Shown here: one piece after another, positions 1 through 59,687 of the stretch | Layout of the letters: every line of letters starts with the position of its first letter | Numbering within the stretch: position 1 is the first letter of the stretch | DNA from: a virus | Lineage: Duplodnaviria > Caudoviricetes | Virus record (IMG/VR): IMGVR_UViG_3300033153_007620 | Span: 1-59,687 of that record | DNA: 59,687 nucleotides | Reading direction: 5' to 3' (one strand) | Made by a program: the position numbers and the translations under genes | The notes under the pieces: model-generated | The model's input: the letters and a program-made list of their open reading frames with translations, nothing else | Databases searched by the model: none | Told to the model about the DNA's origin: nothing

Positions 1-1
1 T

Positions 2-757
2 TAATAGTTCTGTGACCACTTTTGTTTGAATTTCTTCTGTGGGATATGCTGCTCTGCAATTCGGATCTCTTGAAATTGTTTCTGCAAAGGCACGAGCCTT
101 ACCAACATCTCCTAATTTTTCTAAAGCTTCTCTACTTATTGTAGTGTTTACTTTAATTTTCTTTTCTGGCAAAGGGGCATCTTTTGATGTACTCCCCTCT
201 AATGCCTTTAATGCTAAATCTATAGTAGTCTTTTTCCAGTTACTACCCAGAAAAGTTTGAATCACAGATCTTCCTATGGAAAGAGGTTGCCCCTCCTGCG
301 ACAATCCCTTTCCCATTGCCACATTAAATCCTTGTTCTTCATTGAACAAATCTCTACACCAATCATCTAATTTATGGTAATCTATATCTTTTGATTTGAT
401 ATGATCTTCAATAAAGGATTTTGCAGATTCCACAGTCTGGTTTATTACTCGCATATCTCGCCCATCAAACTCAAAATTCTCATCTGCCATTATCCTTAGC
501 ATAGTAATATCTGAAAGATCTTTAACAGGAACATCAATTTCCTCTATTTCTAACTCAGTGATGGCTCTAAGTCTATGGTGTCCGTATGCTAGCTGATATT
601 TGGTGCTGTCATCTGGATCTCGCCTAATTAATATGTTACTCCAGAAGCCCGTTTTATTTATCGATATCTTTAAAACCTCAATTTTGCGTTCATCCATGGG
701 ATAGTTGCTCAAATCTCTAAATGGATTTGAGTTTATGTCTTTTACCTTGACTCTCAT
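2..757 (-). CDS. ParB/Srx N-terminal domain protein (runs off window start)
   Basis: Not in ORF track. Hand translation from ATG 757 (SD AGGAGA): MRVKVKDINSNPFRDL...LKISINKTGFWSNILIRR...YQLAYGHHRLRAITEL...MLRIMADEN, a ParB-like GxxRxxA motif. No stop seen in the stretches translated, including the last codons before base 2. Confidence 0.8.
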   Translation of the reverse strand, partial: MRVKVKDINSNPFRDLSNYPMDERKIEVLKISINKTGFWSNILIRRDPDDSTKYQLAYGHHRLRAITELEIEEIDVPVKDLSDITMLRIMADENFEFDGRDMRVINQTVESAKSFIEDHIKSKDIDYHKLDDWCRDLFNEEQGFNVAMGKGLSQEGQPLSIGRSVIQTFLGSNWKKTTIDLALKALEGSTSKDAPLPEKKIKVNTTISREALEKLGDVGKARAFAETISRDPNCRAAYPTEEIQTKVVTELL

Positions 758-922
758 TATATATTCTCCTTTTGTTTTTAATTATCATTTCTATAATTAC
801 CAGAATACTTAAATATAATATATGCTTTTTGTGTTTCTTCCGAAAAATATCCATATCCAAGATTTTTAAAATTATAATCAAGATGATATTCTTTGCAGAA
901 TTTTTCAAATAATACTTTCATG

Positions 923-1243
923 TCAATACTGACCTCTGCTGTATTGAGTAATATCTAAAGGATACACTAATCCAGCAGCTATGTTTTCTTTGATGTCTAT
1001 TTTGATTCCTAACGATTTGCATATACCATCAATGATACTCCCCCTACTCCCTATAAATAATCCCGGTCGGCACATTGTGATTTCATACTTGAGCACTCCG
1101 ATTGTTCTTATATCAGTTATATTCAGAGTGTTTAAAAGTCTGTATGTAGAGTTTAAAGCCTCATCATATTCCTTAGTCTCTAACTCTAATGAAAGAAAAT
1201 AATTTCCTATATCCATTAAAACTCTTTTCTCTTTATCAGTCAT
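923..1243 (-). CDS. Small KH-domain (type II, ribosomal protein S3-like) RNA-binding protein
   Basis: EITMCRPGLFIGSRGSIIDGICKSLGIKIDIKE matches the S3 RPGxxIGxxG KH signature; SD AAGGAG and own promoter. Confidence 0.65.
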   Translation of the reverse strand: MTDKEKRVLMDIGNYFLSLELETKEYDEALNSTYRLLNTLNITDIRTIGVLKYEITMCRPGLFIGSRGSIIDGICKSLGIKIDIKENIAAGLVYPLDITQYSRGQY

Positions 1244-1270
1244 CTTATCTCCTTTTTTATTATATAATTA

Positions 1271-1299
1271 ATAATAACACAGAATGGATGATTTGTCAA
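1271..1299 (-). promoter_or_regulatory. sigma70-type promoter
   Basis: TTGACA-17-TATTAT with TG extension on minus strand. Confidence 0.7.
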
Positions 1300-1400
1300 G
1301 TGTTTATTTCTAAATTATTTTACTATTTTTATTTTAATTTGTTCTGTGTATTTCGATGCGTAAATTTACCCACCGAATTCTATTCTCTCCTTTAATTAGT

Positions 1401-1429
1401 ATTATAGTATAGAATACATGTTATGTCAA
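1401..1429 (-). promoter_or_regulatory. sigma70-type promoter
   Basis: Perfect TTGACA-17-TATAAT on minus strand. Confidence 0.75.
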
Positions 1430-1507
1430 GCGAATTCTTTCTTTCCTTATAATATGTGTGTTGAAAACTGGGTATACGTGGTATACTTAAAGTAAGGAGA
1501 AATAAAA

Positions 1508-1822
1508 ATGAATGAAGAAAAAGGTAGAATTTGTTCTAAATGCAATACATGGAAACCGTATGGTGAATTCCATAAAAGAAAAGATTCTAAAACTGGATAC
1601 AGAGCTGATTGCAAAAGTTGTACTAAAATTAAAAAGGCAGAATATTATAATGATAACAAGGACATTATAAAAGAAAGACATTCAGAGTATTATCAGCAAA
1701 ATAAAGATAAACTTAATAATAATGCAATTGAATACTATAAATTGCATAGAGAAGATGTAAGAATGCAGCAGGCTGAATACTACAAAAGTAGAAAGGAGAT
1801 ATATAATGGGAAGGAAGAGTAA
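1508..1822 (+). CDS. Zn-finger plus Lys/Tyr helical repeat protein (HNH-endonuclease N-terminal fragment, no nuclease domain)
   Basis: CSKC...CKSC module like those of the neighbouring HNH genes; YY..NK repeats; SD AAGGAG. Confidence 0.6.
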   Translation: MNEEKGRICSKCNTWKPYGEFHKRKDSKTGYRADCKSCTKIKKAEYYNDNKDIIKERHSEYYQQNKDKLNNNAIEYYKLHREDVRMQQAEYYKSRKEIYNGKEE

Positions 1823-3155
1823 AGGGAAAGTAGATGAACATGGGAAAGAATGTACTAAATGTGGGATTTACAAATTATATCCTGAATTTAGTAAACGAAA
1901 ATTAGGTATAAATGGGTACAAAAGTATATGTAAAGTATGCGATAATAAAATCCGCACAGAAAAAAGAAGAGCTAAGGGTATTGAAGCAAAGATAGTACAT
2001 AAACCGGAAGATAAAAAGCGCAAATGTAACTATTGTGGTGAGTACAAATTATATCCTGAATTTGCTAAAAAGAAAGGTGGTGTGAATGGTTATACCAGCA
2101 GATGTAAATTATGCCTAAATAAAATCCAAAATGAAAAAAATAAACAAAATAAAATTGAAACAGAACCAGAATACAAGATAGATGAGGGTGGTAGGGAATG
2201 CGTCATATGTCATGAGTATCAGTTGTGGGATGGTTTTTATAAATCTAAAACTGGCATAAATGGACATGAAAGCCGATGTAAAGTTTGCCTAAAAGAACAA
2301 AGAAGAGCTAAAGGAATTAAAGTAAAACCAGAATATAGAATAGATGAGCACGGAAGAGAGTGTACTTGTTGTGGTAAGTATAGGCTGAAGGAAGTATTTA
2401 GTAAAAAGAAAGACAGTGCGAATGGACATGCAAGTAGGTGTAAAATTTGTGTAGCAGAACAAAAGAAAAAATATAATAAAGAGCACAAAGAAGAGATGTC
2501 TAAAAGTAATAAAAAATATCGTGAAGAACATAAAGAAGAGCTAGCAGAATATAATAAAGAATGGTATAAAGATAATAAAGAACATATAGCAGAATATGGT
2601 AAAACTCGGTATGAAGAAAATAAAGAATACATATTAGAACGACAGAAAAAGTATGAGAAAAAGAATAGAGAAAAAACAAATGAACGCAATAGAGGAAGAT
2701 ATAAAAATGATCCAGAATTTAAATTATCAAGCAATCTTCGTAGTAGAGTAGGTATGGCGTTAAGTGCCCAAAATGCCAAAAAGTTCCACCACACAATGGA
2801 TCTTATAGGATGTAGTCCAGCGTTTTTAATGAGTCATCTCAATGATAATCCTAATGGCTTGAAATTCAAAGATGTTAGTATGCATGGGAATCATAATGAT
2901 CACATCCTTGCTTGTGCAAATTTCAACCTGCATGACACATTAGAACGGTTTATCTGTTTCAACTGGAGAAACCTACAATTATTAAAATCTGGTGATAATG
3001 GTACAAAAGGAACAATATTACCAAATAACGCCAAAGAATTGTATAACGAAATAAAAGACAATGTATTGAAAGACCACCCAGAACTAAAACATTTAAGTAA
3101 ATCATGGGATGTTTGGTGTAATAACATAGGTCAAAAGAAAGATAAGCTAAAATAA
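1806..3155 (+). CDS. HNH homing endonuclease with 4 tandem CxxC..CxxC modules
   Basis: C-terminal DHILAC..FNL..CFNWRNLQLL..DN..K; paralogous to 26886, 29991 and 39456. Confidence 0.8.
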   Translation: MGRKSKGKVDEHGKECTKCGIYKLYPEFSKRKLGINGYKSICKVCDNKIRTEKRRAKGIEAKIVHKPEDKKRKCNYCGEYKLYPEFAKKKGGVNGYTSRCKLCLNKIQNEKNKQNKIETEPEYKIDEGGRECVICHEYQLWDGFYKSKTGINGHESRCKVCLKEQRRAKGIKVKPEYRIDEHGRECTCCGKYRLKEVFSKKKDSANGHASRCKICVAEQKKKYNKEHKEEMSKSNKKYREEHKEELAEYNKEWYKDNKEHIAEYGKTRYEENKEYILERQKKYEKKNREKTNERNRGRYKNDPEFKLSSNLRSRVGMALSAQNAKKFHHTMDLIGCSPAFLMSHLNDNPNGLKFKDVSMHGNHNDHILACANFNLHDTLERFICFNWRNLQLLKSGDNGTKGTILPNNAKELYNEIKDNVLKDHPELKHLSKSWDVWCNNIGQKKDKLK

Positions 3156-3183
3156 AGGGGTACCAATTAAGACATCCCCTTTT
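3154..3183. terminator. Bidirectional intrinsic terminator
   Basis: AAAGGGG...CCCCTTTT between convergent genes. Confidence 0.55.
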
Positions 3184-3200
3184 CACATTCTAATGTTATT

Positions 3201-4316
3201 TCAGATTATCTTGCTCTTTTGAATTCTTAAAATTTCCTTTGTGGTTGGAAACAAGTGTATGTTGTGTTTTGTAATGAGATCCTTATTGAAGGCCTCAAAA
3301 ATTTTGTTGCTTTTATTAAAACTTAAGAAACCACTTTTTCTGCTTCCAGCAGTAGTAGTTGCTTCTATAAACGTAAGAAATTCAAATATAAAAGTATTGA
3401 AGTTTGTAATCTTCTCACGATAAATTTTCCGCCATGAATACAACTCATCCAATAACACTTCTCGTTGAATTCTGTACTTTTTATGTGTTCTCAGAATATT
3501 CTTCTGGATTTCCAGCTTCTCATTTGCGGTTGCTTCTCCTGTGACTGACAAAATTTTATAAGCTCGGCGTAAAACAGTTGCGGAAATATTCAGATCCTTT
3601 ATATCATCCATCGTAGTTCTTACTTTTAACACGCCATGTTTATATACATTAAAGTATTCAGAATGTCCACCTTTATACGATGTAAAAAAATTGCTTAATG
3701 ATTTTGGAAGACCACTCTTTGTTTCAGGTTTATAAGCAGGATCGAATTTAAACATATATTGTTCAATAATAGATTCTATCTCAGATAAGGTGAATTTTGT
3801 AGCAGTATCTTTCCATTCAGCTTTATTTCCTGTTAGTAAATCATCTATATAAGAAAGGATCTGAGAAATGGTTTTAGTTTGAATTTCCCCATATGGTTTA
3901 ATAGCGTGAGTTGAAGTCTGTTTAAAAGAATTCCAGTGGTGTATAATTTGTGTTGCTCTAAAGTATTGATCATGGGTGTATTTTGGTTTATACTCTTTAT
4001 CATTTACTACCATAATTCCCTTTTTGGTTAAAAGGTATGAATAGGTATTCTGGCTAAACAGGTCCTTATCTTCTACTTTAGATAGAAACCCATCAGTTAA
4101 TAATTTTTCCAGAGTAGATCTCACATTCCTTCTATTATTAAATAATGCAGGAAATCTTTCATATAGAAATGTGGCAGATGAATGTTCTTTTGTTTTATCT
4201 ATTTCTTTTAATAGGATAAACTCAAGGATACCTATCTTATTTTTCAGTAGTATTTCTTGATTAATTTTGATTGTTATAAATTCAGATGTATTGTCCTTTT
4301 CTGTAGAATATATCAT
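3201..4316 (-). CDS. Winged-helix protein, possible replication initiator
   Basis: N-terminal MarR/wHTH-like pattern (RRNVRSTLEKLLTDGFLSK...YLLTKKG); context. Confidence 0.4.
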   Translation of the reverse strand: MIYSTEKDNTSEFITIKINQEILLKNKIGILEFILLKEIDKTKEHSSATFLYERFPALFNNRRNVRSTLEKLLTDGFLSKVEDKDLFSQNTYSYLLTKKGIMVVNDKEYKPKYTHDQYFRATQIIHHWNSFKQTSTHAIKPYGEIQTKTISQILSYIDDLLTGNKAEWKDTATKFTLSEIESIIEQYMFKFDPAYKPETKSGLPKSLSNFFTSYKGGHSEYFNVYKHGVLKVRTTMDDIKDLNISATVLRRAYKILSVTGEATANEKLEIQKNILRTHKKYRIQREVLLDELYSWRKIYREKITNFNTFIFEFLTFIEATTTAGSRKSGFLSFNKSNKIFEAFNKDLITKHNIHLFPTTKEILRIQKSKII

Positions 4317-4545
4317 TTCTTTTCTCCTTTGTACAGTATGTACTTCATATATTCAGTTGTATTATATCCTGCTGAATAAAATCTTAGAAAGCTCCGTTGT
4401 TGTTTTTCAGGATTTATCCTGAGGAACCATACTGAGAAACGAATGATATCAACTTGTTTGATTCATGAGTTTCGAATGTATGCTTATTATAGTATTCCTT
4501 ATTAGTACCCTAGAGCCTTTGGGTCTACCATATTTTGTATAGCCA

Positions 4546-4932
4546 TTATTGCCCTTTCACTGGGAAAATATACAGATCTTTAGTCGTATCTGCTATATGA
4601 AAAAATACACGCTTCCTCCCGTCTCCCTGTTCTATAAAACGATCAATTAAACCCAAAGCATCCAGATCTTTCAAATCCTTCTTTAGCATTTTCGTTGTGT
4701 AATGAGTCCCTTTCAATCTTTTCAATATCACTGAATAACTAATCCACTTGTATAATTTTCCTCCCATTGTAAACTTGTCCGAATTCCTATAGAAATTGCT
4801 TATCTGAATAATTATCTTCAATACTAACAATTGTCGCACTTCTATTTTGAATGGGAGTTCTTCTAATTTACTACAAACAAAACCTTCTATGTTTTGTTCA
4901 ATCTGTTGCTCCTGTTTCTTTTTTGCTTGCAT
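4546..4932 (-). CDS. Winged-helix DNA-binding protein (replication-associated)
   Basis: YKWISYSVILKRL..TTKMLKKDLKDLDALGLIDR wHTH pattern; SD AGGAGG. Confidence 0.5.
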   Translation of the reverse strand: MQAKKKQEQQIEQNIEGFVCSKLEELPFKIEVRQLLVLKIIIQISNFYRNSDKFTMGGKLYKWISYSVILKRLKGTHYTTKMLKKDLKDLDALGLIDRFIEQGDGRKRVFFHIADTTKDLYIFPVKGQ

Positions 4933-4993
4933 ATTTGCCTCCTTCTACCAAGACTAACACAGTATATTAAATGTATCAAGCTTTTTCTTTCAT

Positions 4994-5347
4994 CTAAAAC
5001 TCCCATGCCCATCGCCTTTCATCAAAGTAATAAAACATATACACTAAATTCTGACAATTATTTCCATTGCTTTTATTTGTATAAGCCCATACTAGTGGAA
5101 AATATAAACTATTTGTATTTTCATAAAAAGATGTTCCGAAATTTTCTATTTTCAAAGTTTTATATGTAGAAGACATAACTCCACAGTCATCTTTAAAATC
5201 CTGATCACTTTCCACAGTAAGTTTAGTTCCCTTATTACTTGTACCAATACTAAAGGTTACTTGCTTTCCAATCATATCTGAAATAATACCATTCAGTTCT
5301 TCCCAGTCTGCATTCTCTATAATTCCTTTTACTAATGTTTCATTCAT
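4994..5347 (-). CDS. Hypothetical protein
   Basis: SD AAGGAG, upstream promoter. Confidence 0.6.
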   Translation of the reverse strand: MNETLVKGIIENADWEELNGIISDMIGKQVTFSIGTSNKGTKLTVESDQDFKDDCGVMSSTYKTLKIENFGTSFYENTNSLYFPLVWAYTNKSNGNNCQNLVYMFYYFDERRWAWEF

Positions 5348-5375
5348 TTATATCTCCTTATTTAATATATTAACT

Positions 5376-5404
5376 ACTATAACACACCAGAATTATTTTG
5401 TCAA
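5376..5404 (-). promoter_or_regulatory. sigma70-type promoter (leftward)
   Basis: TTGACA-17-TATAGT with TG extension. Confidence 0.7.
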
Positions 5405-5521
5405 GAGAATTCTATAAAAACATTAGTAAGGGTACCCTACAAATAACCACACCCCCCATAGCATTACCTCTGAAAGTATCACAACGTACCCTACTGAATA
5501 GGGGTATCATATCTTAAGGGA

Positions 5522-5555
5522 CCCCCTATCCTCCCCCATTCCCCACATATTCCCC
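5522..5555 (-). other. G-quadruplex-forming motif in divergent intergenic region
   Basis: Plus strand C5-N6-C5-N3-C4-N7-C4. Confidence 0.5.
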
Positions 5556-5593
5556 ACATAACCTACTATTCCCACAATCACTAAATAAAAGAC

Positions 5594-5622
5594 TTGACAG
5601 ATTCCTGATATCATGCTATACT
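5594..5622 (+). promoter_or_regulatory. sigma70-type promoter (rightward)
   Basis: TTGACA-17-TATACT with TG extension. Confidence 0.7.
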
Positions 5623-5660
5623 ATATATAATCTCAAATAAAAAACAAAAGGATCTCAACA

Positions 5661-6095
5661 ATGAACGAATATAAGGCAATATACATAGATTTAGAAAAGG
5701 ACAATCTCATTTCTCTACAAGAACTAGCACAAATACTTTCAGTATCCATAAATGAACTAAGGGATATCTGTCGTGAAAAGAACGTAGGAAAGATCACTGC
5801 CGACGGAAATATCTTTATTGACAATAATATCATTGATTTCTTCGATGGGGATTTATATATGTTAAAAATCTATGTTGAACACAAAAATATAGAAGATGAA
5901 GTGCTTGAGTATATAAAGGCACATGACAAGACAACCGTAATAAAAATTGCCAATGATACGAATCTGGGGCGTGAAGTGGTGCAACGTATTTTAGTAGTGC
6001 TTACTTGGAAATATCCAGAGCTGTGGGAGATGTCTATTGGTAAGACCGATTTTCTATTTTATGGGAGTGAAAAATATGTTGACAGTGGAAGCTAA
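5661..6095 (+). CDS. Double HTH DNA-binding protein
   Basis: LISLQELAQILSVSINELRDIC (excisionase-like HTH) and a second HTH (TTVIKIANDTNLGREVVQRIL). Confidence 0.55.
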   Translation: MNEYKAIYIDLEKDNLISLQELAQILSVSINELRDICREKNVGKITADGNIFIDNNIIDFFDGDLYMLKIYVEHKNIEDEVLEYIKAHDKTTVIKIANDTNLGREVVQRILVVLTWKYPELWEMSIGKTDFLFYGSEKYVDSGS

Positions 6096-6389
6096 ATTTT
6101 CTTAAAGTATTGCTGACGGCGAGGGAGAAAATAAAAATACCGGAGGGAGCCTCAACACATCATAAATGGTGCTCTCAAAGTATTCAAAAATCCCCCATTT
6201 TTAAAATGGAACGCAATATATTCCTGAATTCGCAAAAATTGTATAGACGTGTTCCCCTCGTTCCCTGCAATAAAATACAGTTAACATTTGTCTTTTCAAC
6301 CTTTACTTTATATTAATCTTATAACTAAAATTAGTCAATAGAAATAAAAAAGAATTCCATTATTCAGGAATTCCTTTTATTTTAATAAA

Positions 6390-6653
6390 TTAATTATTTA
6401 TCCCTTTTACATGCTTATAAAAAATAGACATAATCACATAATATATTCTTTTAATCTTTTTATCATCTTCTCTCCATAATAAACGCGTGAGTTCATTCCT
6501 TGTATTCCTAAAAATTTGATTCAATCTTTTAATTTCTTTTTTTTGATTCCTTATTTTAGTGTTAAGTACATTTTTAGAATTAATATATAATTCTATTAAT
6601 TCAATTTTTTCTAATTTATTTAAATTCTCAATAGTCCTATTATCAATATTCAT
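6390..6653 (-). CDS. Hypothetical early protein
   Basis: SD AAGGGG; hairpin/terminator downstream at about 6346-6380. Confidence 0.55.
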   Translation of the reverse strand: MNIDNRTIENLNKLEKIELIELYINSKNVLNTKIRNQKKEIKRLNQIFRNTRNELTRLLWREDDKKIKRIYYVIMSIFYKHVKGINN

Positions 6654-6814
6654 AATTTCCCCTTTTAATATAATATACCTTAATAATAATCATTTTATAG
6701 TAATAGTCAAGATATATATTAATTTATATGTCTTTTTTATTTTTTGTTTATTTGCTTGACAATATTTAAAAAAGGAATTAACTTTCTATTATATTAAATT
6801 AAGGGGAAAATTTT

Positions 6815-7234
6815 ATGTTACAATTATTACAATTGGATTATCAGAGCACTATAAATTGTATTAAAAATGAAATTCAATCAGATATAACAAAATTATGTGA
6901 TCAAACCGGAATGTCATTTTTTGCAGGCATGGGATATTATGGGATCATTACTGGAATCAGGTATCCACATCAAAATGATTGTTTATCTTTAGATTATAAT
7001 AATCTCAAAAATTTGGATTTTAAGAGTTATTTATTAGATAAAAATATTTTTCATTCTGAAGAAATTTTAATCAGAAATAAAAAATTAAAATATTTATATA
7101 AAAATTGGTTACCATTTTTAAAATTAGTGAATGAAATTCAAACTGAAATAAATCAGCCGTTTTTAATATCATTGATAGAAAATGATTATAGAAATCAAAA
7201 TATTTTAGTTGAGGATTTTTATATTAGAGATTGA
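6815..7234 (+). CDS. Hypothetical early protein
   Basis: TATATTAAATTAAGGGG leader. Confidence 0.6.
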   Translation: MLQLLQLDYQSTINCIKNEIQSDITKLCDQTGMSFFAGMGYYGIITGIRYPHQNDCLSLDYNNLKNLDFKSYLLDKNIFHSEEILIRNKKLKYLYKNWLPFLKLVNEIQTEINQPFLISLIENDYRNQNILVEDFYIRD

Positions 7235-7282
7235 CATTATTTTAATAATAATGATAATATAAATTAAGGGGATAAAAAAAAT

Positions 7283-7618
7283 ATGAAAAAAATTAGATTG
7301 CAGGGAAAAACAGAAATTAGAAATAGATTGATAAAAAATTATAAATTCAGCATTACCGATCAACTAAATACTTTAGCTATTTATAATGATGGTGCATTTT
7401 ATTTTTATCAGAATTCGGAGTGTATAAGATCACAAATTTTGAGCAGCAGTGTAAGAAATATTTTAAATTCATTAGTTGCTATAGATTATGGACAAGGAAA
7501 TTTAAAATCATTTAATAAAAATATTACTAAAATGTTTAATGAGATTGACACGTTTTTAAATAGTGACTATGATGAAAATATATATTATTCAATTTATCAA
7601 TTGATTGATAGTATGTAA
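7283..7618 (+). CDS. Hypothetical early protein
   Basis: ATAAATTAAGGGG leader; TTGACA overlaps previous stop. Confidence 0.6.
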   Translation: MKKIRLQGKTEIRNRLIKNYKFSITDQLNTLAIYNDGAFYFYQNSECIRSQILSSSVRNILNSLVAIDYGQGNLKSFNKNITKMFNEIDTFLNSDYDENIYYSIYQLIDSM

Positions 7619-7644
7619 ACTATATTAAATTAAGGGGGATAAAA

Positions 7645-7920
7645 ATGAGAGTGAAAAATATGCTGAGTGATGCAGGAAATAGAATTGCAAATCAATTTAT
7701 TATTATGGATGATGAAAATAAAATTGTTTATTTTCAAAGTTATAATATTATTATTGTAAAAAGAGATGATAAAACCGGACAAATTACACTCGACACTGAA
7801 AAATGGGATTATTCAGCAACTACCGGGAAATATAGAAATTTGTTTTTAAATGAAACAATAGCCGAAACAAGAAAAAAAATAAAAACAGGTTTATATAAAT
7901 TAGAAAATTTAAATAAGTAG
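7645..7920 (+). CDS. Conserved phage hypothetical protein (NQFII..FQSY..WDYSxTTGKYRNxFL type)
   Basis: Motif familiar from phage early regions; TATATTAAATTAAGGGGG leader. Confidence 0.65.
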   Translation: MRVKNMLSDAGNRIANQFIIMDDENKIVYFQSYNIIIVKRDDKTGQITLDTEKWDYSATTGKYRNLFLNETIAETRKKIKTGLYKLENLNK

Positions 7921-7997
7921 TTGACTTATAGGATACACTATATTAATATCTATAGTGTATCTATATAAATTAATTATTTTATGGAGTGGTAAAAATG
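7918..7997 (+). repeat. Hairpin-promoter/RBS module copy 1
   Basis: TAGTTGACTTAT..GATACACTA..TAGTGTATC.TATATAAATTAATTATTTTATGGAGTGGTAAAAATG. Confidence 0.9.
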
Positions 7998-8615
7998 GAA
8001 AAAAAGAAAACAGATTTTAACAGTAATGTAAATCAAAACATTAAACAGAAATTCGTAGGACAGCATATTTATTGTAATGTGAGTATGATGTTACAGGAAT
8101 TACAGGAATTGAATCAATTAGATTCTGAGAGGGGGGTAAACATTTTTGATCATGTTACTCCGTACGGAATTTTTGAAGATGCTGAAATTGATGAAACGGA
8201 AGTTAACGAAAAAATTGACGAAATTCAGGATAAAATTTCAGAGCTTGAAGAGATCGCAGATTATTACGGAGACAAATCACTGGAATTCTGTTCTGAAGAT
8301 GCAGGAAACAATTATGATATATTGGAGGAAAAAGGAAACAATTTAATTTTAAAATTGGAAGATAAAATTACAGAATTAGAAGAAATGGAATTTGACCAAT
8401 ATCCTGAAATTTTAGAATATTATACAGTTAGTGATTTTTTAGCTAATAAATTAAAAGAAAATAATCATATAATAATAGATGTTTATTACTGTAAAATATG
8501 GGGACGTGGAACCAGTGGGCAGGCTATTTTATTAGATAATGTTATTTCAGAAATTTGTAATGATATGCAAATTCTTGAGGGTCAATCTTATTCATGGGCA
8601 AAAAAGGAGGATTGA
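7995..8615 (+). CDS. Acidic early protein (EILEYYTVSDFLANKL...IWGRGTSGQAILLD type)
   Basis: Start moved to ATG 7995 after GGAG SD; D/E-rich. Confidence 0.7.
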   Translation: MEKKKTDFNSNVNQNIKQKFVGQHIYCNVSMMLQELQELNQLDSERGVNIFDHVTPYGIFEDAEIDETEVNEKIDEIQDKISELEEIADYYGDKSLEFCSEDAGNNYDILEEKGNNLILKLEDKITELEEMEFDQYPEILEYYTVSDFLANKLKENNHIIIDVYYCKIWGRGTSGQAILLDNVISEICNDMQILEGQSYSWAKKED

Positions 8616-8764
8616 ATTTGATATATATTTTAGTTTTTATTATTGTCTATGCTCCATATTTTATTATTAATCGTATTGTAAAAATACACGATAGTAAAAT
8701 AAATAGTATAGAGTCACGAATTCAAAATATTAGTAATGCTATGAAAAATAAAGGAGAATAGAAA

Positions 8765-8854
8765 ATGAGTAAAAAAAATTATAATAAACAGAATAGAAAA
8801 TTAAAACGAGATTTAAAACAGGGAAACTATAATAAAAAAATTAAAAATAGTTGA
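8765..8854 (+). CDS. Small basic peptide (29 aa)
   Basis: SD AAGGAG; MSKKNYNKQNRKLKRDLKQGNYNKKIKNS; stop lies inside the next TTGACT. Confidence 0.4.
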   Translation: MSKKNYNKQNRKLKRDLKQGNYNKKIKNS

Positions 8855-8927
8855 CTTATACGATACACTAATATATTATTGTTAGTGTATCTATATAAAT
8901 TAATTATTTTATGGAGTGGTAAAAATG
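8848..8927 (+). repeat. Hairpin-promoter/RBS module copy 2
   Basis: Near-identical to 7918-7997; TTGACT-17-TATTAT. Confidence 0.9.
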
Positions 8928-9686
8928 GAATATATAGAATTTAGTAAGAGATTAAAAACAGAAATGAAAAATTGCAAGATTAACGGCTATGCAAATATTA
9001 AAAAAACAGCTCAGTATTTGCATGTTATCCTAGAAAATGCAAAATATAGTAGTAATTTGTCGGGAAGTTGTACATTTTCTGAAAATGTAAAATTGTATAA
9101 AAAACATCATTTTGCTGGCATTGACGATTGTAAAAATATAATAACCGAAATTCTTAAAATTGATTATAATGTATATAAGGATTATGATAAAATAATAAAT
9201 CTTTTAAATATATCTGACAGTGAAATTTCTGACTTGTGGTATTTATGGATTAAAAACAGTCAAAGATATATAAATGATGTTTTAAGAGGATATTGTACAG
9301 AGGATAAAAAAGAAATGGAAATTCTTAAAACAATAGAAAAAAAATCGATTGGCTTTTACGGTCGATCAGGCGGTTATATTGGTTTTAATTCTGAATATAA
9401 ATTTGACGACATAGAATATATTATTGATTTAATAGAAAATAATGAGATAAACGAGGAATTTGACTACAGTACACTACAATCTGATATTGTTACAAATTTT
9501 GAAATTATCGCAGGATATAAATTGATACTGGAAGATATAAAAGTTATTGTTGAAAATTCTTCATTTTTAGATGAATTAAAATACAGATATACTATTGAAA
9601 TAGAGAATAATAAAGCAATCCAGAAAATCATTATAAATGAATGCAAGCAGCAGGAATTTAGTTTTGAACCGGAAATTAATTTTTAA
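8925..9686 (+). CDS. Hypothetical early protein (IGFYGRSGGY motif)
   Basis: Start at module ATG 8925. Confidence 0.65.
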   Translation: MEYIEFSKRLKTEMKNCKINGYANIKKTAQYLHVILENAKYSSNLSGSCTFSENVKLYKKHHFAGIDDCKNIITEILKIDYNVYKDYDKIINLLNISDSEISDLWYLWIKNSQRYINDVLRGYCTEDKKEMEILKTIEKKSIGFYGRSGGYIGFNSEYKFDDIEYIIDLIENNEINEEFDYSTLQSDIVTNFEIIAGYKLILEDIKVIVENSSFLDELKYRYTIEIENNKAIQKIIINECKQQEFSFEPEINF

Positions 9687-9763
9687 TAGTTGACTTATTG
9701 ACTACATTAGTAATATTATTAGTGTAATTATATAATTAATTATTTTATGGAGTGGTAAAAATG
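9687..9763 (+). repeat. Hairpin-promoter/RBS module copy 3
   Basis: Diverged stem TACATTAGTAAT/ATTATTAGTGTA, identical 3' RBS part. Confidence 0.85.
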
Positions 9764-10420
9764 ACAGACAGAATTGAGGATTATGAAAAACAGGAATTTA
9801 CCGGAGTTGATGTAAGTTTGGAAATTTCGCTTTTTGAGTATGGGTTGATATGGGGTAAAAATAAAGAATGCGCTGAAGATGAGTTCCTTTTTATTCACGG
9901 AATTGCTATAGATGATGGTTGCAATTATATTGATTTTGATAGTGGTTATTTAAATAAAGAAGACTTTGCAACCGGATTTTATTTTGACGACGATAATATA
10001 AAAGATATAGAAGATTTTACTGGAATGTCAAAAAATGAATTAATTGATAATTTCCCTTATTCAGTATCGGATATTGTAGGTTATCACGGCGCGGTTAACG
10101 TGTTCGGTTGCAATGCATACGGCGGTTACAAAATTTATAATGATGATCTTATAATGGACAAATTAGCAAATTCTTTACCTTCTGGCAGTGGCATAAACTC
10201 TGACTGGTATATATGGACAGAAAACAATATAATTAGTGCTGAAAATGATTTTTATCAGCCTGAATTTGATTATGTAAAGTTTATTGTTAAAATAGATATA
10301 GATAATATTAATGATTTTATAATAGAATTTGATAGTGAAGCGGAAATTCTTGCAGTAGATAATTGCAGTGGTTATTTAAACGATACAATTGCAGCAAGTT
10401 TAAAAGAAATCGAATTTTAA
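9761..10420 (+). CDS. Highly acidic early protein (possible DNA mimic)
   Basis: Very D/E-rich; C-terminal LPSGSGIN domain. Confidence 0.6.
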   Translation: MTDRIEDYEKQEFTGVDVSLEISLFEYGLIWGKNKECAEDEFLFIHGIAIDDGCNYIDFDSGYLNKEDFATGFYFDDDNIKDIEDFTGMSKNELIDNFPYSVSDIVGYHGAVNVFGCNAYGGYKIYNDDLIMDKLANSLPSGSGINSDWYIWTENNIISAENDFYQPEFDYVKFIVKIDIDNINDFIIEFDSEAEILAVDNCSGYLNDTIAASLKEIEF

Positions 10421-10436
10421 AAGGAGAAAATTAAAC

Positions 10437-10529
10437 ATGGACAACATTTATTTAATATTCAACTTGGATTATGATTATGAAATGTCAGAAATTGAAGAAC
10501 AAGAGATTTTAACAGAATTCGGATATTAA
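10437..10529 (+). CDS. Small acidic peptide (30 aa)
   Basis: SD AAGGAG; MDNIYLIFNLDYDYEMSEIEEQEILTEFGY. Confidence 0.45.
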   Translation: MDNIYLIFNLDYDYEMSEIEEQEILTEFGY

Positions 10530-10645
10530 TTATTTTATGGAGAGGATAAAATGTTTTATCCTTTCTGTTGAATTAAATTAATATTTATTGTAAAAATTAA
10601 AAACCGTGTTATACTAATAGGTATAAGTTTAAAAAGAGGTATCAA

Positions 10646-10885
10646 ATGTCAGATACAAAAAAAGAAATCGCTTGCCAACATGGAGCATTAAAACGACTGA
10701 GTAATAATAATTCGGATATAGCACTAAAATTTGTTTTATGGCACGATTCGATAATTGCTAAAATATTCAGGAATTTAATAAATGAATTTGAGAATAAATA
10801 TAATTGCTGTCCTACAGTTGATCAATTGATCTGGTTAACATCGGAAATATTGAAAACTGATATTAGTAAAATAAAATTTGATTAA
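10646..10885 (+). CDS. Hypothetical protein
   Basis: SD AAGAGG; upstream TGTTATACT -10. Confidence 0.55.
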   Translation: MSDTKKEIACQHGALKRLSNNNSDIALKFVLWHDSIIAKIFRNLINEFENKYNCCPTVDQLIWLTSEILKTDISKIKFD

Positions 10886-10894
10886 GGGGATAAA

Positions 10895-11239
10895 ATGAGA
10901 AAAGGAATGGTGGAATTAACAGATAGATATCATAAATATATTGACAGTTGGTATGATGAAGACAAGCATAAATTTCGTCAGATTTTAATTACAGACTATG
11001 AATTATCCTCAGATGCTATTGTCATATTTATGAGGATTTATGAACATAGTAGACCGTTAATTCTCTTCGGTTCTGTATTTAATAATTCCAATAATACAAA
11101 TTTCATCATAAAAGAAAATAGATTAAAATATGCTAAAGAATTAATGAAATATAAATTTATAGAGAAAATTATTAAAATAAAAGATTATTATGCAGTTGAC
11201 TCATACAATGAATATGCTAAAGTTACAATATATCTATAA
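10895..11239 (+). CDS. Hypothetical protein
   Basis: TTAAGGGGATAAAATG leader. Confidence 0.55.
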   Translation: MRKGMVELTDRYHKYIDSWYDEDKHKFRQILITDYELSSDAIVIFMRIYEHSRPLILFGSVFNNSNNTNFIIKENRLKYAKELMKYKFIEKIIKIKDYYAVDSYNEYAKVTIYL

Positions 11240-11748
11240 AATAAGAAAGGATATGATAATAAAATTAACAGAATTATATAATAATGACCTACTAAATGAT
11301 GTTGTAACTAACTTTGATTCTGTATATTCAGATTATTTTGAATAAATAAAATAAATTAAAAATATTTCTAGTTGCATTACCAGTTTTTAGAAACTCAAAA
11401 GGATTTAATCATAAAACAATACTCGTATCTGCTAAAAGTAGGCTAGATGCAATAAATTTAGTTTATCATCTCAGATCTAACGATAACATCGGAGAAATAA
11501 AAGAAGTATTTTATTAAAACAAAAAGGCGGGTAATATGAAATCTGAATATAATAAAATTAACAGAACATTGCAGAATTTAAAAACTGCAAATAGAATTTG
11601 CATTATGAATAATAAAGATAATTTTACAATTGATTTACTAGAAACAAAAATTAAACAGTATGAAAAATTATTAAAAGCAGTGAAATAATAAAAATATATC
11701 TTGACTCTTTTTAAAATAATGATTATCTTGTCTATAGGAGTTAAAAAC

Positions 11749-11937
11749 ATGGAAACAAAAAAACGGATTTTATTTACTATCTTAAGACAAGATAATTTAA
11801 CTAATGTACAATATGAGCGTGCTATTAATATGTTAATGACAATTGACAGTAAATTGGCGCAACAGGAAATTGATAGACAGTATATAATTCATGCTGCTAG
11901 CCTTGGAATTACTCCAGATCTTAAAAAGGTTGGATGA
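11749..11937 (+). CDS. Hypothetical protein
   Basis: SD AGGAG before ATG 11749. Confidence 0.5.
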   Translation: METKKRILFTILRQDNLTNVQYERAINMLMTIDSKLAQQEIDRQYIIHAASLGITPDLKKVG

Positions 11938-12694
11938 AATGAAACTACCACTATATAAATACAATCTAATACAGAGCTAATAAACAGCAAATGATAAATA
12001 AGATAATCCTCCACTAATAATATACTATATGAACATAGTTTCATATGTGCATTGTTTCATAGGTCTAGATGTACGTTTCAAGTGTACACAATAAAGATAA
12101 TAAAATAGTGTGTATAATAATACGTAGATAAGCTATAGTATATTATATTAATGTTAGTATAGTTATATAGGAAGTAAAGTTATTGTATAGGCTATAATAA
12201 AAGAGAATTAGAAAAGAATGTAATAGAGAGAACAAAGTTGTTAGTAGTGTAAATGCATAGCAGATAAGAAGATAGATAATAATATGGGAAAATAGGCAGA
12301 TGTTACGGAGATAAGGAAGGCTGGAATTTGTATTCAAATGCAATTGATTGACTAATTGTTTTATATTTATTATCTTACATATGACTAATAAGTGCAAAAT
12401 TGCAATAAATGCATTGATAAGAATTCATAAACACTTCAAATTATATTAGCCGGATAACCTGCTATAAGAGTATATCCCACTAGTACAGGGGGTGGAGTTG
12501 CTTAGGTCGGAAGAGCCTATATGACCTTCTTGTATTCAAGTACGCTCTATTTTGAAAGTCGTGCTATAATTAACTAATAGGGACTTGATATCACACACTA
12601 TAAACAGACCCCCTCTTTGTTATATAGCAAAATTAAGTCTACTCAAATTTTTTTAGAAAATAAATATCTAATAATCCACTATAAGGAGTTTCAT

Positions 12695-13564
12695 GTGATT
12701 AAACGAAAAACAAAAGAGCAATTTAAAAATGAATTTATTAAAAATGCCAGAATTAAATACGGAGATCAATATACTTTTGATAAAGTAAATTATATTAATT
12801 CCCGTACTCCAGTCATTATTACTTGCAAAGATCATGGGGATTTTAAAAGAAAACCCAGTTTGTTTCTTAACGGAAGAACTTGCTCAAAATGTAATGCAGA
12901 CAATACTCTTAATGGAACAGATAAAGAATCCAGAGTAAGATCCTACATAAATAAAGGTAAAAACAAATATGAGGATCAGTATGATTACTCTAAAATAGAA
13001 GAAGATTTTATTGATCGAAATAGCGAGGTGAAAATCATCTGCAAAGACCATGGAGAGTTCACTGTTAAAATGTTGTATCATTTAAGTAACGAAGGAACTT
13101 CTGGATGCAAGGATTGTGGGCATTGGGATTTATCAGCAAAGATCAATAGCAGGTATACTGAAGAACGATTCTCAAATGAGATTAAAGAAATGGGTTTGTA
13201 TGATGTAGTTCTTTCCTCCTTTACTGGTTTAAAGAGTACATGCAAGCTCCTCTGCCCTATTCATGGGGAGTTTGAGCGTATTGCTAGAACTATGTTGCAA
13301 GGAGGTAAATGTCCCGATTGTGATAAAGAAGCAAAAAGAAAAAGAATGAGCAGAACTAAAGAGCAATTTATTGTAGAATCTAAAGGATTATATGACGATC
13401 TTTTTTCTTATGATAAGCTGGAATATAAAAATGATAAAACTGAAGTGGAATTATATTGTAATAAACATTCTAAATATTTTTTTGTTACACCTCATTTCCA
13501 TTTGAATGAATATAGTTACAGTGGATGCAGAGAATGTGATTCTGAACTTAGTAAAGAAAAATAA
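12695..13564 (+). CDS. DUF723-like Zn-ribbon repeat protein (homing-endonuclease-type DNA-binding repeats, no nuclease domain)
   Basis: Four FI..A...YG..YDY....Y....V.I.C..HG.F......L...C..C units; GTG start after AAGGAG. Confidence 0.65.
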   Translation: MIKRKTKEQFKNEFIKNARIKYGDQYTFDKVNYINSRTPVIITCKDHGDFKRKPSLFLNGRTCSKCNADNTLNGTDKESRVRSYINKGKNKYEDQYDYSKIEEDFIDRNSEVKIICKDHGEFTVKMLYHLSNEGTSGCKDCGHWDLSAKINSRYTEERFSNEIKEMGLYDVVLSSFTGLKSTCKLLCPIHGEFERIARTMLQGGKCPDCDKEAKRKRMSRTKEQFIVESKGLYDDLFSYDKLEYKNDKTEVELYCNKHSKYFFVTPHFHLNEYSYSGCRECDSELSKEK

Positions 13565-13684
13565 TTTGTTACGTTCTCCCTATAGGGCTTTTTTAAGTTT
13601 TTATTAGTAGTTTTTTGCTCTTATTCGTTTTAATGGGTCTAGAGACATAATTTCGTTTTTCTCCCTATAAAGTAATATATTATC

Positions 13685-13713
13685 TTGACAATAGTATCCA
13701 TCTGTGTTATAGT
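13685..13713 (+). promoter_or_regulatory. sigma70-type promoter
   Basis: TTGACA-17-TATAGT with TG extension. Confidence 0.7.
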
Positions 13714-13730
13714 TTAATTATGGAGGAAAC

Positions 13731-13793
13731 ATGTTTGAAATTAGTTTGATTGCTTTAATGATTATTGGGTTGATGTTAGTAGAATTTTATTAG
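13731..13793 (+). CDS. 20-aa hydrophobic peptide
   Basis: SD GGAGG; MFEISLIALMIIGLMLVEFY, first ORF after promoter. Confidence 0.45.
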   Translation: MFEISLIALMIIGLMLVEFY

Positions 13794-13876
13794 AATAGGA
13801 GGACATATGAAAACGAAAGATGAAGAGATTGAAGAGTTGAAAAACAAATTAAAGTTCTCGAAAAAGGAGAATCAAA

Positions 13877-14383
13877 ATGAATCAGATTGAAGAAAAATGC
13901 TGCATGTATATAGATATAATCAATGCAATGGGAAAAGATTCTTTGTTGGAGCCAGATAGAGCTAAACTACATAGTGAAATATGTGATCTTGTAGGTATAC
14001 CACACAATACAACTAAACATATAACAGGTGATCTCATGGGTGTTTCGGGTAGGCAATTGTATTCTTCGTTATTGCACTTAAAAGAAGAGCTTAAAAAGAA
14101 AAGCAAAGATGACATAATAAAATCAGAGCTTCATACATATAGAGAGATATGGGGATCATCAACTAGGTATACAAAAGAGGCATCAGTAAAAATATACAAT
14201 AAGTTGATTTCTATAAAAACTAGCTGTGATGAAGCCCATCAATTCTATATTGAAATGTCTCTTGTGGAATTAGAGATGAGGCATAAATTGGTTTTTGGGA
14301 ATGAGATAGTTCGTGATGTTATTTTACTCGATAATAAAACAATTGGAGCCTTCAATAAACTCAAGGGAGAATTAAATGAATAA
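13877..14383 (+). CDS. Hypothetical protein
   Basis: SD AAGGAG. Confidence 0.6.
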   Translation: MNQIEEKCCMYIDIINAMGKDSLLEPDRAKLHSEICDLVGIPHNTTKHITGDLMGVSGRQLYSSLLHLKEELKKKSKDDIIKSELHTYREIWGSSTRYTKEASVKIYNKLISIKTSCDEAHQFYIEMSLVELEMRHKLVFGNEIVRDVILLDNKTIGAFNKLKGELNE

Positions 14384-14909
14384 ATGTGAAAACCCAAAAT
14401 GTGATAATGGTATGATATTGGGTGCATACCCATATCCTTGCCCAGACTGCAACGGAGCAGGCATACAGCCGGAACCAACTATTAAGAAATCCTTAACAGT
14501 TGAAAAATCAATTGATGAGGAGATAAGAGCGGCGTTTGAAAAGGATTTAGTTTTATCTGTAGAAACGGAAAGCTTATATTCGATGAATAATAATTATGAA
14601 CAAAATTGGGATAGTTTTGATTTGTTAGAAAAAAATACAGTTCCGATGAAAGACCTCGTTCATTCTATCGTGTATGATTTTAATGAAGCAGCCCAAAAAT
14701 ATCAGAAAGAAATCGTAACACTCAACCATAAAATAGTTCTTCACAAATCAAGAGAGACACATTTACTTGAGAAGATTGAAAAAATGAAATGCTGCGGGAA
14801 TTGTGATCAAGAAAATTTACAATCAGACTGTTTAATTTCAGAGACAGATATAAGGCAACATAAGTATATTTGCGACAACTGGAAGCCAAAGGACAACACA
14901 CAAACATGA
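14376..14909 (+). CDS. Hypothetical protein with Cys clusters at both ends
   Basis: C..PKCDNG..CPDCNGAG and KCCGNC..CDNW. Confidence 0.6.
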   Translation: MNKCENPKCDNGMILGAYPYPCPDCNGAGIQPEPTIKKSLTVEKSIDEEIRAAFEKDLVLSVETESLYSMNNNYEQNWDSFDLLEKNTVPMKDLVHSIVYDFNEAAQKYQKEIVTLNHKIVLHKSRETHLLEKIEKMKCCGNCDQENLQSDCLISETDIRQHKYICDNWKPKDNTQT

Positions 14910-15035
14910 TTCATTCACTTGCTATGGTGTCTACAATCAATCCACACACAAAAGTAATAGAATGGTTGATCAGAATAGAAAACGTGCAGTGGTGAAACGA
15001 TACAGAGCAAATAAGGGATATAGGAGAATAGAGAA

Positions 15036-15227
15036 ATGAGTAGCATGGAAGAAATATCTAAAAGAAAGTTAAAAATGACAGAAAAGCCTATTGAATGGAA
15101 TAAAGATTATCTTGAATGGTGTGAAATAATGAACCAGAAAATAAATGTTAGAGATCAGATTATATTTATGGCAGGGTATACGTTTGCATTGATAGATATA
15201 CGTGATGAACCAGAGGAATCAATATGA
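15036..15227 (+). CDS. Hypothetical protein
   Basis: SD AGGAG. Confidence 0.5.
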   Translation: MSSMEEISKRKLKMTEKPIEWNKDYLEWCEIMNQKINVRDQIIFMAGYTFALIDIRDEPEESI

Positions 15228-15457
15228 CAGAACAAAATGCAGTAGCGATAATGAATAATCTCCTGTTCACCATGGAAAATACTTTGAAGTACAGAGAAGA
15301 TAAGGGGGAGTCGGTGGATGTAAGTGAGTGGATGATACCGGAGGCTATGAGGATTGTACTTGATATAGCTATGGGTAAGGGTGATAACAGCGTGTTAAAT
15401 GCTGTACTGAGGCAGGGCAAGGGGGCAGAAATAAAAAAGTACTGTAAGAGATCCTAG
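15224..15457 (+). CDS. Hypothetical protein
   Basis: ATGA overlap with previous gene. Confidence 0.55.
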   Translation: MTEQNAVAIMNNLLFTMENTLKYREDKGESVDVSEWMIPEAMRIVLDIAMGKGDNSVLNAVLRQGKGAEIKKYCKRS

Positions 15458-15791
15458 TAGAATGGAAGGTAACTTTCAAGATCGGATTCTCAGAGCTGAC
15501 GCATTTTTTCAAAGTATTGACTATTTGTTGACCATGACTTAAGATTAGTCAATAGGGAGAATAATTTAATGAAAGTGGTGCCATGTTACAAGGCTACAGA
15601 ACAGGTATACAGCAGGATTTGTTCATGAGAAAGTTTATAAATGGTTAGAAGAATTAAATGAATGTAGTTAATGTTTAATAAAATAGACAAATGTAGGGTA
15701 TAATGACTAATATATCCTACATTATAGCCATACTTAAGGGACTATGATTAATATATTACTCATTAAGTTATAAGATTAAAAGGAGAAACAT

Positions 15792-16058
15792 ATGTTTAAT
15801 AAATACAAAGCAAGAATAAAAGAATTAGAAGCAAGAATACAGGGAATGAGTGAAATAATTACTGATTTTGAACGAAATGTTTTTAAAGTGACTATGGATG
15901 AGTATTGTTCTATCATTACAAACAATTCTGATGGTAGTAATAAAGGAGGATCATCAATTGAAATTATGATTGGTGAAGTAACAAACATAATTGAAGAGGA
16001 TGCATTTGCAGGAAAGAAAATTGAATTCAGATTAAAGCACCCAAGGACTTACAGGTAA
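15792..16058 (+). CDS. Hypothetical protein
   Basis: SD AAGGAG. Confidence 0.55.
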   Translation: MFNKYKARIKELEARIQGMSEIITDFERNVFKVTMDEYCSIITNNSDGSNKGGSSIEIMIGEVTNIIEEDAFAGKKIEFRLKHPRTYR

Positions 16059-16087
16059 ATATTAGTGATTCAAATGGAGAAAAGCAA

Positions 16088-16279
16088 ATGGAAAATTCTG
16101 TGATAATTAATACAAAGTATAATGAGAATATAATTGAAATAACATCCAAAGGAACAGGGATTTTTGAAGATCACTTTGATAAAATGTTGAGGGAAATAAT
16201 AGATTTAAAAAGGAAGTCTATAAGAAAAGCTTTAATTGATTTGGGATGGGCACCTCCTGAAGAAAATGCCAAGGAATAA
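16088..16279 (+). CDS. Hypothetical protein
   Basis: SD GGAG; ALIDLGWAPP C-terminus. Confidence 0.55.
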   Translation: MENSVIINTKYNENIIEITSKGTGIFEDHFDKMLREIIDLKRKSIRKALIDLGWAPPEENAKE

Positions 16280-16281
16280 AT

Positions 16282-17021
16282 ATGATATCCTGTGAAGATA
16301 ACATACTGGTTATGCACAAAATAGAAGATTCTTCCTTAGATTTCATCTACTCTGATATTCTTTATGGTACAGGAAGAGATTTCAGAGAATATACAGATAT
16401 TAAAGCAGAAATTAATACAGTATCAGAATTTTATCGTCCTAGATTTGAAGAAATGCATAGAGTATTAAAGGATACTGGAAGCATTGTTCTGCAAATGGAT
16501 AAACGAATTAATCATTGGATAAGGATATTATTAGATGAAATATTTGGGTATAATAATTTTAGGAATGAAATAACATGGTGTTATAGTGGTGGTGGAGTAA
16601 GTAAGAAAAAATACAGTTGCAAAAGTGATGTTCTAATTTGGTATAGTAAATCTTCTTCATATTATTTTTGTCCTCAGTTTATTCCTTATACTGGCAAACA
16701 GAAAGCACATCCTTATTCCAAAAATAGAGAGGAAAAAGTGCTAGGGGAAAACATCTGGAAGATTGGTGGAATGATATTAATAGTTTTGGAGGATCAACCA
16801 ATCACCCAGAAAGAAGGGAATGGGGATATCCAACACAAAAACCAGAAGCTTTAATGCAGAGAGTAGTAGATACTTGGACTAAAGAAAACGATCTGGTAGG
16901 AGATTTCTTTATGGGAAGCGGAAGTTTTCTTTCTGTAGCCCATAAAAATAATAGAAAGATCGTAGGATGTGATATTTCTAAAACAGCTTATGAAATGACT
17001 GTAAAAAGACTAGGAGAATAA
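16282..17021 (+). pseudogene. Beta-class N6/N4 DNA methyltransferase, split by a -1 frameshift at about 16733-16737
   Basis: Frame 1 has DFIYSDILYG (variant of DPPY) and FRNEITWCY. The -1 frame from 16740 has GKHLEDWW..YPTQKPEALMQRVV..LVGDFFMGSGS..IVGCDIS, stop at 17021. Confidence 0.8.
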
Positions 17022-17022
17022 A

Positions 17023-17235
17023 ATGAGTGATTTGGTAATAATAATAATAATAATTTATATTAGTGGTATTTTAATTTGGGCAACTTTATCAGCTCTCTTC
17101 GAAGATGGGGAAACGGATATTACAAGTGCAGCATTATCTCCTCTATGGCCTTTTATTTTGCCCATTGCCATACTAGCAATGATCATTTTTATACCAGTCA
17201 TAATTGTGGAGAAATATAGAGGGAGAATAAAATGA
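17023..17235 (+). CDS. Small membrane protein
   Basis: Two hydrophobic segments, LWPF motif. Confidence 0.6.
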   Translation: MSDLVIIIIIIYISGILIWATLSALFEDGETDITSAALSPLWPFILPIAILAMIIFIPVIIVEKYRGRIK

Positions 17236-17450
17236 AAACACATGAATATAAAGTAACCGTACTTCATTGGGATTCTGATGACACCAAACACTATCAGGAT
17301 GTCACTTGTATAAATAAGTGTAAGATAGTTAATTGGGATGTATGGGCAAAAAAGTATGTTGAAGATAATAATTTGGCAGGTGTAGTTATTATAAATATCC
17401 AATATTTAGGAATGAGAGCGAGGATAATCAAGGAAAAAGACTGGAAATAA
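17232..17450 (+). CDS. Hypothetical protein
   Basis: Coupled start, SD GGGAG. Confidence 0.5.
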   Translation: MKTHEYKVTVLHWDSDDTKHYQDVTCINKCKIVNWDVWAKKYVEDNNLAGVVIINIQYLGMRARIIKEKDWK

Positions 17451-17473
17451 TCCATAAATATCCCCATAATCCC

Positions 17474-17508
17474 ATCTGTGTGACTATATACGAAATGTAT
17501 GGTATAAT
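17474..17508 (+). promoter_or_regulatory. Putative late promoter (shared with 31312-31346)
   Basis: ATCTGTGTGACTATATACGA..TGGTATAAT upstream of TerS. Confidence 0.5.
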
Positions 17509-17534
17509 AATATTATACGTTAAAGGAGAAACAC

Positions 17535-18272
17535 ATGGAAACAGAATTAACTGCCAACGAGAAGAAATCTGCTGGTGTTCAGGCGAGATGGGATAGAGAT
17601 AAACAAATAGAAGGTAGATTGGATAAAAATGATGATCGGGATAGGATGTCAAAAAAATTCAATTATACATGTTTTGACAAACTCCACTTATTTGAAAAAC
17701 AGAAACAATTTATTGTTGTTTTTATGGATGCCCCTCATTTTGGGAGAAAAGAGAATATACAAAAGGCATACCGAGAAGTGTATAATCCTTCTACCGATAA
17801 TAGTTGCCGATCAAATTCTTCTGCAATGTTGGCAAAATCTAAAATCAAAGAGGGGATACTGGCTTACCAGAAGTATAGTCTGTTGAATCACAAGATCGAG
17901 GTAACATCGGAATCTATTGAGAACCTAAGAAGGATGGCAAATTATTCTGTAACTACTTTTTATCGTAGTAATGGCGATCCTAAAGGACTGGATGAGATCG
18001 ATGCGGAGTGGTTAATTTGCATTGACTCTATTGAAGTTGATTATAAAGTAGGAAAGGATTTTGAGAAACGAATTCCTAAATATAAATTGTGTGACAGAAA
18101 AAAGGCAATGGATTCATTGCAAAAACTATTGGGTGTGAGTCAGGAGATGGAGAAGATCGAAGTATCGGTTCCAACTGGTGGGAAGAATATTATTGATAGT
18201 GTTGGAGAGAATAATAGTCAGCCAAGGATAGTATTGAATATGTCTGTTGGGAACCCTTTTAAGGAGGAATAA
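17535..18272 (+). CDS. terS: Terminase small subunit
   Basis: HTH-like N-half (KQKQFI..AYREVY..NSSAMLAK), C-terminal KLCDRKKAMDSLQKLLG, position before TerL. Confidence 0.75.
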   Translation: METELTANEKKSAGVQARWDRDKQIEGRLDKNDDRDRMSKKFNYTCFDKLHLFEKQKQFIVVFMDAPHFGRKENIQKAYREVYNPSTDNSCRSNSSAMLAKSKIKEGILAYQKYSLLNHKIEVTSESIENLRRMANYSVTTFYRSNGDPKGLDEIDAEWLICIDSIEVDYKVGKDFEKRIPKYKLCDRKKAMDSLQKLLGVSQEMEKIEVSVPTGGKNIIDSVGENNSQPRIVLNMSVGNPFKEE

Positions 18273-18273
18273 T

Positions 18274-19638
18274 GTGGGAAAAAAATTAACGACAGATATA
18301 TGCATTCAACGAGCAAAAGCAATACATGGGGATGCATACAGATATGATAAGGTGGAATATTTAGGCAAAGATAAAAATATTTTGATATATTGCAATACCC
18401 ATAAGGAATATTTTTTACAAACACCTCATAATCATTGGGCAGGAAAGGGCTGTTCTAAATGTGGGCGAGAAAAACTTTCTAAAAAACTATCCTCTAATAC
18501 AGCAGAATTTATTGAAAAAGCTAAAATAATTCATGGGGAGATATACTCATATTCAAAAACAGAATATAAAAATAATAATATAAAATTAGAAATATATTGT
18601 AATATTCACAAGGAACATTTTTCACAAACACCAGCATCACATCTTAATGGAAATGGATGTCCAAAATGTGGTTTTGAAAAAATAAGATCAGATAAGCTAC
18701 TTAGTCAAGAAGAATTCATGATTAAAGCTAAAACTTTAAATGGAAGTTCTTTAGATTACACAAATACCATATATAAAAATATGATAACTCCAATCGAAGT
18801 ACATTGCCCTACACATGGTATTTTTTCACAGTTGCCTTTAAATCACCTTAGACGTAAAGGCTGTCCTTTATGTAATATAGAAGCTAAACATTTTGATAGT
18901 AGAAATAATACTGAAAGTTTTATAGGAGTATCTTCGGAAATACATAATAACAAGTATGATTACTCTTTAACAAATTATGAGTTTTCAAATAAAAAAGTTA
19001 AAATCATCTGCCCTATACATGGGATGTTTGAACAGACCCCCACAGACCATTTGGCTGGAAAAGGTTGTAAAAAATGCGGATTTGAAAAAGTATGGGATAG
19101 CAGAGGAAGAACTACTACAGAAGAGTTTATTGCAAAGGCAAAAAAAGTCCATAAGAATACTTATGACTATTCCGTATCAAAGTATGTAAAAAGTAATCAC
19201 AAGATTAAAATTATATGTAGAAAGCATGGTTTATTTGAGCAGACACCAAATAAACATCTTTGTGGTAGTGGTTGTCCAGAGTGCGCTAGAGAAAATAGAT
19301 CTGGAAAAAATAGCCCACGATATAAAGATGGTAAATCTGATATTCGACGTAAAGAGAGAAAAACACCAGAAAATGAAAAATGGGCAAAAGATGTGAAAAA
19401 ACAAAAAACATCTTGTGATTGTTGTGAGGATGTCTTTGACAAAATTACTATATCTCACGCACATCATTTAAATTCGTGGGCAGATTATCCAAAAGAAAGA
19501 TATGATTTGAATAATGGCGTAGCAATATGTGGTGTTTGTCATTGGGAATTTCACGGAAAGTATGGACATGGAGAAAATACAATGGGACAGTATTATCAAT
19601 TCAAACAGATAAAACAAATGGAGAATATCTATGGCTAA
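18274..19638 (+). CDS. HNH homing endonuclease with 5 DUF723-like Zn repeats
   Basis: C-terminal CDCC..HAHHLNSW..NNGVAICGVCHWEFH; GTG start after AGGAGG. Confidence 0.8.
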   Translation: MGKKLTTDICIQRAKAIHGDAYRYDKVEYLGKDKNILIYCNTHKEYFLQTPHNHWAGKGCSKCGREKLSKKLSSNTAEFIEKAKIIHGEIYSYSKTEYKNNNIKLEIYCNIHKEHFSQTPASHLNGNGCPKCGFEKIRSDKLLSQEEFMIKAKTLNGSSLDYTNTIYKNMITPIEVHCPTHGIFSQLPLNHLRRKGCPLCNIEAKHFDSRNNTESFIGVSSEIHNNKYDYSLTNYEFSNKKVKIICPIHGMFEQTPTDHLAGKGCKKCGFEKVWDSRGRTTTEEFIAKAKKVHKNTYDYSVSKYVKSNHKIKIICRKHGLFEQTPNKHLCGSGCPECARENRSGKNSPRYKDGKSDIRRKERKTPENEKWAKDVKKQKTSCDCCEDVFDKITISHAHHLNSWADYPKERYDLNNGVAICGVCHWEFHGKYGHGENTMGQYYQFKQIKQMENIYG

Positions 19639-21543
19639 AAAAGATATGGCAAAAATAAATAATAATAAACCAGTAAAATTTGAGTTTAATTTATCAAAGA
19701 AACAATATTTTGCTTATTCTGTAGATGCAAATGAGATATTTTTCGGTGGTTGATTTCGGGCTACCTTTCACAGTAATGTGTCAAAATAAAAACCCTTTAA
19801 CTGCTGGAACATCCTTATAGGACAATCAGCATCCAAGCCTCTTTTAGAGGAAGGTTCAGAGATAGTCATTGTGACGTACACTACAAACTACTGGTAGTGG
19901 AAACGGGGAAACGGGGGTCTCCCATTTTGGGATGAAGATATGATCCAAACTTCTATGGTAACATAGAGCAGTTCGTAATAGAACGGGTAAGAATTGGTGC
20001 TTCTTATTGAATATAATTATCGAAAGGTAGTGGAAAAAGTCATCTTATTAGATATGCTTCTATCCTATACAGTTTAGCTGTACCGGGATTACAGACATAT
20101 CTCTTCAGAAGAACATCAAAGCAGGTACGGAGCAACCATTTATTTGGGTCCACTGGCTACATGAATGTATTGAAACCATTCATAGATGCTGGAAAAGTGG
20201 ATATAAATCAATCAGATAATAGAATTGATTTTTTCCATAAAGATGCTGAAGGAAATAGTTTACCAACAAGTTCAATATTTCTATGCCATTGTCAACATGA
20301 ATCTGATGTTGAGGTTTATCGTGGTTGTGAGATCCATTTCTTAATAATGGATGAATTGACACATTTTACATCTTATCAGTATAAAACATTGAGAAGTTGT
20401 GTGAGATTAGGTTTACAAATAGATTATAAAAAAGCACAAGAGATTTTGACTTTTTATGATAGTGAGGGATCAGTAACTGGAAAAGCCAATGCAGGTTTTT
20501 TTCCAAAAATTCTATGTGCTTCAAACCCCGGAAATGTTGGGCATCAGTGGGTAAAATCAACTTGGATTGATCCCATCCCTCCTAATGTGGTAGTTCAGAT
20601 GGAAGACTCGGAAGGAGGCGGCCGCAGGATTTTCATACCAGCCCTTTTAGAAGACAACGTTCATCTCTTACATATTGACCCCTCTTACAAAGCTAAACTA
20701 ATAGGAGTAGGAGGAGACGCTGCAAAAGCAATGTTGGACGGAAATTGGGAAATAGCTTCCGGGAGTGCAATTGCGGATGTCTGGGATAAAAGGTACAATG
20801 TAATAGCTCCATTTGATATACCCCATGACTGGACAATAGACAGAGGATTTGACTGGGGATCAGCTAAGCCATTTGCCGTAGTATATTTTGCTGAAGCAAC
20901 AGGCACATCAGCAACACTCCATAATGGAAAAACATTCACTCCTGTAGAAGGAACTGTTTTTGCTATTGGAGAAATATATGGGAATGATCCAAAAGATTCT
21001 GACCCAGATACAGGTTGTAAAGCATCGGCTAGAGAAATTGGGGCAAAAATAAAACAATATGAGGGATCTGTGGAATGGGGGCATAGAGTTGTATCAGGAC
21101 CGGGAGATGGTCAGATCTTTGAAGATAACAGATCTGGTACAGATGAATGTATAAATGATAATCTTCTAAAAGGTTATAATTCTTATGAAATAGAAGGGGG
21201 ACATGCATCTTATATTAATCAGTATACGGAAGAATTATTTACAAGAGCAGATAAATCGCCCGGATCTCGTAAGAAAGGATTAGAACTTTTACGTTCTTAT
21301 TTACTGGATGCCCATGAGAAAGTAGATTCAAAAACAGGAGATAGTATGCCCCCAGAAGAAGCAGGTATGATTTTTTTCACGAATTGTAAGAATGCTATTA
21401 GAACACTTCCCACTATCCCACGAAGTGAACGTGACCCAGAAGATGTAAACTCAGAAAGTCCAGATCACATTTATGATGTTCTTCGTTACCGTTTAGCAGC
21501 GAGCAGACCAAAATTCCAAAGACTAACCCTATTAGGGCTATAA
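19631..21543 (+). CDS. terL: Terminase large subunit, spliced (exon 1 19631-19750, exon 2 from about 20020 to 21543)
   Basis: Exon 1 ends EIFFGG and exon 2 begins SKGSGKSHL (Walker A); LIMDELTHF Walker B; ASNPG; RGFDWGSAKPF and DHIYDVLRY nuclease motifs. Confidence 0.9.
19751..20019 (+). ncRNA. ORF-less group I intron (IA2-like) in terL
   Basis: P AACTGCTGGAAC, Q AATCAGCA, R GTTCAGAGATA, S AAGATATGATCC; P1 GGTGGT/GCTACC with U.G at splice site; P2 CACA-GTAA-TGTG; P7.1/P7.2; P9 CTATG-GTAA-CATAG. Confidence 0.9.
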
Positions 21544-21558
21544 AAAGAGGTAAAATAT

Positions 21559-23373
21559 ATGGCATTTGAAAATTTATTAAGTTCTCCATTAACACAAATT
21601 AAGGAGAAAGGACAGATACTCAATTTTTCTGTTAACAATCCACATCCAGAATATTTGGAATGGACACCAATATGGAAAAAGTGTAGAGATGCAAGAGCAG
21701 GTCAACGGGCAATAAAAGCTGCTGGAACTACATATCTTCAGAAAATGAATGGGCAGGAACCACATGAGTATGAAAATTATAAAGAAAGAGCACAGTGGTA
21801 TGGGGCGACAGGAAGAACTGTAGAAAGTTATTTGGGTATGATATACAGGAAAGAGCCTCATATTGTAATCAAGGAAAGCAAAGGTTCTACAGAAGTTGTA
21901 GATAAAACTCTTCTTGATAAAGATGTTTACTATGATGTTTCATCTTCTAAAGGAAAATCTTTTAATTCTTTCTCTCGTGATATTATAGAAGATGTTATTG
22001 TAGTCAATAGAGTGGGAGTGTTAATTGATTATCCTTCGGTAGACATCAATATACTGGAAAGCATGAATCTACTAGATGCAGAAACCACAAATTATAAACC
22101 ACTACTTTCAATGTATAAAGCAGAAAGCATCATAAATTGGCATTATGAATATATTAATAATATCCCTGTTCCTGTGATGTTTGTTTTAAAAGAAGAAATT
22201 TATGATACATCATCTATGGATTCCATATCTCCTACTAAAGTAGATTCCTATAGAATATTATTTTTAGAACCTTATTATACTGAAAATGGGCAATTGAAAG
22301 GACGCTATAAGGAGATGACTTTCAGGGAAACTACTATTGAAGAACATGGTAAAAAGATACTGGTTTCTTCAGCAGATAGTATAGGATACCCTTTAAGAAA
22401 TGGGGAATATATTGATCATATTCCATTTAGTATTATGACAGATAAAGGGATAGATTTTGATGCTATAAATGATAGTATGATTTATGATTTGGCTGAAACT
22501 AATATTGGGCATTATCGTAATAGTGCTGATATGGAAAATGAATATCACATAGTTGGTTGTAAGACGGCAATATTCCCCGGATGGGATAAAAAGGTTCATG
22601 GGAATCCCAGATTGGGAGGGGCCTTGGCCTGTTCAAAAGGGTGTGAACCATATATGCTAGAAGCGAGTTCTGATAGTGGTATCTCTACAGAGATGCAGAA
22701 TAAAGAACTGCGGATGAGTGTTTTGGGGGCTGAAAGGATTAGTCAGAAAGGAAGGTATACCCCCAGTACAGCTACGGCACAGCTCAATACAGCAAGTGAG
22801 GCCTCAACACTTACCACAGCCAGTATTTTTGCAAGTGAGGCATTTTCAAAGATATTAACAGAACAATTACAATGGGATAAAGATGAAGAATATGTGGTTG
22901 AAGTAACATTAAATCAGGATTACTATAATCTTGAGATGACTGGAAGTCAGGTTTTAGAATGGATGGATGCTTATCAACGTGGGGGGATTAGTTCGCAGGT
23001 TTTCTACTCAAATTTGGAAAAGGGCGAGATTTTTCCAGTTGAGTGGGATTACCAAAAGGAACAGGATGCTATTGAAGCAGATGAGGAAAGGAGAAACAAC
23101 CTATCTGATGAAAAGTTTATTGCTTTATCGGAAAGAATATTAGAGCTTGAAGAGAAAGGTGTAAATGCCACAATTTCTACCACATCGACGGGTAATACAC
23201 TAACTTCAGTTTCTACCGCGAGTGGCGGTGCAGGACAATCTACTAGTGCAGATATAAGCTCTGGAGGACTTGCTTCGGGACAGACACGAAACAATGAAAC
23301 TCAAAACAAGGGAGGATCTGCGACTGAGGATAAAGTAGTAGCGGATGAAAAAAATGTTGCGGGAGATAAATAA
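21559..23373 (+). CDS. Portal protein (DUF4055-like)
   Basis: HPEY..W..CRDA..G..AIK..YL...YENYKERA; LAETNIGHYRNSAD; follows TerL. Confidence 0.85.
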   Translation: MAFENLLSSPLTQIKEKGQILNFSVNNPHPEYLEWTPIWKKCRDARAGQRAIKAAGTTYLQKMNGQEPHEYENYKERAQWYGATGRTVESYLGMIYRKEPHIVIKESKGSTEVVDKTLLDKDVYYDVSSSKGKSFNSFSRDIIEDVIVVNRVGVLIDYPSVDINILESMNLLDAETTNYKPLLSMYKAESIINWHYEYINNIPVPVMFVLKEEIYDTSSMDSISPTKVDSYRILFLEPYYTENGQLKGRYKEMTFRETTIEEHGKKILVSSADSIGYPLRNGEYIDHIPFSIMTDKGIDFDAINDSMIYDLAETNIGHYRNSADMENEYHIVGCKTAIFPGWDKKVHGNPRLGGALACSKGCEPYMLEASSDSGISTEMQNKELRMSVLGAERISQKGRYTPSTATAQLNTASEASTLTTASIFASEAFSKILTEQLQWDKDEEYVVEVTLNQDYYNLEMTGSQVLEWMDAYQRGGISSQVFYSNLEKGEIFPVEWDYQKEQDAIEADEERRNNLSDEKFIALSERILELEEKGVNATISTTSTGNTLTSVSTASGGAGQSTSADISSGGLASGQTRNNETQNKGGSATEDKVVADEKNVAGDK

Positions 23374-23381
23374 AAAAGTAC

Positions 23382-23496
23382 TTGACAAATAATGGATATA
23401 GTTTTTCATACTTATAGTATGAAAAATTAATAACTGTCTTTTTCTCGATCGAGACTGACAGTGAAAATTGTCAGGAGAGGGAGACAGATTATTATG
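23382..23496 (+). promoter_or_regulatory. HNH leader copy A: promoter, minigene MKN, RBS-sequestering hairpin
   Basis: TTGACA-19-CATACT-6-ATGAAAAATTAA; stem CTGTCTTTTTCTC/GAGAGGGAGACAG. Confidence 0.75.
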
Positions 23497-24455
23497 AGTA
23501 AAAAATTATCACAAGAAGAATGGGTTGAAAAAGCATACAAAATGCACGGAGATAAGTATGGCTATTCTAAATCTATATATAAAGGAAATAAAATTCCAGT
23601 AGATATTTATTGTAAGATCCATAAAAAATATTTTACACAAACTCCTAAAAACCATATGAGAGGACAAGGCTGTCCTGATTGTGGGAGGGAAAGTTCCATA
23701 CAAGCTGTAAGGTACACACAAGAGAAATTTTTTAAAAAATGTATAAAAATTCATGGAGATAAGTATGACTACTCTACATCTATTTATTTAGGGTCTGAAC
23801 AAGAAGTAGAGATTTTCTGTAAAAAGCATAATTTGTATTTTACACAAAAAGCTTCTGCGCATTTAAGAGGACATGGATGCCCCACATGCTCCAAGAATAA
23901 GAAATCGAATAATAATGAGTTTATTACAAAATCCATGCAAATCCATGCAAATATATACAATTATTGTTTAGTAAATTATATTAATAATAAAACAAAAGTT
24001 AAGATTATTTGTAATAAACATGGAATTTTTGCAATTAGCCCGGATCACCATTTGCGTGGGAATGGTGGCAAAGGAAGAGGATGTCCCACATGTTCCAAAG
24101 AGAATATAAGTAATAGAATTACTGGCAAAACAAATCCAAATTATAAACATGGAAGAACTAAATATTGCAGCAATGAAAGAAATACCCCTGAGAATTACCA
24201 ATGGATGAAAGCAATTAAAAAAGATAAGATTTGCTGTGATTGTTGTGATGTAGTTTTTCTAAAGAAATGAAAAGTGTAGCACATCATTTAAATTCTTGGA
24301 TGGATAATATGGATCAAAGGTATAACTTGAATAATGGGGTTTGTATTTGTGAAAAATGTCATGCTAAATTCCATAATGGCTATGGTTGGGGACATAATTC
24401 AAAACAACAATATGAAAATTTTAAAGAGAGGGAATATCATGACAACAAGCAATGA
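23494..24455 (+). pseudogene. HNH endonuclease with DUF723-like repeats, -1 frameshift at T5 run 24254-24258
   Basis: CDCCDVVF continues as SKEMKSVAHHLNSW..NNGVCICEKCHAKFH in the -1 frame, collinear with paralog 18274. Confidence 0.75.
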
Positions 24456-25530
24456 GCAGTTATCTGATTTATCAATCACTAATCAAATCTTAATAGAAAG
24501 ATTTAAGAACTCGGTCAGTTCTTCTATGCTTATATTTTTCAGAAATATGGAAAAAAAGGTCCAGAAAGAAATAAAAGCCCACTATGACGAAGATCGTTTA
24601 ATAATTACAGAAAAAAATGTACTTAAAAGAAAACTCAATGAAATACAGGAAATTGAACTCAACAAAATCCATACACAAATAATGAGAGATGTCCATAAGT
24701 TTTTAGGGTCACAAGCACATATCTACGAAAATCAGTTAAAAGAAGTGCTATCAGAAGTCTCTGATTTTATCAAAGTGAAAAGAATTGATGATAAAACATT
24801 AAAAAAGATTTATGACAAAGAACCAATTACTTTTGATAAGGGGAAATATTACACATTAAACACTCTATGGTCGACCTTCTTCCTGAGTGTAAGAACTACT
24901 CTAAATCAAAATACGGAGAGTGCCTATAAATTAAAGAAGACCACTAGAGAATACACATCTGATCTGAATAAAGGGTATAAGATTAACGAAAATTCATTAG
25001 CAACTATCATTGCTGTATACATACAGCAAGCCTCACAGGTGGCTTCCAAGTCTGTTAATAAAGTGAATGAAAATTTCGTTCGGGGATATATGTGGCTATC
25101 GACACTTGATTCTAGGACCTCCCCTATATGCATAGACTATTCCGGAAAAGTGTACTATCATGAATTTCCTGAGAGATCTACACTACCATATGAAGCGTAT
25201 CCGCCGATTCATTTTTTCTGCCGTTCGACTACATCGCCAATCGTAAAAAGCTATAGAGAATTAGGTATTCCAGCAAGCGAGCTAACTGAAGCACAAAAAG
25301 CCTTGATTCCAAATAGTACTCCTGTTGATACGACATACAGCCAGTGGTTTGAGCGTCAACCAAATTCTATTAAAAAAGAAGTTCTTGGTTCTGTAAGATG
25401 GAATGTTTATCAGAATAATAATTTAGATGTGATGTCATTTTATAGCAGAGATGGTAGGAAATTGACTCTTAAACAATTGCAGGACAAAAATGTTACAATA
25501 AGCAAAGAGTATATGCGATACATTAATTAA
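24439..25530 (+). CDS. Minor head protein (Mu gpF / SPP1 gp7-like)
   Basis: WLSTLDSRTSPIC..PPIHFFCRST; TYSQWF..Q..EVLG. Confidence 0.85.
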   Translation: MTTSNEQLSDLSITNQILIERFKNSVSSSMLIFFRNMEKKVQKEIKAHYDEDRLIITEKNVLKRKLNEIQEIELNKIHTQIMRDVHKFLGSQAHIYENQLKEVLSEVSDFIKVKRIDDKTLKKIYDKEPITFDKGKYYTLNTLWSTFFLSVRTTLNQNTESAYKLKKTTREYTSDLNKGYKINENSLATIIAVYIQQASQVASKSVNKVNENFVRGYMWLSTLDSRTSPICIDYSGKVYYHEFPERSTLPYEAYPPIHFFCRSTTSPIVKSYRELGIPASELTEAQKALIPNSTPVDTTYSQWFERQPNSIKKEVLGSVRWNVYQNNNLDVMSFYSRDGRKLTLKQLQDKNVTISKEYMRYIN

Positions 25531-25539
25531 GGAGAAAAG

Positions 25540-26826
25540 ATGACAAATACAGAATGGCTGTTAGAAAAATGCCCATCACCAATGGATAGTGCTGATCTGA
25601 TAAATTTATATGATGAGCTATGTGAGTATCAGGGATCTCATATGTCTTCTGAATCATTTAAACGGCTTTGTAGGAAAACAGCACAAGAATATAGAGACAA
25701 TGCAGAAATATCAACAGAAACAGATAATTTAAAAGATACAGAAGTATTATTAGATAAATTGAATGAGACAGATAATAAATTAGAGTTATCTTTGAAGAGC
25801 TATAAGATTCAGGATGTAGAGGCCGCCGCTAAAATAGCTGGGATAGATTTGAGCAAGTGGAGGTGTATTAGGAAGAAAGTTAAAGCAACACAGAACGCGT
25901 CTAATCCTTATTTTATCGTTGAAGGTTCTTTTGCCCCTAAAGAAGAAGATGAGATCACGCCTGAAAAATACGCCGAAAGATTCAAAGATTTGGTGGAAGA
26001 TTATGAACCTCCGGTTCCACCACTCCTAAAGACAAAAATAGACCCTAAAAACAGAATGGCTGAGATTTGCATCATGGACTTTCACTACGGACAGTTAAGT
26101 TGGGATGAAGAAACTAGAGATGATAACTATAATATTGAGATAGCTTCTAAATTGTTGGATGGCACAATTGATCATTTTATTCAAGAAACAGAAGGAAAGA
26201 TTGACAGATATGTACTTCCAATCGGAAATGACTTTTTTAATTGCAATACGAAAGCCAATACAACATTTGGAGGAACACCACAAGATGAAGATGGGCATTT
26301 CAAACATACTCATCTTACAGCAGAAGCACTCTGGGTAAAGCAAATAGATAAATTAAATACTGTTGCAGATGTAGAGGTTGTCTTAATTTCTGGCAATCAC
26401 GATGAGGAAAGACTCTGGTATCTTGGGCAGTTTTTATTTGCTTGGTATAGAAATAATTCATCTGTGATTATAGATAATTCTCCTCCACAGAGAAAATATA
26501 TTAGATATGGTAGAAATCTTTTAGGCTTTACACACGGAAATAAAGAAATCCGAAACTCTCTGCCTTTATTGATGGCACAGGAAATGCCTATAGATTTCTC
26601 TGAAACTAAATTTCGAGAATGGAATATTGGACACCTACATAGCTATTCTGAAAAGAATACAAGACTTGTTAAAGAAACTCATGGGATTAGGGAAATTGTA
26701 TTACCTTCGTTAGTACCTTTGGACTCATGGCACTCTGGTAAAGGATATATGCATTTGAATGAGGCTATGTGTTTTATATGGGATAAAGAGAAAGGAAAGG
26801 TGATGACACATTATTTCCATCCATAA
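25540..26826 (+). CDS. Calcineurin-like metallophosphoesterase
   Basis: DFHYG, GNDFFN, GNHD, THG, GHLH motifs. Confidence 0.8.
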   Translation: MTNTEWLLEKCPSPMDSADLINLYDELCEYQGSHMSSESFKRLCRKTAQEYRDNAEISTETDNLKDTEVLLDKLNETDNKLELSLKSYKIQDVEAAAKIAGIDLSKWRCIRKKVKATQNASNPYFIVEGSFAPKEEDEITPEKYAERFKDLVEDYEPPVPPLLKTKIDPKNRMAEICIMDFHYGQLSWDEETRDDNYNIEIASKLLDGTIDHFIQETEGKIDRYVLPIGNDFFNCNTKANTTFGGTPQDEDGHFKHTHLTAEALWVKQIDKLNTVADVEVVLISGNHDEERLWYLGQFLFAWYRNNSSVIIDNSPPQRKYIRYGRNLLGFTHGNKEIRNSLPLLMAQEMPIDFSETKFREWNIGHLHSYSEKNTRLVKETHGIREIVLPSLVPLDSWHSGKGYMHLNEAMCFIWDKEKGKVMTHYFHP

Positions 26827-26839
26827 AATAAAAAAGTAC

Positions 26840-26882
26840 TTGACAAATTCTCCTATATGGATTATTGTTGTTATCAGGAGGA
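26840..26882 (+). promoter_or_regulatory. Promoter whose spacer carries an anti-SD for the downstream HNH gene
   Basis: TTGACA-17-TATTGT; TTCTCCT (26848-54) complementary to AGGAGGA (26876-82). Confidence 0.55.
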
Positions 26883-26885
26883 AAT

Positions 26886-27671
26886 ATGAAAACTTTTGAG
26901 AAGAATATGAAAGAAATATTAGGAGATGATATTTATTTTAGTAAAAATAAAACAGAAAGGAAAATAGCATTAAATAAAGTGGGATATAAACTATGCCATA
27001 CCTGTGAAACAATTAAAAAGTTAGACGAATTTGGAAAAGGCAAATATACGTGGGATGGAAAAAATCATGCTTGCCTTTCTTGTATGATAAAGAAGCGCAC
27101 AACGTATAAGAAGACACTTACGCCTGAGCAGTTAGAGAATCAGAAAAAATATACAAGAAATTATCAAAAAAGTTGGAGAGCTAATTTAAAAAAGAATGAT
27201 ATTGAAAAATTCAGAGAACTAAATAGGAAAAAGAAAGCACAGTTCAAAAAGAATCACCCAGAAAAATTTAGAGAAATGATGAAACTTCAGGCTAGGAGAA
27301 GACGTTCTCACAATGCCCATAGCCGAATACGACATACATTAGCTGCAAGGATGGTATCCGCTTTACAAAGACAAGATACATCTAAAAAAAGTAGCACATT
27401 TGATCTTATAGGAGAAACACCTGCGTTTCTAGTAAATTATCTCAACACAATTGCATCCAACGGACTAAAATATGGAGATAAAAATGTACAAGTAGATCAC
27501 ATAATTCCATGTGCATTTTTTGATCTAACAAGTGAATTAGAACAAAGAATATGTTTTAACTATAGAAATTTACAATTACTTTTAGCAAATGATAATAGGA
27601 TAAAGAGTGACACTCTGCCATATAATTTAGATGAATTATATAATGAAATAGAAGGACATCATCAACGATGA
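26886..27671 (+). CDS. HNH homing endonuclease (1 Zn module)
   Basis: VDHIIPCAFFDL..CFNYRNLQLL..DN..K. Confidence 0.8.
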   Translation: MKTFEKNMKEILGDDIYFSKNKTERKIALNKVGYKLCHTCETIKKLDEFGKGKYTWDGKNHACLSCMIKKRTTYKKTLTPEQLENQKKYTRNYQKSWRANLKKNDIEKFRELNRKKKAQFKKNHPEKFREMMKLQARRRRSHNAHSRIRHTLAARMVSALQRQDTSKKSSTFDLIGETPAFLVNYLNTIASNGLKYGDKNVQVDHIIPCAFFDLTSELEQRICFNYRNLQLLLANDNRIKSDTLPYNLDELYNEIEGHHQR

Positions 27672-27681
27672 GGCATCACAG

Positions 27682-27735
27682 AGGCTGTATAGGTTGGTTA
27701 CTTTTGCGAGAGGTTAACCTATACAGCTTATTTTT
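27682..27735 (+). terminator. Intrinsic terminator
   Basis: GCTGTATAGGTT/AACCTATACAGC stem plus T tract. Confidence 0.7.
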
Positions 27736-27786
27736 ATGCTTGACAAACTTTTCTACTTATGTTATATTGTATGGAGTATACTAATG

Positions 27787-27870
27787 CAGGTAGGAGGATT
27801 TTATGAGTAGTTACAATGAGAAATTAAAACAGGTAGGAGGATTATGAGTAGTTACAATGAGAAATTAAAA
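27787..27870 (+). repeat. Tandem duplication (43 and 41 bp) of an RBS plus first 9 codons
   Basis: CAGGTAGGAGGATT(TT)ATGAGTAGTTACAATGAGAAATTAAAA twice. Confidence 0.95.
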
Positions 27871-28182
27871 CACCCTTTGTGACAGAAGAAGAGGCTAGAA
27901 ATATTTCGTAGAGATAAATTTGCATGCACCGTATGTGGTAATACTGAGAGTACTTTACATGCCCATCATAAGGAGTATATGGTAGGGAAGGAGCCTTGGG
28001 AACATCCAAATGATATGATTACAACGTTGTGCGAATATTGCCATAAATTGGAACACAATATTACTACAAACATTGGCAATAAAAAGCAGAGCAAAGACAT
28101 TAGATGGCAGAAAGCAAAATTAATTCTACTTGAATACCACAATTTTAAATGGAGAACTATACTTAAAGCAAGATTAAATTAA
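27844..28182 (+). pseudogene. Small HNH endonuclease with in-frame TGA at codon 13
   Basis: MSSYNEKLKHPL*QKKRLEIFRRDKFACTVCG..LHAHH..LCEYCH; the stop sits where W is expected. Confidence 0.75.
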
Positions 28183-28194
28183 AGAGAGGAACAA

Positions 28195-28587
28195 TTGACA
28201 GAAACAGAAAACCAAGAATTAGACTATCTGCTTGGAGAATACGAAGAGAAAATGTTTGATATTGCTACAAGGTACGCAGACTATGAAGGAGTGTGTGTTT
28301 GTGGTGATGAGACTGACCCACATTTTCGATACACACTGCACCCAGATGTAATGAGTTTATGTTTGTACGCTTTGAGGAAGGAAGATTTTGATTCATTTGA
28401 GATATTACTGTTACTAAATGATATTATGATTAGTAGCGAGCTGGAAGACAATGAGGAAGAACATACTGACAGTAGAATTGATGAGTTAACTGAAATTAAT
28501 ATGGAGCATTACCGCAATAACACTGATTGGAAGAATCCACTTCATGTGGAGAAATTATTAAAAAGAAATTCAAAAAGAGGAAGATGA
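28195..28587 (+). CDS. Acidic hypothetical protein
   Basis: TTG start after GAGGA. Confidence 0.55.
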   Translation: MTETENQELDYLLGEYEEKMFDIATRYADYEGVCVCGDETDPHFRYTLHPDVMSLCLYALRKEDFDSFEILLLLNDIMISSELEDNEEEHTDSRIDELTEINMEHYRNNTDWKNPLHVEKLLKRNSKRGR

Positions 28588-29120
28588 AAATGAAAGAAGA
28601 AAGAGTTTTTAAACCAGAGATGTGGAAGGAAGGTATATTAGAACATATAACAAAGACACCGGGGGTATTACGTTATGGCACTAAAGTTGGAAAATTAAGA
28701 AAAGCAAATAAAGTTATCATTGCCAACGAAGTACTCATAGATACTCTGGAAAGAATAATAGCGGTACAAGACATACCACTTGTATTTGAAGAAAAATGTA
28801 GAGTTATAGCTCATAAGATGGTAGTCTCATTCAGAGATCACATTCACCGTTCATTGAGAATAAATACGTATGTATTTAAATATAAATTCAAATATAAATT
28901 TAAATATATGTATGAAATAAACAGCGTAACTATAGCACAAATAGCAGATAATGAATTTGCTATGGAAGTTCACTATGATTTTGCGATGAAAAGAAAGAGA
29001 TCTTTCCTTGGTCTTTTTAATACAAGTATAGAAGAAAAGTTGCAGAAAATAGATGAAATTCCTGATACCACTAAACGCAGGGATAAATTAAAGAAGTACA
29101 TGGATAAGTACGCAGTTTAG
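28584..29120 (+). CDS. Hypothetical protein with capsid-like N-terminus and scaffold-like C-terminal motif
   Basis: FKPEMW..I (cf. capsid FKPTIW..I); ends LQKIDEIPDTTKRRDKLKKYM. Confidence 0.6.
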   Translation: MKMKEERVFKPEMWKEGILEHITKTPGVLRYGTKVGKLRKANKVIIANEVLIDTLERIIAVQDIPLVFEEKCRVIAHKMVVSFRDHIHRSLRINTYVFKYKFKYKFKYMYEINSVTIAQIADNEFAMEVHYDFAMKRKRSFLGLFNTSIEEKLQKIDEIPDTTKRRDKLKKYMDKYAV

Positions 29121-29144
29121 ATATAATAAGTAAAGGAAGTACAG

Positions 29145-29912
29145 ATGAGAAAAGTGACATTAGAAGAATTTAAAAGTTGGAATCCTACAGAAGAATTATT
29201 AGAATTTTTTATTATAAATAATTTTGATAATTTTGATTTTGATATGATTGACAACATTGGAATGGATGATGGATGGTATATTAGAGATTTGAGTGAATTG
29301 TCTAAAGTAAAAAGAAAGTTTGATGTTCATGGAAAAATAATTAGAGAGGAATACCCAGATATGGTATTTTTGAATCATTATGATAAACATGGATACATAA
29401 TAGAGGAATTGGTTGCTACAAACAGATATCGTATTTTTGAGTATGATGACAAAGGCTCCTGCCGAGTTACATATCCAGAAGGATATATGATTGTCAAAGA
29501 TTTATCAGAAATTTTTAGGAATAATGGGTATACTCGTTATCCTATGAAAGCTCATGTTGATACAAATAGAGTTTATGAATATGATTCTACAGGTAATATA
29601 ATAAAATCTATTTACTTGCCAAAATGCACCATTACTGAATATAAAATTGAATACAATAATGGCACTATTTCTTCTATAAAAAAAGTACATAGTGGAAAAA
29701 GTATAGATTTAAACGATATAGATGAAATAAAAGAAAATACCTTACGAGAGCTTATTCTAGCAACATATAATTATAGATGCGATGAAGAGAAAGATAGGAT
29801 TTCCAAAATACAAAAAGAGGATCTACAGAAGATCAATAATATCGAAGATACTGTTGTACGCAGGGAGGAACTAAAGAAATATATGAACGAACACGCCTGT
29901 TCAGAATACTGA
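29145..29912 (+). CDS. YD/RHS-like repeat protein with scaffold-like C-terminal motif
   Basis: YDKHGYIIEE, FEYDDKG, YEYDSTGNIIK; ends LQKINNIEDTVVRREELKKYM. Confidence 0.6.
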   Translation: MRKVTLEEFKSWNPTEELLEFFIINNFDNFDFDMIDNIGMDDGWYIRDLSELSKVKRKFDVHGKIIREEYPDMVFLNHYDKHGYIIEELVATNRYRIFEYDDKGSCRVTYPEGYMIVKDLSEIFRNNGYTRYPMKAHVDTNRVYEYDSTGNIIKSIYLPKCTITEYKIEYNNGTISSIKKVHSGKSIDLNDIDEIKENTLRELILATYNYRCDEEKDRISKIQKEDLQKINNIEDTVVRREELKKYMNEHACSEY

Positions 29913-29993
29913 GTAAATGGATAAACAATAACTTTCTTTCTCTTATGCTAGAACGATGGTTATGTACTATTAGGAGAAAGAAAGGTTATTATG
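29905..29993 (+). promoter_or_regulatory. HNH leader copy B (degenerate): minigene MDKQ and RBS hairpin
   Basis: AATACT-6-ATGGATAAACAATAA; stem AATAACTTTCTTTCTCTT/AGGAGAAAGAAAGGTTATT. Confidence 0.65.
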
Positions 29994-31160
29994 GGAAAGA
30001 GTAAATGGAAGATAGACGAGTATGGAAGACAGTGTACTAAATGTGGAGAATATAAATTATGGGAAGAATTTGGTAAAAGTAAAAGAGGAGTACAGGGATA
30101 TAAATGCCAATGTAAATCTTGTAGAAACCAAAAAAGTGCAAAAAAACGAAGGGATATAGGTATTAAAATAAGTACCAAATGGAAAATAGATGAGCATGGC
30201 AGGGAATGTGCTTGTTGTAAGAAATATAAATCGTGGGATAACTTTACTAAATCAAAATCAAGGAGAACTGGTTATTCTAGTACATGTAGAGTTTGTAATA
30301 ATAAAATTCAAATGAGGAAAAGAAGAAATACTGGAGTTCAAATAAGGCATGTATATAAAATAGATGATAAAGGTAGAGAATGTACTGTTTGTGGTGTTTA
30401 TAAGTTATACGATGAGTTTTCTCCAAGTAAAAAGGGTATGTATGGATACCAAAGCAAATGCAGATTCTGTGTAAATAAAATGGGAATACAACAAAGAAGA
30501 GTGGAAGGGATTATAGCAAGACCAAAATACTATATGGATACTAACGGTAGATACTGTAGTAAATGTAAACAATACAAAGTATGGAAAAATTTTAATAAAG
30601 ATAATAAAGATAATAAAGGTATAAATGAATATGGGAGTATATGTAAATCATGTAAAGCAAAAAGAAGTGCACAATATCATAAACAAAATAAAGAAATTAT
30701 AGCAAAGAAAGGAGCCAAATGGCGTAGAGAAAATAAAGAACACATAAAAGAACGTCAGAAGATTAGACTTCAAAATGACCCAGAGTATAAACTGACAAGA
30801 AAGCTTCGTAGTAGAGTACGTAGTGCTATAAAAGCTCAAAACACTAAAAAGTCCGGTCACACAATGAAGCTCATTGGTTGCTCTCCAAAATTCCTTATTA
30901 ACCATTTTAATACTGCAGCTTCTAATGGTTTAAAATTTGGAAACAAAGACATAGAAGTGGATCACATCATTCCCTGTATATCATTTAATTTATCTGATGA
31001 ATTAGAACAATACATTTGTTTTAACTGGAGAAATCAGCAATTACTAACAGCGTTTGATAATCGGTCTAAACATGATACACCTCCTGATAATGTCGAAGAA
31101 TTATATAATGACATAAAAGAGCATGTCTTAAAAGACAATCCTCATTTAATTATAAATTAA
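29991..31160 (+). CDS. HNH homing endonuclease with 4 Zn modules
   Basis: VDHIIPCISFNL..CFNWRNQQLL..DN.SK. Confidence 0.8.
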   Translation: MGKSKWKIDEYGRQCTKCGEYKLWEEFGKSKRGVQGYKCQCKSCRNQKSAKKRRDIGIKISTKWKIDEHGRECACCKKYKSWDNFTKSKSRRTGYSSTCRVCNNKIQMRKRRNTGVQIRHVYKIDDKGRECTVCGVYKLYDEFSPSKKGMYGYQSKCRFCVNKMGIQQRRVEGIIARPKYYMDTNGRYCSKCKQYKVWKNFNKDNKDNKGINEYGSICKSCKAKRSAQYHKQNKEIIAKKGAKWRRENKEHIKERQKIRLQNDPEYKLTRKLRSRVRSAIKAQNTKKSGHTMKLIGCSPKFLINHFNTAASNGLKFGNKDIEVDHIIPCISFNLSDELEQYICFNWRNQQLLTAFDNRSKHDTPPDNVEELYNDIKEHVLKDNPHLIIN

Positions 31161-31311
31161 AATCGCGCTCACACCTCTGAATCTACGTTCAAGTGTGAGT
31201 CTTCTATTTAAAAATTTATTTAAAAACTCCCCCACCCCGACATTCAATCACAATGTAGGGATTTTCCTATTCAAATCCTCCTCTCTAAGTACTCTATATC
31301 GTTTCTTATAA

Positions 31312-31346
31312 ATCCGTGTGAACATATACGATATCCATGCTATACT
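31312..31346 (+). promoter_or_regulatory. Putative late promoter (shared with 17474-17508)
   Basis: ATCCGTGTGAACATATACGA..TGCTATACT upstream of scaffold. Confidence 0.5.
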
Positions 31347-31493
31347 ATTAATAGGTTAAAGAAAAAAACAATTATTTTCAGTAGAAATTTTGTTCCTTTA
31401 ACTATCAATTCTCAAATTCAGCAGTAGCTGGAAAATATAAAAACAATTTTTAATTCTCTTATTATTTATGAGAGACAAAATTTACAGGAGTAA

Positions 31494-32288
31494 ATGATGG
31501 GTTATTTTGATGAAGTAGTGATGCCCTCTTTGAAAGAAGGTAGTGATGTAGGTGTCCTTAAGACAGGATTTGATGAGTATGTGTCAAAACAAAATGAGGA
31601 GTTTTCAAAAGGGTTGCGGGAAAATCGTGACACGATCTTGGATGAGAAGAAAACTTTAGCAGGACAGTATAAAGATGTTCAGGAGAAGTATGCTTTCCTA
31701 GATGGAAAGGAATTCAATGCCGAAGCATACAATAAGTTAAACTCTGATTTAGAATCTTATCAGGCAAGTGCCAACAAAAATGAGGAAGAATTCAGACAGC
31801 AGTTAACAGATCAGTATGAGAAAGGTAAGAAATCTTATGAAGAAACTATTACCCCTACAATTAATTCCCTTAACCTTAAATTAGAAGAATCTAATAATCT
31901 GAGGGATGATTACCAGACTAAGTATAAAAATTACTTAAAAGACAGTGCGCTTAGACAGTCTCTTGCCAGAATAGGTGCTGAACCAGATGAGTTCTGGTTT
32001 GAAGGTTTTAAACAATCAGCAAAAGTTGATTATGATGAAGCTGGAGGCATTAAAGGTATTTCCATTAAACATGATGGAGGATACATTCCCCGTGAAGATT
32101 GGGAAAAGATTTTTCCAACAACTGATCGTGGAAAGAAAATGATCAAAACTTTGATCAACACTGGGATGGGAGCAACTGGAAGTGGAACTGGAAAAGGTGG
32201 AGCAACTACACTCGAAGACATAAATAGTATTGAAGATGCTACTGCACGAAGAGCTGCATTAGCTAAATACATGGAAGGTAAAAGTTAA
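31494..32288 (+). CDS. Capsid scaffolding protein
   Basis: Coiled-coil, Gly-rich linker (GMGATGSGTGKGG), short C-terminal helix pair; directly before capsid gene. Confidence 0.75.
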   Translation: MMGYFDEVVMPSLKEGSDVGVLKTGFDEYVSKQNEEFSKGLRENRDTILDEKKTLAGQYKDVQEKYAFLDGKEFNAEAYNKLNSDLESYQASANKNEEEFRQQLTDQYEKGKKSYEETITPTINSLNLKLEESNNLRDDYQTKYKNYLKDSALRQSLARIGAEPDEFWFEGFKQSAKVDYDEAGGIKGISIKHDGGYIPREDWEKIFPTTDRGKKMIKTLINTGMGATGSGTGKGGATTLEDINSIEDATARRAALAKYMEGKS

Positions 32289-32335
32289 TAACTTTTATTA
32301 TAATAATTCAAACAAACAACGAAGGAGGCCATTAT

Positions 32336-33175
32336 ATGGCAATCGACAATTTTAAACCGACCATTTGGTCAGATCTTATTTTTATGGAGTATGATAAATC
32401 TCTTGTATTTGCTCCTCTTATGAATCGTGATTATGAAGGCGAAATTCAGGGTGGTGGAGATAAAGTAAAAATCAATGAGATCGGAGATGTGACAACTAAT
32501 ACTTATTCTGGTACTGTTAACTATGAAGATCCCAAAGATGCTTCTAAATTTCTTCTTATAGACCAGCAGAAATATGCTGCTGTAACTGTAGAAGATATTG
32601 ATCAGGCACAGGCAAAACCTAAAGTTATGGGAAAAATTGCAAATAGAATCGGATTTTCTCTTGCAGAAGATATGGATACCTATCTTGCAACTCTAGCTGA
32701 TGAAGCTGGACTTACGACTGATTTAGGTACCACAGGTACTCCTCTTTCTGTAACATCAGGGACAGTAACTAATGTTCTTTCTCAGGTTGCACAACAGATG
32801 GATGAAGCAAATAACCCACAGGGTGGCAGAATAGCTGTCGTTCCTCCTTGGTTTGGGCAGAAACTTACTTTGGCAAAAATCACAAAAGACACCAATAACA
32901 GTGAAACACTGACTACTGGTTATATTGGGACTTATTATGGCTTTGACATTTACCAGAGTAATAACATTTCTCATAGTGGGACAACTTGGTATAAACCTAT
33001 GTTCTTCCTTAGAAATGATTCTATTGCATTTGCTGAACAGCTTATGAAAACAGAAGCCATGAGATCTGAAACTGCTTTTGCAGATAGACTTAGAAGCTTG
33101 GCTGTATATGGAGCCAAAGTAACAAGACCTAATTCTCTTGCAGTTGTAGTATGTGCTGCTGGAGCAGAATCTTAA
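32336..33175 (+). CDS. Major capsid protein (P22 coat-like HK97 fold)
   Basis: FKPTIWS..NRDYEGEI..GDKVKI..LLIDQQKY..VEDID; FADRLRSLAVYGAKVTRP. Confidence 0.9.
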   Translation: MAIDNFKPTIWSDLIFMEYDKSLVFAPLMNRDYEGEIQGGGDKVKINEIGDVTTNTYSGTVNYEDPKDASKFLLIDQQKYAAVTVEDIDQAQAKPKVMGKIANRIGFSLAEDMDTYLATLADEAGLTTDLGTTGTPLSVTSGTVTNVLSQVAQQMDEANNPQGGRIAVVPPWFGQKLTLAKITKDTNNSETLTTGYIGTYYGFDIYQSNNISHSGTTWYKPMFFLRNDSIAFAEQLMKTEAMRSETAFADRLRSLAVYGAKVTRPNSLAVVVCAAGAES

Positions 33176-33190
33176 TAAAAGGATTTATTA

Positions 33191-33412
33191 ATGGCAAAAG
33201 CTAAGAAAGAATCTACAGCAGAAAATAAACCTGCTGTAGAGGTTAAAGAAAAGAAGATTGAACCAAAAGTGGAGAAAGTTATTAAACCAGAAGTTCAGGA
33301 AAAGGTGGAAGAGCCTAAACTTAAAAAAGAAAAGTCTCCTTGTGATGACTGTTCTATAGTATTTGATAGTGCTCCTTGTAAAAGTTGTGTTATCTACAAA
33401 CGAAAAAAATAA
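33191..33412 (+). CDS. Small K/E/P-rich protein with CxxC pair
   Basis: ORF with SD after capsid gene. Confidence 0.55.
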   Translation: MAKAKKESTAENKPAVEVKEKKIEPKVEKVIKPEVQEKVEEPKLKKEKSPCDDCSIVFDSAPCKSCVIYKRKK

Positions 33413-33426
33413 ATGGAGGTCTTTAA

Positions 33427-33789
33427 ATGGCTAGAAGTGCAGTAACCGTTGTAGATGTATTAAAATACAATACAGCGTATGATATTACCCCCGATGCAAT
33501 CGATCTTGCAAATGATCACGAAATTGATATTTCCAATATCAAAGATGATCTTTTCATGGTTATGATTGAAAATACCAGTACTGAGGTAGGTACAGCAACA
33601 TTTATTGCTAGTCCTTTTAATTCTGAAAGTGGACAGGGCGATCTTGAAGTTGCTATTGGTAATAGTGAGATTAAAGTCATTACTCTTGAATCTGCAAGAT
33701 TTAAAGGTTCTGATGGATTACTACTGATTGACATGGCATCTGCAGCGTCTTTAACTGGTAGAATTTTCGCATCTGAACTACCTAAGTAA
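33427..33789 (+). CDS. Putative capsid decoration protein
   Basis: Beta-rich, GQGDL..LESARF motif, position. Confidence 0.5.
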   Translation: MARSAVTVVDVLKYNTAYDITPDAIDLANDHEIDISNIKDDLFMVMIENTSTEVGTATFIASPFNSESGQGDLEVAIGNSEIKVITLESARFKGSDGLLLIDMASAASLTGRIFASELPK

Positions 33790-33799
33790 AGGAATAAAA

Positions 33800-34405
33800 A
33801 TGGATAAAAGTGTAGTCATTCTTGGAACTGGCATGACACTTTCTAAATTTGATAAAAGCGAACACAACAGCTCTGAAATATGGGCTGTTGGTTCTGCTTT
33901 TGAATTATTAAAGAATAAGGACATTAGTATTAATAAATATTTCTGTCTGCATAAGAATGAAAAATTAGACTACGGAGATATCATCGACCAAAATAATTAC
34001 CCATTACAATCGATTATTTCAAAATTCAATAGTAGGTTCTTTACAAACTCCATATCTTATATGATAGCATTTGCATTATATAATGATTTCAAAAAGATAT
34101 CATTATATGGCGTAGATATGGATTCTGAAAGTGAATACGCATTTGAGCGTTCTAGTGTAATGTATTGGGTAGGATTTGCAAAAGGATTGTCTACAGAAGT
34201 TTCAATAGCCTCTGATATTGACAATCCTATTTTTTTATATGGATTTGAGGATTATAGTATCTTATTGAAGAGACTTAAAGATAGAATGGATTATTCTTTA
34301 GAAATGGCAAAAGCCTATAAAGAAATTAAAGATGAAAAAAGAGCCGATCAATTTTTAGGTCAATACAACAACAATAAATATTGGCTTAGAGAATTGAGGG
34401 GGTAA
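33800..34405 (+). CDS. MptE/Maf/sialyltransferase-like Rossmann protein
   Basis: VVILGTG..EIWAVG..FTNSISYMIAFAL..KKISLYGVDM. Confidence 0.5.
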   Translation: MDKSVVILGTGMTLSKFDKSEHNSSEIWAVGSAFELLKNKDISINKYFCLHKNEKLDYGDIIDQNNYPLQSIISKFNSRFFTNSISYMIAFALYNDFKKISLYGVDMDSESEYAFERSSVMYWVGFAKGLSTEVSIASDIDNPIFLYGFEDYSILLKRLKDRMDYSLEMAKAYKEIKDEKRADQFLGQYNNNKYWLRELRG

Positions 34406-34406
34406 T

Positions 34407-35192
34407 ATGGCAGAAACAAATAAAACTACAAATAATATTAATAAACTATTAAATTTATTGCTTGGAACACCAAGTGCTTCTACATCATATATAAATAAAT
34501 TTGGAGAACAAGTAGATGTAGATACTGCTGATACGGCAGGAGCATTAACACAAGTTATATGGCCTATAAAAAGAACAGTGCAGGATTACCCATTTATTGA
34601 TTCCCCCATAGCTTTGACTATACAGTCAGATAGTGCTAATGATACAGAATTAGGGACAGGAGCAAGGACAGTAGAGGTATTTTACCATGATCTTAATGGG
34701 GAATCTCAAATGGTCATTTTGACTTTGTTAGGAGCCACACCTATGCCATTGCCAACAAATTCTTATGGTGTATTTCGTATAAAAGTAAAAACATCAGGGA
34801 CATCAGAAACAAATGAAGGTACCATTACTGTTGTCAATGGTGGCACCACATATGCATTGGTATTAGTAGGAGAAGGGCAAACACAAATGGCTGTTCAGAG
34901 AGTACCAAATAACATAGTTTCTGCTACTGTGAAATATGCTAGAGTAACCTATGCCAGAACTGGAAATAACAACTTAGCTAGTTTACGATTAAAAGTGCGT
35001 ACAGCAAATGGCACAAAATTAACTAAACTAAATGTCAATCTTGTATCAACTGGTTTGACTGATTTTGAAAGAGTTTATGAAATTGGTGGAATTACGTTAG
35101 AAGCAGGGGATTGGGTATACTGGGAATGCACAAGCGTTTCTGCAAATGATACTCCCATAGCAGGATATTTTGATATTATAGAAAATGTATAG
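34407..35192 (+). CDS. Virion structural protein (beta-rich)
   Basis: INKFG..DVD; SDSANDT..GTGARTV. Confidence 0.55.
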   Translation: MAETNKTTNNINKLLNLLLGTPSASTSYINKFGEQVDVDTADTAGALTQVIWPIKRTVQDYPFIDSPIALTIQSDSANDTELGTGARTVEVFYHDLNGESQMVILTLLGATPMPLPTNSYGVFRIKVKTSGTSETNEGTITVVNGGTTYALVLVGEGQTQMAVQRVPNNIVSATVKYARVTYARTGNNNLASLRLKVRTANGTKLTKLNVNLVSTGLTDFERVYEIGGITLEAGDWVYWECTSVSANDTPIAGYFDIIENV

Positions 35193-35201
35193 GGGGATGT
35201 T

Positions 35202-35519
35202 ATGTCAGAAACATATAAAACTACAAATAACATTGAAACACTAACAACAGCATTATCGTCCACCCAATATGCTTTACATAGTGTAATTACAGATTCCGAT
35301 TCTTTTCCTTATAGTACAATAGGAGATGAGATTATAGGAATTTCTATTTCAAATAATACATCTGCTGTTATTAGTATTGTTATTACAGATATAAATGATG
35401 CAGCTATAACTATTCCCATTTCTGGAAATAAGAATTTTGAATCTACAGTTACCGAGTTAAAAAGTATAAATACAAGTGCCACATCTAGTTTTAGTATAGC
35501 ATTGCTTGGGAGGATCTAA
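35202..35519 (+). CDS. Small virion protein
   Basis: S/T/I-rich; N-terminus shared with 34407. Confidence 0.5.
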   Translation: MSETYKTTNNIETLTTALSSTQYALHSVITDSDSFPYSTIGDEIIGISISNNTSAVISIVITDINDAAITIPISGNKNFESTVTELKSINTSATSSFSIALLGRI

Positions 35520-35520
35520 T

Positions 35521-37536
35521 ATGGGGTATACAGGCAATGGTACCGATGTCGGAACAATGATAAGATCATCCTCAACAGGGTGGCTTTCAGGTGGAGATAT
35601 ATCTGTAAATAGTGGTGATAACACTTTAATAGATTTAACAGCATTAGTAGGTGTGAAAGTAGATTCAACAACCGTTCCCACAATACCTACTGAAATACCA
35701 ATAATTAAAGATGCAGTGGTGGGATACGATTTAACCACACATGCTCCTGCTGGAGAATTAATTGTAATTTTTTTATCAGTAGATGAAAACGGAGATATTA
35801 AAGAAGATCTTGATCCTCCAGATGCCATACGGCGTAGAGATAGGATAATAATTGGATTAGTTGCTAGAGATGATGCTGATGTGATTGTTGTCCCGGTAGA
35901 TACTGCGTCAAATTTTATTCACAATCCAGTATCACAATTGCAGGATTTTCTTGAAACATGGGGTGGATTTTCAATTTCAGGAAATAAAGTTTCTGCTTAT
36001 TCTAATGATTTACGAATTAAAAAGGAAGCAGGATATTATTTTAAGAATGGTTCAAATGTTAAAAATAATCCAAAAAATCCACATGTAGTACCAGCAGATG
36101 TGAGAGATCCGATATCTTTATTTAACTACAAATTATCTGATGGTACAGATATAACACTAACGGCTACTCAGATAGATCCTGATATATGGGATGATGGCAC
36201 AGATACACCTGCAACAGTACCTGATGGGAAGTTTACGGTACAATTAATAACACAATTCGCCGAAGGAGTTGTAGAAGTATTCCCCGGCACAAAAGTATAT
36301 CATTTGTTATCAGAAGCTAAAGCAGCCTTACCTGCAATAGATCCCGATGTACAAAAAGCTGCAGATTCAGTAGCATCAATAAATCTTGAATTTCTAATAG
36401 TTAAAAAAGGAGCTACAAACCTAAACGATGAAACACAGGCAGAATTTTTCAGCCTATCAAAACGTGGGGCATTGGGTGGAATTGGATTTCAAAATCTTAA
36501 CTCTTCTGGTTTAGTATTTGATCCGGGGTTAACCGATCACGGAGATGGTTCAGTGTCAGTAGGGGCTGGTATTGTGAATCTCTACCAAACAGCAGATTTT
36601 ACAGATGATTTGAAGCAGTTCTCAATTAATGAATTTCTAAGACAAACAGGAACACATACAGGAACAGATGATCAGGCAGTACTAACCGACTCCACAGCCG
36701 ATTTTCCTGATCTTGTAAATATGACTATCTATAACACAACAGATGGGAGTTCTGGTTTAATAACCGCAATTACAGCAACTACAATTACAGCAACATTATC
36801 TGGTGGTACAGATAATGATTGGGATACAAATGATGCTTATACAGTCAAATTAACTGATTTAGATACAAATTATATTGTGGCAGATTATAATGGTGGAACA
36901 CCTCATTTTAGAAATACTCTAAATGTATTGGAAATAAATGAAAGTAATGTAGTACCTGCATATACAATTTATAGAGATGGTAATGCATTGCATACATTAA
37001 CGTGGGGACAAGTTGGTACAGGATTAGTTAATAAGCTTCATGCCAGAGTAGTATTTACAGATCGATTTGGGCATCAAACAGGATTGGCTTTAGGAGAAAC
37101 AGGAACACGAACTATTACAACCACATCTGGAATAGTTTGGGTTGGTGGCACAAAGACCAGTGTACTCGGTGCGAACTCAAGCACAGATATTACAGAATTC
37201 TGGTATAATGTTTCAGGGGTTTATACTAAATCTCTTGTTACTACATATAATAATACCAACTATGATGATGGTACAGATTTACAAGATTTACTGCCCAATA
37301 GATTTGCAGTGAATTTCGTTTATCAGGGAATAGAAACTGATGATGAGCATTTATATTACGTACTAGGTGGCGATGATTTTACAATAACAGAAGCAGTAGC
37401 ATCACAACCACCGGAAATTTTACCAGAAGTAATTAGAAGCCATGCAATGTTGGTAGGAAGAATTATAGTAGAAAACGGAGTTGATTTATCTGAGCAAATT
37501 AATCCCCCACTGGCATACAAAACAAAACAATTTTAA
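35521..37536 (+). CDS. Large virion fibre/appendage-like protein
   Basis: G/T/D-rich beta protein in head module. Confidence 0.55.
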   Translation: MGYTGNGTDVGTMIRSSSTGWLSGGDISVNSGDNTLIDLTALVGVKVDSTTVPTIPTEIPIIKDAVVGYDLTTHAPAGELIVIFLSVDENGDIKEDLDPPDAIRRRDRIIIGLVARDDADVIVVPVDTASNFIHNPVSQLQDFLETWGGFSISGNKVSAYSNDLRIKKEAGYYFKNGSNVKNNPKNPHVVPADVRDPISLFNYKLSDGTDITLTATQIDPDIWDDGTDTPATVPDGKFTVQLITQFAEGVVEVFPGTKVYHLLSEAKAALPAIDPDVQKAADSVASINLEFLIVKKGATNLNDETQAEFFSLSKRGALGGIGFQNLNSSGLVFDPGLTDHGDGSVSVGAGIVNLYQTADFTDDLKQFSINEFLRQTGTHTGTDDQAVLTDSTADFPDLVNMTIYNTTDGSSGLITAITATTITATLSGGTDNDWDTNDAYTVKLTDLDTNYIVADYNGGTPHFRNTLNVLEINESNVVPAYTIYRDGNALHTLTWGQVGTGLVNKLHARVVFTDRFGHQTGLALGETGTRTITTTSGIVWVGGTKTSVLGANSSTDITEFWYNVSGVYTKSLVTTYNNTNYDDGTDLQDLLPNRFAVNFVYQGIETDDEHLYYVLGGDDFTITEAVASQPPEILPEVIRSHAMLVGRIIVENGVDLSEQINPPLAYKTKQF

Positions 37537-37551
37537 ATATAGGAGTTATAA

Positions 37552-37758
37552 ATGGGTTATAAATGTATAAACTGTAATAGAATATTTGCAGTTAAGGGGC
37601 AACTATCAAATTGCAAATGTGGAAAAGGACTATTGAATTTTGAACAGGAAACTGTCAAAAAAGAAGTGGAAAAATTAGTATCTCAGGTGGATGCTGTTGC
37701 AAAAGCAAAGAAAAAAGAGAGTAAGAAAAAGCATGATATTGAAGAGAATGACATTTGA
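37552..37758 (+). CDS. Small Zn-ribbon protein
   Basis: YKCINC..CKCG. Confidence 0.5.
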   Translation: MGYKCINCNRIFAVKGQLSNCKCGKGLLNFEQETVKKEVEKLVSQVDAVAKAKKKESKKKHDIEENDI

Positions 37759-37777
37759 GATATAAAAGGAATGATAT

Positions 37778-37975
37778 ATGCCAATTTTTAGTATACATTT
37801 AACTGAAAAGTTAGATAAGAAAGAAACAGAAGAAATGTATAATGCTGTTGCAAAAGTAATAGCATTACACCAGAACTGCCCTACTTCAGCAGTAAGTGGA
37901 TTTATTGTCCCATTGGAATTATCCAATATAGGACAGGGAAATAAAACATGGCGGGAGATTTTAGATGAAACATAA
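37778..37975 (+). CDS. Hypothetical protein
   Basis: SD AAGGA, coupled to next gene. Confidence 0.45.
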   Translation: MPIFSIHLTEKLDKKETEEMYNAVAKVIALHQNCPTSAVSGFIVPLELSNIGQGNKTWREILDET

Positions 37976-38996
37976 AATTCAAAGAAAATATGCGATACCC
38001 ATTGCTGGGCTAGTTTTAATATCTGTTGCTATAGCATTCACTTTTTTAAGTTCCTTTCAGATGCGAGTATTCGATAATCAGGTTATTAAATCTGGAATAG
38101 AAAAGAATATGGAGATAGAGTATGTCAGAGCAGCACAATTTCAATTAATCTCAGCAGAATTGGACCATGCTCTTGATGGTGCCGGTATTCTTGGACGTAT
38201 TCAAATTGCTAAAATTGAAAAAGAGATTTTAGCATTAGACAACTTAGCTTTTCATCTTGAAACTTTTAATAATGATGGAAATAAGATTGCCAAAATATTA
38301 GATAAATACACAAGGGGGATTTTTTATGGGAAACCCTCAGATGCTAATGATCCCTTTATAATGATAGTAAATATAAATAAAGAAGCTATTATTGCAACAG
38401 ACACATCTGAGAATTGTGCAGTTTTCAATGAAGATGGAACACCACAAAGAACCCGTACTTTAGATGAAGAGTATCCTATGCATGCAAATGTTCTTCTTGC
38501 GGAAACAGCTTTTCCTAGAATTGTAATGAATGATGCATGGACGTTAAAAACACCTATATTTTTTCAATTCTTAGGGGATACTCCTTTACTTTTAGAATCT
38601 TTTGATCTTGAGGGACTACGAACAAACTTCCTGTTGAATGAAGGACGTTGGGATATCACTTTTAAAAATTTGGAATTTCTTGTACCAACTTACTTGCATG
38701 GAGATAAAGATGTTTTAGGAGTTCAAAGGGTCACAAATAGAGGATATTTAAATGATGATATAAAAATTATTATCTATGTTGTAGCTTTTAAATTCTTTGA
38801 TTATATTGAAGAAGATCCACGGATAATTGAATACTTAGCGAAATATGATTTCAGAGTTACAGAGATTGAAAATTATCATATTGCCGAAGTTGAACTATTA
38901 GAAGCTAATATAATTACTTATAAGCTTGCAAGTGTATTGCTGAATTTTATTATTGGACTAGCTATGCTATCACTCTATGTAATCTTAAAGGAGTGA
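37965..38996 (+). CDS. Membrane protein with N- and C-terminal TM helices
   Basis: IPIAGLVLISVAIAFTFL and LASVLLNFIIGLAMLSLYVIL. Confidence 0.6.
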   Translation: MKHKIQRKYAIPIAGLVLISVAIAFTFLSSFQMRVFDNQVIKSGIEKNMEIEYVRAAQFQLISAELDHALDGAGILGRIQIAKIEKEILALDNLAFHLETFNNDGNKIAKILDKYTRGIFYGKPSDANDPFIMIVNINKEAIIATDTSENCAVFNEDGTPQRTRTLDEEYPMHANVLLAETAFPRIVMNDAWTLKTPIFFQFLGDTPLLLESFDLEGLRTNFLLNEGRWDITFKNLEFLVPTYLHGDKDVLGVQRVTNRGYLNDDIKIIIYVVAFKFFDYIEEDPRIIEYLAKYDFRVTEIENYHIAEVELLEANIITYKLASVLLNFIIGLAMLSLYVILKE

Positions 38997-39000
38997 TGAT

Positions 39001-39336
39001 ATGTGGTATGATATAGCACAGACTTTTGTGCTGGCGTTTTTTGGTACGGTGGCTAGATTTTTGATGCACCGCAAATTATTTACTGGGGATTTAGTAGCCT
39101 TCCCCATTTTGATAACATTATTAATGCTTTTATTTTCTACAAAATTAGAAGGTTTTAATAGAGAAACAATGTGGGGTATTTCTGGAATTGCTGGATTTAC
39201 ACTTCCAACTTTTAAAAATTGGTTGGGTAATACAACTATAGCAAAATTGATTCATGCATATTTCACCGGAGCTAAAAGTGGAGCAGATAGTATGCTTGAA
39301 AAACTTGGTGAAGAATTAGAAAAGAATGAGGATTAA
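39001..39336 (+). CDS. Putative holin
   Basis: 111 aa, about 3 TM segments, charged C-tail. Confidence 0.5.
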   Translation: MWYDIAQTFVLAFFGTVARFLMHRKLFTGDLVAFPILITLLMLLFSTKLEGFNRETMWGISGIAGFTLPTFKNWLGNTTIAKLIHAYFTGAKSGADSMLEKLGEELEKNED

Positions 39337-39339
39337 TAC

Positions 39340-39458
39340 TTGACAGATTTAGTATTCCATGCTATAATGATAGTATGAGTAAATAAAAATAACTTTCTTT
39401 CTCTCGATCGAGACTGGTAGTTATAAAAATTATCAGGAGAGAAAGGAAGATTATTATG
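39340..39458 (+). promoter_or_regulatory. HNH leader copy C: promoter, minigene MSK, RBS hairpin
   Basis: TTGACA-17-TATAAT-6-ATGAGTAAATAA; stem CTTTCTTTCTCTC/GAGAGAAAGGAAG. Confidence 0.8.
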
Positions 39459-40595
39459 AAAAAAAGTGAATGTTTAATAACAGAAGAAGGAAGGGAATGC
39501 ACTTGTTGTGGTGTATTTAAAAAATGGGAAGGATACCATAAAGATAAAACTAGTTCAACTGGACATGGTACACAATGTAAAGTTTGTAAAAATAAAAAAG
39601 ATGCCAAACGAAGAAGATCTCAAGGAATGAATATAAGATCAGAATATGAAGTAGACGAGCACGGTAGAGAATGTACTTGTTGTGGAGAATATAAGTTATA
39701 TGCTGAATTTTATAAAGATAAAAATGGCATTAATAGCTATGACAGTAGATGTAAACTATGTACTAATACAATAAATACAGAAAAAAGAAGATTGGCAGGA
39801 ATGAAACCCCTATCTGAATCAAAGATTGATGATGATGGCAGAGAATGTTCTGAGTGTGGCATTTATAAATTATGGAAAGGTTTCAACAAACAGACAACAG
39901 GCATAAATGGACATAGTAATAATTGTAGAGTATGTGCAGCAAAAAGGCATTCAGAATGGTATAAAAAGAGTACAAAGAATAAAAAGAGTCGAAGGGATAT
40001 AGCACAGGAGAAATATTCAATAGATGAATATGGGCGCAAATGTACTGAATGTGGTGTGTATAAGTTCTGGGAAAATTTCTATGCTCAGAAAACTGGCATT
40101 CATGAGCATACTGCTAAATGTAAATCTAAAAAAACAAAAAGACACAAGAAATACCAAGAAGAACATAGAGAAGAGGCAAATAAACGTGATAGAGATAGAC
40201 GTAAAAATGACCCAGAATACCGATTAAAGGATATACTTCGTAGAAGATTACATGACGCTCTTACTTCTCAAAATGCTAAAAAATTTGACCATACAATGGA
40301 TCTCATAGGCTGTACTCCCAAGTTTCTTCTTAACCACCTGAACACAGTTGCTTCTAATGGATTGAAATTCGAAGATAAAGAAATTCAAGTAGATCATATT
40401 ATTCCGTGTGCAGCATTTAATTTACAAGACGAATTAGAGCAGCTTGTTTGTTTTAATTGGAGAAATTGCCAACTATTAACGGCAACAGATAATAGTTCTA
40501 AAAATGATAAATTGCCCATTAACGCCGAAGAATTACGTAATGAAATAAAAGAGGAAGTATTAAAAGAACGCCCACATTTAGCAAATACTGTATAA
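39456..40595 (+). CDS. HNH homing endonuclease with 4 Zn modules
   Basis: VDHIIPCAAFNL..CFNWRNCQLL..DNSSK. Confidence 0.8.
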   Translation: MKKSECLITEEGRECTCCGVFKKWEGYHKDKTSSTGHGTQCKVCKNKKDAKRRRSQGMNIRSEYEVDEHGRECTCCGEYKLYAEFYKDKNGINSYDSRCKLCTNTINTEKRRLAGMKPLSESKIDDDGRECSECGIYKLWKGFNKQTTGINGHSNNCRVCAAKRHSEWYKKSTKNKKSRRDIAQEKYSIDEYGRKCTECGVYKFWENFYAQKTGIHEHTAKCKSKKTKRHKKYQEEHREEANKRDRDRRKNDPEYRLKDILRRRLHDALTSQNAKKFDHTMDLIGCTPKFLLNHLNTVASNGLKFEDKEIQVDHIIPCAAFNLQDELEQLVCFNWRNCQLLTATDNSSKNDKLPINAEELRNEIKEEVLKERPHLANTV

Positions 40596-40610
40596 CTTAA
40601 TGGACAATAA

Positions 40611-41177
40611 ATGTCCGAAGGAAAGGAAATGACTATTACATTTGTTGTAGAAGATGGCACAGGATTAAGCGATGCCACTTCTTACTGTACTGTAGACGAG
40701 TTTAAACAATATTGGTTTAATAAAAATTATGACTATAACAATCTTACTGAAGATCAAATTAAACGTCTTTTAAATGATGTGACTGCCTATATTGATAATA
40801 GTTACAGAAATGGTTTCCCCGGAAAAAGGGATACCACTACACAAAGCTTGGAATGGGGACGAGAAGATGCTTATTATTTGGATGGATTTACTATTGATGA
40901 TGGAACTGTCCCTCCTGAAATAAAATCGGCAGTTAATGAAATGTCGTATCTTGTTACCCAAGGAAATGATCCAGAAGCTATTATTAGTAAGTCTGGTAAA
41001 ATATTAAAAGAGGCTTCTCAGGTAGATGTTATAAAGGAAAGTTTTACATATGAGGAAGGTTCTCCTATGTCACAGGATATTTATACATCAGTTGATAATA
41101 TTTTGAGTAGAATCACAGGAGGCGTCAAAGATGCCTACGTTATTAAAGTAATCAGGGTCGGAGGTGAATCCGCCTAA
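40611..41177 (+). CDS. Head-tail adaptor (DnaT-like phage family)
   Basis: FVVEDGTGLSDATSY..QSLEWGR..VPPEIKSA. Confidence 0.75.
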   Translation: MSEGKEMTITFVVEDGTGLSDATSYCTVDEFKQYWFNKNYDYNNLTEDQIKRLLNDVTAYIDNSYRNGFPGKRDTTTQSLEWGREDAYYLDGFTIDDGTVPPEIKSAVNEMSYLVTQGNDPEAIISKSGKILKEASQVDVIKESFTYEEGSPMSQDIYTSVDNILSRITGGVKDAYVIKVIRVGGESA

Positions 41178-41191
41178 CAAGGGGAGAATAA

Positions 41192-41587
41192 ATGGCAACA
41201 ATTTTTTTGGCGAATTCGGAAATATATGTCGTTGCAAGTAATATGGATCAGGCGGTGGAAAAATACTATGAAAATAAATCCACATATCCAACTACAATGA
41301 TAACATTTAAAGGTCCAGATTATACACTAACAGAATCAACGGTAGCAGCAATCACACCTGTGGTGTTACCAGCAGGAGCAGTTACGGCAGGATGTACTGT
41401 AATTCCAGATACAGTGGCATACATTAAAGAGGGGGATCAAATAACTCTTACAGCAACAGGAGCTGGAGCATATCCTACCTTCGTTAATTGGACAGACTCT
41501 GAAAGTGCAGTACTATCTACTGATAACCCTTACACTTATACCGCAACAGCATCTGATATTACAATCAATGGTAACTTTTCCGCATAA
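41192..41587 (+). CDS. Virion protein with InlB B-repeat/Ig-like domain
   Basis: EGDQITLTAT..FVNWTD..LSTDNPYTYT..ITINGNF. Confidence 0.6.
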   Translation: MATIFLANSEIYVVASNMDQAVEKYYENKSTYPTTMITFKGPDYTLTESTVAAITPVVLPAGAVTAGCTVIPDTVAYIKEGDQITLTATGAGAYPTFVNWTDSESAVLSTDNPYTYTATASDITINGNFSA

Positions 41588-41769
41588 TGGATATTGAAGA
41601 ACTTACAAACTTGGTTAAAGAGCAAATGGAAAACAGGAATTATGAAGAAAGTATAGAATTCCTCAAGGCTGTGGGAGTTATTGATGAAGATGGTTGTTTG
41701 TCGGAGAACTTTTATTCACGAGAGGTTATTGAAGAATATAACAAAGAGGTAATTAATGGCAAAGTATAA
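41587..41769 (+). CDS. Hypothetical protein
   Basis: TAATG coupling. Confidence 0.45.
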   Translation: MDIEELTNLVKEQMENRNYEESIEFLKAVGVIDEDGCLSENFYSREVIEEYNKEVINGKV

Positions 41770-42163
41770 TTATGATCCAATAACTGCTAAGGCTTTAGAA
41801 CTCGTGAATAAATATGGTACGGATATATATTTGTTGAAAGATAGTAGTTTATTATGGAAAAAGAAATATGATAGGGTGTTATTGAAAGAGTATTGGGAGA
41901 ACACAGATACTACGGAGATAGTTTTTGTTCAGCCGGAGATGGAAGAATATCTGGGAGATGGTGTATTAACGAAGTTTAAGCAGGAAGAGATTGATGGGAA
42001 ATTAATTAAGAAGACTGATACATTGATTATTGCTACTAAAATTCCAGAGCCGGAGCTAGGTGATAAAATAAGAATAGGAAGTACGGAGTACAAGTACATC
42101 AATCATGAATCTGTAATGCCTAATAATGTAGTTATCATATATAAGGTGCAGGTACGAATTTAA
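41756..42163 (+). CDS. Head closure protein
   Basis: EEIDGKLIKKTD..PELGDKI..IYKVQVR; position. Confidence 0.65.
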   Translation: MAKYNYDPITAKALELVNKYGTDIYLLKDSSLLWKKKYDRVLLKEYWENTDTTEIVFVQPEMEEYLGDGVLTKFKQEEIDGKLIKKTDTLIIATKIPEPELGDKIRIGSTEYKYINHESVMPNNVVIIYKVQVRI

Positions 42164-42171
42164 AAAAGTGC

Positions 42172-42200
42172 TTGACAGATTTAGCGAATGGGTGTATAAT
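42172..42200 (+). promoter_or_regulatory. sigma70-type promoter inside neck module
   Basis: AAAAGTGC-TTGACA-17-TATAAT. Confidence 0.7.
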
Positions 42201-42212
42201 AAGAGGTAAGGG

Positions 42213-42722
42213 ATGGGAAACTCTAAGAAGTTTATTGCTGATATCGAAAAATTTGGGGAAGCGGTAGAAGCGAGTTCCGAATTAGTTAAGAGAGAAGTGG
42301 CACGTAATTTATTTACCAAGATTATAGATAGAACACCTATTTGGTTCCTCCATGAAGATCCCGGAGGTACGAAAGGAGCATGGAGACCGTCAAATGGCAG
42401 ACCAATAACAGCATTCATTAATCGAAAAGATCCTAGCGGTGAGGCAGTAAAAAAGATAATGGAACAAGTTATTGCACGATCCAAAGCTGGAAAATCTATA
42501 TATCTAACCAATGCTTCCAAACACATATTTGTTTTAGAGGACGGGAAATTTCCGATTGGTGGGAAAGGTTCTTGGAATAGTATTACTCAGCAATTTGAAA
42601 AAAGATCTGAAGGTGGATATTCAACTCAATTAAAAGGTGCAGGAATGGTTAAGATCAGCTTATCCGAATTCGAAGAAATTGTAGCCAGAGCTGTGAGAAA
42701 ATACCGAGTGAAAATATATTAA
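42213..42722 (+). CDS. Neck/tail-completion protein (HK97 gp10-like)
   Basis: IIDRTP..G..W..IYLTN..LEDG..GYSTQ..GMVKIS. Confidence 0.7.
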   Translation: MGNSKKFIADIEKFGEAVEASSELVKREVARNLFTKIIDRTPIWFLHEDPGGTKGAWRPSNGRPITAFINRKDPSGEAVKKIMEQVIARSKAGKSIYLTNASKHIFVLEDGKFPIGGKGSWNSITQQFEKRSEGGYSTQLKGAGMVKISLSEFEEIVARAVRKYRVKIY

Positions 42723-42746
42723 AGATAAAATAAAATAAAAAAGTAC

Positions 42747-42775
42747 TTGACAAATAACGGATTCCGTGTTATACT
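42747..42775 (+). promoter_or_regulatory. sigma70-type promoter inside neck module
   Basis: AAAAGTAC-TTGACA-17-TATACT. Confidence 0.7.
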
Positions 42776-42794
42776 TATAGGAGTGAAATAAAAA

Positions 42795-43229
42795 ATGATT
42801 GAACTTGACATCAAAAGCGGGCTTATGGAACAATTAAATTCTTTCATTCAAGCCTACCCGATAGAAATAAAAGATACAGGCATTTCATACGATCCTGATG
42901 TGAGCACTCCATTTTTAGAAGTTTCTGTACTTTATGGCGAACCGAATCAAGTCACGTTCGGCAGTATAGCCCAGAATAGGTATAATGGTATCCTGCAAAT
43001 AGATATCAATATTCCATCAGGACAGGGGGAAGGTAAGCTCAAAGAAATACTGAGAGCTATTGAGCCATTTTTTCGCAGAGGAATTTCAATAACACACACT
43101 ACAGATTTATCTGAGCAAGTGGTTATACGAGTACTGAAAACTTATTTGAGTGATAACATCTATGAAAGTAAGCCAAACATGTATGCTAGGATTTTAAATA
43201 TACAGTGGAGATGTGATTTGGATAATTAA
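42795..43229 (+). CDS. Tail terminator (DUF4128-like)
   Basis: RYNGILQIDINIPSGQG..FFRRG. Confidence 0.7.
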   Translation: MIELDIKSGLMEQLNSFIQAYPIEIKDTGISYDPDVSTPFLEVSVLYGEPNQVTFGSIAQNRYNGILQIDINIPSGQGEGKLKEILRAIEPFFRRGISITHTTDLSEQVVIRVLKTYLSDNIYESKPNMYARILNIQWRCDLDN

Positions 43230-43236
43230 AAAGTGC

Positions 43237-43359
43237 TTGACAGATTTAGGAAAGTGTGTTATACTTACAGTATGAAAAAATTAAATTAATAACTGTCTTC
43301 TTCTTCGTACGAAGCTGATAGTTGTAAAATTATCAGGAAGAGGGAGACAGTGTTTTATG
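43237..43359 (+). promoter_or_regulatory. HNH leader copy D: promoter, minigene MKKLN, RBS hairpin
   Basis: TTGACA-17-TATACT-6-ATGAAAAAATTAAATTAA; stem CTGTCTTCTTCTTC/GAAGAGGGAGACAG. Confidence 0.8.
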
Positions 43360-44286
43360 CCAAAGAAGTTAACGTATGAGTTTGTAAAGGGGATGTTTGA
43401 GGAAGGTGGATGTGAACTTGTTTCAACGGAGTATGTAAATGATGATACCAGATTACAATACATGTGTTCATGTGGAAATCTTGAGATACAAAAAATTACA
43501 TATGCAAGTTTCCGAAAAGGACGTAGATGTAAGAAATGTGGTACAGAAAGAAGAGCTTCCCTCAGACGCCATTCTTACGCTTTTATACAATCTGAATTTG
43601 AGAAAGCAGGATGTAAATTACTCTCATCAGAATATATGAATAAAGATACAATCTTAAAGTACATGTGTTCATGCGGTAATTCAGAAGTACAGAAGATTAC
43701 TTATGGGGCGTTCCGAATAGGACACCGCTGTAAAAAATGTGGTATTGAAAAAATTGCTTCTTCCAGACGATTATCCTATGATTATGTTAAATCAGAATTT
43801 GAAAAAGCTGGATGCAAATTACTTTCAACAGAATACATAAATAATAGACAATATCTGAAATATTATTGTTCGTGTGGAAATCCTAAAATACAAAAGATTG
43901 TTTATAGTGCTTTTCAAAAGGGACATCGTTGCAACAAATGTGGCATCGAAAAACGTCAAGGTGAAAATAGCCACAATTGGAGTTATACTTTAACACAAGA
44001 GGAAAGGGAAACAGGTCGCAATTATCCTGAATACAAGCAATGGATAAAAGATATCTATAAACGTGATCATTACGCTTGTCAAAAATGTGGGAGCAAAAAA
44101 AGTGGGAATCTAAATGCTCATCATATTGCTGGTTATACTCAAAATAAAGATCTAAGGATAGAACTTTCAAATGGTGTAACATTATGTAAAGATTGCCACA
44201 AAGAGTTCCATAAAAAATATTCTTATACTAAGTCCACTCCAGCAGATTTTCAAGAGTTTATGCAGGAAAAGAAAGTTCCTAACTAG
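43357..44286 (+). CDS. HNH homing endonuclease with 3 GC.L.S.EY..YxCSCGN..RCxxC repeats
   Basis: RDHYACQKCG..LNAHHI..NGVTLCKDCHKEFH. Confidence 0.85.
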   Translation: MPKKLTYEFVKGMFEEGGCELVSTEYVNDDTRLQYMCSCGNLEIQKITYASFRKGRRCKKCGTERRASLRRHSYAFIQSEFEKAGCKLLSSEYMNKDTILKYMCSCGNSEVQKITYGAFRIGHRCKKCGIEKIASSRRLSYDYVKSEFEKAGCKLLSTEYINNRQYLKYYCSCGNPKIQKIVYSAFQKGHRCNKCGIEKRQGENSHNWSYTLTQEERETGRNYPEYKQWIKDIYKRDHYACQKCGSKKSGNLNAHHIAGYTQNKDLRIELSNGVTLCKDCHKEFHKKYSYTKSTPADFQEFMQEKKVPN

Positions 44287-44417
44287 AGTTATTAGTATGC
44301 AAGCCAAATCTGACATAAACAATTAAATCACAAATCATAGTGCATCATTTCAGGAGAAATTATCCACTAATTATTATAAACAAAGAGACTCACAATAGAT
44401 GAGAAAAGGAGATAAGA

Positions 44418-45854
44418 ATGGCTAATGGATCAGAACGTAAAATAGTGTATAGTATTGAGGATTCACCGGGAGAATTAAACAGCCCAAACCTCTGCAAAAC
44501 ATTGAGGACGGTTACTGGGAGTGGTATATCTAATGATCGTACTGCGATCACAAGTAACGAGATAAGAGATGACAGACAAATAATCTTCAGCAAATTGGGT
44601 AATACGGCTCCAGCATTGACTGTGCCATTTGAATTTTCCTATGATAGCTATGATGATTTAATTGCATGTGCTATGGGGAATGTATGGACAGGAGGAATGA
44701 CAGCAACAATCAACATGGACATGTCAACAGGTGGTGTTATAACAAGAAATGATGGAGGATCATGGTTAGTTGATGGTTATACAGTTGGAACTTTTGTGAC
44801 TATTGAAGGTCTTGTTGTGACCGCTGAAGATGGGTCCTACGAGGTTACTGTCGTAACGGCAAATGATTTAACTGTGCAGGAAATACCTGCTGCTGGTGCA
44901 GCCACATTTACAGCCGAAGTTGGTGGTGACATCACTTTCACAGCCGGAGCTTATGGTGAGAAAATTATCACAAGTGTCTCAGATACAGTGACCGTTGTAG
45001 CTTCTACAAAGACAATAACTCTAGCCGGAACCCTCACTTGGGATGTCAATATTGAAGTCGGAGATCGATTGTATTTTAACGATTTCGTTAATGCCGGAAA
45101 CAATGGTTGGAAAGAAGTAACTGGCAGAAGTGGTTTAGCATTGACCTTCGCAAATGATACACTTGTGGATGAAGTTATCAATAGTGCTTCCAGTCTTACG
45201 TTTTCAACTGCTGCTGGAATTATTACAGTAGGCACTGATCTCAAAACACTCTTCATAGAAGAGCAGTTCACAGATGCAACTGAGTTTGTGTATATACAGG
45301 GTGCAAAAGTTGATTCATTCAATCTATCCATGCAGCCGGAGGCGATTCTGACTGGAGATTTTGGGATCCAAGGTCAGAAGTATTCAGGATATTCAGGAGC
45401 AACATCTTCCGATAGTGTAGAAGCTTCAAATATAAATACTGCATTTGACAGTTTTACCGGATTTATGGATCTTGGAGGAATTGCTACCTGTGTCGTATCA
45501 GGATTCGACTTTTCCCTTGCGAATGGACTCAGCCGAGACTACGCTCTACTTGAGCAGGACGCTTGTAGAATTGGAGAAGGGAGATCCACTACAACTGCCA
45601 GCCTCTCTGGTTTCTTTATCGATTCTACGGTTGTTGATCTGTACGACAATGAAACATATTTTAAAGGTGTATTAAACTTTCAGGATGTAGACGGTAATGG
45701 GTATACTTTCGTTTTTCCAAGAATCAAACTTAATAGTCATTCCTTAGATATTCCTGAGAACAGCATTACTTTTTCAGCAGGCGCTGACATTTTGGGTGGT
45801 TCAACCGATGGACTTACTAATGTAGCAATACACAGAATTCCAGTGATAAGTTAG
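44418..45854 (+). CDS. Major tail tube protein
   Basis: MANGS..SNEIRDDRQI..FEFSYDSYDDLI..FIEEQFTD; position before chaperone and TMP. Confidence 0.8.
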   Translation: MANGSERKIVYSIEDSPGELNSPNLCKTLRTVTGSGISNDRTAITSNEIRDDRQIIFSKLGNTAPALTVPFEFSYDSYDDLIACAMGNVWTGGMTATINMDMSTGGVITRNDGGSWLVDGYTVGTFVTIEGLVVTAEDGSYEVTVVTANDLTVQEIPAAGAATFTAEVGGDITFTAGAYGEKIITSVSDTVTVVASTKTITLAGTLTWDVNIEVGDRLYFNDFVNAGNNGWKEVTGRSGLALTFANDTLVDEVINSASSLTFSTAAGIITVGTDLKTLFIEEQFTDATEFVYIQGAKVDSFNLSMQPEAILTGDFGIQGQKYSGYSGATSSDSVEASNINTAFDSFTGFMDLGGIATCVVSGFDFSLANGLSRDYALLEQDACRIGEGRSTTTASLSGFFIDSTVVDLYDNETYFKGVLNFQDVDGNGYTFVFPRIKLNSHSLDIPENSITFSAGADILGGSTDGLTNVAIHRIPVIS

Positions 45855-45910
45855 AATTTAAATTAGTTATTAAGTCAGGTGCACACTGGCTTCTTAATAT
45901 TCTCTTGTGT

Positions 45911-45941
45911 GCAGTGGTGGTTTAGGGCACCACTGCTTTTT
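45911..45941 (+). terminator. Intrinsic terminator after tail tube
   Basis: GCAGTGGTG/CACCACTGC plus TTTTT. Confidence 0.7.
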
Positions 45942-45976
45942 ATTGCAAGAGAAAACAAAAACATAAGAGGAAATTT

Positions 45977-46570
45977 ATGAATAAAGAATTAATTGAAGAA
46001 TGGAAAGATATTGAGGGATACGAAGGAAAATACCAAATAAGTAATTATGGATATGTTAAATCCCTTGCACAAGGCAATCCAAAAAAAGTACAAGATAGGA
46101 TTTTAAAATTTGGGAAAAATCACAAAGGCTATTTACGTGCAGTACTATATCAAAATGGAAAACGTAAATACATTGCTGTCCATAAATTAGTAGCACAAAC
46201 ATTCTTATTCGATTATGATTCTGCAAAGCAAATAGATCATAAAGATTTGAATAGATTAAATAATCGAGTAGGTAATTTGAGAATGTGTACACAGGGACAA
46301 AATCAAGGAAATTCACCTAAAATAACTAAGAAATGTTCTTCTATATTTAAAGGGGTTCGTTGGAGAAAAGACAATCGGAAGTGGAGTACACACATCACTT
46401 ATGATCACAAGACTTATGTATTAGGTTGTTTTACCACGCAAATAAAAGCAGCTAAAGCCTATGATAGAAAGGCTATTGAATTATTTGGGGAGTTTGTCTA
46501 CACTAATGAGAAAAATGGATTATACCAACAATATTATATATTGCTAGAAGAAGGAAAGATTGGAGCATAG
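45977..46570 (+). CDS. NUMOD4-HNH-AP2 homing endonuclease
   Basis: EEWKDIEGYEGKYQISNYG; IDHKDLNRLNNRVGNLR; SSIFKGV.W..AAKAYD. Confidence 0.9.
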   Translation: MNKELIEEWKDIEGYEGKYQISNYGYVKSLAQGNPKKVQDRILKFGKNHKGYLRAVLYQNGKRKYIAVHKLVAQTFLFDYDSAKQIDHKDLNRLNNRVGNLRMCTQGQNQGNSPKITKKCSSIFKGVRWRKDNRKWSTHITYDHKTYVLGCFTTQIKAAKAYDRKAIELFGEFVYTNEKNGLYQQYYILLEEGKIGA

Positions 46571-46690
46571 ATAAGATATGACTAAAAAGTAAGAGAACTG
46601 CTACTTACATGTTCTATCTATTTAAGAAAATTATAAAAGTAAATAATCAGCTTCGCTGATAAAAATAAAAAACATATGGGAGTATGAAAA

Positions 46691-47086
46691 ATGGATTTAA
46701 TGAAAATGTCGACAAAAGAGATGGCTGAAAAAGGTGTATGGCTTAGTATTTTAGATGTTAATGGTGATACAATGATTGACGAGAAGTCAGGAGAACCAGC
46801 TGCATTTTTAATAGCTGGTACAAATTCTAAAGTGTTTAAAGTACAGCAGAAAGCAACTGGCGATGCGTCACGCAAGAAAAAGAACGGACTATCCACAGCA
46901 GAATCACTACAGCATAATATGAAAATGGTTGCAACATGTGTCTTAGATTGGAAACATATTGAATGGAACAAAGAACCAATCAAATGCACACAGGAAAATG
47001 TACTGATGGTACTTTCCGAAGCTGAACCAGTATATAATCAGGTTCAGGCATTCATACAGGATGCATCAAATTTTTTAGCGAACTGA
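46691..47086 (+). CDS. Tail assembly chaperone (gpG-like)
   Basis: Position between tube and TMP; ends at slippery site. Confidence 0.75.
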   Translation: MDLMKMSTKEMAEKGVWLSILDVNGDTMIDEKSGEPAAFLIAGTNSKVFKVQQKATGDASRKKKNGLSTAESLQHNMKMVATCVLDWKHIEWNKEPIKCTQENVLMVLSEAEPVYNQVQAFIQDASNFLAN

Positions 47087-47469
47087 CTGACCTCCTTGTT
47101 GAGGCAGTCGAAGTCGTATTACGTTTAGACTCTAAAAACGATAAAGGAATTTCTCTTCGGCAGGAATTAGGGCAGGTATGGTCAAGTCTAGGTGTTAAAC
47201 CTAAAGAGCTTGAAGAACCTGCGGTTCCCATTGCAGGGGAGTTCCTATTTACAGTATTTTGGGAATTATGGAAAAGAGAAGATGGAGTATCTTGGGCATC
47301 TCTTTACTACTATCAATTGATATATAATATTGAGTTTAGTGGTGAAGAACTCTCTATTTTAAAAATGATGAGTAATCATGCTCAAATGTGGATGCACAAC
47401 AAAGAGAAAAAGAAAACACAACCAAGTGCTCAAAAAGGGAAATCAAGACACGTTCCACGAAGAAGGTAG
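46691..47469 (+). CDS. Tail assembly chaperone gpGT-like, programmed -1 frameshift product
   Basis: T TTT TTA at 47071-47077, stem-loop GACTG.CCTC/GAGGCAGTC 7 nt later, -1 frame open to TAG 47469. Confidence 0.8.
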
Positions 47470-47475
47470 GTGAAT

Positions 47476-50400
47476 ATGGCAGATTTAGCAAAACTAACGG
47501 TCGAGGTTACAGACAAAGGCGTTTTAATTACTGCCAAGTCATTACGCAAATTAACTACAGAAGCAACAGGTGCCGGAACAGCTACAGATAAGTTAAATGC
47601 AAAAAATAAGAATTTAAATAAGACTCTGAAAGATAGTAAGAGAAGTTTATTAGATCAGTCATCTGCTTTTAAAATCGTGGGACGTGATATGTCTCGATAT
47701 TTTACAATACCATTGTTGGCAGCAGCAGGAGCCAGTTTAAAATTTGGAAATGATTTTTATTCTGGATTGGCAGGTATTGAAACCCTGATACCGGATACTG
47801 CTGGAAGGATAGATGATCTGGGAGAAGCAATTAAAGATACTGCTGTTGAATCTGGAAAGAGTTTTTCGGATTTGACTGATGGTATGTATCAGGTGATATC
47901 GGCTTTTCAGGATAGTGAAGATACTATTGCACGTTATAATACAGTTGTTAAGGCTGCTGTCGCAGGTAATGCAAGTACAAGGAGTTCCTTAGAATTGTTA
48001 TCTGCTGTTACAAAAGGTTATGATGATACAACAGCTTCAGCTGTAGATAGGGTTGCGGATTTAGCATTTGAAACAATAAGATTGGGGCAGACAACATTTC
48101 CAGAACTAGCTGCCTCAATACAGAAAGTAACAAGTTTATCTTCTGAATTAGGTGTGAGTCAGGAAGAATTGTTTTCAGTGTTCGCTACACTGACAGGTGT
48201 GACAGGAGATGCTGCCGAAGTATCTACACAGTATAGAGCTATACTAGCATCATTGATGCGTCCCACTGCAACTCTGGCAAAATTGTATAAGGAATTAGGA
48301 GTTGAATCAGGTAAAGGAGCTGTAGAGCAATTTGGGTTTGGACAGACAATATCTCTTATAGTAGAGACGGCGAAAAAATCAGATATACCATTGCAATCTT
48401 TTATTAGAAGGATCAACGGTATTGTAGGTGCACAGGCATTAGCAGGTGCACAGGCAGATACTTTCATTGCAAAGCTGGAAGAAATAGAAGATGCAGCCGG
48501 AGCAGCAGATAAAGCATTACATGCTGTTACTGATGGGGTTAATAGATTTGGACATGATATTAAAAAAGCCAGAGGAAATTTGGCAAATGTTGGTGTGGAG
48601 ATATATGATGTAATCATACCTGCCCTTACCTCATTAGTTACAAGGATAGCAGACGTTGGACAGAAGTTTCTTGATGCAGATAGTATGACACAACAATGGT
48701 TGATAAGAATGCTTGGAGTAGTGGCAGCAACAGGACCTGTTCTGATAGCCGTTGGTTCTTTCTTGCGTTTAGTACAATTATTAAGTGTAGTAGGAATATC
48801 AGTTCAAGTAGCATTGGCAGGACTTATTGCTATATTTGCTGCCTTAGCCATAGCTGTTGCTCTATATTCTAAGCATGTTGTTGAAGCTAGAGAAGAACAA
48901 GAGGCTTTAAATGAAGGATTACAGCAATTAGCTCAAGATGCCAATTCAAGAGCCACTTCTTTGAGTACTTTATCAAAAGAATATAAAGGAATGACAGATC
49001 AACAGGAAGTAAACAGACATTTGAATGAAGAGCTTATTCGCTTATACCCAGAATTAGATGGATTGATAGATACACACATCACTAAAGTTGGTGAGTTAGA
49101 AAGTATTTTAGCAATGGCTGAAGCAAGGGAAGCATTAAAAGCAGCTCCCAATATATATGCCACACAAATAGCAGATGCAAAAGAATTTGCGGACACTATA
49201 AAATATGCAGAAGATAAGTTGGCAGAATTTAGAGCACAGAAAAAAGAACTTGTTGGTGGTTTAGATGAGGGGGAAGAGCTTACAGGATTAGCTCTTTCGA
49301 AGTTTCAAGATGCAGAAGCAGCGTTAGTTAAATTTGGGGCTTTACGTAAGGAAGCTGAGGAAGGTATTGTGGCTATCGCTGAAACAGCAGACTTAACAGC
49401 CCATGCTACAGGAATAGATGCTTATTTTACTAAGTATGGGGTAGGATTCCGTCTGTTAGCGGATATGGCTGGTGATACATCGGATGAAATAAATAAAGAA
49501 TTAGCAGAAGCACCTATCTTAAGTGATGCCTCTAAAAATAAAGGATTAAAGACTTGGGAAGAATGGTTTGAAGCTATAACTGATGTTGCAATTGAAAGAT
49601 TTTCTGATTTGGAAACTATTGCTGATGATGCAGGGAATACCCTTATACAAGCTATAGCAGGAACAGGAAAAGGGAAATTAGCAGGAGAAGCTTTCATGTC
49701 TGATTTGCAAGGAGCCATTGAAGATAAAAAAATGTTAGCTGATATAACAGGTATCACATTTGATATGGAAGGTGAGCTGGGAAGTATGTCTGGAGTTATA
49801 GAATCTGCGATATTAAGATTAATGGCAATCAAAAAAGAAGCTATAGCAAGTGGGAAAGCTTTTGAATGGATGGATAATAGTATTACAATATTAACAGATG
49901 GGCTAATAGATACTGAGGAAAAATTTAAAGATATTCAAAAGATAAACTTTCTAAAAACCATTAGAGATGAAATTGACGCCTTAGATGATTATAATATAGC
50001 ATTAGGACAACCAACAAACTCATTTGACATGTTGGGAGATAAAGTCAAAATATACCAAGATGCTGTAAGAGATTCAATAGAACTTACAGGAGAAGATTCT
50101 GAGACTACAAAAGGATTGGTAGAAGATTTAGCTAGATTAGGAAATGCTTATGCACAAACTGCTGTAGAACAGAAAAAATTAGCAGATACAAAAAGCCCAT
50201 TTGAACAAGCTAAAGAAGACATAGTGGATGTATCTGAACTTATACGAGAGGATCTATTTGATGCTTTTAGAGAGCTTGGAGATATTACAGATGGACTTGC
50301 ATTAGTCCTTGCTGATATAACTATTGCAATAGCAAATATGGCAGGACAGCAAGCATTAGCAGGAATAGAGAGTTTTGGAAATGCACTAGCTATGGGAGCA

Positions 50401-51018
50401 GATGCAGGAGAAACATTCAGGTCTGTATTAGCAGAGATGGCTATGAGTATACTTGAAATACTTCCTATGTTATTTATACAAGCAGGACTTCAATTAATTG
50501 GTCAGGGACAAACAGCCGTAGGACTTGGATTGATAGCAGCAGGATTAAGTTCCTCCTTTATATTGGGAATCACCAAAGGTGTTCTTCAATCTGAAGAAGA
50601 AAATGCAACAGCTAATGCTAATGGAAATGCTTTTAGTGGGGGAAATATTGTTGAATTTGCCAAAGGTGGAAGCTTCACGAACTCCATTGTTGACACACCT
50701 ACAATGTTTCAGTTCGGAGGTGCGTTGGGAAAACTAGGAGTTATGGGCGAAAAGTCGGCGGAAGCCATACTTCCTTTGTCCAGAACATCTTCGGGGGAAT
50801 TAGGTGTAAAAACAACTGGCAGTGGAGGCTCTAATGTAGTTGTAAATATCATTAACAATTCAAATGCACAAGTTGAAACCTCAGAAAAAGAAACTCCCGA
50901 TGGTAAAGAAATAGAAGTTGTAATTAGTACTGTAGTAAAACAAGGACTAGCAAATGGCAATTATGACGATCAGATGAGTTCAAGGTACGGAACAAATGTC
51001 AAAGGTATTGCTAGTTAA
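47476..51018 (+). CDS. Tape measure protein (TP901-family core)
   Basis: FETIRLGQTTFPELA; long Ala-rich helical body; lambda-H-like C-terminus (FAKGG..GVMGE..EAILPL.R..G.LGV). Confidence 0.9.
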   Translation: MADLAKLTVEVTDKGVLITAKSLRKLTTEATGAGTATDKLNAKNKNLNKTLKDSKRSLLDQSSAFKIVGRDMSRYFTIPLLAAAGASLKFGNDFYSGLAGIETLIPDTAGRIDDLGEAIKDTAVESGKSFSDLTDGMYQVISAFQDSEDTIARYNTVVKAAVAGNASTRSSLELLSAVTKGYDDTTASAVDRVADLAFETIRLGQTTFPELAASIQKVTSLSSELGVSQEELFSVFATLTGVTGDAAEVSTQYRAILASLMRPTATLAKLYKELGVESGKGAVEQFGFGQTISLIVETAKKSDIPLQSFIRRINGIVGAQALAGAQADTFIAKLEEIEDAAGAADKALHAVTDGVNRFGHDIKKARGNLANVGVEIYDVIIPALTSLVTRIADVGQKFLDADSMTQQWLIRMLGVVAATGPVLIAVGSFLRLVQLLSVVGISVQVALAGLIAIFAALAIAVALYSKHVVEAREEQEALNEGLQQLAQDANSRATSLSTLSKEYKGMTDQQEVNRHLNEELIRLYPELDGLIDTHITKVGELESILAMAEAREALKAAPNIYATQIADAKEFADTIKYAEDKLAEFRAQKKELVGGLDEGEELTGLALSKFQDAEAALVKFGALRKEAEEGIVAIAETADLTAHATGIDAYFTKYGVGFRLLADMAGDTSDEINKELAEAPILSDASKNKGLKTWEEWFEAITDVAIERFSDLETIADDAGNTLIQAIAGTGKGKLAGEAFMSDLQGAIEDKKMLADITGITFDMEGELGSMSGVIESAILRLMAIKKEAIASGKAFEWMDNSITILTDGLIDTEEKFKDIQKINFLKTIRDEIDALDDYNIALGQPTNSFDMLGDKVKIYQDAVRDSIELTGEDSETTKGLVEDLARLGNAYAQTAVEQKKLADTKSPFEQAKEDIVDVSELIREDLFDAFRELGDITDGLALVLADITIAIANMAGQQALAGIESFGNALAMGADAGETFRSVLAEMAMSILEILPMLFIQAGLQLIGQGQTAVGLGLIAAGLSSSFILGITKGVLQSEEENATANANGNAFSGGNIVEFAKGGSFTNSIVDTPTMFQFGGALGKLGVMGEKSAEAILPLSRTSSGELGVKTTGSGGSNVVVNIINNSNAQVETSEKETPDGKEIEVVISTVVKQGLANGNYDDQMSSRYGTNVKGIAS

Positions 51019-51082
51019 AGAAATAGATAGAGCATAAGTTACATTATGCTCTATATTTAAAACAAATAAAAAGGAAAGAGCT

Positions 51083-51808
51083 TTGGGATTTACTAAAGAA
51101 GATAAGATAGAAAGGGATGAGTTATTTAGCAGAGGTTTAAAAAAATGCAGTAAATGTAATAGGATAAAACAAACATCTGAGTTTCATAAAAGTAATAAAG
51201 AGTTTAATAATCTACGTTCCGTATGTAAAGAATGTAGAAGCACACACATTCATATTCCAATAATTGATTTGCCTAATGAGATATGGAAAGATATTAGAGG
51301 GTACAAAGGATTATATCAAATTAGTAATATGGGTAGAATCAAAAATCTTAATTATCAGAGAAGTGGAAAAGAACAATTAATGAAATTAAGAATGGATAAA
51401 AAGAATTATTTATATATTAATTTGTATAGAGAGAATAATGATATAGTTCGGTCTTTTCAAGTCCATAGATTAGTACTTATAACATTTGTTGGGAATTGTC
51501 CAGAGAATTTTGAGTGTGATCATCTTGATAGAAATCCATCCAATAATAAATTAGAAAATCTTAAATGGAAAACAAAAATAGATAACCTTAAAAATATGGG
51601 AGCACATAAAGATAGTACTAGTAAATTTAAAGGTGTGTGTTGGGATACATCCAGAAAGAAATGGTTAACTACTATAAGTATTGCTAAGAAACAATACCAT
51701 TTAGGTAGATTTAATAATGAAATAAGAGCGGCAAAAGCATACGATGCAATCGCTAAAGAAAATGGATTTACAACCAATAAAATGTTAGGATTACTAAAAG
51801 GAGTTTAA
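51083..51808 (+). CDS. Zn-finger-NUMOD4-HNH-AP2 homing endonuclease
   Basis: EIWKDIRGYKGLYQISNMG; CDHLDRNPSNNKLENL; TSKFKGVCW..AAKAYD. Confidence 0.85.
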   Translation: MGFTKEDKIERDELFSRGLKKCSKCNRIKQTSEFHKSNKEFNNLRSVCKECRSTHIHIPIIDLPNEIWKDIRGYKGLYQISNMGRIKNLNYQRSGKEQLMKLRMDKKNYLYINLYRENNDIVRSFQVHRLVLITFVGNCPENFECDHLDRNPSNNKLENLKWKTKIDNLKNMGAHKDSTSKFKGVCWDTSRKKWLTTISIAKKQYHLGRFNNEIRAAKAYDAIAKENGFTTNKMLGLLKGV

Positions 51809-51809
51809 A

Positions 51810-52193
51810 ATGGCAACATCTATAGATTGGACCTCGACACTTCCGCAGGCTTATGAGAAAGGAAGCTTCTCTTCCAATTTACAAGGAAACATTCTGCGTA
51901 CGGATATGGATGCAGGGCTGTCAAAAGTCAGAAGATTATATACCGCCGTCGCAGATGATTATACTGGAAATATGGTTTTTACAGGAACACAGAAAATTAC
52001 TTTTGAAGCTTTTTTTAAATCTTCTTTAGGCTACGGAATTAACACTTTCAACTTCCCCTGCCCCTTCGATTCGGGAGCAACTACAGTTGAAGTACGTTTC
52101 AAGATCGATACAAAATCTTCCCCATATACAGTCTCCCCTCATGGAGAGACACAGGATTGGGTAATAAATCTTAATTTAGAGGTAGTGCCATAA
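51810..52193 (+). CDS. Distal tail protein (lambda gpM-like)
   Basis: W...LPQ..LRTDMDAG..KVRR..FEAFF..L..G..F. Confidence 0.7.
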   Translation: MATSIDWTSTLPQAYEKGSFSSNLQGNILRTDMDAGLSKVRRLYTAVADDYTGNMVFTGTQKITFEAFFKSSLGYGINTFNFPCPFDSGATTVEVRFKIDTKSSPYTVSPHGETQDWVINLNLEVVP

Positions 52194-52669
52194 TGAGTAG
52201 AGATGTAAGCAGCGCTGCAAGAACGGCAATCAATGCTCCACAGACATCAGAAGTATTTTTAGTAATACTGGAAATAACACATGATGGTCTCCCTGCTCCA
52301 ATTAGAGTAGTCAATAATAATGAGGCAATAGTACATGATGGTGATACTTATTTAGCCACAGCATTTAGGTTTACAATTCCTTCTCAGGAAGATGGTAAAA
52401 TAACAAATAGCAGACTTATTATAGATAATGTGGATCGTGTAATTGTTGAGGCTATAAGATCTATACATACTCCTCCTAATGTATCAGCCAGTGTAATTTT
52501 AGCAAGTAATTCTGATATAATTGAAGCAGGACCATGGGAGTTTAAACTAAGAAATACTACATATAATAGGTCTACAGTTTCAGGTGAATTGGTATTTGAA
52601 AGTTATATGCGAGACAATTGTGGTACTATTAAATATAAAAATACAAGCTTTCCGGGATTATTTGGATGA
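52193..52669 (+). CDS. Tail tip protein (DUF1833 / gpL-like)
   Basis: EVFLVILEITH..PIRVVNN..IDNVDR..FPGLF. Confidence 0.75.
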   Translation: MSRDVSSAARTAINAPQTSEVFLVILEITHDGLPAPIRVVNNNEAIVHDGDTYLATAFRFTIPSQEDGKITNSRLIIDNVDRVIVEAIRSIHTPPNVSASVILASNSDIIEAGPWEFKLRNTTYNRSTVSGELVFESYMRDNCGTIKYKNTSFPGLFG

Positions 52670-53064
52670 GCATTGATATTAGTAAATATATTGGAATACC
52701 TTATAAAAGCAAAGGATATACTCTTGAAGGGGCAGATTGCTATGGCTTAGTCTGGTTATTTTTAAAAACAGAAATGGAAATAATATTACCAAAATTTGAA
52801 GCATATGATCCATATGAAGATAAGCAGGAAGTAGCTAGACAGATGAACTTAAATATTCCCTTACTACTAGGCGAAGAAACCAATCTTCCTGAATTTGGAG
52901 ATATAGTTTTATTTAAATTTGGGGGTATTTCAAGTCATCTTGGTATTTACATGGGGAGCAATAAAGTACTTCATATTTTAAGAGGAACAAATTCTACGTG
53001 TGAATCATACATTCGTGGGAGATTAAAAGGAAGATTAGATGGAATCTACAGACTCAAAAAATAA
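52666..53064 (+). CDS. NlpC/P60 tail assembly protein (gpK-like)
   Basis: YIGIPY..G..GADCYGLV..GDIVLF..HLGIY..LH. Confidence 0.85.
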   Translation: MSIDISKYIGIPYKSKGYTLEGADCYGLVWLFLKTEMEIILPKFEAYDPYEDKQEVARQMNLNIPLLLGEETNLPEFGDIVLFKFGGISSHLGIYMGSNKVLHILRGTNSTCESYIRGRLKGRLDGIYRLKK

Positions 53065-56000
53065 CATAAAATTAAGTATAGTACCAAATCCTTTTAAAGT
53101 AAAAAGGACTGATTTAGATGTAGAAAGGAAATCATTTAGAAATTTATTTGAAGAGCATGCCAACACTTTTTTACCTATTGAACATGCTCTTATTATAGAT
53201 AAAGATATTAAAATAGAATTTAAAGATTATGATAATTTACCAGAATCAGAACATGTAATTATTAGAATGCTTCCTGCCGGAGGTTTATCCCCAACTGAAG
53301 AAATTGGAGCTGGGATGAAAGTAGGTGGGATTGCTTTACATGTATTAGGACTTCTCTTTTTTATTCTTACTGCCGGTACTGGAATAGCTATTAGTATGGC
53401 ACTGATGGGGACAGGTGTAGCAATGTTTCTTTCTGGTGTAGCAATATTTAATTCAGGCGTTCCAGATCTGGCAGATAGGGAACAAACAAAACAACTGCCT
53501 TCCATTCATGGTGCTTCAAATCAAACTAGAATTGATAGCATGGTTCCTATATTATTAGGTAAACATTTATTGACTCCAGATAATGCAGCAATCCCATATA
53601 CTGTTATCAGTAATAATGATATGATTTTACGGCAATTATTTTGTGCAGGTTATAATGATGTTGTAATTGATGAAAGTACAATTAAGTTAGGAAATACTCT
53701 TATCGATACACTGGATGATCCACACGGAGATGCTGTATATGATATCCAAAGAGACAGCACTTCCCCTCTATATTATCCTGAAAGAATTGTAGAAACTCAA
53801 ATAGGTGCAGAAATAAAATGGGAAGAAGGAGGAGCATCACCAGAGGACATAATACGTACAACCAGTACCAATACTAATAAAATCAAAATCGCAATAAGTT
53901 GTCCCAGAGGGGTAGTTAAATACGATGATTCTGGAAATGCTAAAGAACACACTGTTGCTTTTATAGCATTTTGGAAAGGACATGATGAACCTGATGCTGC
54001 ATACCAGCGTTTTGATTTAGGTGTTATTACGGGTACTAGTTCTGAAACAATTAGAAAATCATATATTAAAACTGTAGACAATATAACTCCAGCAGGAACG
54101 GAGTGGAATGCAGATAGACAATATGATATAAAATTACGGAGAGTATTCTATAATAGTACTTCTACTAAAATAGTTGATAAAATGTATTGGGATAACCTTC
54201 AATCATACACAGGTATTTTTGATGATGTCAATCCCCCTAATACACGCCCTATACTTGAAGGCATACAGGCAGAATTAACAACAATATCTATAAATGTCAG
54301 AGCAAGTAAAAACTTAACTGGGATTGTTAATAATTTAAACTTTGTAGCACAATTGCATACAAAAAAATATAGCGGATCAGGAACAGGACCAACACAATGG
54401 ACAACTGTAGGAGCAACTTCAAATCCAGCATCAATGTTTTTATATGTGTTACAAAATTCACATATAAATCCTCATGCAGATAAGGTTACAGACGCTAAGA
54501 TTACAGACGCTAAGATTGATTGGGAAGCATTAGAGACATGGTATACATTTTGTGACGATGTAGAACACCAATTTGAATGTAATGCTGTATTGAATGCCAA
54601 CATAACAATGGAATCTATGTTGAACAGTATAGTATCTACGGGCAGAGCTACGTGGTTAACTATTGATGATTTATATACAATTGTCATTGACACATATAAA
54701 GATAATCCTGTACAGATGTTTACACCACGTAATAGTTGGGGATTCTCAGGATCAAAATTATTTGCAGATAACCCTACTATGTTGAGAATGCAATTTATTG
54801 ATGCAGATACAGGATATACCCCAGCAGAAAGACCTGTATACTATGATGATATCACACCTGATGATTCTATCAGTCAGTCTGCCACATTATTTGGTGTGAC
54901 AGACGCTACACATGCCGGAAAAATTGGTAAATACATGCTGGCTGTGAATAGATTACGTCCAGAAGTATATACCTTTAATGTTGATATAGAAAATATTGTA
55001 TGTACAAAGGGAGATAGGGTTCTATTTTCCCACGATGCTGCTTTGTTGGGTTTGTATTATGGGCGTGTACGGGAAATTACCACAGATGCAGGGGATACTA
55101 CTGGGTTTATTTCAGATGAATATCTTAATTATGAAAGTGGGAAAACTTATTCTGTCAGAATAAGAAAAGAAGATGGAACTATAATAGATGAGCCTATTGT
55201 AAATCAAGTAGCATTTACAGAAGATGTTGAGTTCATGAACCCTATAACAGGAGAAGATGTAATTCAATCTTCTGATTTATTTGTATATGGGGAAACAGGG
55301 GAAGAAACACTTGACGTAATAATTGCAGCTATATCCCCTAAAGATGACTTATCTGCTACTCTAACTTGTATAGAATATAATGAGGATATATACACCGCAG
55401 GTGCTATCATTCCAGATTATGATCCTTTAATCAGTATTGGGGCAGAAGGTGCACAGGAAGTTAATTTTGACACACTGTATGATCCTGAACAGGATATTAT
55501 AGATCTAGGTGCTCAACGTGCTATCGATTCCGGTAATATAGAAAGAGCTGGCTTGGCTTTATTAGCAAGTAGACCAGATGCTTTTAGTACAAATAATAAT
55601 GCATCAGAACTTTGTATAGTAGATGACGGACGTATAGTATATGTGGGTAGAGATGATTCTTTATTGTATAAGACAAGAAAAACAGATACATTTGCAGGAG
55701 AAGTGATATCTACAGTAGTAGCAAGTAACCCATATCCTGCCGGAGCAGATGTCTTAAATAATTCCAGAGTTCTTTATGTTAATTTAAATGATAATAGGAT
55801 ATATTTAAAAGATATTACTGACACTGCCACAGGAGCAGCTGTTACAGCAACAGCAGGATATAAGCCTACATATATAGGAGATGATGAATTTCTTTATTTG
55901 AATGAATCAGGATATCTTTACAGGGGGTTAATAACAGATTCCTTAGATGGAACAGCAGTTACTACATTCCCTATTAATGACTATGATGTCATAAGTGGGA

Positions 56001-58780
56001 TTGAAATTGTTTATGCTAACATAGCTGATGGGAGTAAATTATATGTAAAGGACAGCACAGATGATAGTGTAGGAACAAAGATTGGAGACACCCCAGCACA
56101 TAGTATTACTTATTCTGCTCTTGATGATGTTGTTTATTACATTAATTATCTGGATGATTTTAATGTATATATAAAAAATGTTACAGATATTGCAGATGAT
56201 GGTGATCCAGTATACCCAACAGCATCTTCAGCATTCTCGGATAACAGTGGTAATGTAGTTTATATTTCATTATTAGATGATAGTAATATCTACAGTGGAT
56301 TGGGAAGATTAGCTCTCGAAAATGGGTATTTGGAAGCTTCTCCATCAGAATTACTTATTAGTGGAGATCTTACTCTTAATAGCAAAAAAATCACTAACGT
56401 AACATCTGAGGCAATTGATCAACTTGCAAAAGGAGATAAGGTTTATCATAGTAAAATACCCTTAGATGCTTCTATAATATTCAGAGGAACCAATTATCTG
56501 GTAATGGACGCACCTGCGACAGACAGTGAAATAGGTGCTGCTATACAAGTAGTTGGAACGAGAGTTATATTGGATGCTGATAGAGTTATAATTGATGGTA
56601 CAATAGTCGCTAATTTATTAGAAGCAGGTGCTATTAATTCTAAAGAAAGAACAACATTAGATACATTTAAAACAGAAATAGATTTAGATGATGGGACATA
56701 TATATTTAGAAGAGACAATGGGACATATGTTTTAGATTTCGATGCTGATAGGACAGGATCAGAATTAAAGATTAATGGTACTATTTTCTTAGAAGATGGA
56801 AGTCTTGGTATAGATGGGACAGGTGTTCCTACAGCTACAGGCTTGGATAATTATTATGATAGTGTTAATCCTGCTAGTATACCCACAACACCAACACTTG
56901 ACGCAGAAGGATTCTTTAAAAGCATTAAGCTTACATGGAATGTACAAAGTGATTTACAATGGCTGAAGCATTTTGAATTGCAGGTGTCCGATGATGAAGT
57001 TGATTGGTATTCTCTGCAACTTGATGGTTCTGATTGGAAAGACACACTGGATGCTCATACAATTGTATTGGAGCATCATTTCAAGCATGATGATATACCA
57101 TTAGAAGCAGGTGCTATTGGGACAACATTATTTTATAGAGTTAGAAGGAGAGCGCAAAATGATAACATTAGTTCTTATTCTACCACAGCAAGTTCTGCTA
57201 CAACAGGAATGGGGACAGCAGATATAGTAGCAGATGCTATTACTAATGCAAAAGTAGCTATTAATGCTATAGACACACTTGAGATAGCTGATAATGCTAT
57301 AACAGCAGACAAGATTATAAGCAATGCGGTACTCACACAAAAACTATCTGTTGTTGCACGTGATTATGTTAATAATATCACTACATCAGGAGTGTTAGAT
57401 AGTTGGGGAAATATAGATGAGGAAGGTGCAGGTACTCCTGTTAATCTTTCTTTATATGCAGATGGAACACAAGGAGATGTACTTAGATTAACAAATAATG
57501 GGAATGCTGGTTTACGAAGCCAATCATTTAAGATTAACCATAATAAGATTTATAAAACTACAATAATGGTGAAAAAATCTAGTACAGATGGTTTAATTTA
57601 TTTTGGGTTATCGTCATTCACCACAGAAACAGGGGGACTTGACAGTACTGGTGATGCTCAAGGAACGGAGACTATAAAGAGATATGATGCCACAACTAGA
57701 GCATTTATTACATCATCTGTAAATGGGTATTTTACATCAGGTTTTGATTCTACTACTTGGATAGAAGTAACTTCGTACATTGTAGGAGCAAACAGAGATG
57801 TTAATGATTGTCCTCAAGCATCTGCTACTACAGATTATATACTGCAATTAGTGAATACTACTACAGATATAGCATTACGAATTTTGAATTGGGGGAATAC
57901 ATCCAGTCAAACACTTGATATTGCTTCACCTGCGGTGACAGAATCAGGAGCAGGACAGATTGTGGCAGAGAATATTGTAGCAGAAACAATTACAGCAAAT
58001 AAGATAGCAACAGGAACTATAACTGGAAATGAAATAGAAGCTGGTGCTATTACAGCCACAGAGATAGATGTTGCAGATTTATTTGCAGAATCTATTACAT
58101 TAAATAGTGGTGGGTATATTCAAGGTGATTATGTTGCTGGTACATCAGGATTTAGAATAAGCAGCGATGGAACTGCGGAACTTAACGAAGGTACATTCAG
58201 AGGAAAGCTTCTAGTAGAAACTACAAGTGAAACATATAATAATGTAGTAATTGAGGATGGTGCAATAAGTTTTACTGAAGGTACAACATTTGGAGGAACT
58301 GCAACAAATAAAATTTATTCTTCTGGTACATTATTTGGGGGAAGTATTATTTTAGAACTTCCTTTTCGTAGGTTATTTTTTATAGATTCCGCATTAGTAG
58401 CGCAGTTTACTCCCGAGGATGATGAAGTTTGGGATATGGGAACAACCTCAAAAAGATGGAAGGATATTTATTGTAGAGACTTGTATGCAAGTACTAATGT
58501 GACAGTTGGAAATAATCTTTATATGACATCTCGCATATACCCAACAACTTCACCTGCTGATGTGGTATATTCTAGAGATTCTGGAGTGTACCAAACAGTT
58601 CCAAGAGGAGTGTATGTATGCTCAAGACTAACCACTAATGGTGATCATATAAATTGGGAACAAGCAGGATCTGGAGTTTGGAATTCAGTAGAAAGTGGTT
58701 GTCTTTTGTCTAATGGATCAAATTTAAGATTTAAACAAACTAGTGGTGGGACAAGAATAATAAATTTAATTAGATATTAG
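53039..58780 (+). CDS. Central tail fibre / host specificity protein (gpI-gpJ-like)
   Basis: 1913 aa; SNPA, PVQMFTPRNSWGF, KGDRV; beta-propeller-like insert, FN3-like domain, ITADKI repeats. Confidence 0.85.
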   Translation: MESTDSKNNIKLSIVPNPFKVKRTDLDVERKSFRNLFEEHANTFLPIEHALIIDKDIKIEFKDYDNLPESEHVIIRMLPAGGLSPTEEIGAGMKVGGIALHVLGLLFFILTAGTGIAISMALMGTGVAMFLSGVAIFNSGVPDLADREQTKQLPSIHGASNQTRIDSMVPILLGKHLLTPDNAAIPYTVISNNDMILRQLFCAGYNDVVIDESTIKLGNTLIDTLDDPHGDAVYDIQRDSTSPLYYPERIVETQIGAEIKWEEGGASPEDIIRTTSTNTNKIKIAISCPRGVVKYDDSGNAKEHTVAFIAFWKGHDEPDAAYQRFDLGVITGTSSETIRKSYIKTVDNITPAGTEWNADRQYDIKLRRVFYNSTSTKIVDKMYWDNLQSYTGIFDDVNPPNTRPILEGIQAELTTISINVRASKNLTGIVNNLNFVAQLHTKKYSGSGTGPTQWTTVGATSNPASMFLYVLQNSHINPHADKVTDAKITDAKIDWEALETWYTFCDDVEHQFECNAVLNANITMESMLNSIVSTGRATWLTIDDLYTIVIDTYKDNPVQMFTPRNSWGFSGSKLFADNPTMLRMQFIDADTGYTPAERPVYYDDITPDDSISQSATLFGVTDATHAGKIGKYMLAVNRLRPEVYTFNVDIENIVCTKGDRVLFSHDAALLGLYYGRVREITTDAGDTTGFISDEYLNYESGKTYSVRIRKEDGTIIDEPIVNQVAFTEDVEFMNPITGEDVIQSSDLFVYGETGEETLDVIIAAISPKDDLSATLTCIEYNEDIYTAGAIIPDYDPLISIGAEGAQEVNFDTLYDPEQDIIDLGAQRAIDSGNIERAGLALLASRPDAFSTNNNASELCIVDDGRIVYVGRDDSLLYKTRKTDTFAGEVISTVVASNPYPAGADVLNNSRVLYVNLNDNRIYLKDITDTATGAAVTATAGYKPTYIGDDEFLYLNESGYLYRGLITDSLDGTAVTTFPINDYDVISGIEIVYANIADGSKLYVKDSTDDSVGTKIGDTPAHSITYSALDDVVYYINYLDDFNVYIKNVTDIADDGDPVYPTASSAFSDNSGNVVYISLLDDSNIYSGLGRLALENGYLEASPSELLISGDLTLNSKKITNVTSEAIDQLAKGDKVYHSKIPLDASIIFRGTNYLVMDAPATDSEIGAAIQVVGTRVILDADRVIIDGTIVANLLEAGAINSKERTTLDTFKTEIDLDDGTYIFRRDNGTYVLDFDADRTGSELKINGTIFLEDGSLGIDGTGVPTATGLDNYYDSVNPASIPTTPTLDAEGFFKSIKLTWNVQSDLQWLKHFELQVSDDEVDWYSLQLDGSDWKDTLDAHTIVLEHHFKHDDIPLEAGAIGTTLFYRVRRRAQNDNISSYSTTASSATTGMGTADIVADAITNAKVAINAIDTLEIADNAITADKIISNAVLTQKLSVVARDYVNNITTSGVLDSWGNIDEEGAGTPVNLSLYADGTQGDVLRLTNNGNAGLRSQSFKINHNKIYKTTIMVKKSSTDGLIYFGLSSFTTETGGLDSTGDAQGTETIKRYDATTRAFITSSVNGYFTSGFDSTTWIEVTSYIVGANRDVNDCPQASATTDYILQLVNTTTDIALRILNWGNTSSQTLDIASPAVTESGAGQIVAENIVAETITANKIATGTITGNEIEAGAITATEIDVADLFAESITLNSGGYIQGDYVAGTSGFRISSDGTAELNEGTFRGKLLVETTSETYNNVVIEDGAISFTEGTTFGGTATNKIYSSGTLFGGSIILELPFRRLFFIDSALVAQFTPEDDEVWDMGTTSKRWKDIYCRDLYASTNVTVGNNLYMTSRIYPTTSPADVVYSRDSGVYQTVPRGVYVCSRLTTNGDHINWEQAGSGVWNSVESGCLLSNGSNLRFKQTSGGTRIINLIRY

Positions 58781-58789
58781 GGAGATAGT

Positions 58790-59161
58790 ATGGGTTTGAG
58801 TAATGAAGAATGTAGTTTAGAAACTACAATGGAATGTTTATCGAATAATGGGGTTAATATTGATTATGCAAACGTATTCAGATGGGATATGGATAAAACT
58901 GGGGGAATTACAGCAGATATATTTAAATATGGTACAAAAGAAAATAGAAATAATAATCCAGATGAGCATTTGCCTGCTATAGGTATTGGTTTTACACTAC
59001 CTCCCGAAGTACGTAAAGAGATTTGGGATAAAATAGGAACTATTCTTTACCCTTATATAGAATACCATATTAATTGTCAAAAATTAATTGCAGATAAAGT
59101 TCCAGATCTAGAATTGGAATTATTAAAATTACATGAAAAATTAGGCACCATTACTGGATAA
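58790..59161 (+). CDS. Hypothetical protein (possible tail fibre chaperone)
   Basis: SD GGGAG, follows gpJ. Confidence 0.5.
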   Translation: MGLSNEECSLETTMECLSNNGVNIDYANVFRWDMDKTGGITADIFKYGTKENRNNNPDEHLPAIGIGFTLPPEVRKEIWDKIGTILYPYIEYHINCQKLIADKVPDLELELLKLHEKLGTITG

Positions 59162-59170
59162 TAATATACG

Positions 59171-59200
59171 TCCCAGAAGACAATAATTCTTCTTCTGGGA
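59171..59200 (+). terminator. Stem-loop / possible terminator
   Basis: TCCCAGAAGA/TCTTCTGGGA, no clear T tract. Confidence 0.4.
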
Positions 59201-59217
59201 TATAAAAGGAGAAATAA

Positions 59218-59687
59218 ATGAGTGATATGATATTGCCAAATAAGCATTATATTTCCATTGACACAACGTCATCAGATCAGGTTTCAGCATTGGATGCTAT
59301 AATTGGAAAACAATACATGGTTAAAAACATAGGTACAGGAGGGAATATTCTTACTGTGACATATGGTACAAAATCACAGATCTTAGCAGATGATGTTTTG
59401 TTGCAGTTTTTGTATGATGGAAGTGATTGGGCTATGAGTGATGTAACAACAGATATAATAATAAATAAAACTATCCCATCAGCAGGAGCACGTGCCATCC
59501 CTAAAGATATTACGCAGGCTTATACTAATTTAGCACAAGATCCTACAGATTTAACTACAGCGAATTGGAGCCTATCTGGTGCTACGGTTTCTGATTCTGG
59601 TGATATAATTAATGGTCAAAAATTATGGAAGTTAGAATATAATGGTAGTTCTGTAGCGAATATAGCTTGTAAGCCATTTACACCACC
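59218..59687 (+). CDS. Tail-associated protein (truncated by window end)
   Basis: SD AAGGAG, ATG 59218, MSDMILPNKHYISIDTT..., open to window end. Confidence 0.65.
   Translation, partial: MSDMILPNKHYISIDTTSSDQVSALDAIIGKQYMVKNIGTGGNILTVTYGTKSQILADDVLLQFLYDGSDWAMSDVTTDIIINKTIPSAGARAIPKDITQAYTNLAQDPTDLTTANWSLSGATVSDSGDIINGQKLWKLEYNGSSVANIACKPFTP

Follow-up and report, generated by a model that had tools for sequence, protein, structure and literature searches.

The head module of this virus raises the question of why two small genes lying upstream of the scaffold gene encode proteins that end in the same short segment as the scaffolding protein itself. The DNA analysed here, referred to as the window, comprises 59,687 bases; this virus record constitutes its whole assembly, and all findings on the tagged proteins come from this single genome. 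Our analysis suggests that both genes end in a diverged, selectively preserved copy of the scaffold's putative coat-binding tail, and that this copy probably brings the gene products into the capsid as it assembles.

The window has a G+C content of 33% and carries a siphovirus-type structural module on its + strand. Genes for the small and large terminase (17535 and 20161), the portal (21559), a MuF-like head protein (24334) and a metallophosphatase-type exonuclease (25540–26826; phrog_704, E = 9.6e-64) precede those for the head scaffolding protein (264 aa; 31494–32288) and the major capsid protein (279 aa; 32336–33175; phrog_267, E = 1.1e-59), the latter being the presumed partner of the tails. 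The module also comprises adaptor, neck and tail genes, a tape measure gene and a central fibre gene, and at least ten HNH endonuclease ORFs are interspersed in the window. When compared with solved structures, the major capsid family profile matched chain 8e16_I (E = 5.8e-65); the scaffold profile gave nothing significant in the same comparison, its best match being a histidine kinase (E = 0.0079). The closest relatives are metagenomic, with coat identities of 76% (L001), 75% (L081), 71% (L003) and 67% (L002/L082) and scaffold identities of 76% (L001), 61% (L081), 54% (L003) and 42% (L002). The source record of L001 comprises 168,384 bases and is rated complete by CheckV; relatives measure 126–168 kb, and the 59.7-kb window is a fragment of its phage. 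Among 50,697 phage records, no DNA-level match to the window was found, and coat identity was below 37% throughout.

Three copies of the scaffold tail

The original prediction placed a 21-residue consensus, L..I..I.D...RR..L.KYM, on three proteins of the head module, and the translations of 29040–29102, 29823–29885 and 32211–32273 (all on the + strand) agree with the three 21-mers that it quoted. This pattern has exactly three matches in the six-frame translation of the window, and a looser pattern built from residue classes finds the same three places only, again in all six frames. The first copy (29040–29102; 44.5 bits against a tail hidden Markov model (HMM)) ends the ORF at 28590–29120 (ORF 28590), the second (29823–29885; 49.1 bits) ends the ORF at 29145–29912 (ORF 29145), and the original (32211–32273; 54.0 bits) is the C-terminal tail of the scaffold, where it follows a Gly-rich linker. 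As had been claimed, the motif lies near the C-terminus in each case, with the stop codons 4–8 residues further on (5 residues in ORF 28590, 8 in ORF 29145 and 4 in the scaffold). The next-best score of the tail HMM across the window is −0.7 bits, and neither the motif patterns nor the HMM revealed further, decayed or out-of-frame copies in the window. The fragment L.KYM, searched alone, has one additional and unrelated match, at 20966.

The identification of the third host protein as the scaffold is borne out by its match to phrog_206 (E = 1.1e-11) and by its position directly upstream of the gene for the phrog_267 head protein, the coat; the motif occupies the extreme C-terminus of this phrog_206 protein. 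The tail is conserved in the scaffold orthologues of L001, L081, L003 and L002, and also in the protein P0017. An independent profile, trained solely on scaffold tails from four further phages and containing neither the scaffold nor the tags of the window, was run against 7572 ORFs from the window and 160 loci. Its best non-scaffold hits were the two tagged ORFs, ORF 29145 at E = 4.6e-5 and the ORF ending at 29120 at E = 7.9e-3, followed by the next hit at E = 0.86. The shared tail is therefore real, far beyond chance.

The original prediction went further and proposed a modular tag; in related phages, such a tag should follow the tail of each phage's own scaffold on different cargo proteins. 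In a tail scan, the C-terminal 45 residues of every ORF were set against the final 30 of the scaffold from the same source. Of 157 sources with a coat gene, 144 had a scaffold ORF and were covered, namely the window and 143 loci extending up to 10 kb on either side of the coat gene; several sources represent the same record in two collections. The two ORFs of the window scored 59 and 52, the next best of 5688 cognate comparisons scored 40, and the maximum among 27,088 non-cognate comparisons was 45. No tagged non-scaffold ORF was found in the 143 other scaffold-bearing loci, and in the complete 168-kb relative G001 the tail occurs once, on the scaffold only.

Two protein collections were also searched. 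Against 1,835,955,588 cluster representatives, the tail profile retrieved 11 proteins at E values up to 0.001, three of which (the two tagged ORFs and one scaffold) have a full-length C-terminal match. The other eight were set aside, as each matches in 3–24 stretches, unlike a single C-terminal tail; inspection of their sequences showed P0006, P0008, P0011 and P0013 to be internally repetitive, and P0005, P0010, P0012 and P0014 were judged from the match table only. P0006 repeats a hairpin-like unit that resembles the tail. Among 7999 scored candidates from the longer proteins of a word-indexed set of 5.8 billion, a 45-column tail profile gave seven proteins at E values up to 10, namely five scaffolds (263–266 aa) and the two ORFs. 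Since the tail is found on scaffolds and on these two ORFs only, the idea of a modular tag is not borne out beyond one phage: outside the window, no tagged non-scaffold protein was found in the 143 loci, in G001 or in either protein collection. Among the papers that the literature searches listed, none describes non-scaffold proteins that bear the scaffold tail of the phage encoding them. Judging from the 144 sources, such proteins are either uncommon or have in most cases diverged too far to be recognised.

Two accessory genes at an insertion hot-spot

The tagged genes lie in a 4.7-kb junction between the exonuclease gene, which is the conserved left neighbour of the site, and the scaffold gene. 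From left to right, all on the + strand where positions are given, this junction holds an HNH endonuclease gene (26865–27671; phrog_1035, E = 1e-07), a 67-aa ORF, an untagged acidic orphan ORF (28195–28587; 130 aa, pI 4.46), the basic orphan gene with tag 1 (28590–29120; 176 aa), the acidic orphan gene with tag 2 (29145–29912; 255 aa) and a second HNH endonuclease gene (29991–31160; phrog_1035, E = 7.4e-25), which carries four zinc-finger-like repeats at 174-nt spacing and sits directly upstream of the scaffold gene. The inserted block has HNH endonucleases but no integrase or satellite gene. A group I intron or other structured RNA near the HNH genes was also looked for, and the window gave zero Rfam matches. 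In L002 and L003, the scaffold gene comes next after the exonuclease orthologue, and no long ORF separates the two. In L001, the gene in the position of the exonuclease also precedes the scaffold gene, and the junction contains a Cas12f1-like gene, a repeat array and an HNH gene. Both tagged genes are absent from the junctions of L001, L002 and L003. The varied contents of this junction in three relatives suggest that the tagged genes are accessory cargo of an insertion hot-spot beside the scaffold gene.

Both tagged genes are tightly packed in the + strand head operon, each with a ribosome-binding site. The first had been predicted to start at 28584, which would give a product of 178 aa. Shine–Dalgarno spacing favours the ATG at 28590 instead, which lies 8 nt after a GAGG and is most likely the start; the ATG at 28584 overlaps the stop codon of the upstream ORF (28195–28587). 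In ORF 29145, an AGGA is found 7 nt before the ATG. Because no terminator-like site was found on the + strand from 26.8 to 31.5 kb, both tagged genes are probably co-transcribed with the head genes. Their G+C content is 0.29–0.31, compared with 0.37–0.38 in the core head genes.

The two products differ in character. ORF 28590 encodes a 21-kDa basic protein (pI 9.65, net charge +12), and ORF 29145 a 31-kDa acidic one (pI 5.18). Single-sequence AlphaFold2 models, which are of low confidence (mean pLDDT 37 and 42), are all-helical for ORF 28590 and beta-rich in the body of ORF 29145, and in both the tag is modelled as a helix-turn-helix after a non-helical stretch. A pattern search found two YD-like motifs in ORF 29145, and its nearest look-alikes are viral RHS-repeat clusters (feature score 0.85, structural TM 0.42–0.47), a resemblance to be read as a lead only; the Pfam RHS_repeat family (PF05593) and YD-shell families gave no match to this ORF even at E values up to 10. 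Neither tagged ORF matched Pfam or PHROGs. Homologues of the two bodies were likewise not found among near-length proteins of the word-indexed set of 5.8 billion, in the 50,697 phage records (tblastn, E up to 1) or in the complete relative G001.

This setting raises the possibility that the tags are debris, pieces of the 3′ end of the scaffold gene that were duplicated by illegitimate or endonuclease-stimulated recombination and are still in frame on spurious or functionless ORFs. The block does lie between two HNH genes, at a junction that is empty (L002, L003) or differently filled (L001) in relatives and in a genome rich in such endonucleases. Both ORFs are orphans of lower G+C content than the core head genes, and no other instance appeared in the collections searched (1.84 billion representatives and 5.8 billion proteins). 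The pattern of change within the tags bears directly on this explanation.

Constraint and age of the tail copies

A constraint test was performed on the 21 motif columns using six scaffold orthologues, in which nine positions are invariant or conservatively substituted: three aliphatics (at i, i + 3 and i + 6), an Asp, an Arg, a further aliphatic, a Lys, an aromatic and a Met. Both tags keep all nine of these constrained positions, and of the 12 variable ones just 2 in one tag and 3 in the other have the residue of the window's scaffold. The difference between constrained and variable positions gives Fisher p values of 0.0007 and 0.017 for the two tags, where a variable tag residue is counted as matched if it is present in any of the six scaffolds (3/12 and 6/12). 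One Arg and one Lys, both in the second helix, are invariant across the six scaffold tails and both tags. The divergence of the tags thus appears to have avoided exactly the positions that the scaffold itself cannot change. The same positions may be needed merely for the folding of a helical hairpin.

At the nucleotide level, identity among the three copies is 37–42 of 63, with 37–41 of 63 between the tags and the scaffold copy, and 8 of the 14 residues that the tags have in common (of 21) are encoded by different codons. A fresh duplication was considered and is ruled out by this identity and by the many synonymous differences. Retention of all constrained positions, together with divergence at variable and synonymous sites, indicates that the copies are old and that their key residues have been retained. 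The tags are nearer to each other (14/21 residues) than to the scaffold of the window (11–12/21), and they have residues in common with the L081/P0017-type tail. On these comparisons, the two tags may descend from one acquisition, possibly of another phage's scaffold. Between the two ORFs there is also one AT-rich local DNA match, reached by 2 of 300 shuffles, as well as a 17-mer with 16/17 matches in different reading frames; both are suggestive only.

The three host proteins had been described as otherwise unrelated. This stands for ORF 28590, in which the likeness to the scaffold is confined to 22–24 residues (and that to ORF 29145 to 28 residues), but it is less secure for ORF 29145, which is colinear with the last ~85 scaffold residues in BLASTP and hhalign (32% identity, hhalign probability 70%, a match of low confidence). 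ORF 29145 may contain an old partial copy of the C-terminal third of the scaffold. If its end is scaffold-derived, the conserved scaffold block before the Gly-rich linker has decayed and the tail has not. The term non-structural, which the original prediction used for the two tagged proteins, is an assumption.

Returning to the proposal of debris, neutral decay is unlikely to spare exactly the nine constrained positions while 9–10 of the 12 others and synonymous sites change. Both copies keep the reading frame of long ORFs with ribosome-binding sites and lie 5 and 8 residues from their stop codons, and decayed or out-of-frame copies do not occur elsewhere in the window. In the 240 nt ahead of each tag, DNA similarity to the scaffold gene is at chance level, the score being reached by 194 and 214 of 300 shuffles. 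The constraint pattern, the C-terminal location in frame and the lack of decayed copies therefore speak against debris, which we consider unlikely, a judgement made on one genome and 21 columns. The tail copies exist, stand at the C-termini of both ORFs and are selectively conserved at the constrained positions of the scaffold.

Predicted docking and putative role of the tagged proteins

The C-terminal 16–21 residues of the 80alpha scaffold gp46 and of SaPI1 CpmB are described as binding the coat N-arm alike and as being interchangeable (PMC5644958). In P22, scaffold residues 268–303 are reported to form a helix-turn-helix that is essential for assembly, and cargo fused to P22 scaffold fragments with this C-terminal helix-turn-helix is reported to be encapsidated in vivo (PMC9962691). 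Uptake into the procapsid is likewise described for CpmB (PMC5644958), and a protein with such a tail that is made alongside coat and scaffold would be expected to enter too. The precedents named in the original prediction, the P22 and 80alpha scaffold tails and the T4 targeting peptides, agree with PMC5644958, PMC9962691 and PMC9024508. Because of the analogy with P22 and 80alpha, we take the tail to be the coat-binding module of the present scaffold, which presumably binds the coat protein through it.

The original prediction also implied that the tags would dock on the coat protein. For the tail of ORF 29145, a predicted complex with the coat weakly supports this, with an ipSAE of 0.52 (runs of 0.50, 0.55 and 0.52) and control values of 0.01, 0.00 and 0.01 when the tail partner was replaced twice and the coat once. 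The partner pLDDT was at least 78 (78–80), and at least 94% of contacts agreed between runs. In calibration, 58 of 80 solved complexes attained the mark set for support, as did 2 of 110 mismatched pairs; just 7 of the 80 solved complexes, but both mismatches, did so with scores of at most 0.60. A value of 0.52 falls in a range that would be wrong more often than right unless the pairing is likely beforehand. The coat alignment comprised 78 rows and the tail alignment 7 rows that include scaffold tails; the value therefore reflects scaffold-tail likeness as much as binding.

The tail could instead be functional and address another partner, with the portal, the MuF-like head protein, the terminase or a host chaperone recruiting both ORFs. 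Binding of the tail to coat in the present scaffold family is argued from analogy, and P22 scaffolds are reported to contact the portal too (PMC5529062, PMC13386823). However, the extreme C-terminus is described as the coat-binding part in P22 and 80alpha (PMC9962691, PMC5644958), and the prediction placed the tail on the coat (0.52, against 0.01 with an unrelated protein replacing the coat). We regard recruitment by such a partner as quite improbable.

Among known systems, the present case works most like CpmB/gp46 and the engineered P22 system. CpmB is a non-scaffold protein that ends in a copy of the scaffold's coat-binding segment, with the likeness confined to the tail (PMC5644958), and here too the C-termini of both tagged ORFs are homologous to the tail of the phage's scaffold. 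CpmB is encoded by a satellite, a parasite of the phage, and is described as a small helical dimer bearing a helix-and-hook RIIK motif (PMC5644958), whereas here a different motif, a putative helix-turn-helix of ~25 residues, stands on two unrelated bodies, one of them beta-rich, and both genes belong to the head operon of the phage itself, where they lie after the exonuclease gene and before the scaffold gene. The engineered P22 fusions (fragments 141–303 and 238–303) likewise place the C-terminal scaffold helix-turn-helix behind an unrelated protein and bring it into the procapsid (PMC9962691); they are laboratory constructs that retain more of the scaffold, in contrast to what would here be a natural case in which only ~25 residues are common.

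The comparison with CpmB leads to a further explanation, in which the tagged proteins are assembly modulators that compete for the scaffold site on the coat and tune the scaffold-to-coat ratio, the capsid size or nucleation. In another form of this explanation, they would poison capsid assembly in co-infecting relatives that have a coat able to recognise this tail. As modulators, they would be a phage-encoded counterpart of CpmB. The evidence from the tail scan, the constrained positions, the foreign-tail profile and the predicted complex serves modulators as well as passengers, and CpmB itself, which has the helix-and-hook of its helper's scaffold and binds coat alike, is described as redirecting capsid size (PMC5644958). 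ORF 28590 is modelled, at low confidence, as all-helical like scaffolds and CpmB, ORF 29145 may keep ~85 residues of scaffold ancestry, the tags may stem from another phage's scaffold, given their greater likeness to each other, and the genes lie in a block flanked by selfish HNH endonucleases. On the other hand, the genes belong to the phage rather than to a satellite, and competing with its own scaffold would be costly unless expression is weak. No oligomerisation domain is identifiable, and the beta-rich body of ORF 29145 is unlike a scaffold. The absence of the genes from the L001, L002 and L003 junctions and from G001 indicates that they are dispensable for assembly in this lineage. Modulation of assembly is thus rather unlikely in our assessment.

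The reading that we prefer is that both proteins, by mimicking the scaffold tail, are brought inside the procapsid as internal passengers, a proposal to which we give slightly less than an even chance. The last ~25 residues of the scaffold would form a small helix-turn-helix that sits on the inner face of the coat during procapsid assembly, and two accessory head-operon genes would have gained versions of this module, now diverged, at the C-terminal ends of their products. Expressed late, at the same time as coat and scaffold, the tagged proteins would take a share of the scaffold-binding sites and so enter the procapsid as passengers; afterwards, they might stay and be ejected with the DNA, or exit like the scaffold. 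We infer the tail–coat binding, the encapsidation and the later fate of both proteins from the tails and their precedents. A basic 21-kDa protein inside the head would recall the internal proteins of other phages.

Other systems place a common tail or a short peptide on proteins of the head in different ways. The lambda C/Nu3 and herpesvirus UL26/UL26.5 pairs are nested protease and scaffold genes with a common C-terminus, and both proteins reach the procapsid; their tail is identical through in-frame overlap, whereas here three separate genes carry diverged copies. T4 targeting signals are directed at the core of the scaffold, and the prohead protease later removes them; in the window, no gene for such a protease was recognised. 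In T4 internal proteins and P1 DarB, short peptides are described as steering unrelated, accessory and variable proteins into the head, from which they are delivered along with the DNA, as proposed here, but those targeting sequences are N-terminal (PMC9024508), whereas the present ones are C-terminal in all three proteins and mimic the scaffold itself. Encapsulin cargo-loading peptides resemble the tags as short C-terminal peptides on varied cargo inside an HK97-fold shell (PMC8346489, PMC11866011). Encapsulins differ in being described as cellular compartments without portal, terminase or DNA, and the peptide types are unrelated in sequence. With terminase, portal, MuF-like, adaptor, tape measure and tail genes around it, the present locus is not an encapsulin locus.

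A broader version of the passenger reading treats the scaffold hairpin as a portable, encapsulin-like cargo peptide, through which the basic 21-kDa and the YD-repeat-like 31-kDa proteins would be packed and delivered with the DNA; we consider it possible, though doubtful. An endonuclease-flanked hypervariable cassette beside the scaffold gene could then recruit new cargo simply by the gain of ~25 codons. If the tails do act as proposed, the locus would be a natural counterpart of the P22 nanotechnology design, in which a tail of ~25 residues loads arbitrary proteins into an HK97-fold capsid, and one mechanism would join phage scaffolds, satellite size-determination proteins and encapsulin cargo-loading peptides. 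It would also supply a rule for internal and ejected proteins, which are otherwise hard to predict: they would be the non-scaffold ORFs that end in the cognate scaffold tail.

HNH and Cas12f1-like genes among the structural genes

The structural genes of the window are interrupted by open reading frames (ORFs) of the HNH or endonuclease VII-like type, at least ten in all ( 1806-3155, 12617-13564, 18247-19638, 23461-24270, 26865-27671, 29991-31160, 39456-40595, 43357-44286, 45977-46570 and 51083-51808). Several of these ORFs contain tandem zinc-finger-like repeats, as exemplified by positions 30003-30599, where four such repeats are spaced at 174 nt.

At the exonuclease-scaffold junction of the 168-kb metagenomic relative L001, a 447-aa Cas12f1-like/TnpB protein is encoded (Pfam PF07282, E = 6.8e-23). 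Behind this gene come five well-conserved direct repeats, exhibiting 86-100% identity over 37 nt, and a sixth, degenerate copy (65% identity), with a spacing of 61-66 nt (L001:5938-7843). The arrangement resembles a type V CRISPR array in miniature, located within a phage head module.

Small features near the scaffold and coat genes

The orphan ORF 28590 (28590-29120, plus strand), which ends in a scaffold-like tail, contains a short AT-rich tandem repeat (28870-28912) that codes for a Lys-Tyr-Lys-Phe run and reads also as a near-palindrome. The gene directly after the coat gene encodes a small protein that is basic and rich in Lys and Glu and whose C terminus carries a four-cysteine motif. 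The protein is conserved at this position in the window (33191-33412) and two relatives (L001:10864-11154 and L002:3926-4201), and a PHROG search with it returned no match. Possible roles are those of a decoration protein or of a zinc-binding protein associated with the head.

Scaffold tails beyond the window

The scaffold-tail profile matched five stretches of P0006, a 1,576-aa protein that contains repeated tail-like units (E = 5.4e-14), with a hydrophobic, signal-like segment at its N terminus. Judged from these repeats, the scaffold tail may be similar to helical-hairpin repeats of a generic kind.

Across the coat-family loci L004-L160, many scaffold C termini share a common tail, analogous to but different from that of the window, with the form hydrophobic-x-x-I/V-x-x-M-S/T-x-x-E-I-N-x-N-W-D/E-x-V, preceded by a Gly- or Pro-rich linker. 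A C-terminal two-helix scaffold tail seems to be general in the wider coat family, and its sequence type varies from clade to clade.

Follow-up and report, generated by a model that had tools for sequence, protein, structure and literature searches.

Leaders with a predicted ribosome-binding-site lock and a candidate 5'-terminal minigene precede endonuclease genes in a phage contig

Four endonuclease genes in the structural module of a phage contig are each preceded by a copy of the same leader, the main feature of which is a very stable hairpin that takes up the Shine-Dalgarno (SD) sequence of the gene and that, on the strength of the folding models described below, very likely acts as a translational lock on the ribosome-binding site (RBS). 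An RBS lock on selfish endonuclease genes is of a known kind, and appears here in an unstudied phage lineage; the layout, in which the promoter would lie outside the lock and a mini-ORF would stand between the two, appears to be new. The reading that we put forward, with a probability of about 35% and from five sequences belonging to two phages, is that each cassette combines the lock with a promoter of its own and with a minigene that would serve as the key. Copies C and D (and A weakly) would bring a sigma-70-type promoter upstream of the entire hairpin. A ribosome would load on the SD-less ATG with which a transcript from the cassette's own promoter is predicted to begin or, in the variant that copy B may represent, would reinitiate there 4 nt past the stop codon of the upstream gene; it would read three to five codons, terminate at the foot of the stem, and melt the lowest base pairs. 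The minigene stop and the locked start codon would be adjacent in space in the folded form, and the start-proximal part of the SD, once exposed, could be taken by a 30S subunit or by the same ribosome, which would invade the rest. In read-through RNA the ATG would be internal, hence silent. The leader might in this way act as a gate for transcript origin, in which a start-stop ORF readable only as the very 5' end of an RNA opens the endonuclease gene while the read-through copy stays silent, a further step that we regard as doubtful. We infer the transcription start, the leaderless initiation and the unlocking step from sequence.

The window, by which we mean the whole stretch of DNA analysed, is a virus contig of 59,687 bp from IMG/VR, with 33% G+C and an estimated completeness of 35%. 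The phage is uncultured, its portal protein shares less than 30% identity with the portal of any isolate, and the host is probably a low-G+C Gram-positive bacterium. Leaders A (23382), B (29905), C (39340) and D (43237) all lie inside the structural module, each 5' of an endonuclease gene: A in the interval between the portal gene and a Mu F-like head gene, B ahead of a gene that is also present in the relative G003 (a related phage of 168 kb), C ahead of a DnaT_2-like gene, and D in the interval between the tail-terminator and tail-tube genes (Table 1). Among GenBank phages no near match was found for window positions 38000-41500, and a search in distant mode with the leader returned just three short matches at chance level. 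The DnaT_2-like gene (40611..41177) starts 15 nt past the stop codon of gene C with no visible SD (window 40596-40613); an SD is present in the G003 homologue. The window gene may need C for its translation, or may be initiated independently of an SD.

Table 1. Positions in the window of the leader elements and of the genes that they precede.
Feature	Position	Strand	Remarks
Copy A promoter-like region	23382..23412	+	TTGACA 23382-87, 19-nt spacer, CATACT 23407-12
Copy A inverted repeat	23402..23426	+	11 + 3 + 11, perfect, read from sequence
Copy A mini-ORF MKN	23419..23430	+	ATG AAA AAT TAA, 6 nt after -10; second in-frame TAA follows; no SD upstream
Copy A two-tier hairpin	23431..23493	+	main stem 23434-46/23475-87, inner stem, 8-nt one-sided bulge
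Gene A	23494..24270	+	DUF4379 repeats; PHROG 559/681; start ATG 23494
Small ORF after gene A	24267..24455	+	overlaps gene A; second half of HNH motif
Copy B -10-like box and mini-ORF MDKQ	29905..29931	+	AATACT 29905-10, no -35, 6 nt, ATG 29917..TAA 29931
Copy B hairpin (predicted RBS lock)	29927..29990	+	main stem from 29932; inner stem degenerate; -20.3 kcal/mol, 70.8 bits
Gene B	29991..31160	+	389 aa; endonuclease VII/HNH-type by PHROG 1035, 2255
Copy C promoter (predicted)	39340..39368	+	TTGACA 39340, 17 nt, TATAAT 39363-68, TG extension, 12/12
Copy C mini-ORF MSK	39375..39386	+	ATG AGT AAA TAA, 6 nt after -10; another in-frame TAA 39390-92
Copy C two-tier hairpin	39388..39455	+	main stem 39393-405/39437-49; -25.6 kcal/mol, 93.5 bits
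Gene C	39456..40595	+	379 aa; paralog of B, 44-48% identity
Copy D promoter (predicted)	43237..43265	+	TTGACA 43237, 17 nt, TATACT 43260-65, TG extension, 11/12
Copy D mini-ORF MKKLN	43272..43289	+	ATG 6 nt after -10; second in-frame TAA follows
Copy D two-tier hairpin	43290..43356	+	main stem 43293-306/43337-50; -30.1 kcal/mol
Gene D	43357..44286	+	309 aa; HNH endonuclease, PF01844

The elements that a preliminary description had assigned to the four leaders are all present when the sequence is read, at the positions collected in Table 1. In the hairpin, a pyrimidine-rich 5' arm of 13-14 bp pairs with the purine-rich SD tract and is capped by an inner stem of 8-9 bp; at the outer end, A/U pairing extends the main stem up to the start codon. 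The minigene TAA, which had been placed at the foot of the stem, does lie inside this weak A/U extension, but it stands 3, 0, 6 and 3 nt (A, B, C and D, respectively) before the main stem. The calculated folding energies of A, B, C and D are -29.0, -20.3, -25.6 and -30.1 kcal/mol, with z scores of -5.3, -3.7, -5.4 and -6.2, and for no copy was any of 200 shuffles as good. That the hairpin locks the RBS is borne out in these models by positions -17 to -5, which are unpaired with a mean probability of 0.07-0.09; the SD window is 0.86-0.94 paired in the stable structure. A lock of -20 to -30 kcal/mol is too stable for breathing to open it, and translation would therefore be off unless the stem were actively opened.

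The hairpin, in which pairing is kept while the stem sequences differ, is upheld by both folding energy and covariation. Among the four copies, three of the 26 pairs are changed on both sides. When L220 is added, a locus of G003 that is the only member of the leader family found outside the window, 96.0% of 126 cells are paired, compared with a shuffle mean of 91.6 and with none of 500 shuffles reaching the observed value; if the partners are slid, pairing falls to 48-65% (maximum 65.2%). Four of the 26 pairs are then double-changed, a count reached by 30 of 500 shuffles, and the covariation score is 0.304 versus 0.219 (reached by 0/500), values that describe five related sequences from two phages in an alignment fitted to the model.

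Locks of this sort are not a general property of the genes in these phages. An upstream fold of -20 kcal/mol or better together with an SD at least 0.85 paired, thresholds that were set after seeing the ranking, is found in 7/16 endonuclease-like ORFs and in 1/271 other ORFs (Fisher p 3e-9), the count covering the 287 ORFs called by heuristics in the window and G003. The sole ORF outside the endonuclease class is an unknown one of 123 aa, and the lock is specific to endonuclease genes. Not every such gene carries it, ordinary SD leaders being found at the other endonuclease paralogs of the window (1508, 1806, about 12.7 kb, 18274 and 26886).

A covariance model built from the four copies and run over the whole window with filters off gave 16 matches at E <= 10, namely the four copies (E <= 3.3e-13), four reverse-strand echoes of these and eight weak others. 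The best match that is not a copy (41777-41859, 18.7 bits, E 0.17) lies within the start of ORF 41756..42163 and is probably due to chance. None of the four hairpins is listed by a scan for intrinsic terminators; the tail after the stem is ATTATTATG or similar, with no combination of G+C-rich stem and T run. Rfam gave no match at gathering score over the whole window and, around C and D at E <= 1, only chance-level matches to miRNA precursors (17-20 bits versus cut-offs of 80-96).

Where the 5' arm meets the bulge there is a perfect 12-nt palindrome (window 23443-23454, 39402-39413 and 43301-43312; L220 1518-1529), the central tetranucleotide of which is self-complementary in every variant (GATC in A and C, GTAC in D, GCGC in L220), although the loop does not need it to be. 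The palindrome also allows an alternative three-way fold, which falls short of the main fold by 4-6 kcal/mol. It might serve as a dimer site at the DNA level, as an RNA-RNA contact or as a trap for the open state.

The leaders are, as judged by their alignment, homologous, and paralogs of one cassette: with copy C as query, BLAST finds the other three copies in the record of the window at E values of 1e-16, 2.6e-11 and 2e-6, and the mean column identity of the four aligned leaders is 67%. The genes behind them had been described as unrelated and of three architectures. They instead form two protein lineages, with A and D sharing PHROG 559 and 681 and with B and C being paralogs at 44-48% identity. 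Their designation as four HNH genes holds insofar as D matches the Pfam HNH family and A, B and C match PHROG endonuclease/HNH families; ORF A itself has no HNH motif. The second half of the motif of gene A is found in the next small ORF (24267..24455, 62 aa), which overlaps the gene A stop by ATGA. Since the paralog 18274..19638 has both parts of the motif within one ORF, gene A is split or frameshifted.

The subtype of the stem tracks the protein lineage, one arm sequence being common to A and D and another to B and C. G003, however, has a gene of B/C type (L220) that carries a leader arm of A/D type, from which it follows that leader and ORF have been exchanged at least once. The presence of one leader on different endonuclease families likewise implies that regulatory cassettes and nuclease ORFs recombine as separate modules. 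The sites of insertion in G003 bear on the size of the unit. At the D site, where the whole D cassette is missing, only about 24 nt separate the homologues of the tail-terminator and tail-tube genes; the 1.19-kb D cassette, promoter included, is therefore the variable unit. At the A site of G003 a promoter of the same family is present and the endonuclease gene is absent. The four leaders may be viewed as copies of a modular 5' cassette of free-standing homing-endonuclease genes inserted among structural genes, homing itself being predicted from sequence.

Two further places in the window touch on this family. The leader of the endonuclease paralog 26886..27671 (window 26826-26888) shares its -35 box and the flank upstream of it with copy A, and its SD resembles the 3' side of the inner stem. 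It has neither minigene nor hairpin and looks like an unlocked version of the cassette. Just downstream, inspection by eye of positions 27685-28180 revealed a terminator-like hairpin with a T run (27685-27736), a strong promoter (27740), and, at about 27787-27872, a tandem duplication of ~43 nt that includes an SD and a start, with a small HNH-motif frame interrupted near its start. This stretch is probably a decaying endonuclease gene.

A promoter upstream of the whole hairpin had been proposed for all copies. It is consensus-like in C and D, poor in A and absent in B, and the reservations attached to the original proposal proved justified, A having a 19-nt spacer (and a poor -10 box) and B having no -35 box. 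Copies C and D are among the four best sigma-70-type matches in positions 38000-46000, the other two of which (42172 and 42747) precede ordinary structural genes; the best promoter matches of the leaders precede the 5' arm by 50-55 nt. We consider it probable that C and D have an active promoter of their own. The promoter-like region of A is probably weak; it is absent from the list given by the promoter scan, which admits spacers of 16-18 nt only. A -35 box and upstream flank of one family are common to A, C, D and the sites at 26840 and 42172. Within the hairpin, no -10-like box is conserved across A-D and L220.

The ordinary promoters of the window phage are followed by an SD within the next 10-20 nt, and the leaders have an SD-less ATG there instead. 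Transcription starts about 7 nt after the -10 box, and a spacing of 6 nt would by this geometry put +1 on the A of the minigene ATG. In copies A, C and D the base at -1 relative to this A is T.

The SD-less ATG minigene 6 nt after the -10 box was confirmed in all four copies, in frame with a TAA that lies 0-6 nt before the stem. The start is ATG in each case, invariant despite diverged flanks, and the stretch from the -10 box to the ATG contains no purine-rich SD. The distance from the ATG to the AATAAC that follows is 7, 7, 10 and 13 nt, so that the ATG is in frame with the conserved TAA in 4/4 copies. The frame would be kept by chance in about one case in nine, with at most two or three independent events; because the copies are paralogs of one cassette, neither the spacing nor the ATG amounts to four independent observations. 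Of the 138 promoter-like sites listed in the window phage and G003, 12 have an ATG 5-7 nt downstream of the -10-like box, and an ATG exactly 6 nt past any TANNNT occurs at a base rate of 244/14,279. The minigene ATG at 6-nt spacing is near chance. In A, C and D it forms part of an AGTATGA block that is conserved whole and that mirrors the -10 box, perfectly so in A, where, as had been noted, the ATG lies inside a perfect 11 + 3 + 11 inverted repeat (23402-23426) that also spans the -10-like box. It may be, therefore, that the ATG belongs to a DNA palindrome or operator and is not a start codon. In copy B the AATACT box overlaps the stop codon TGA (29910-12) of ORF 29145..29912, and the ATG of the mini-ORF comes 4 nt after that TGA.

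As to how a minigene ribosome might act, the preliminary description had it unwinding the anti-SD arm. This does not hold as worded, the minigene ending before the stem; the opening seen in modelling is partial and concerns the lowest part only. When a ribosome is modelled at the stop codon, positions -17 to -5 go from a mean unpaired probability of 0.07-0.09 up to 0.14-0.62 if 6 nt are melted (with copy C, at 0.14, showing no change) and up to 0.44-0.77 if 10 nt are melted, and the structure left in A, C and D amounts to -16 to -24 kcal/mol. Given the strength of the lock, an active opener is needed if the genes are expressed at all; the minigene ribosome as key would be a coherent mechanism, which we hold tentatively. 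Conservation of the frame would fit the opposite role equally well, with the stops keeping stray leaderless ribosomes out of the lock. The expectation that homologous leaders would keep the minigene and its spacing was contradicted by L220, which has neither a good promoter nor a 5'-terminal ATG, and this counts against the claim. Elsewhere in G003 (85643-85720), a promoter of consensus sequence (TTGACA, 17 nt, TATAAT), 5 nt and ATG AAG TAA are followed by an SD-led start without a hairpin. This may be a second promoter-proximal mini-ORF of the lineage, or may be chance.

If the minigene is not the key, the lock could be a permanent throttle, the ATG being incidental or part of a promoter, +1 palindrome or operator, and the endonuclease being made at trace level or after an unrelated event. 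In a guard version of this alternative, the in-frame tandem TAA codons would stop ribosomes loaded on the ATG before the stem is opened. We think it rather unlikely overall, yet it has several observations on its side: L220 and the two other locked genes of G003 have no minigene, the ATG occurs at its spacing near chance, and the AGTATGA mirror of the -10 box is kept in A, C and D and perfect in A. The guard version can also call on TAA TAA in A and D, and TAA AAA TAA in C, right before the stem, and an early stop that limits the harm of an unwanted start is discussed for E. coli start-stops (10.1101/520783). What weighs against a throttle is that -25 to -30 kcal/mol would leave essentially zero equilibrium translation, and still the ORFs of B, C and D (309-389 aa) have stayed intact, their nuclease domains recognisable; furthermore, B retains the ATG after losing the mirror sequence.

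Alternatively, the two-tier hairpin, with about 22 bp in total and a one-sided bulge, might be an RNase III-like processing site, cleavage either freeing the SD and activating the gene or destroying the message. Translation that depends on processing is known for some lambda and T7 genes. Such a role would also account for locks without a minigene (L220), and the total helix length and bulge position are constant in A, C, D and L220; but an 8-nt bulge on one strand only, the degenerate inner stem of B and the other shapes of the unrelated G003 locks make it distinctly unlikely. Control in the style of T4, in which a second promoter within the hairpin would give a transcript that lacks the 5' arm and is alone translated, as described for I-TevI, segB and mobE (PMC2988022), is very improbable, for while the apical loops of C and D are A/T-rich with -10-like hexamers, no hexamer is conserved across the copies, L220 has none, and the strong promoters lie upstream of the entire hairpin.

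The proposal of a minigene key has relatives among known systems. Translational coupling via a structured RBS is familiar, as is reinitiation at the hairpin-locked start of lysis genes in RNA phages. The coupling proposed here is similar in that a closed start would be served by ribosomes from a nearby upstream stop; it differs in that the upstream ORF has three to five codons, is SD-less and stops before the stem, and in that about 60 nt of chain separate the stop from the start. In attenuation of the erm/cat type, an SD-led leader peptide is long enough for the ribosome to stall and alternative hairpins are of similar stability. The leader ORFs of the window, in contrast, have only those few codons and no SD, and the only alternative fold found is the one weaker by 4-6 kcal/mol.

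The closest known counterparts of the window leaders are the RBS-sequestering hairpins described for I-TevI, I-TevII, I-TevIII and segB of T4 and for mobE of the Aeromonas phage Aeh1 (PMC2988022). The window leaders resemble these, whose genes are intron-encoded or free-standing, in that a very stable hairpin buries the SD of an endonuclease gene in a long polycistronic region and in that there is a promoter of the gene's own. The relieving promoter of the T4 and Aeh1 genes gives a transcript that lacks part of the hairpin, whereas here both kinds of transcript would carry the lock and would differ only at the 5' end. A promoter transcript lacking part of the inhibitory structure, the mark of the T4/Aeh1 type, is not found for the window leaders.

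In E. coli, 5'-terminal uAUGs on SD-led mRNAs bind 70S ribosomes and, in ptrB and rcnR, affect downstream expression, with coupling and standby loading both discussed (PMC4965119; Beck, Fleming and Janssen 2016). The likeness lies in an AUG at the 5' end of an mRNA ahead of an SD-led gene, the 5' end being in our case predicted. Those genes are cellular and experimentally tested and have no strong RBS-locking hairpin described for them, and the leaders discussed here are known from sequence alone. In mycobacteria, leaderless regulatory short ORFs form a first cistron that controls downstream genes; they are reported to be cysteine-sensing attenuators in Actinobacteria, whereas the phage ORFs have three to five codons at the foot of an RBS hairpin (10.1101/834739). 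Start-stop and minimal ORFs were detected in E. coli by retapamulin ribosome profiling; they share with the phage minigenes their extreme shortness, an irrelevant product and a role that would be regulatory, and differ from them in having SD-like sequences, an intragenic position and mild negative effects (10.1101/520783). The design had been thought undescribed. As regards its parts, this has to be qualified, 5'-terminal uORFs ahead of SD-led genes (PMC4965119) and leaderless regulatory uORFs (10.1101/834739) being in print; as regards the combination, a 5'-terminal mini-ORF coupled to the RBS lock of an endonuclease gene was not found described in the literature full text searched, most subscription journals lying outside this.

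Homing-endonuclease genes need to be expressed without damage to the operons that they invade, and T4-like phages solve this with a hairpin over the RBS and a late promoter within it that gets round the block. Where, as here, the promoter would stand outside the lock, the genes are either opened in a manner undescribed for their kind or near-silent. If the minigene is the key, the leader would be a compact device of ~120 nt that ties translation to the origin of transcription, with possible use in synthetic biology, and it would bear on the handling by ribosomes of 5'-terminal AUGs and structured starts. A gate for transcript origin, if true, would be a bacterial counterpart of short-ORF-dependent stem bypass, by which a selfish gene distinguishes RNA from its own promoter from RNA of the host operon.

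Further members of the family were sought in several ways. An exact-pattern scan of IMG/VR with the 5' arm motif gave at least 113 stretches, and the 95 nt past each match were folded (117 loci); among the 40 most stable of the folded matches, the leader shape was seen only in the window's own four (L001-L004). A second exact-pattern scan of IMG/VR, for arm, SD and start in succession, gave 13 stretches, and the covariance model had no match in these or in six loci with relatives of gene D. The same pattern on metagenome contigs gave 80 stretches, two of which match the model weakly and badly aligned (22.6 and 19.8 bits), and a pattern for the A/D/L220 subtype found the site of L220 itself only; all of these scans return exact matches, which diverged members would escape, and the collections searched may not include records close to the window. 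Protein searches in IMG/VR found no relative of gene C and six relatives of gene D, none with this leader. The covariance model also had no match in the TerL-related phages G001, G002, G004, G005 and G006, three of which (G004, G001 and G002) together have one C-like gene, with an ordinary SD.

G003 has three locks. Two of them are hairpins unrelated in sequence to the family and are likewise without such a minigene; the unrelated sequences indicate that the principle of locking recurs independently. The third, L220, lies about 85 nt past a CRISPR-like array (L220 1060-1420; G003 about 56386-56740), which has five 32-nt repeats and one degenerate repeat with a period of 65-66 and spacers of 29-34 nt, and which is thus directly upstream of a hairpin-locked endonuclease gene. 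Coupling of L220 to an upstream gene was considered and rejected, as the 'ORF' that ends 3 nt before the stem is the CRISPR-like array read as protein. The spacers gave short chance matches only against the window, from which the repeat is absent; the repeat had no exact match in genome contigs, and a 20-mer of it gave three single matches that are not arrays. At L221 (1408-1575; G003 72139-72306), an endonuclease gene comes directly after a tRNA-Met gene and its SD is locked by a 5' arm which, we presume, resembles the 3' end of 16S rRNA.
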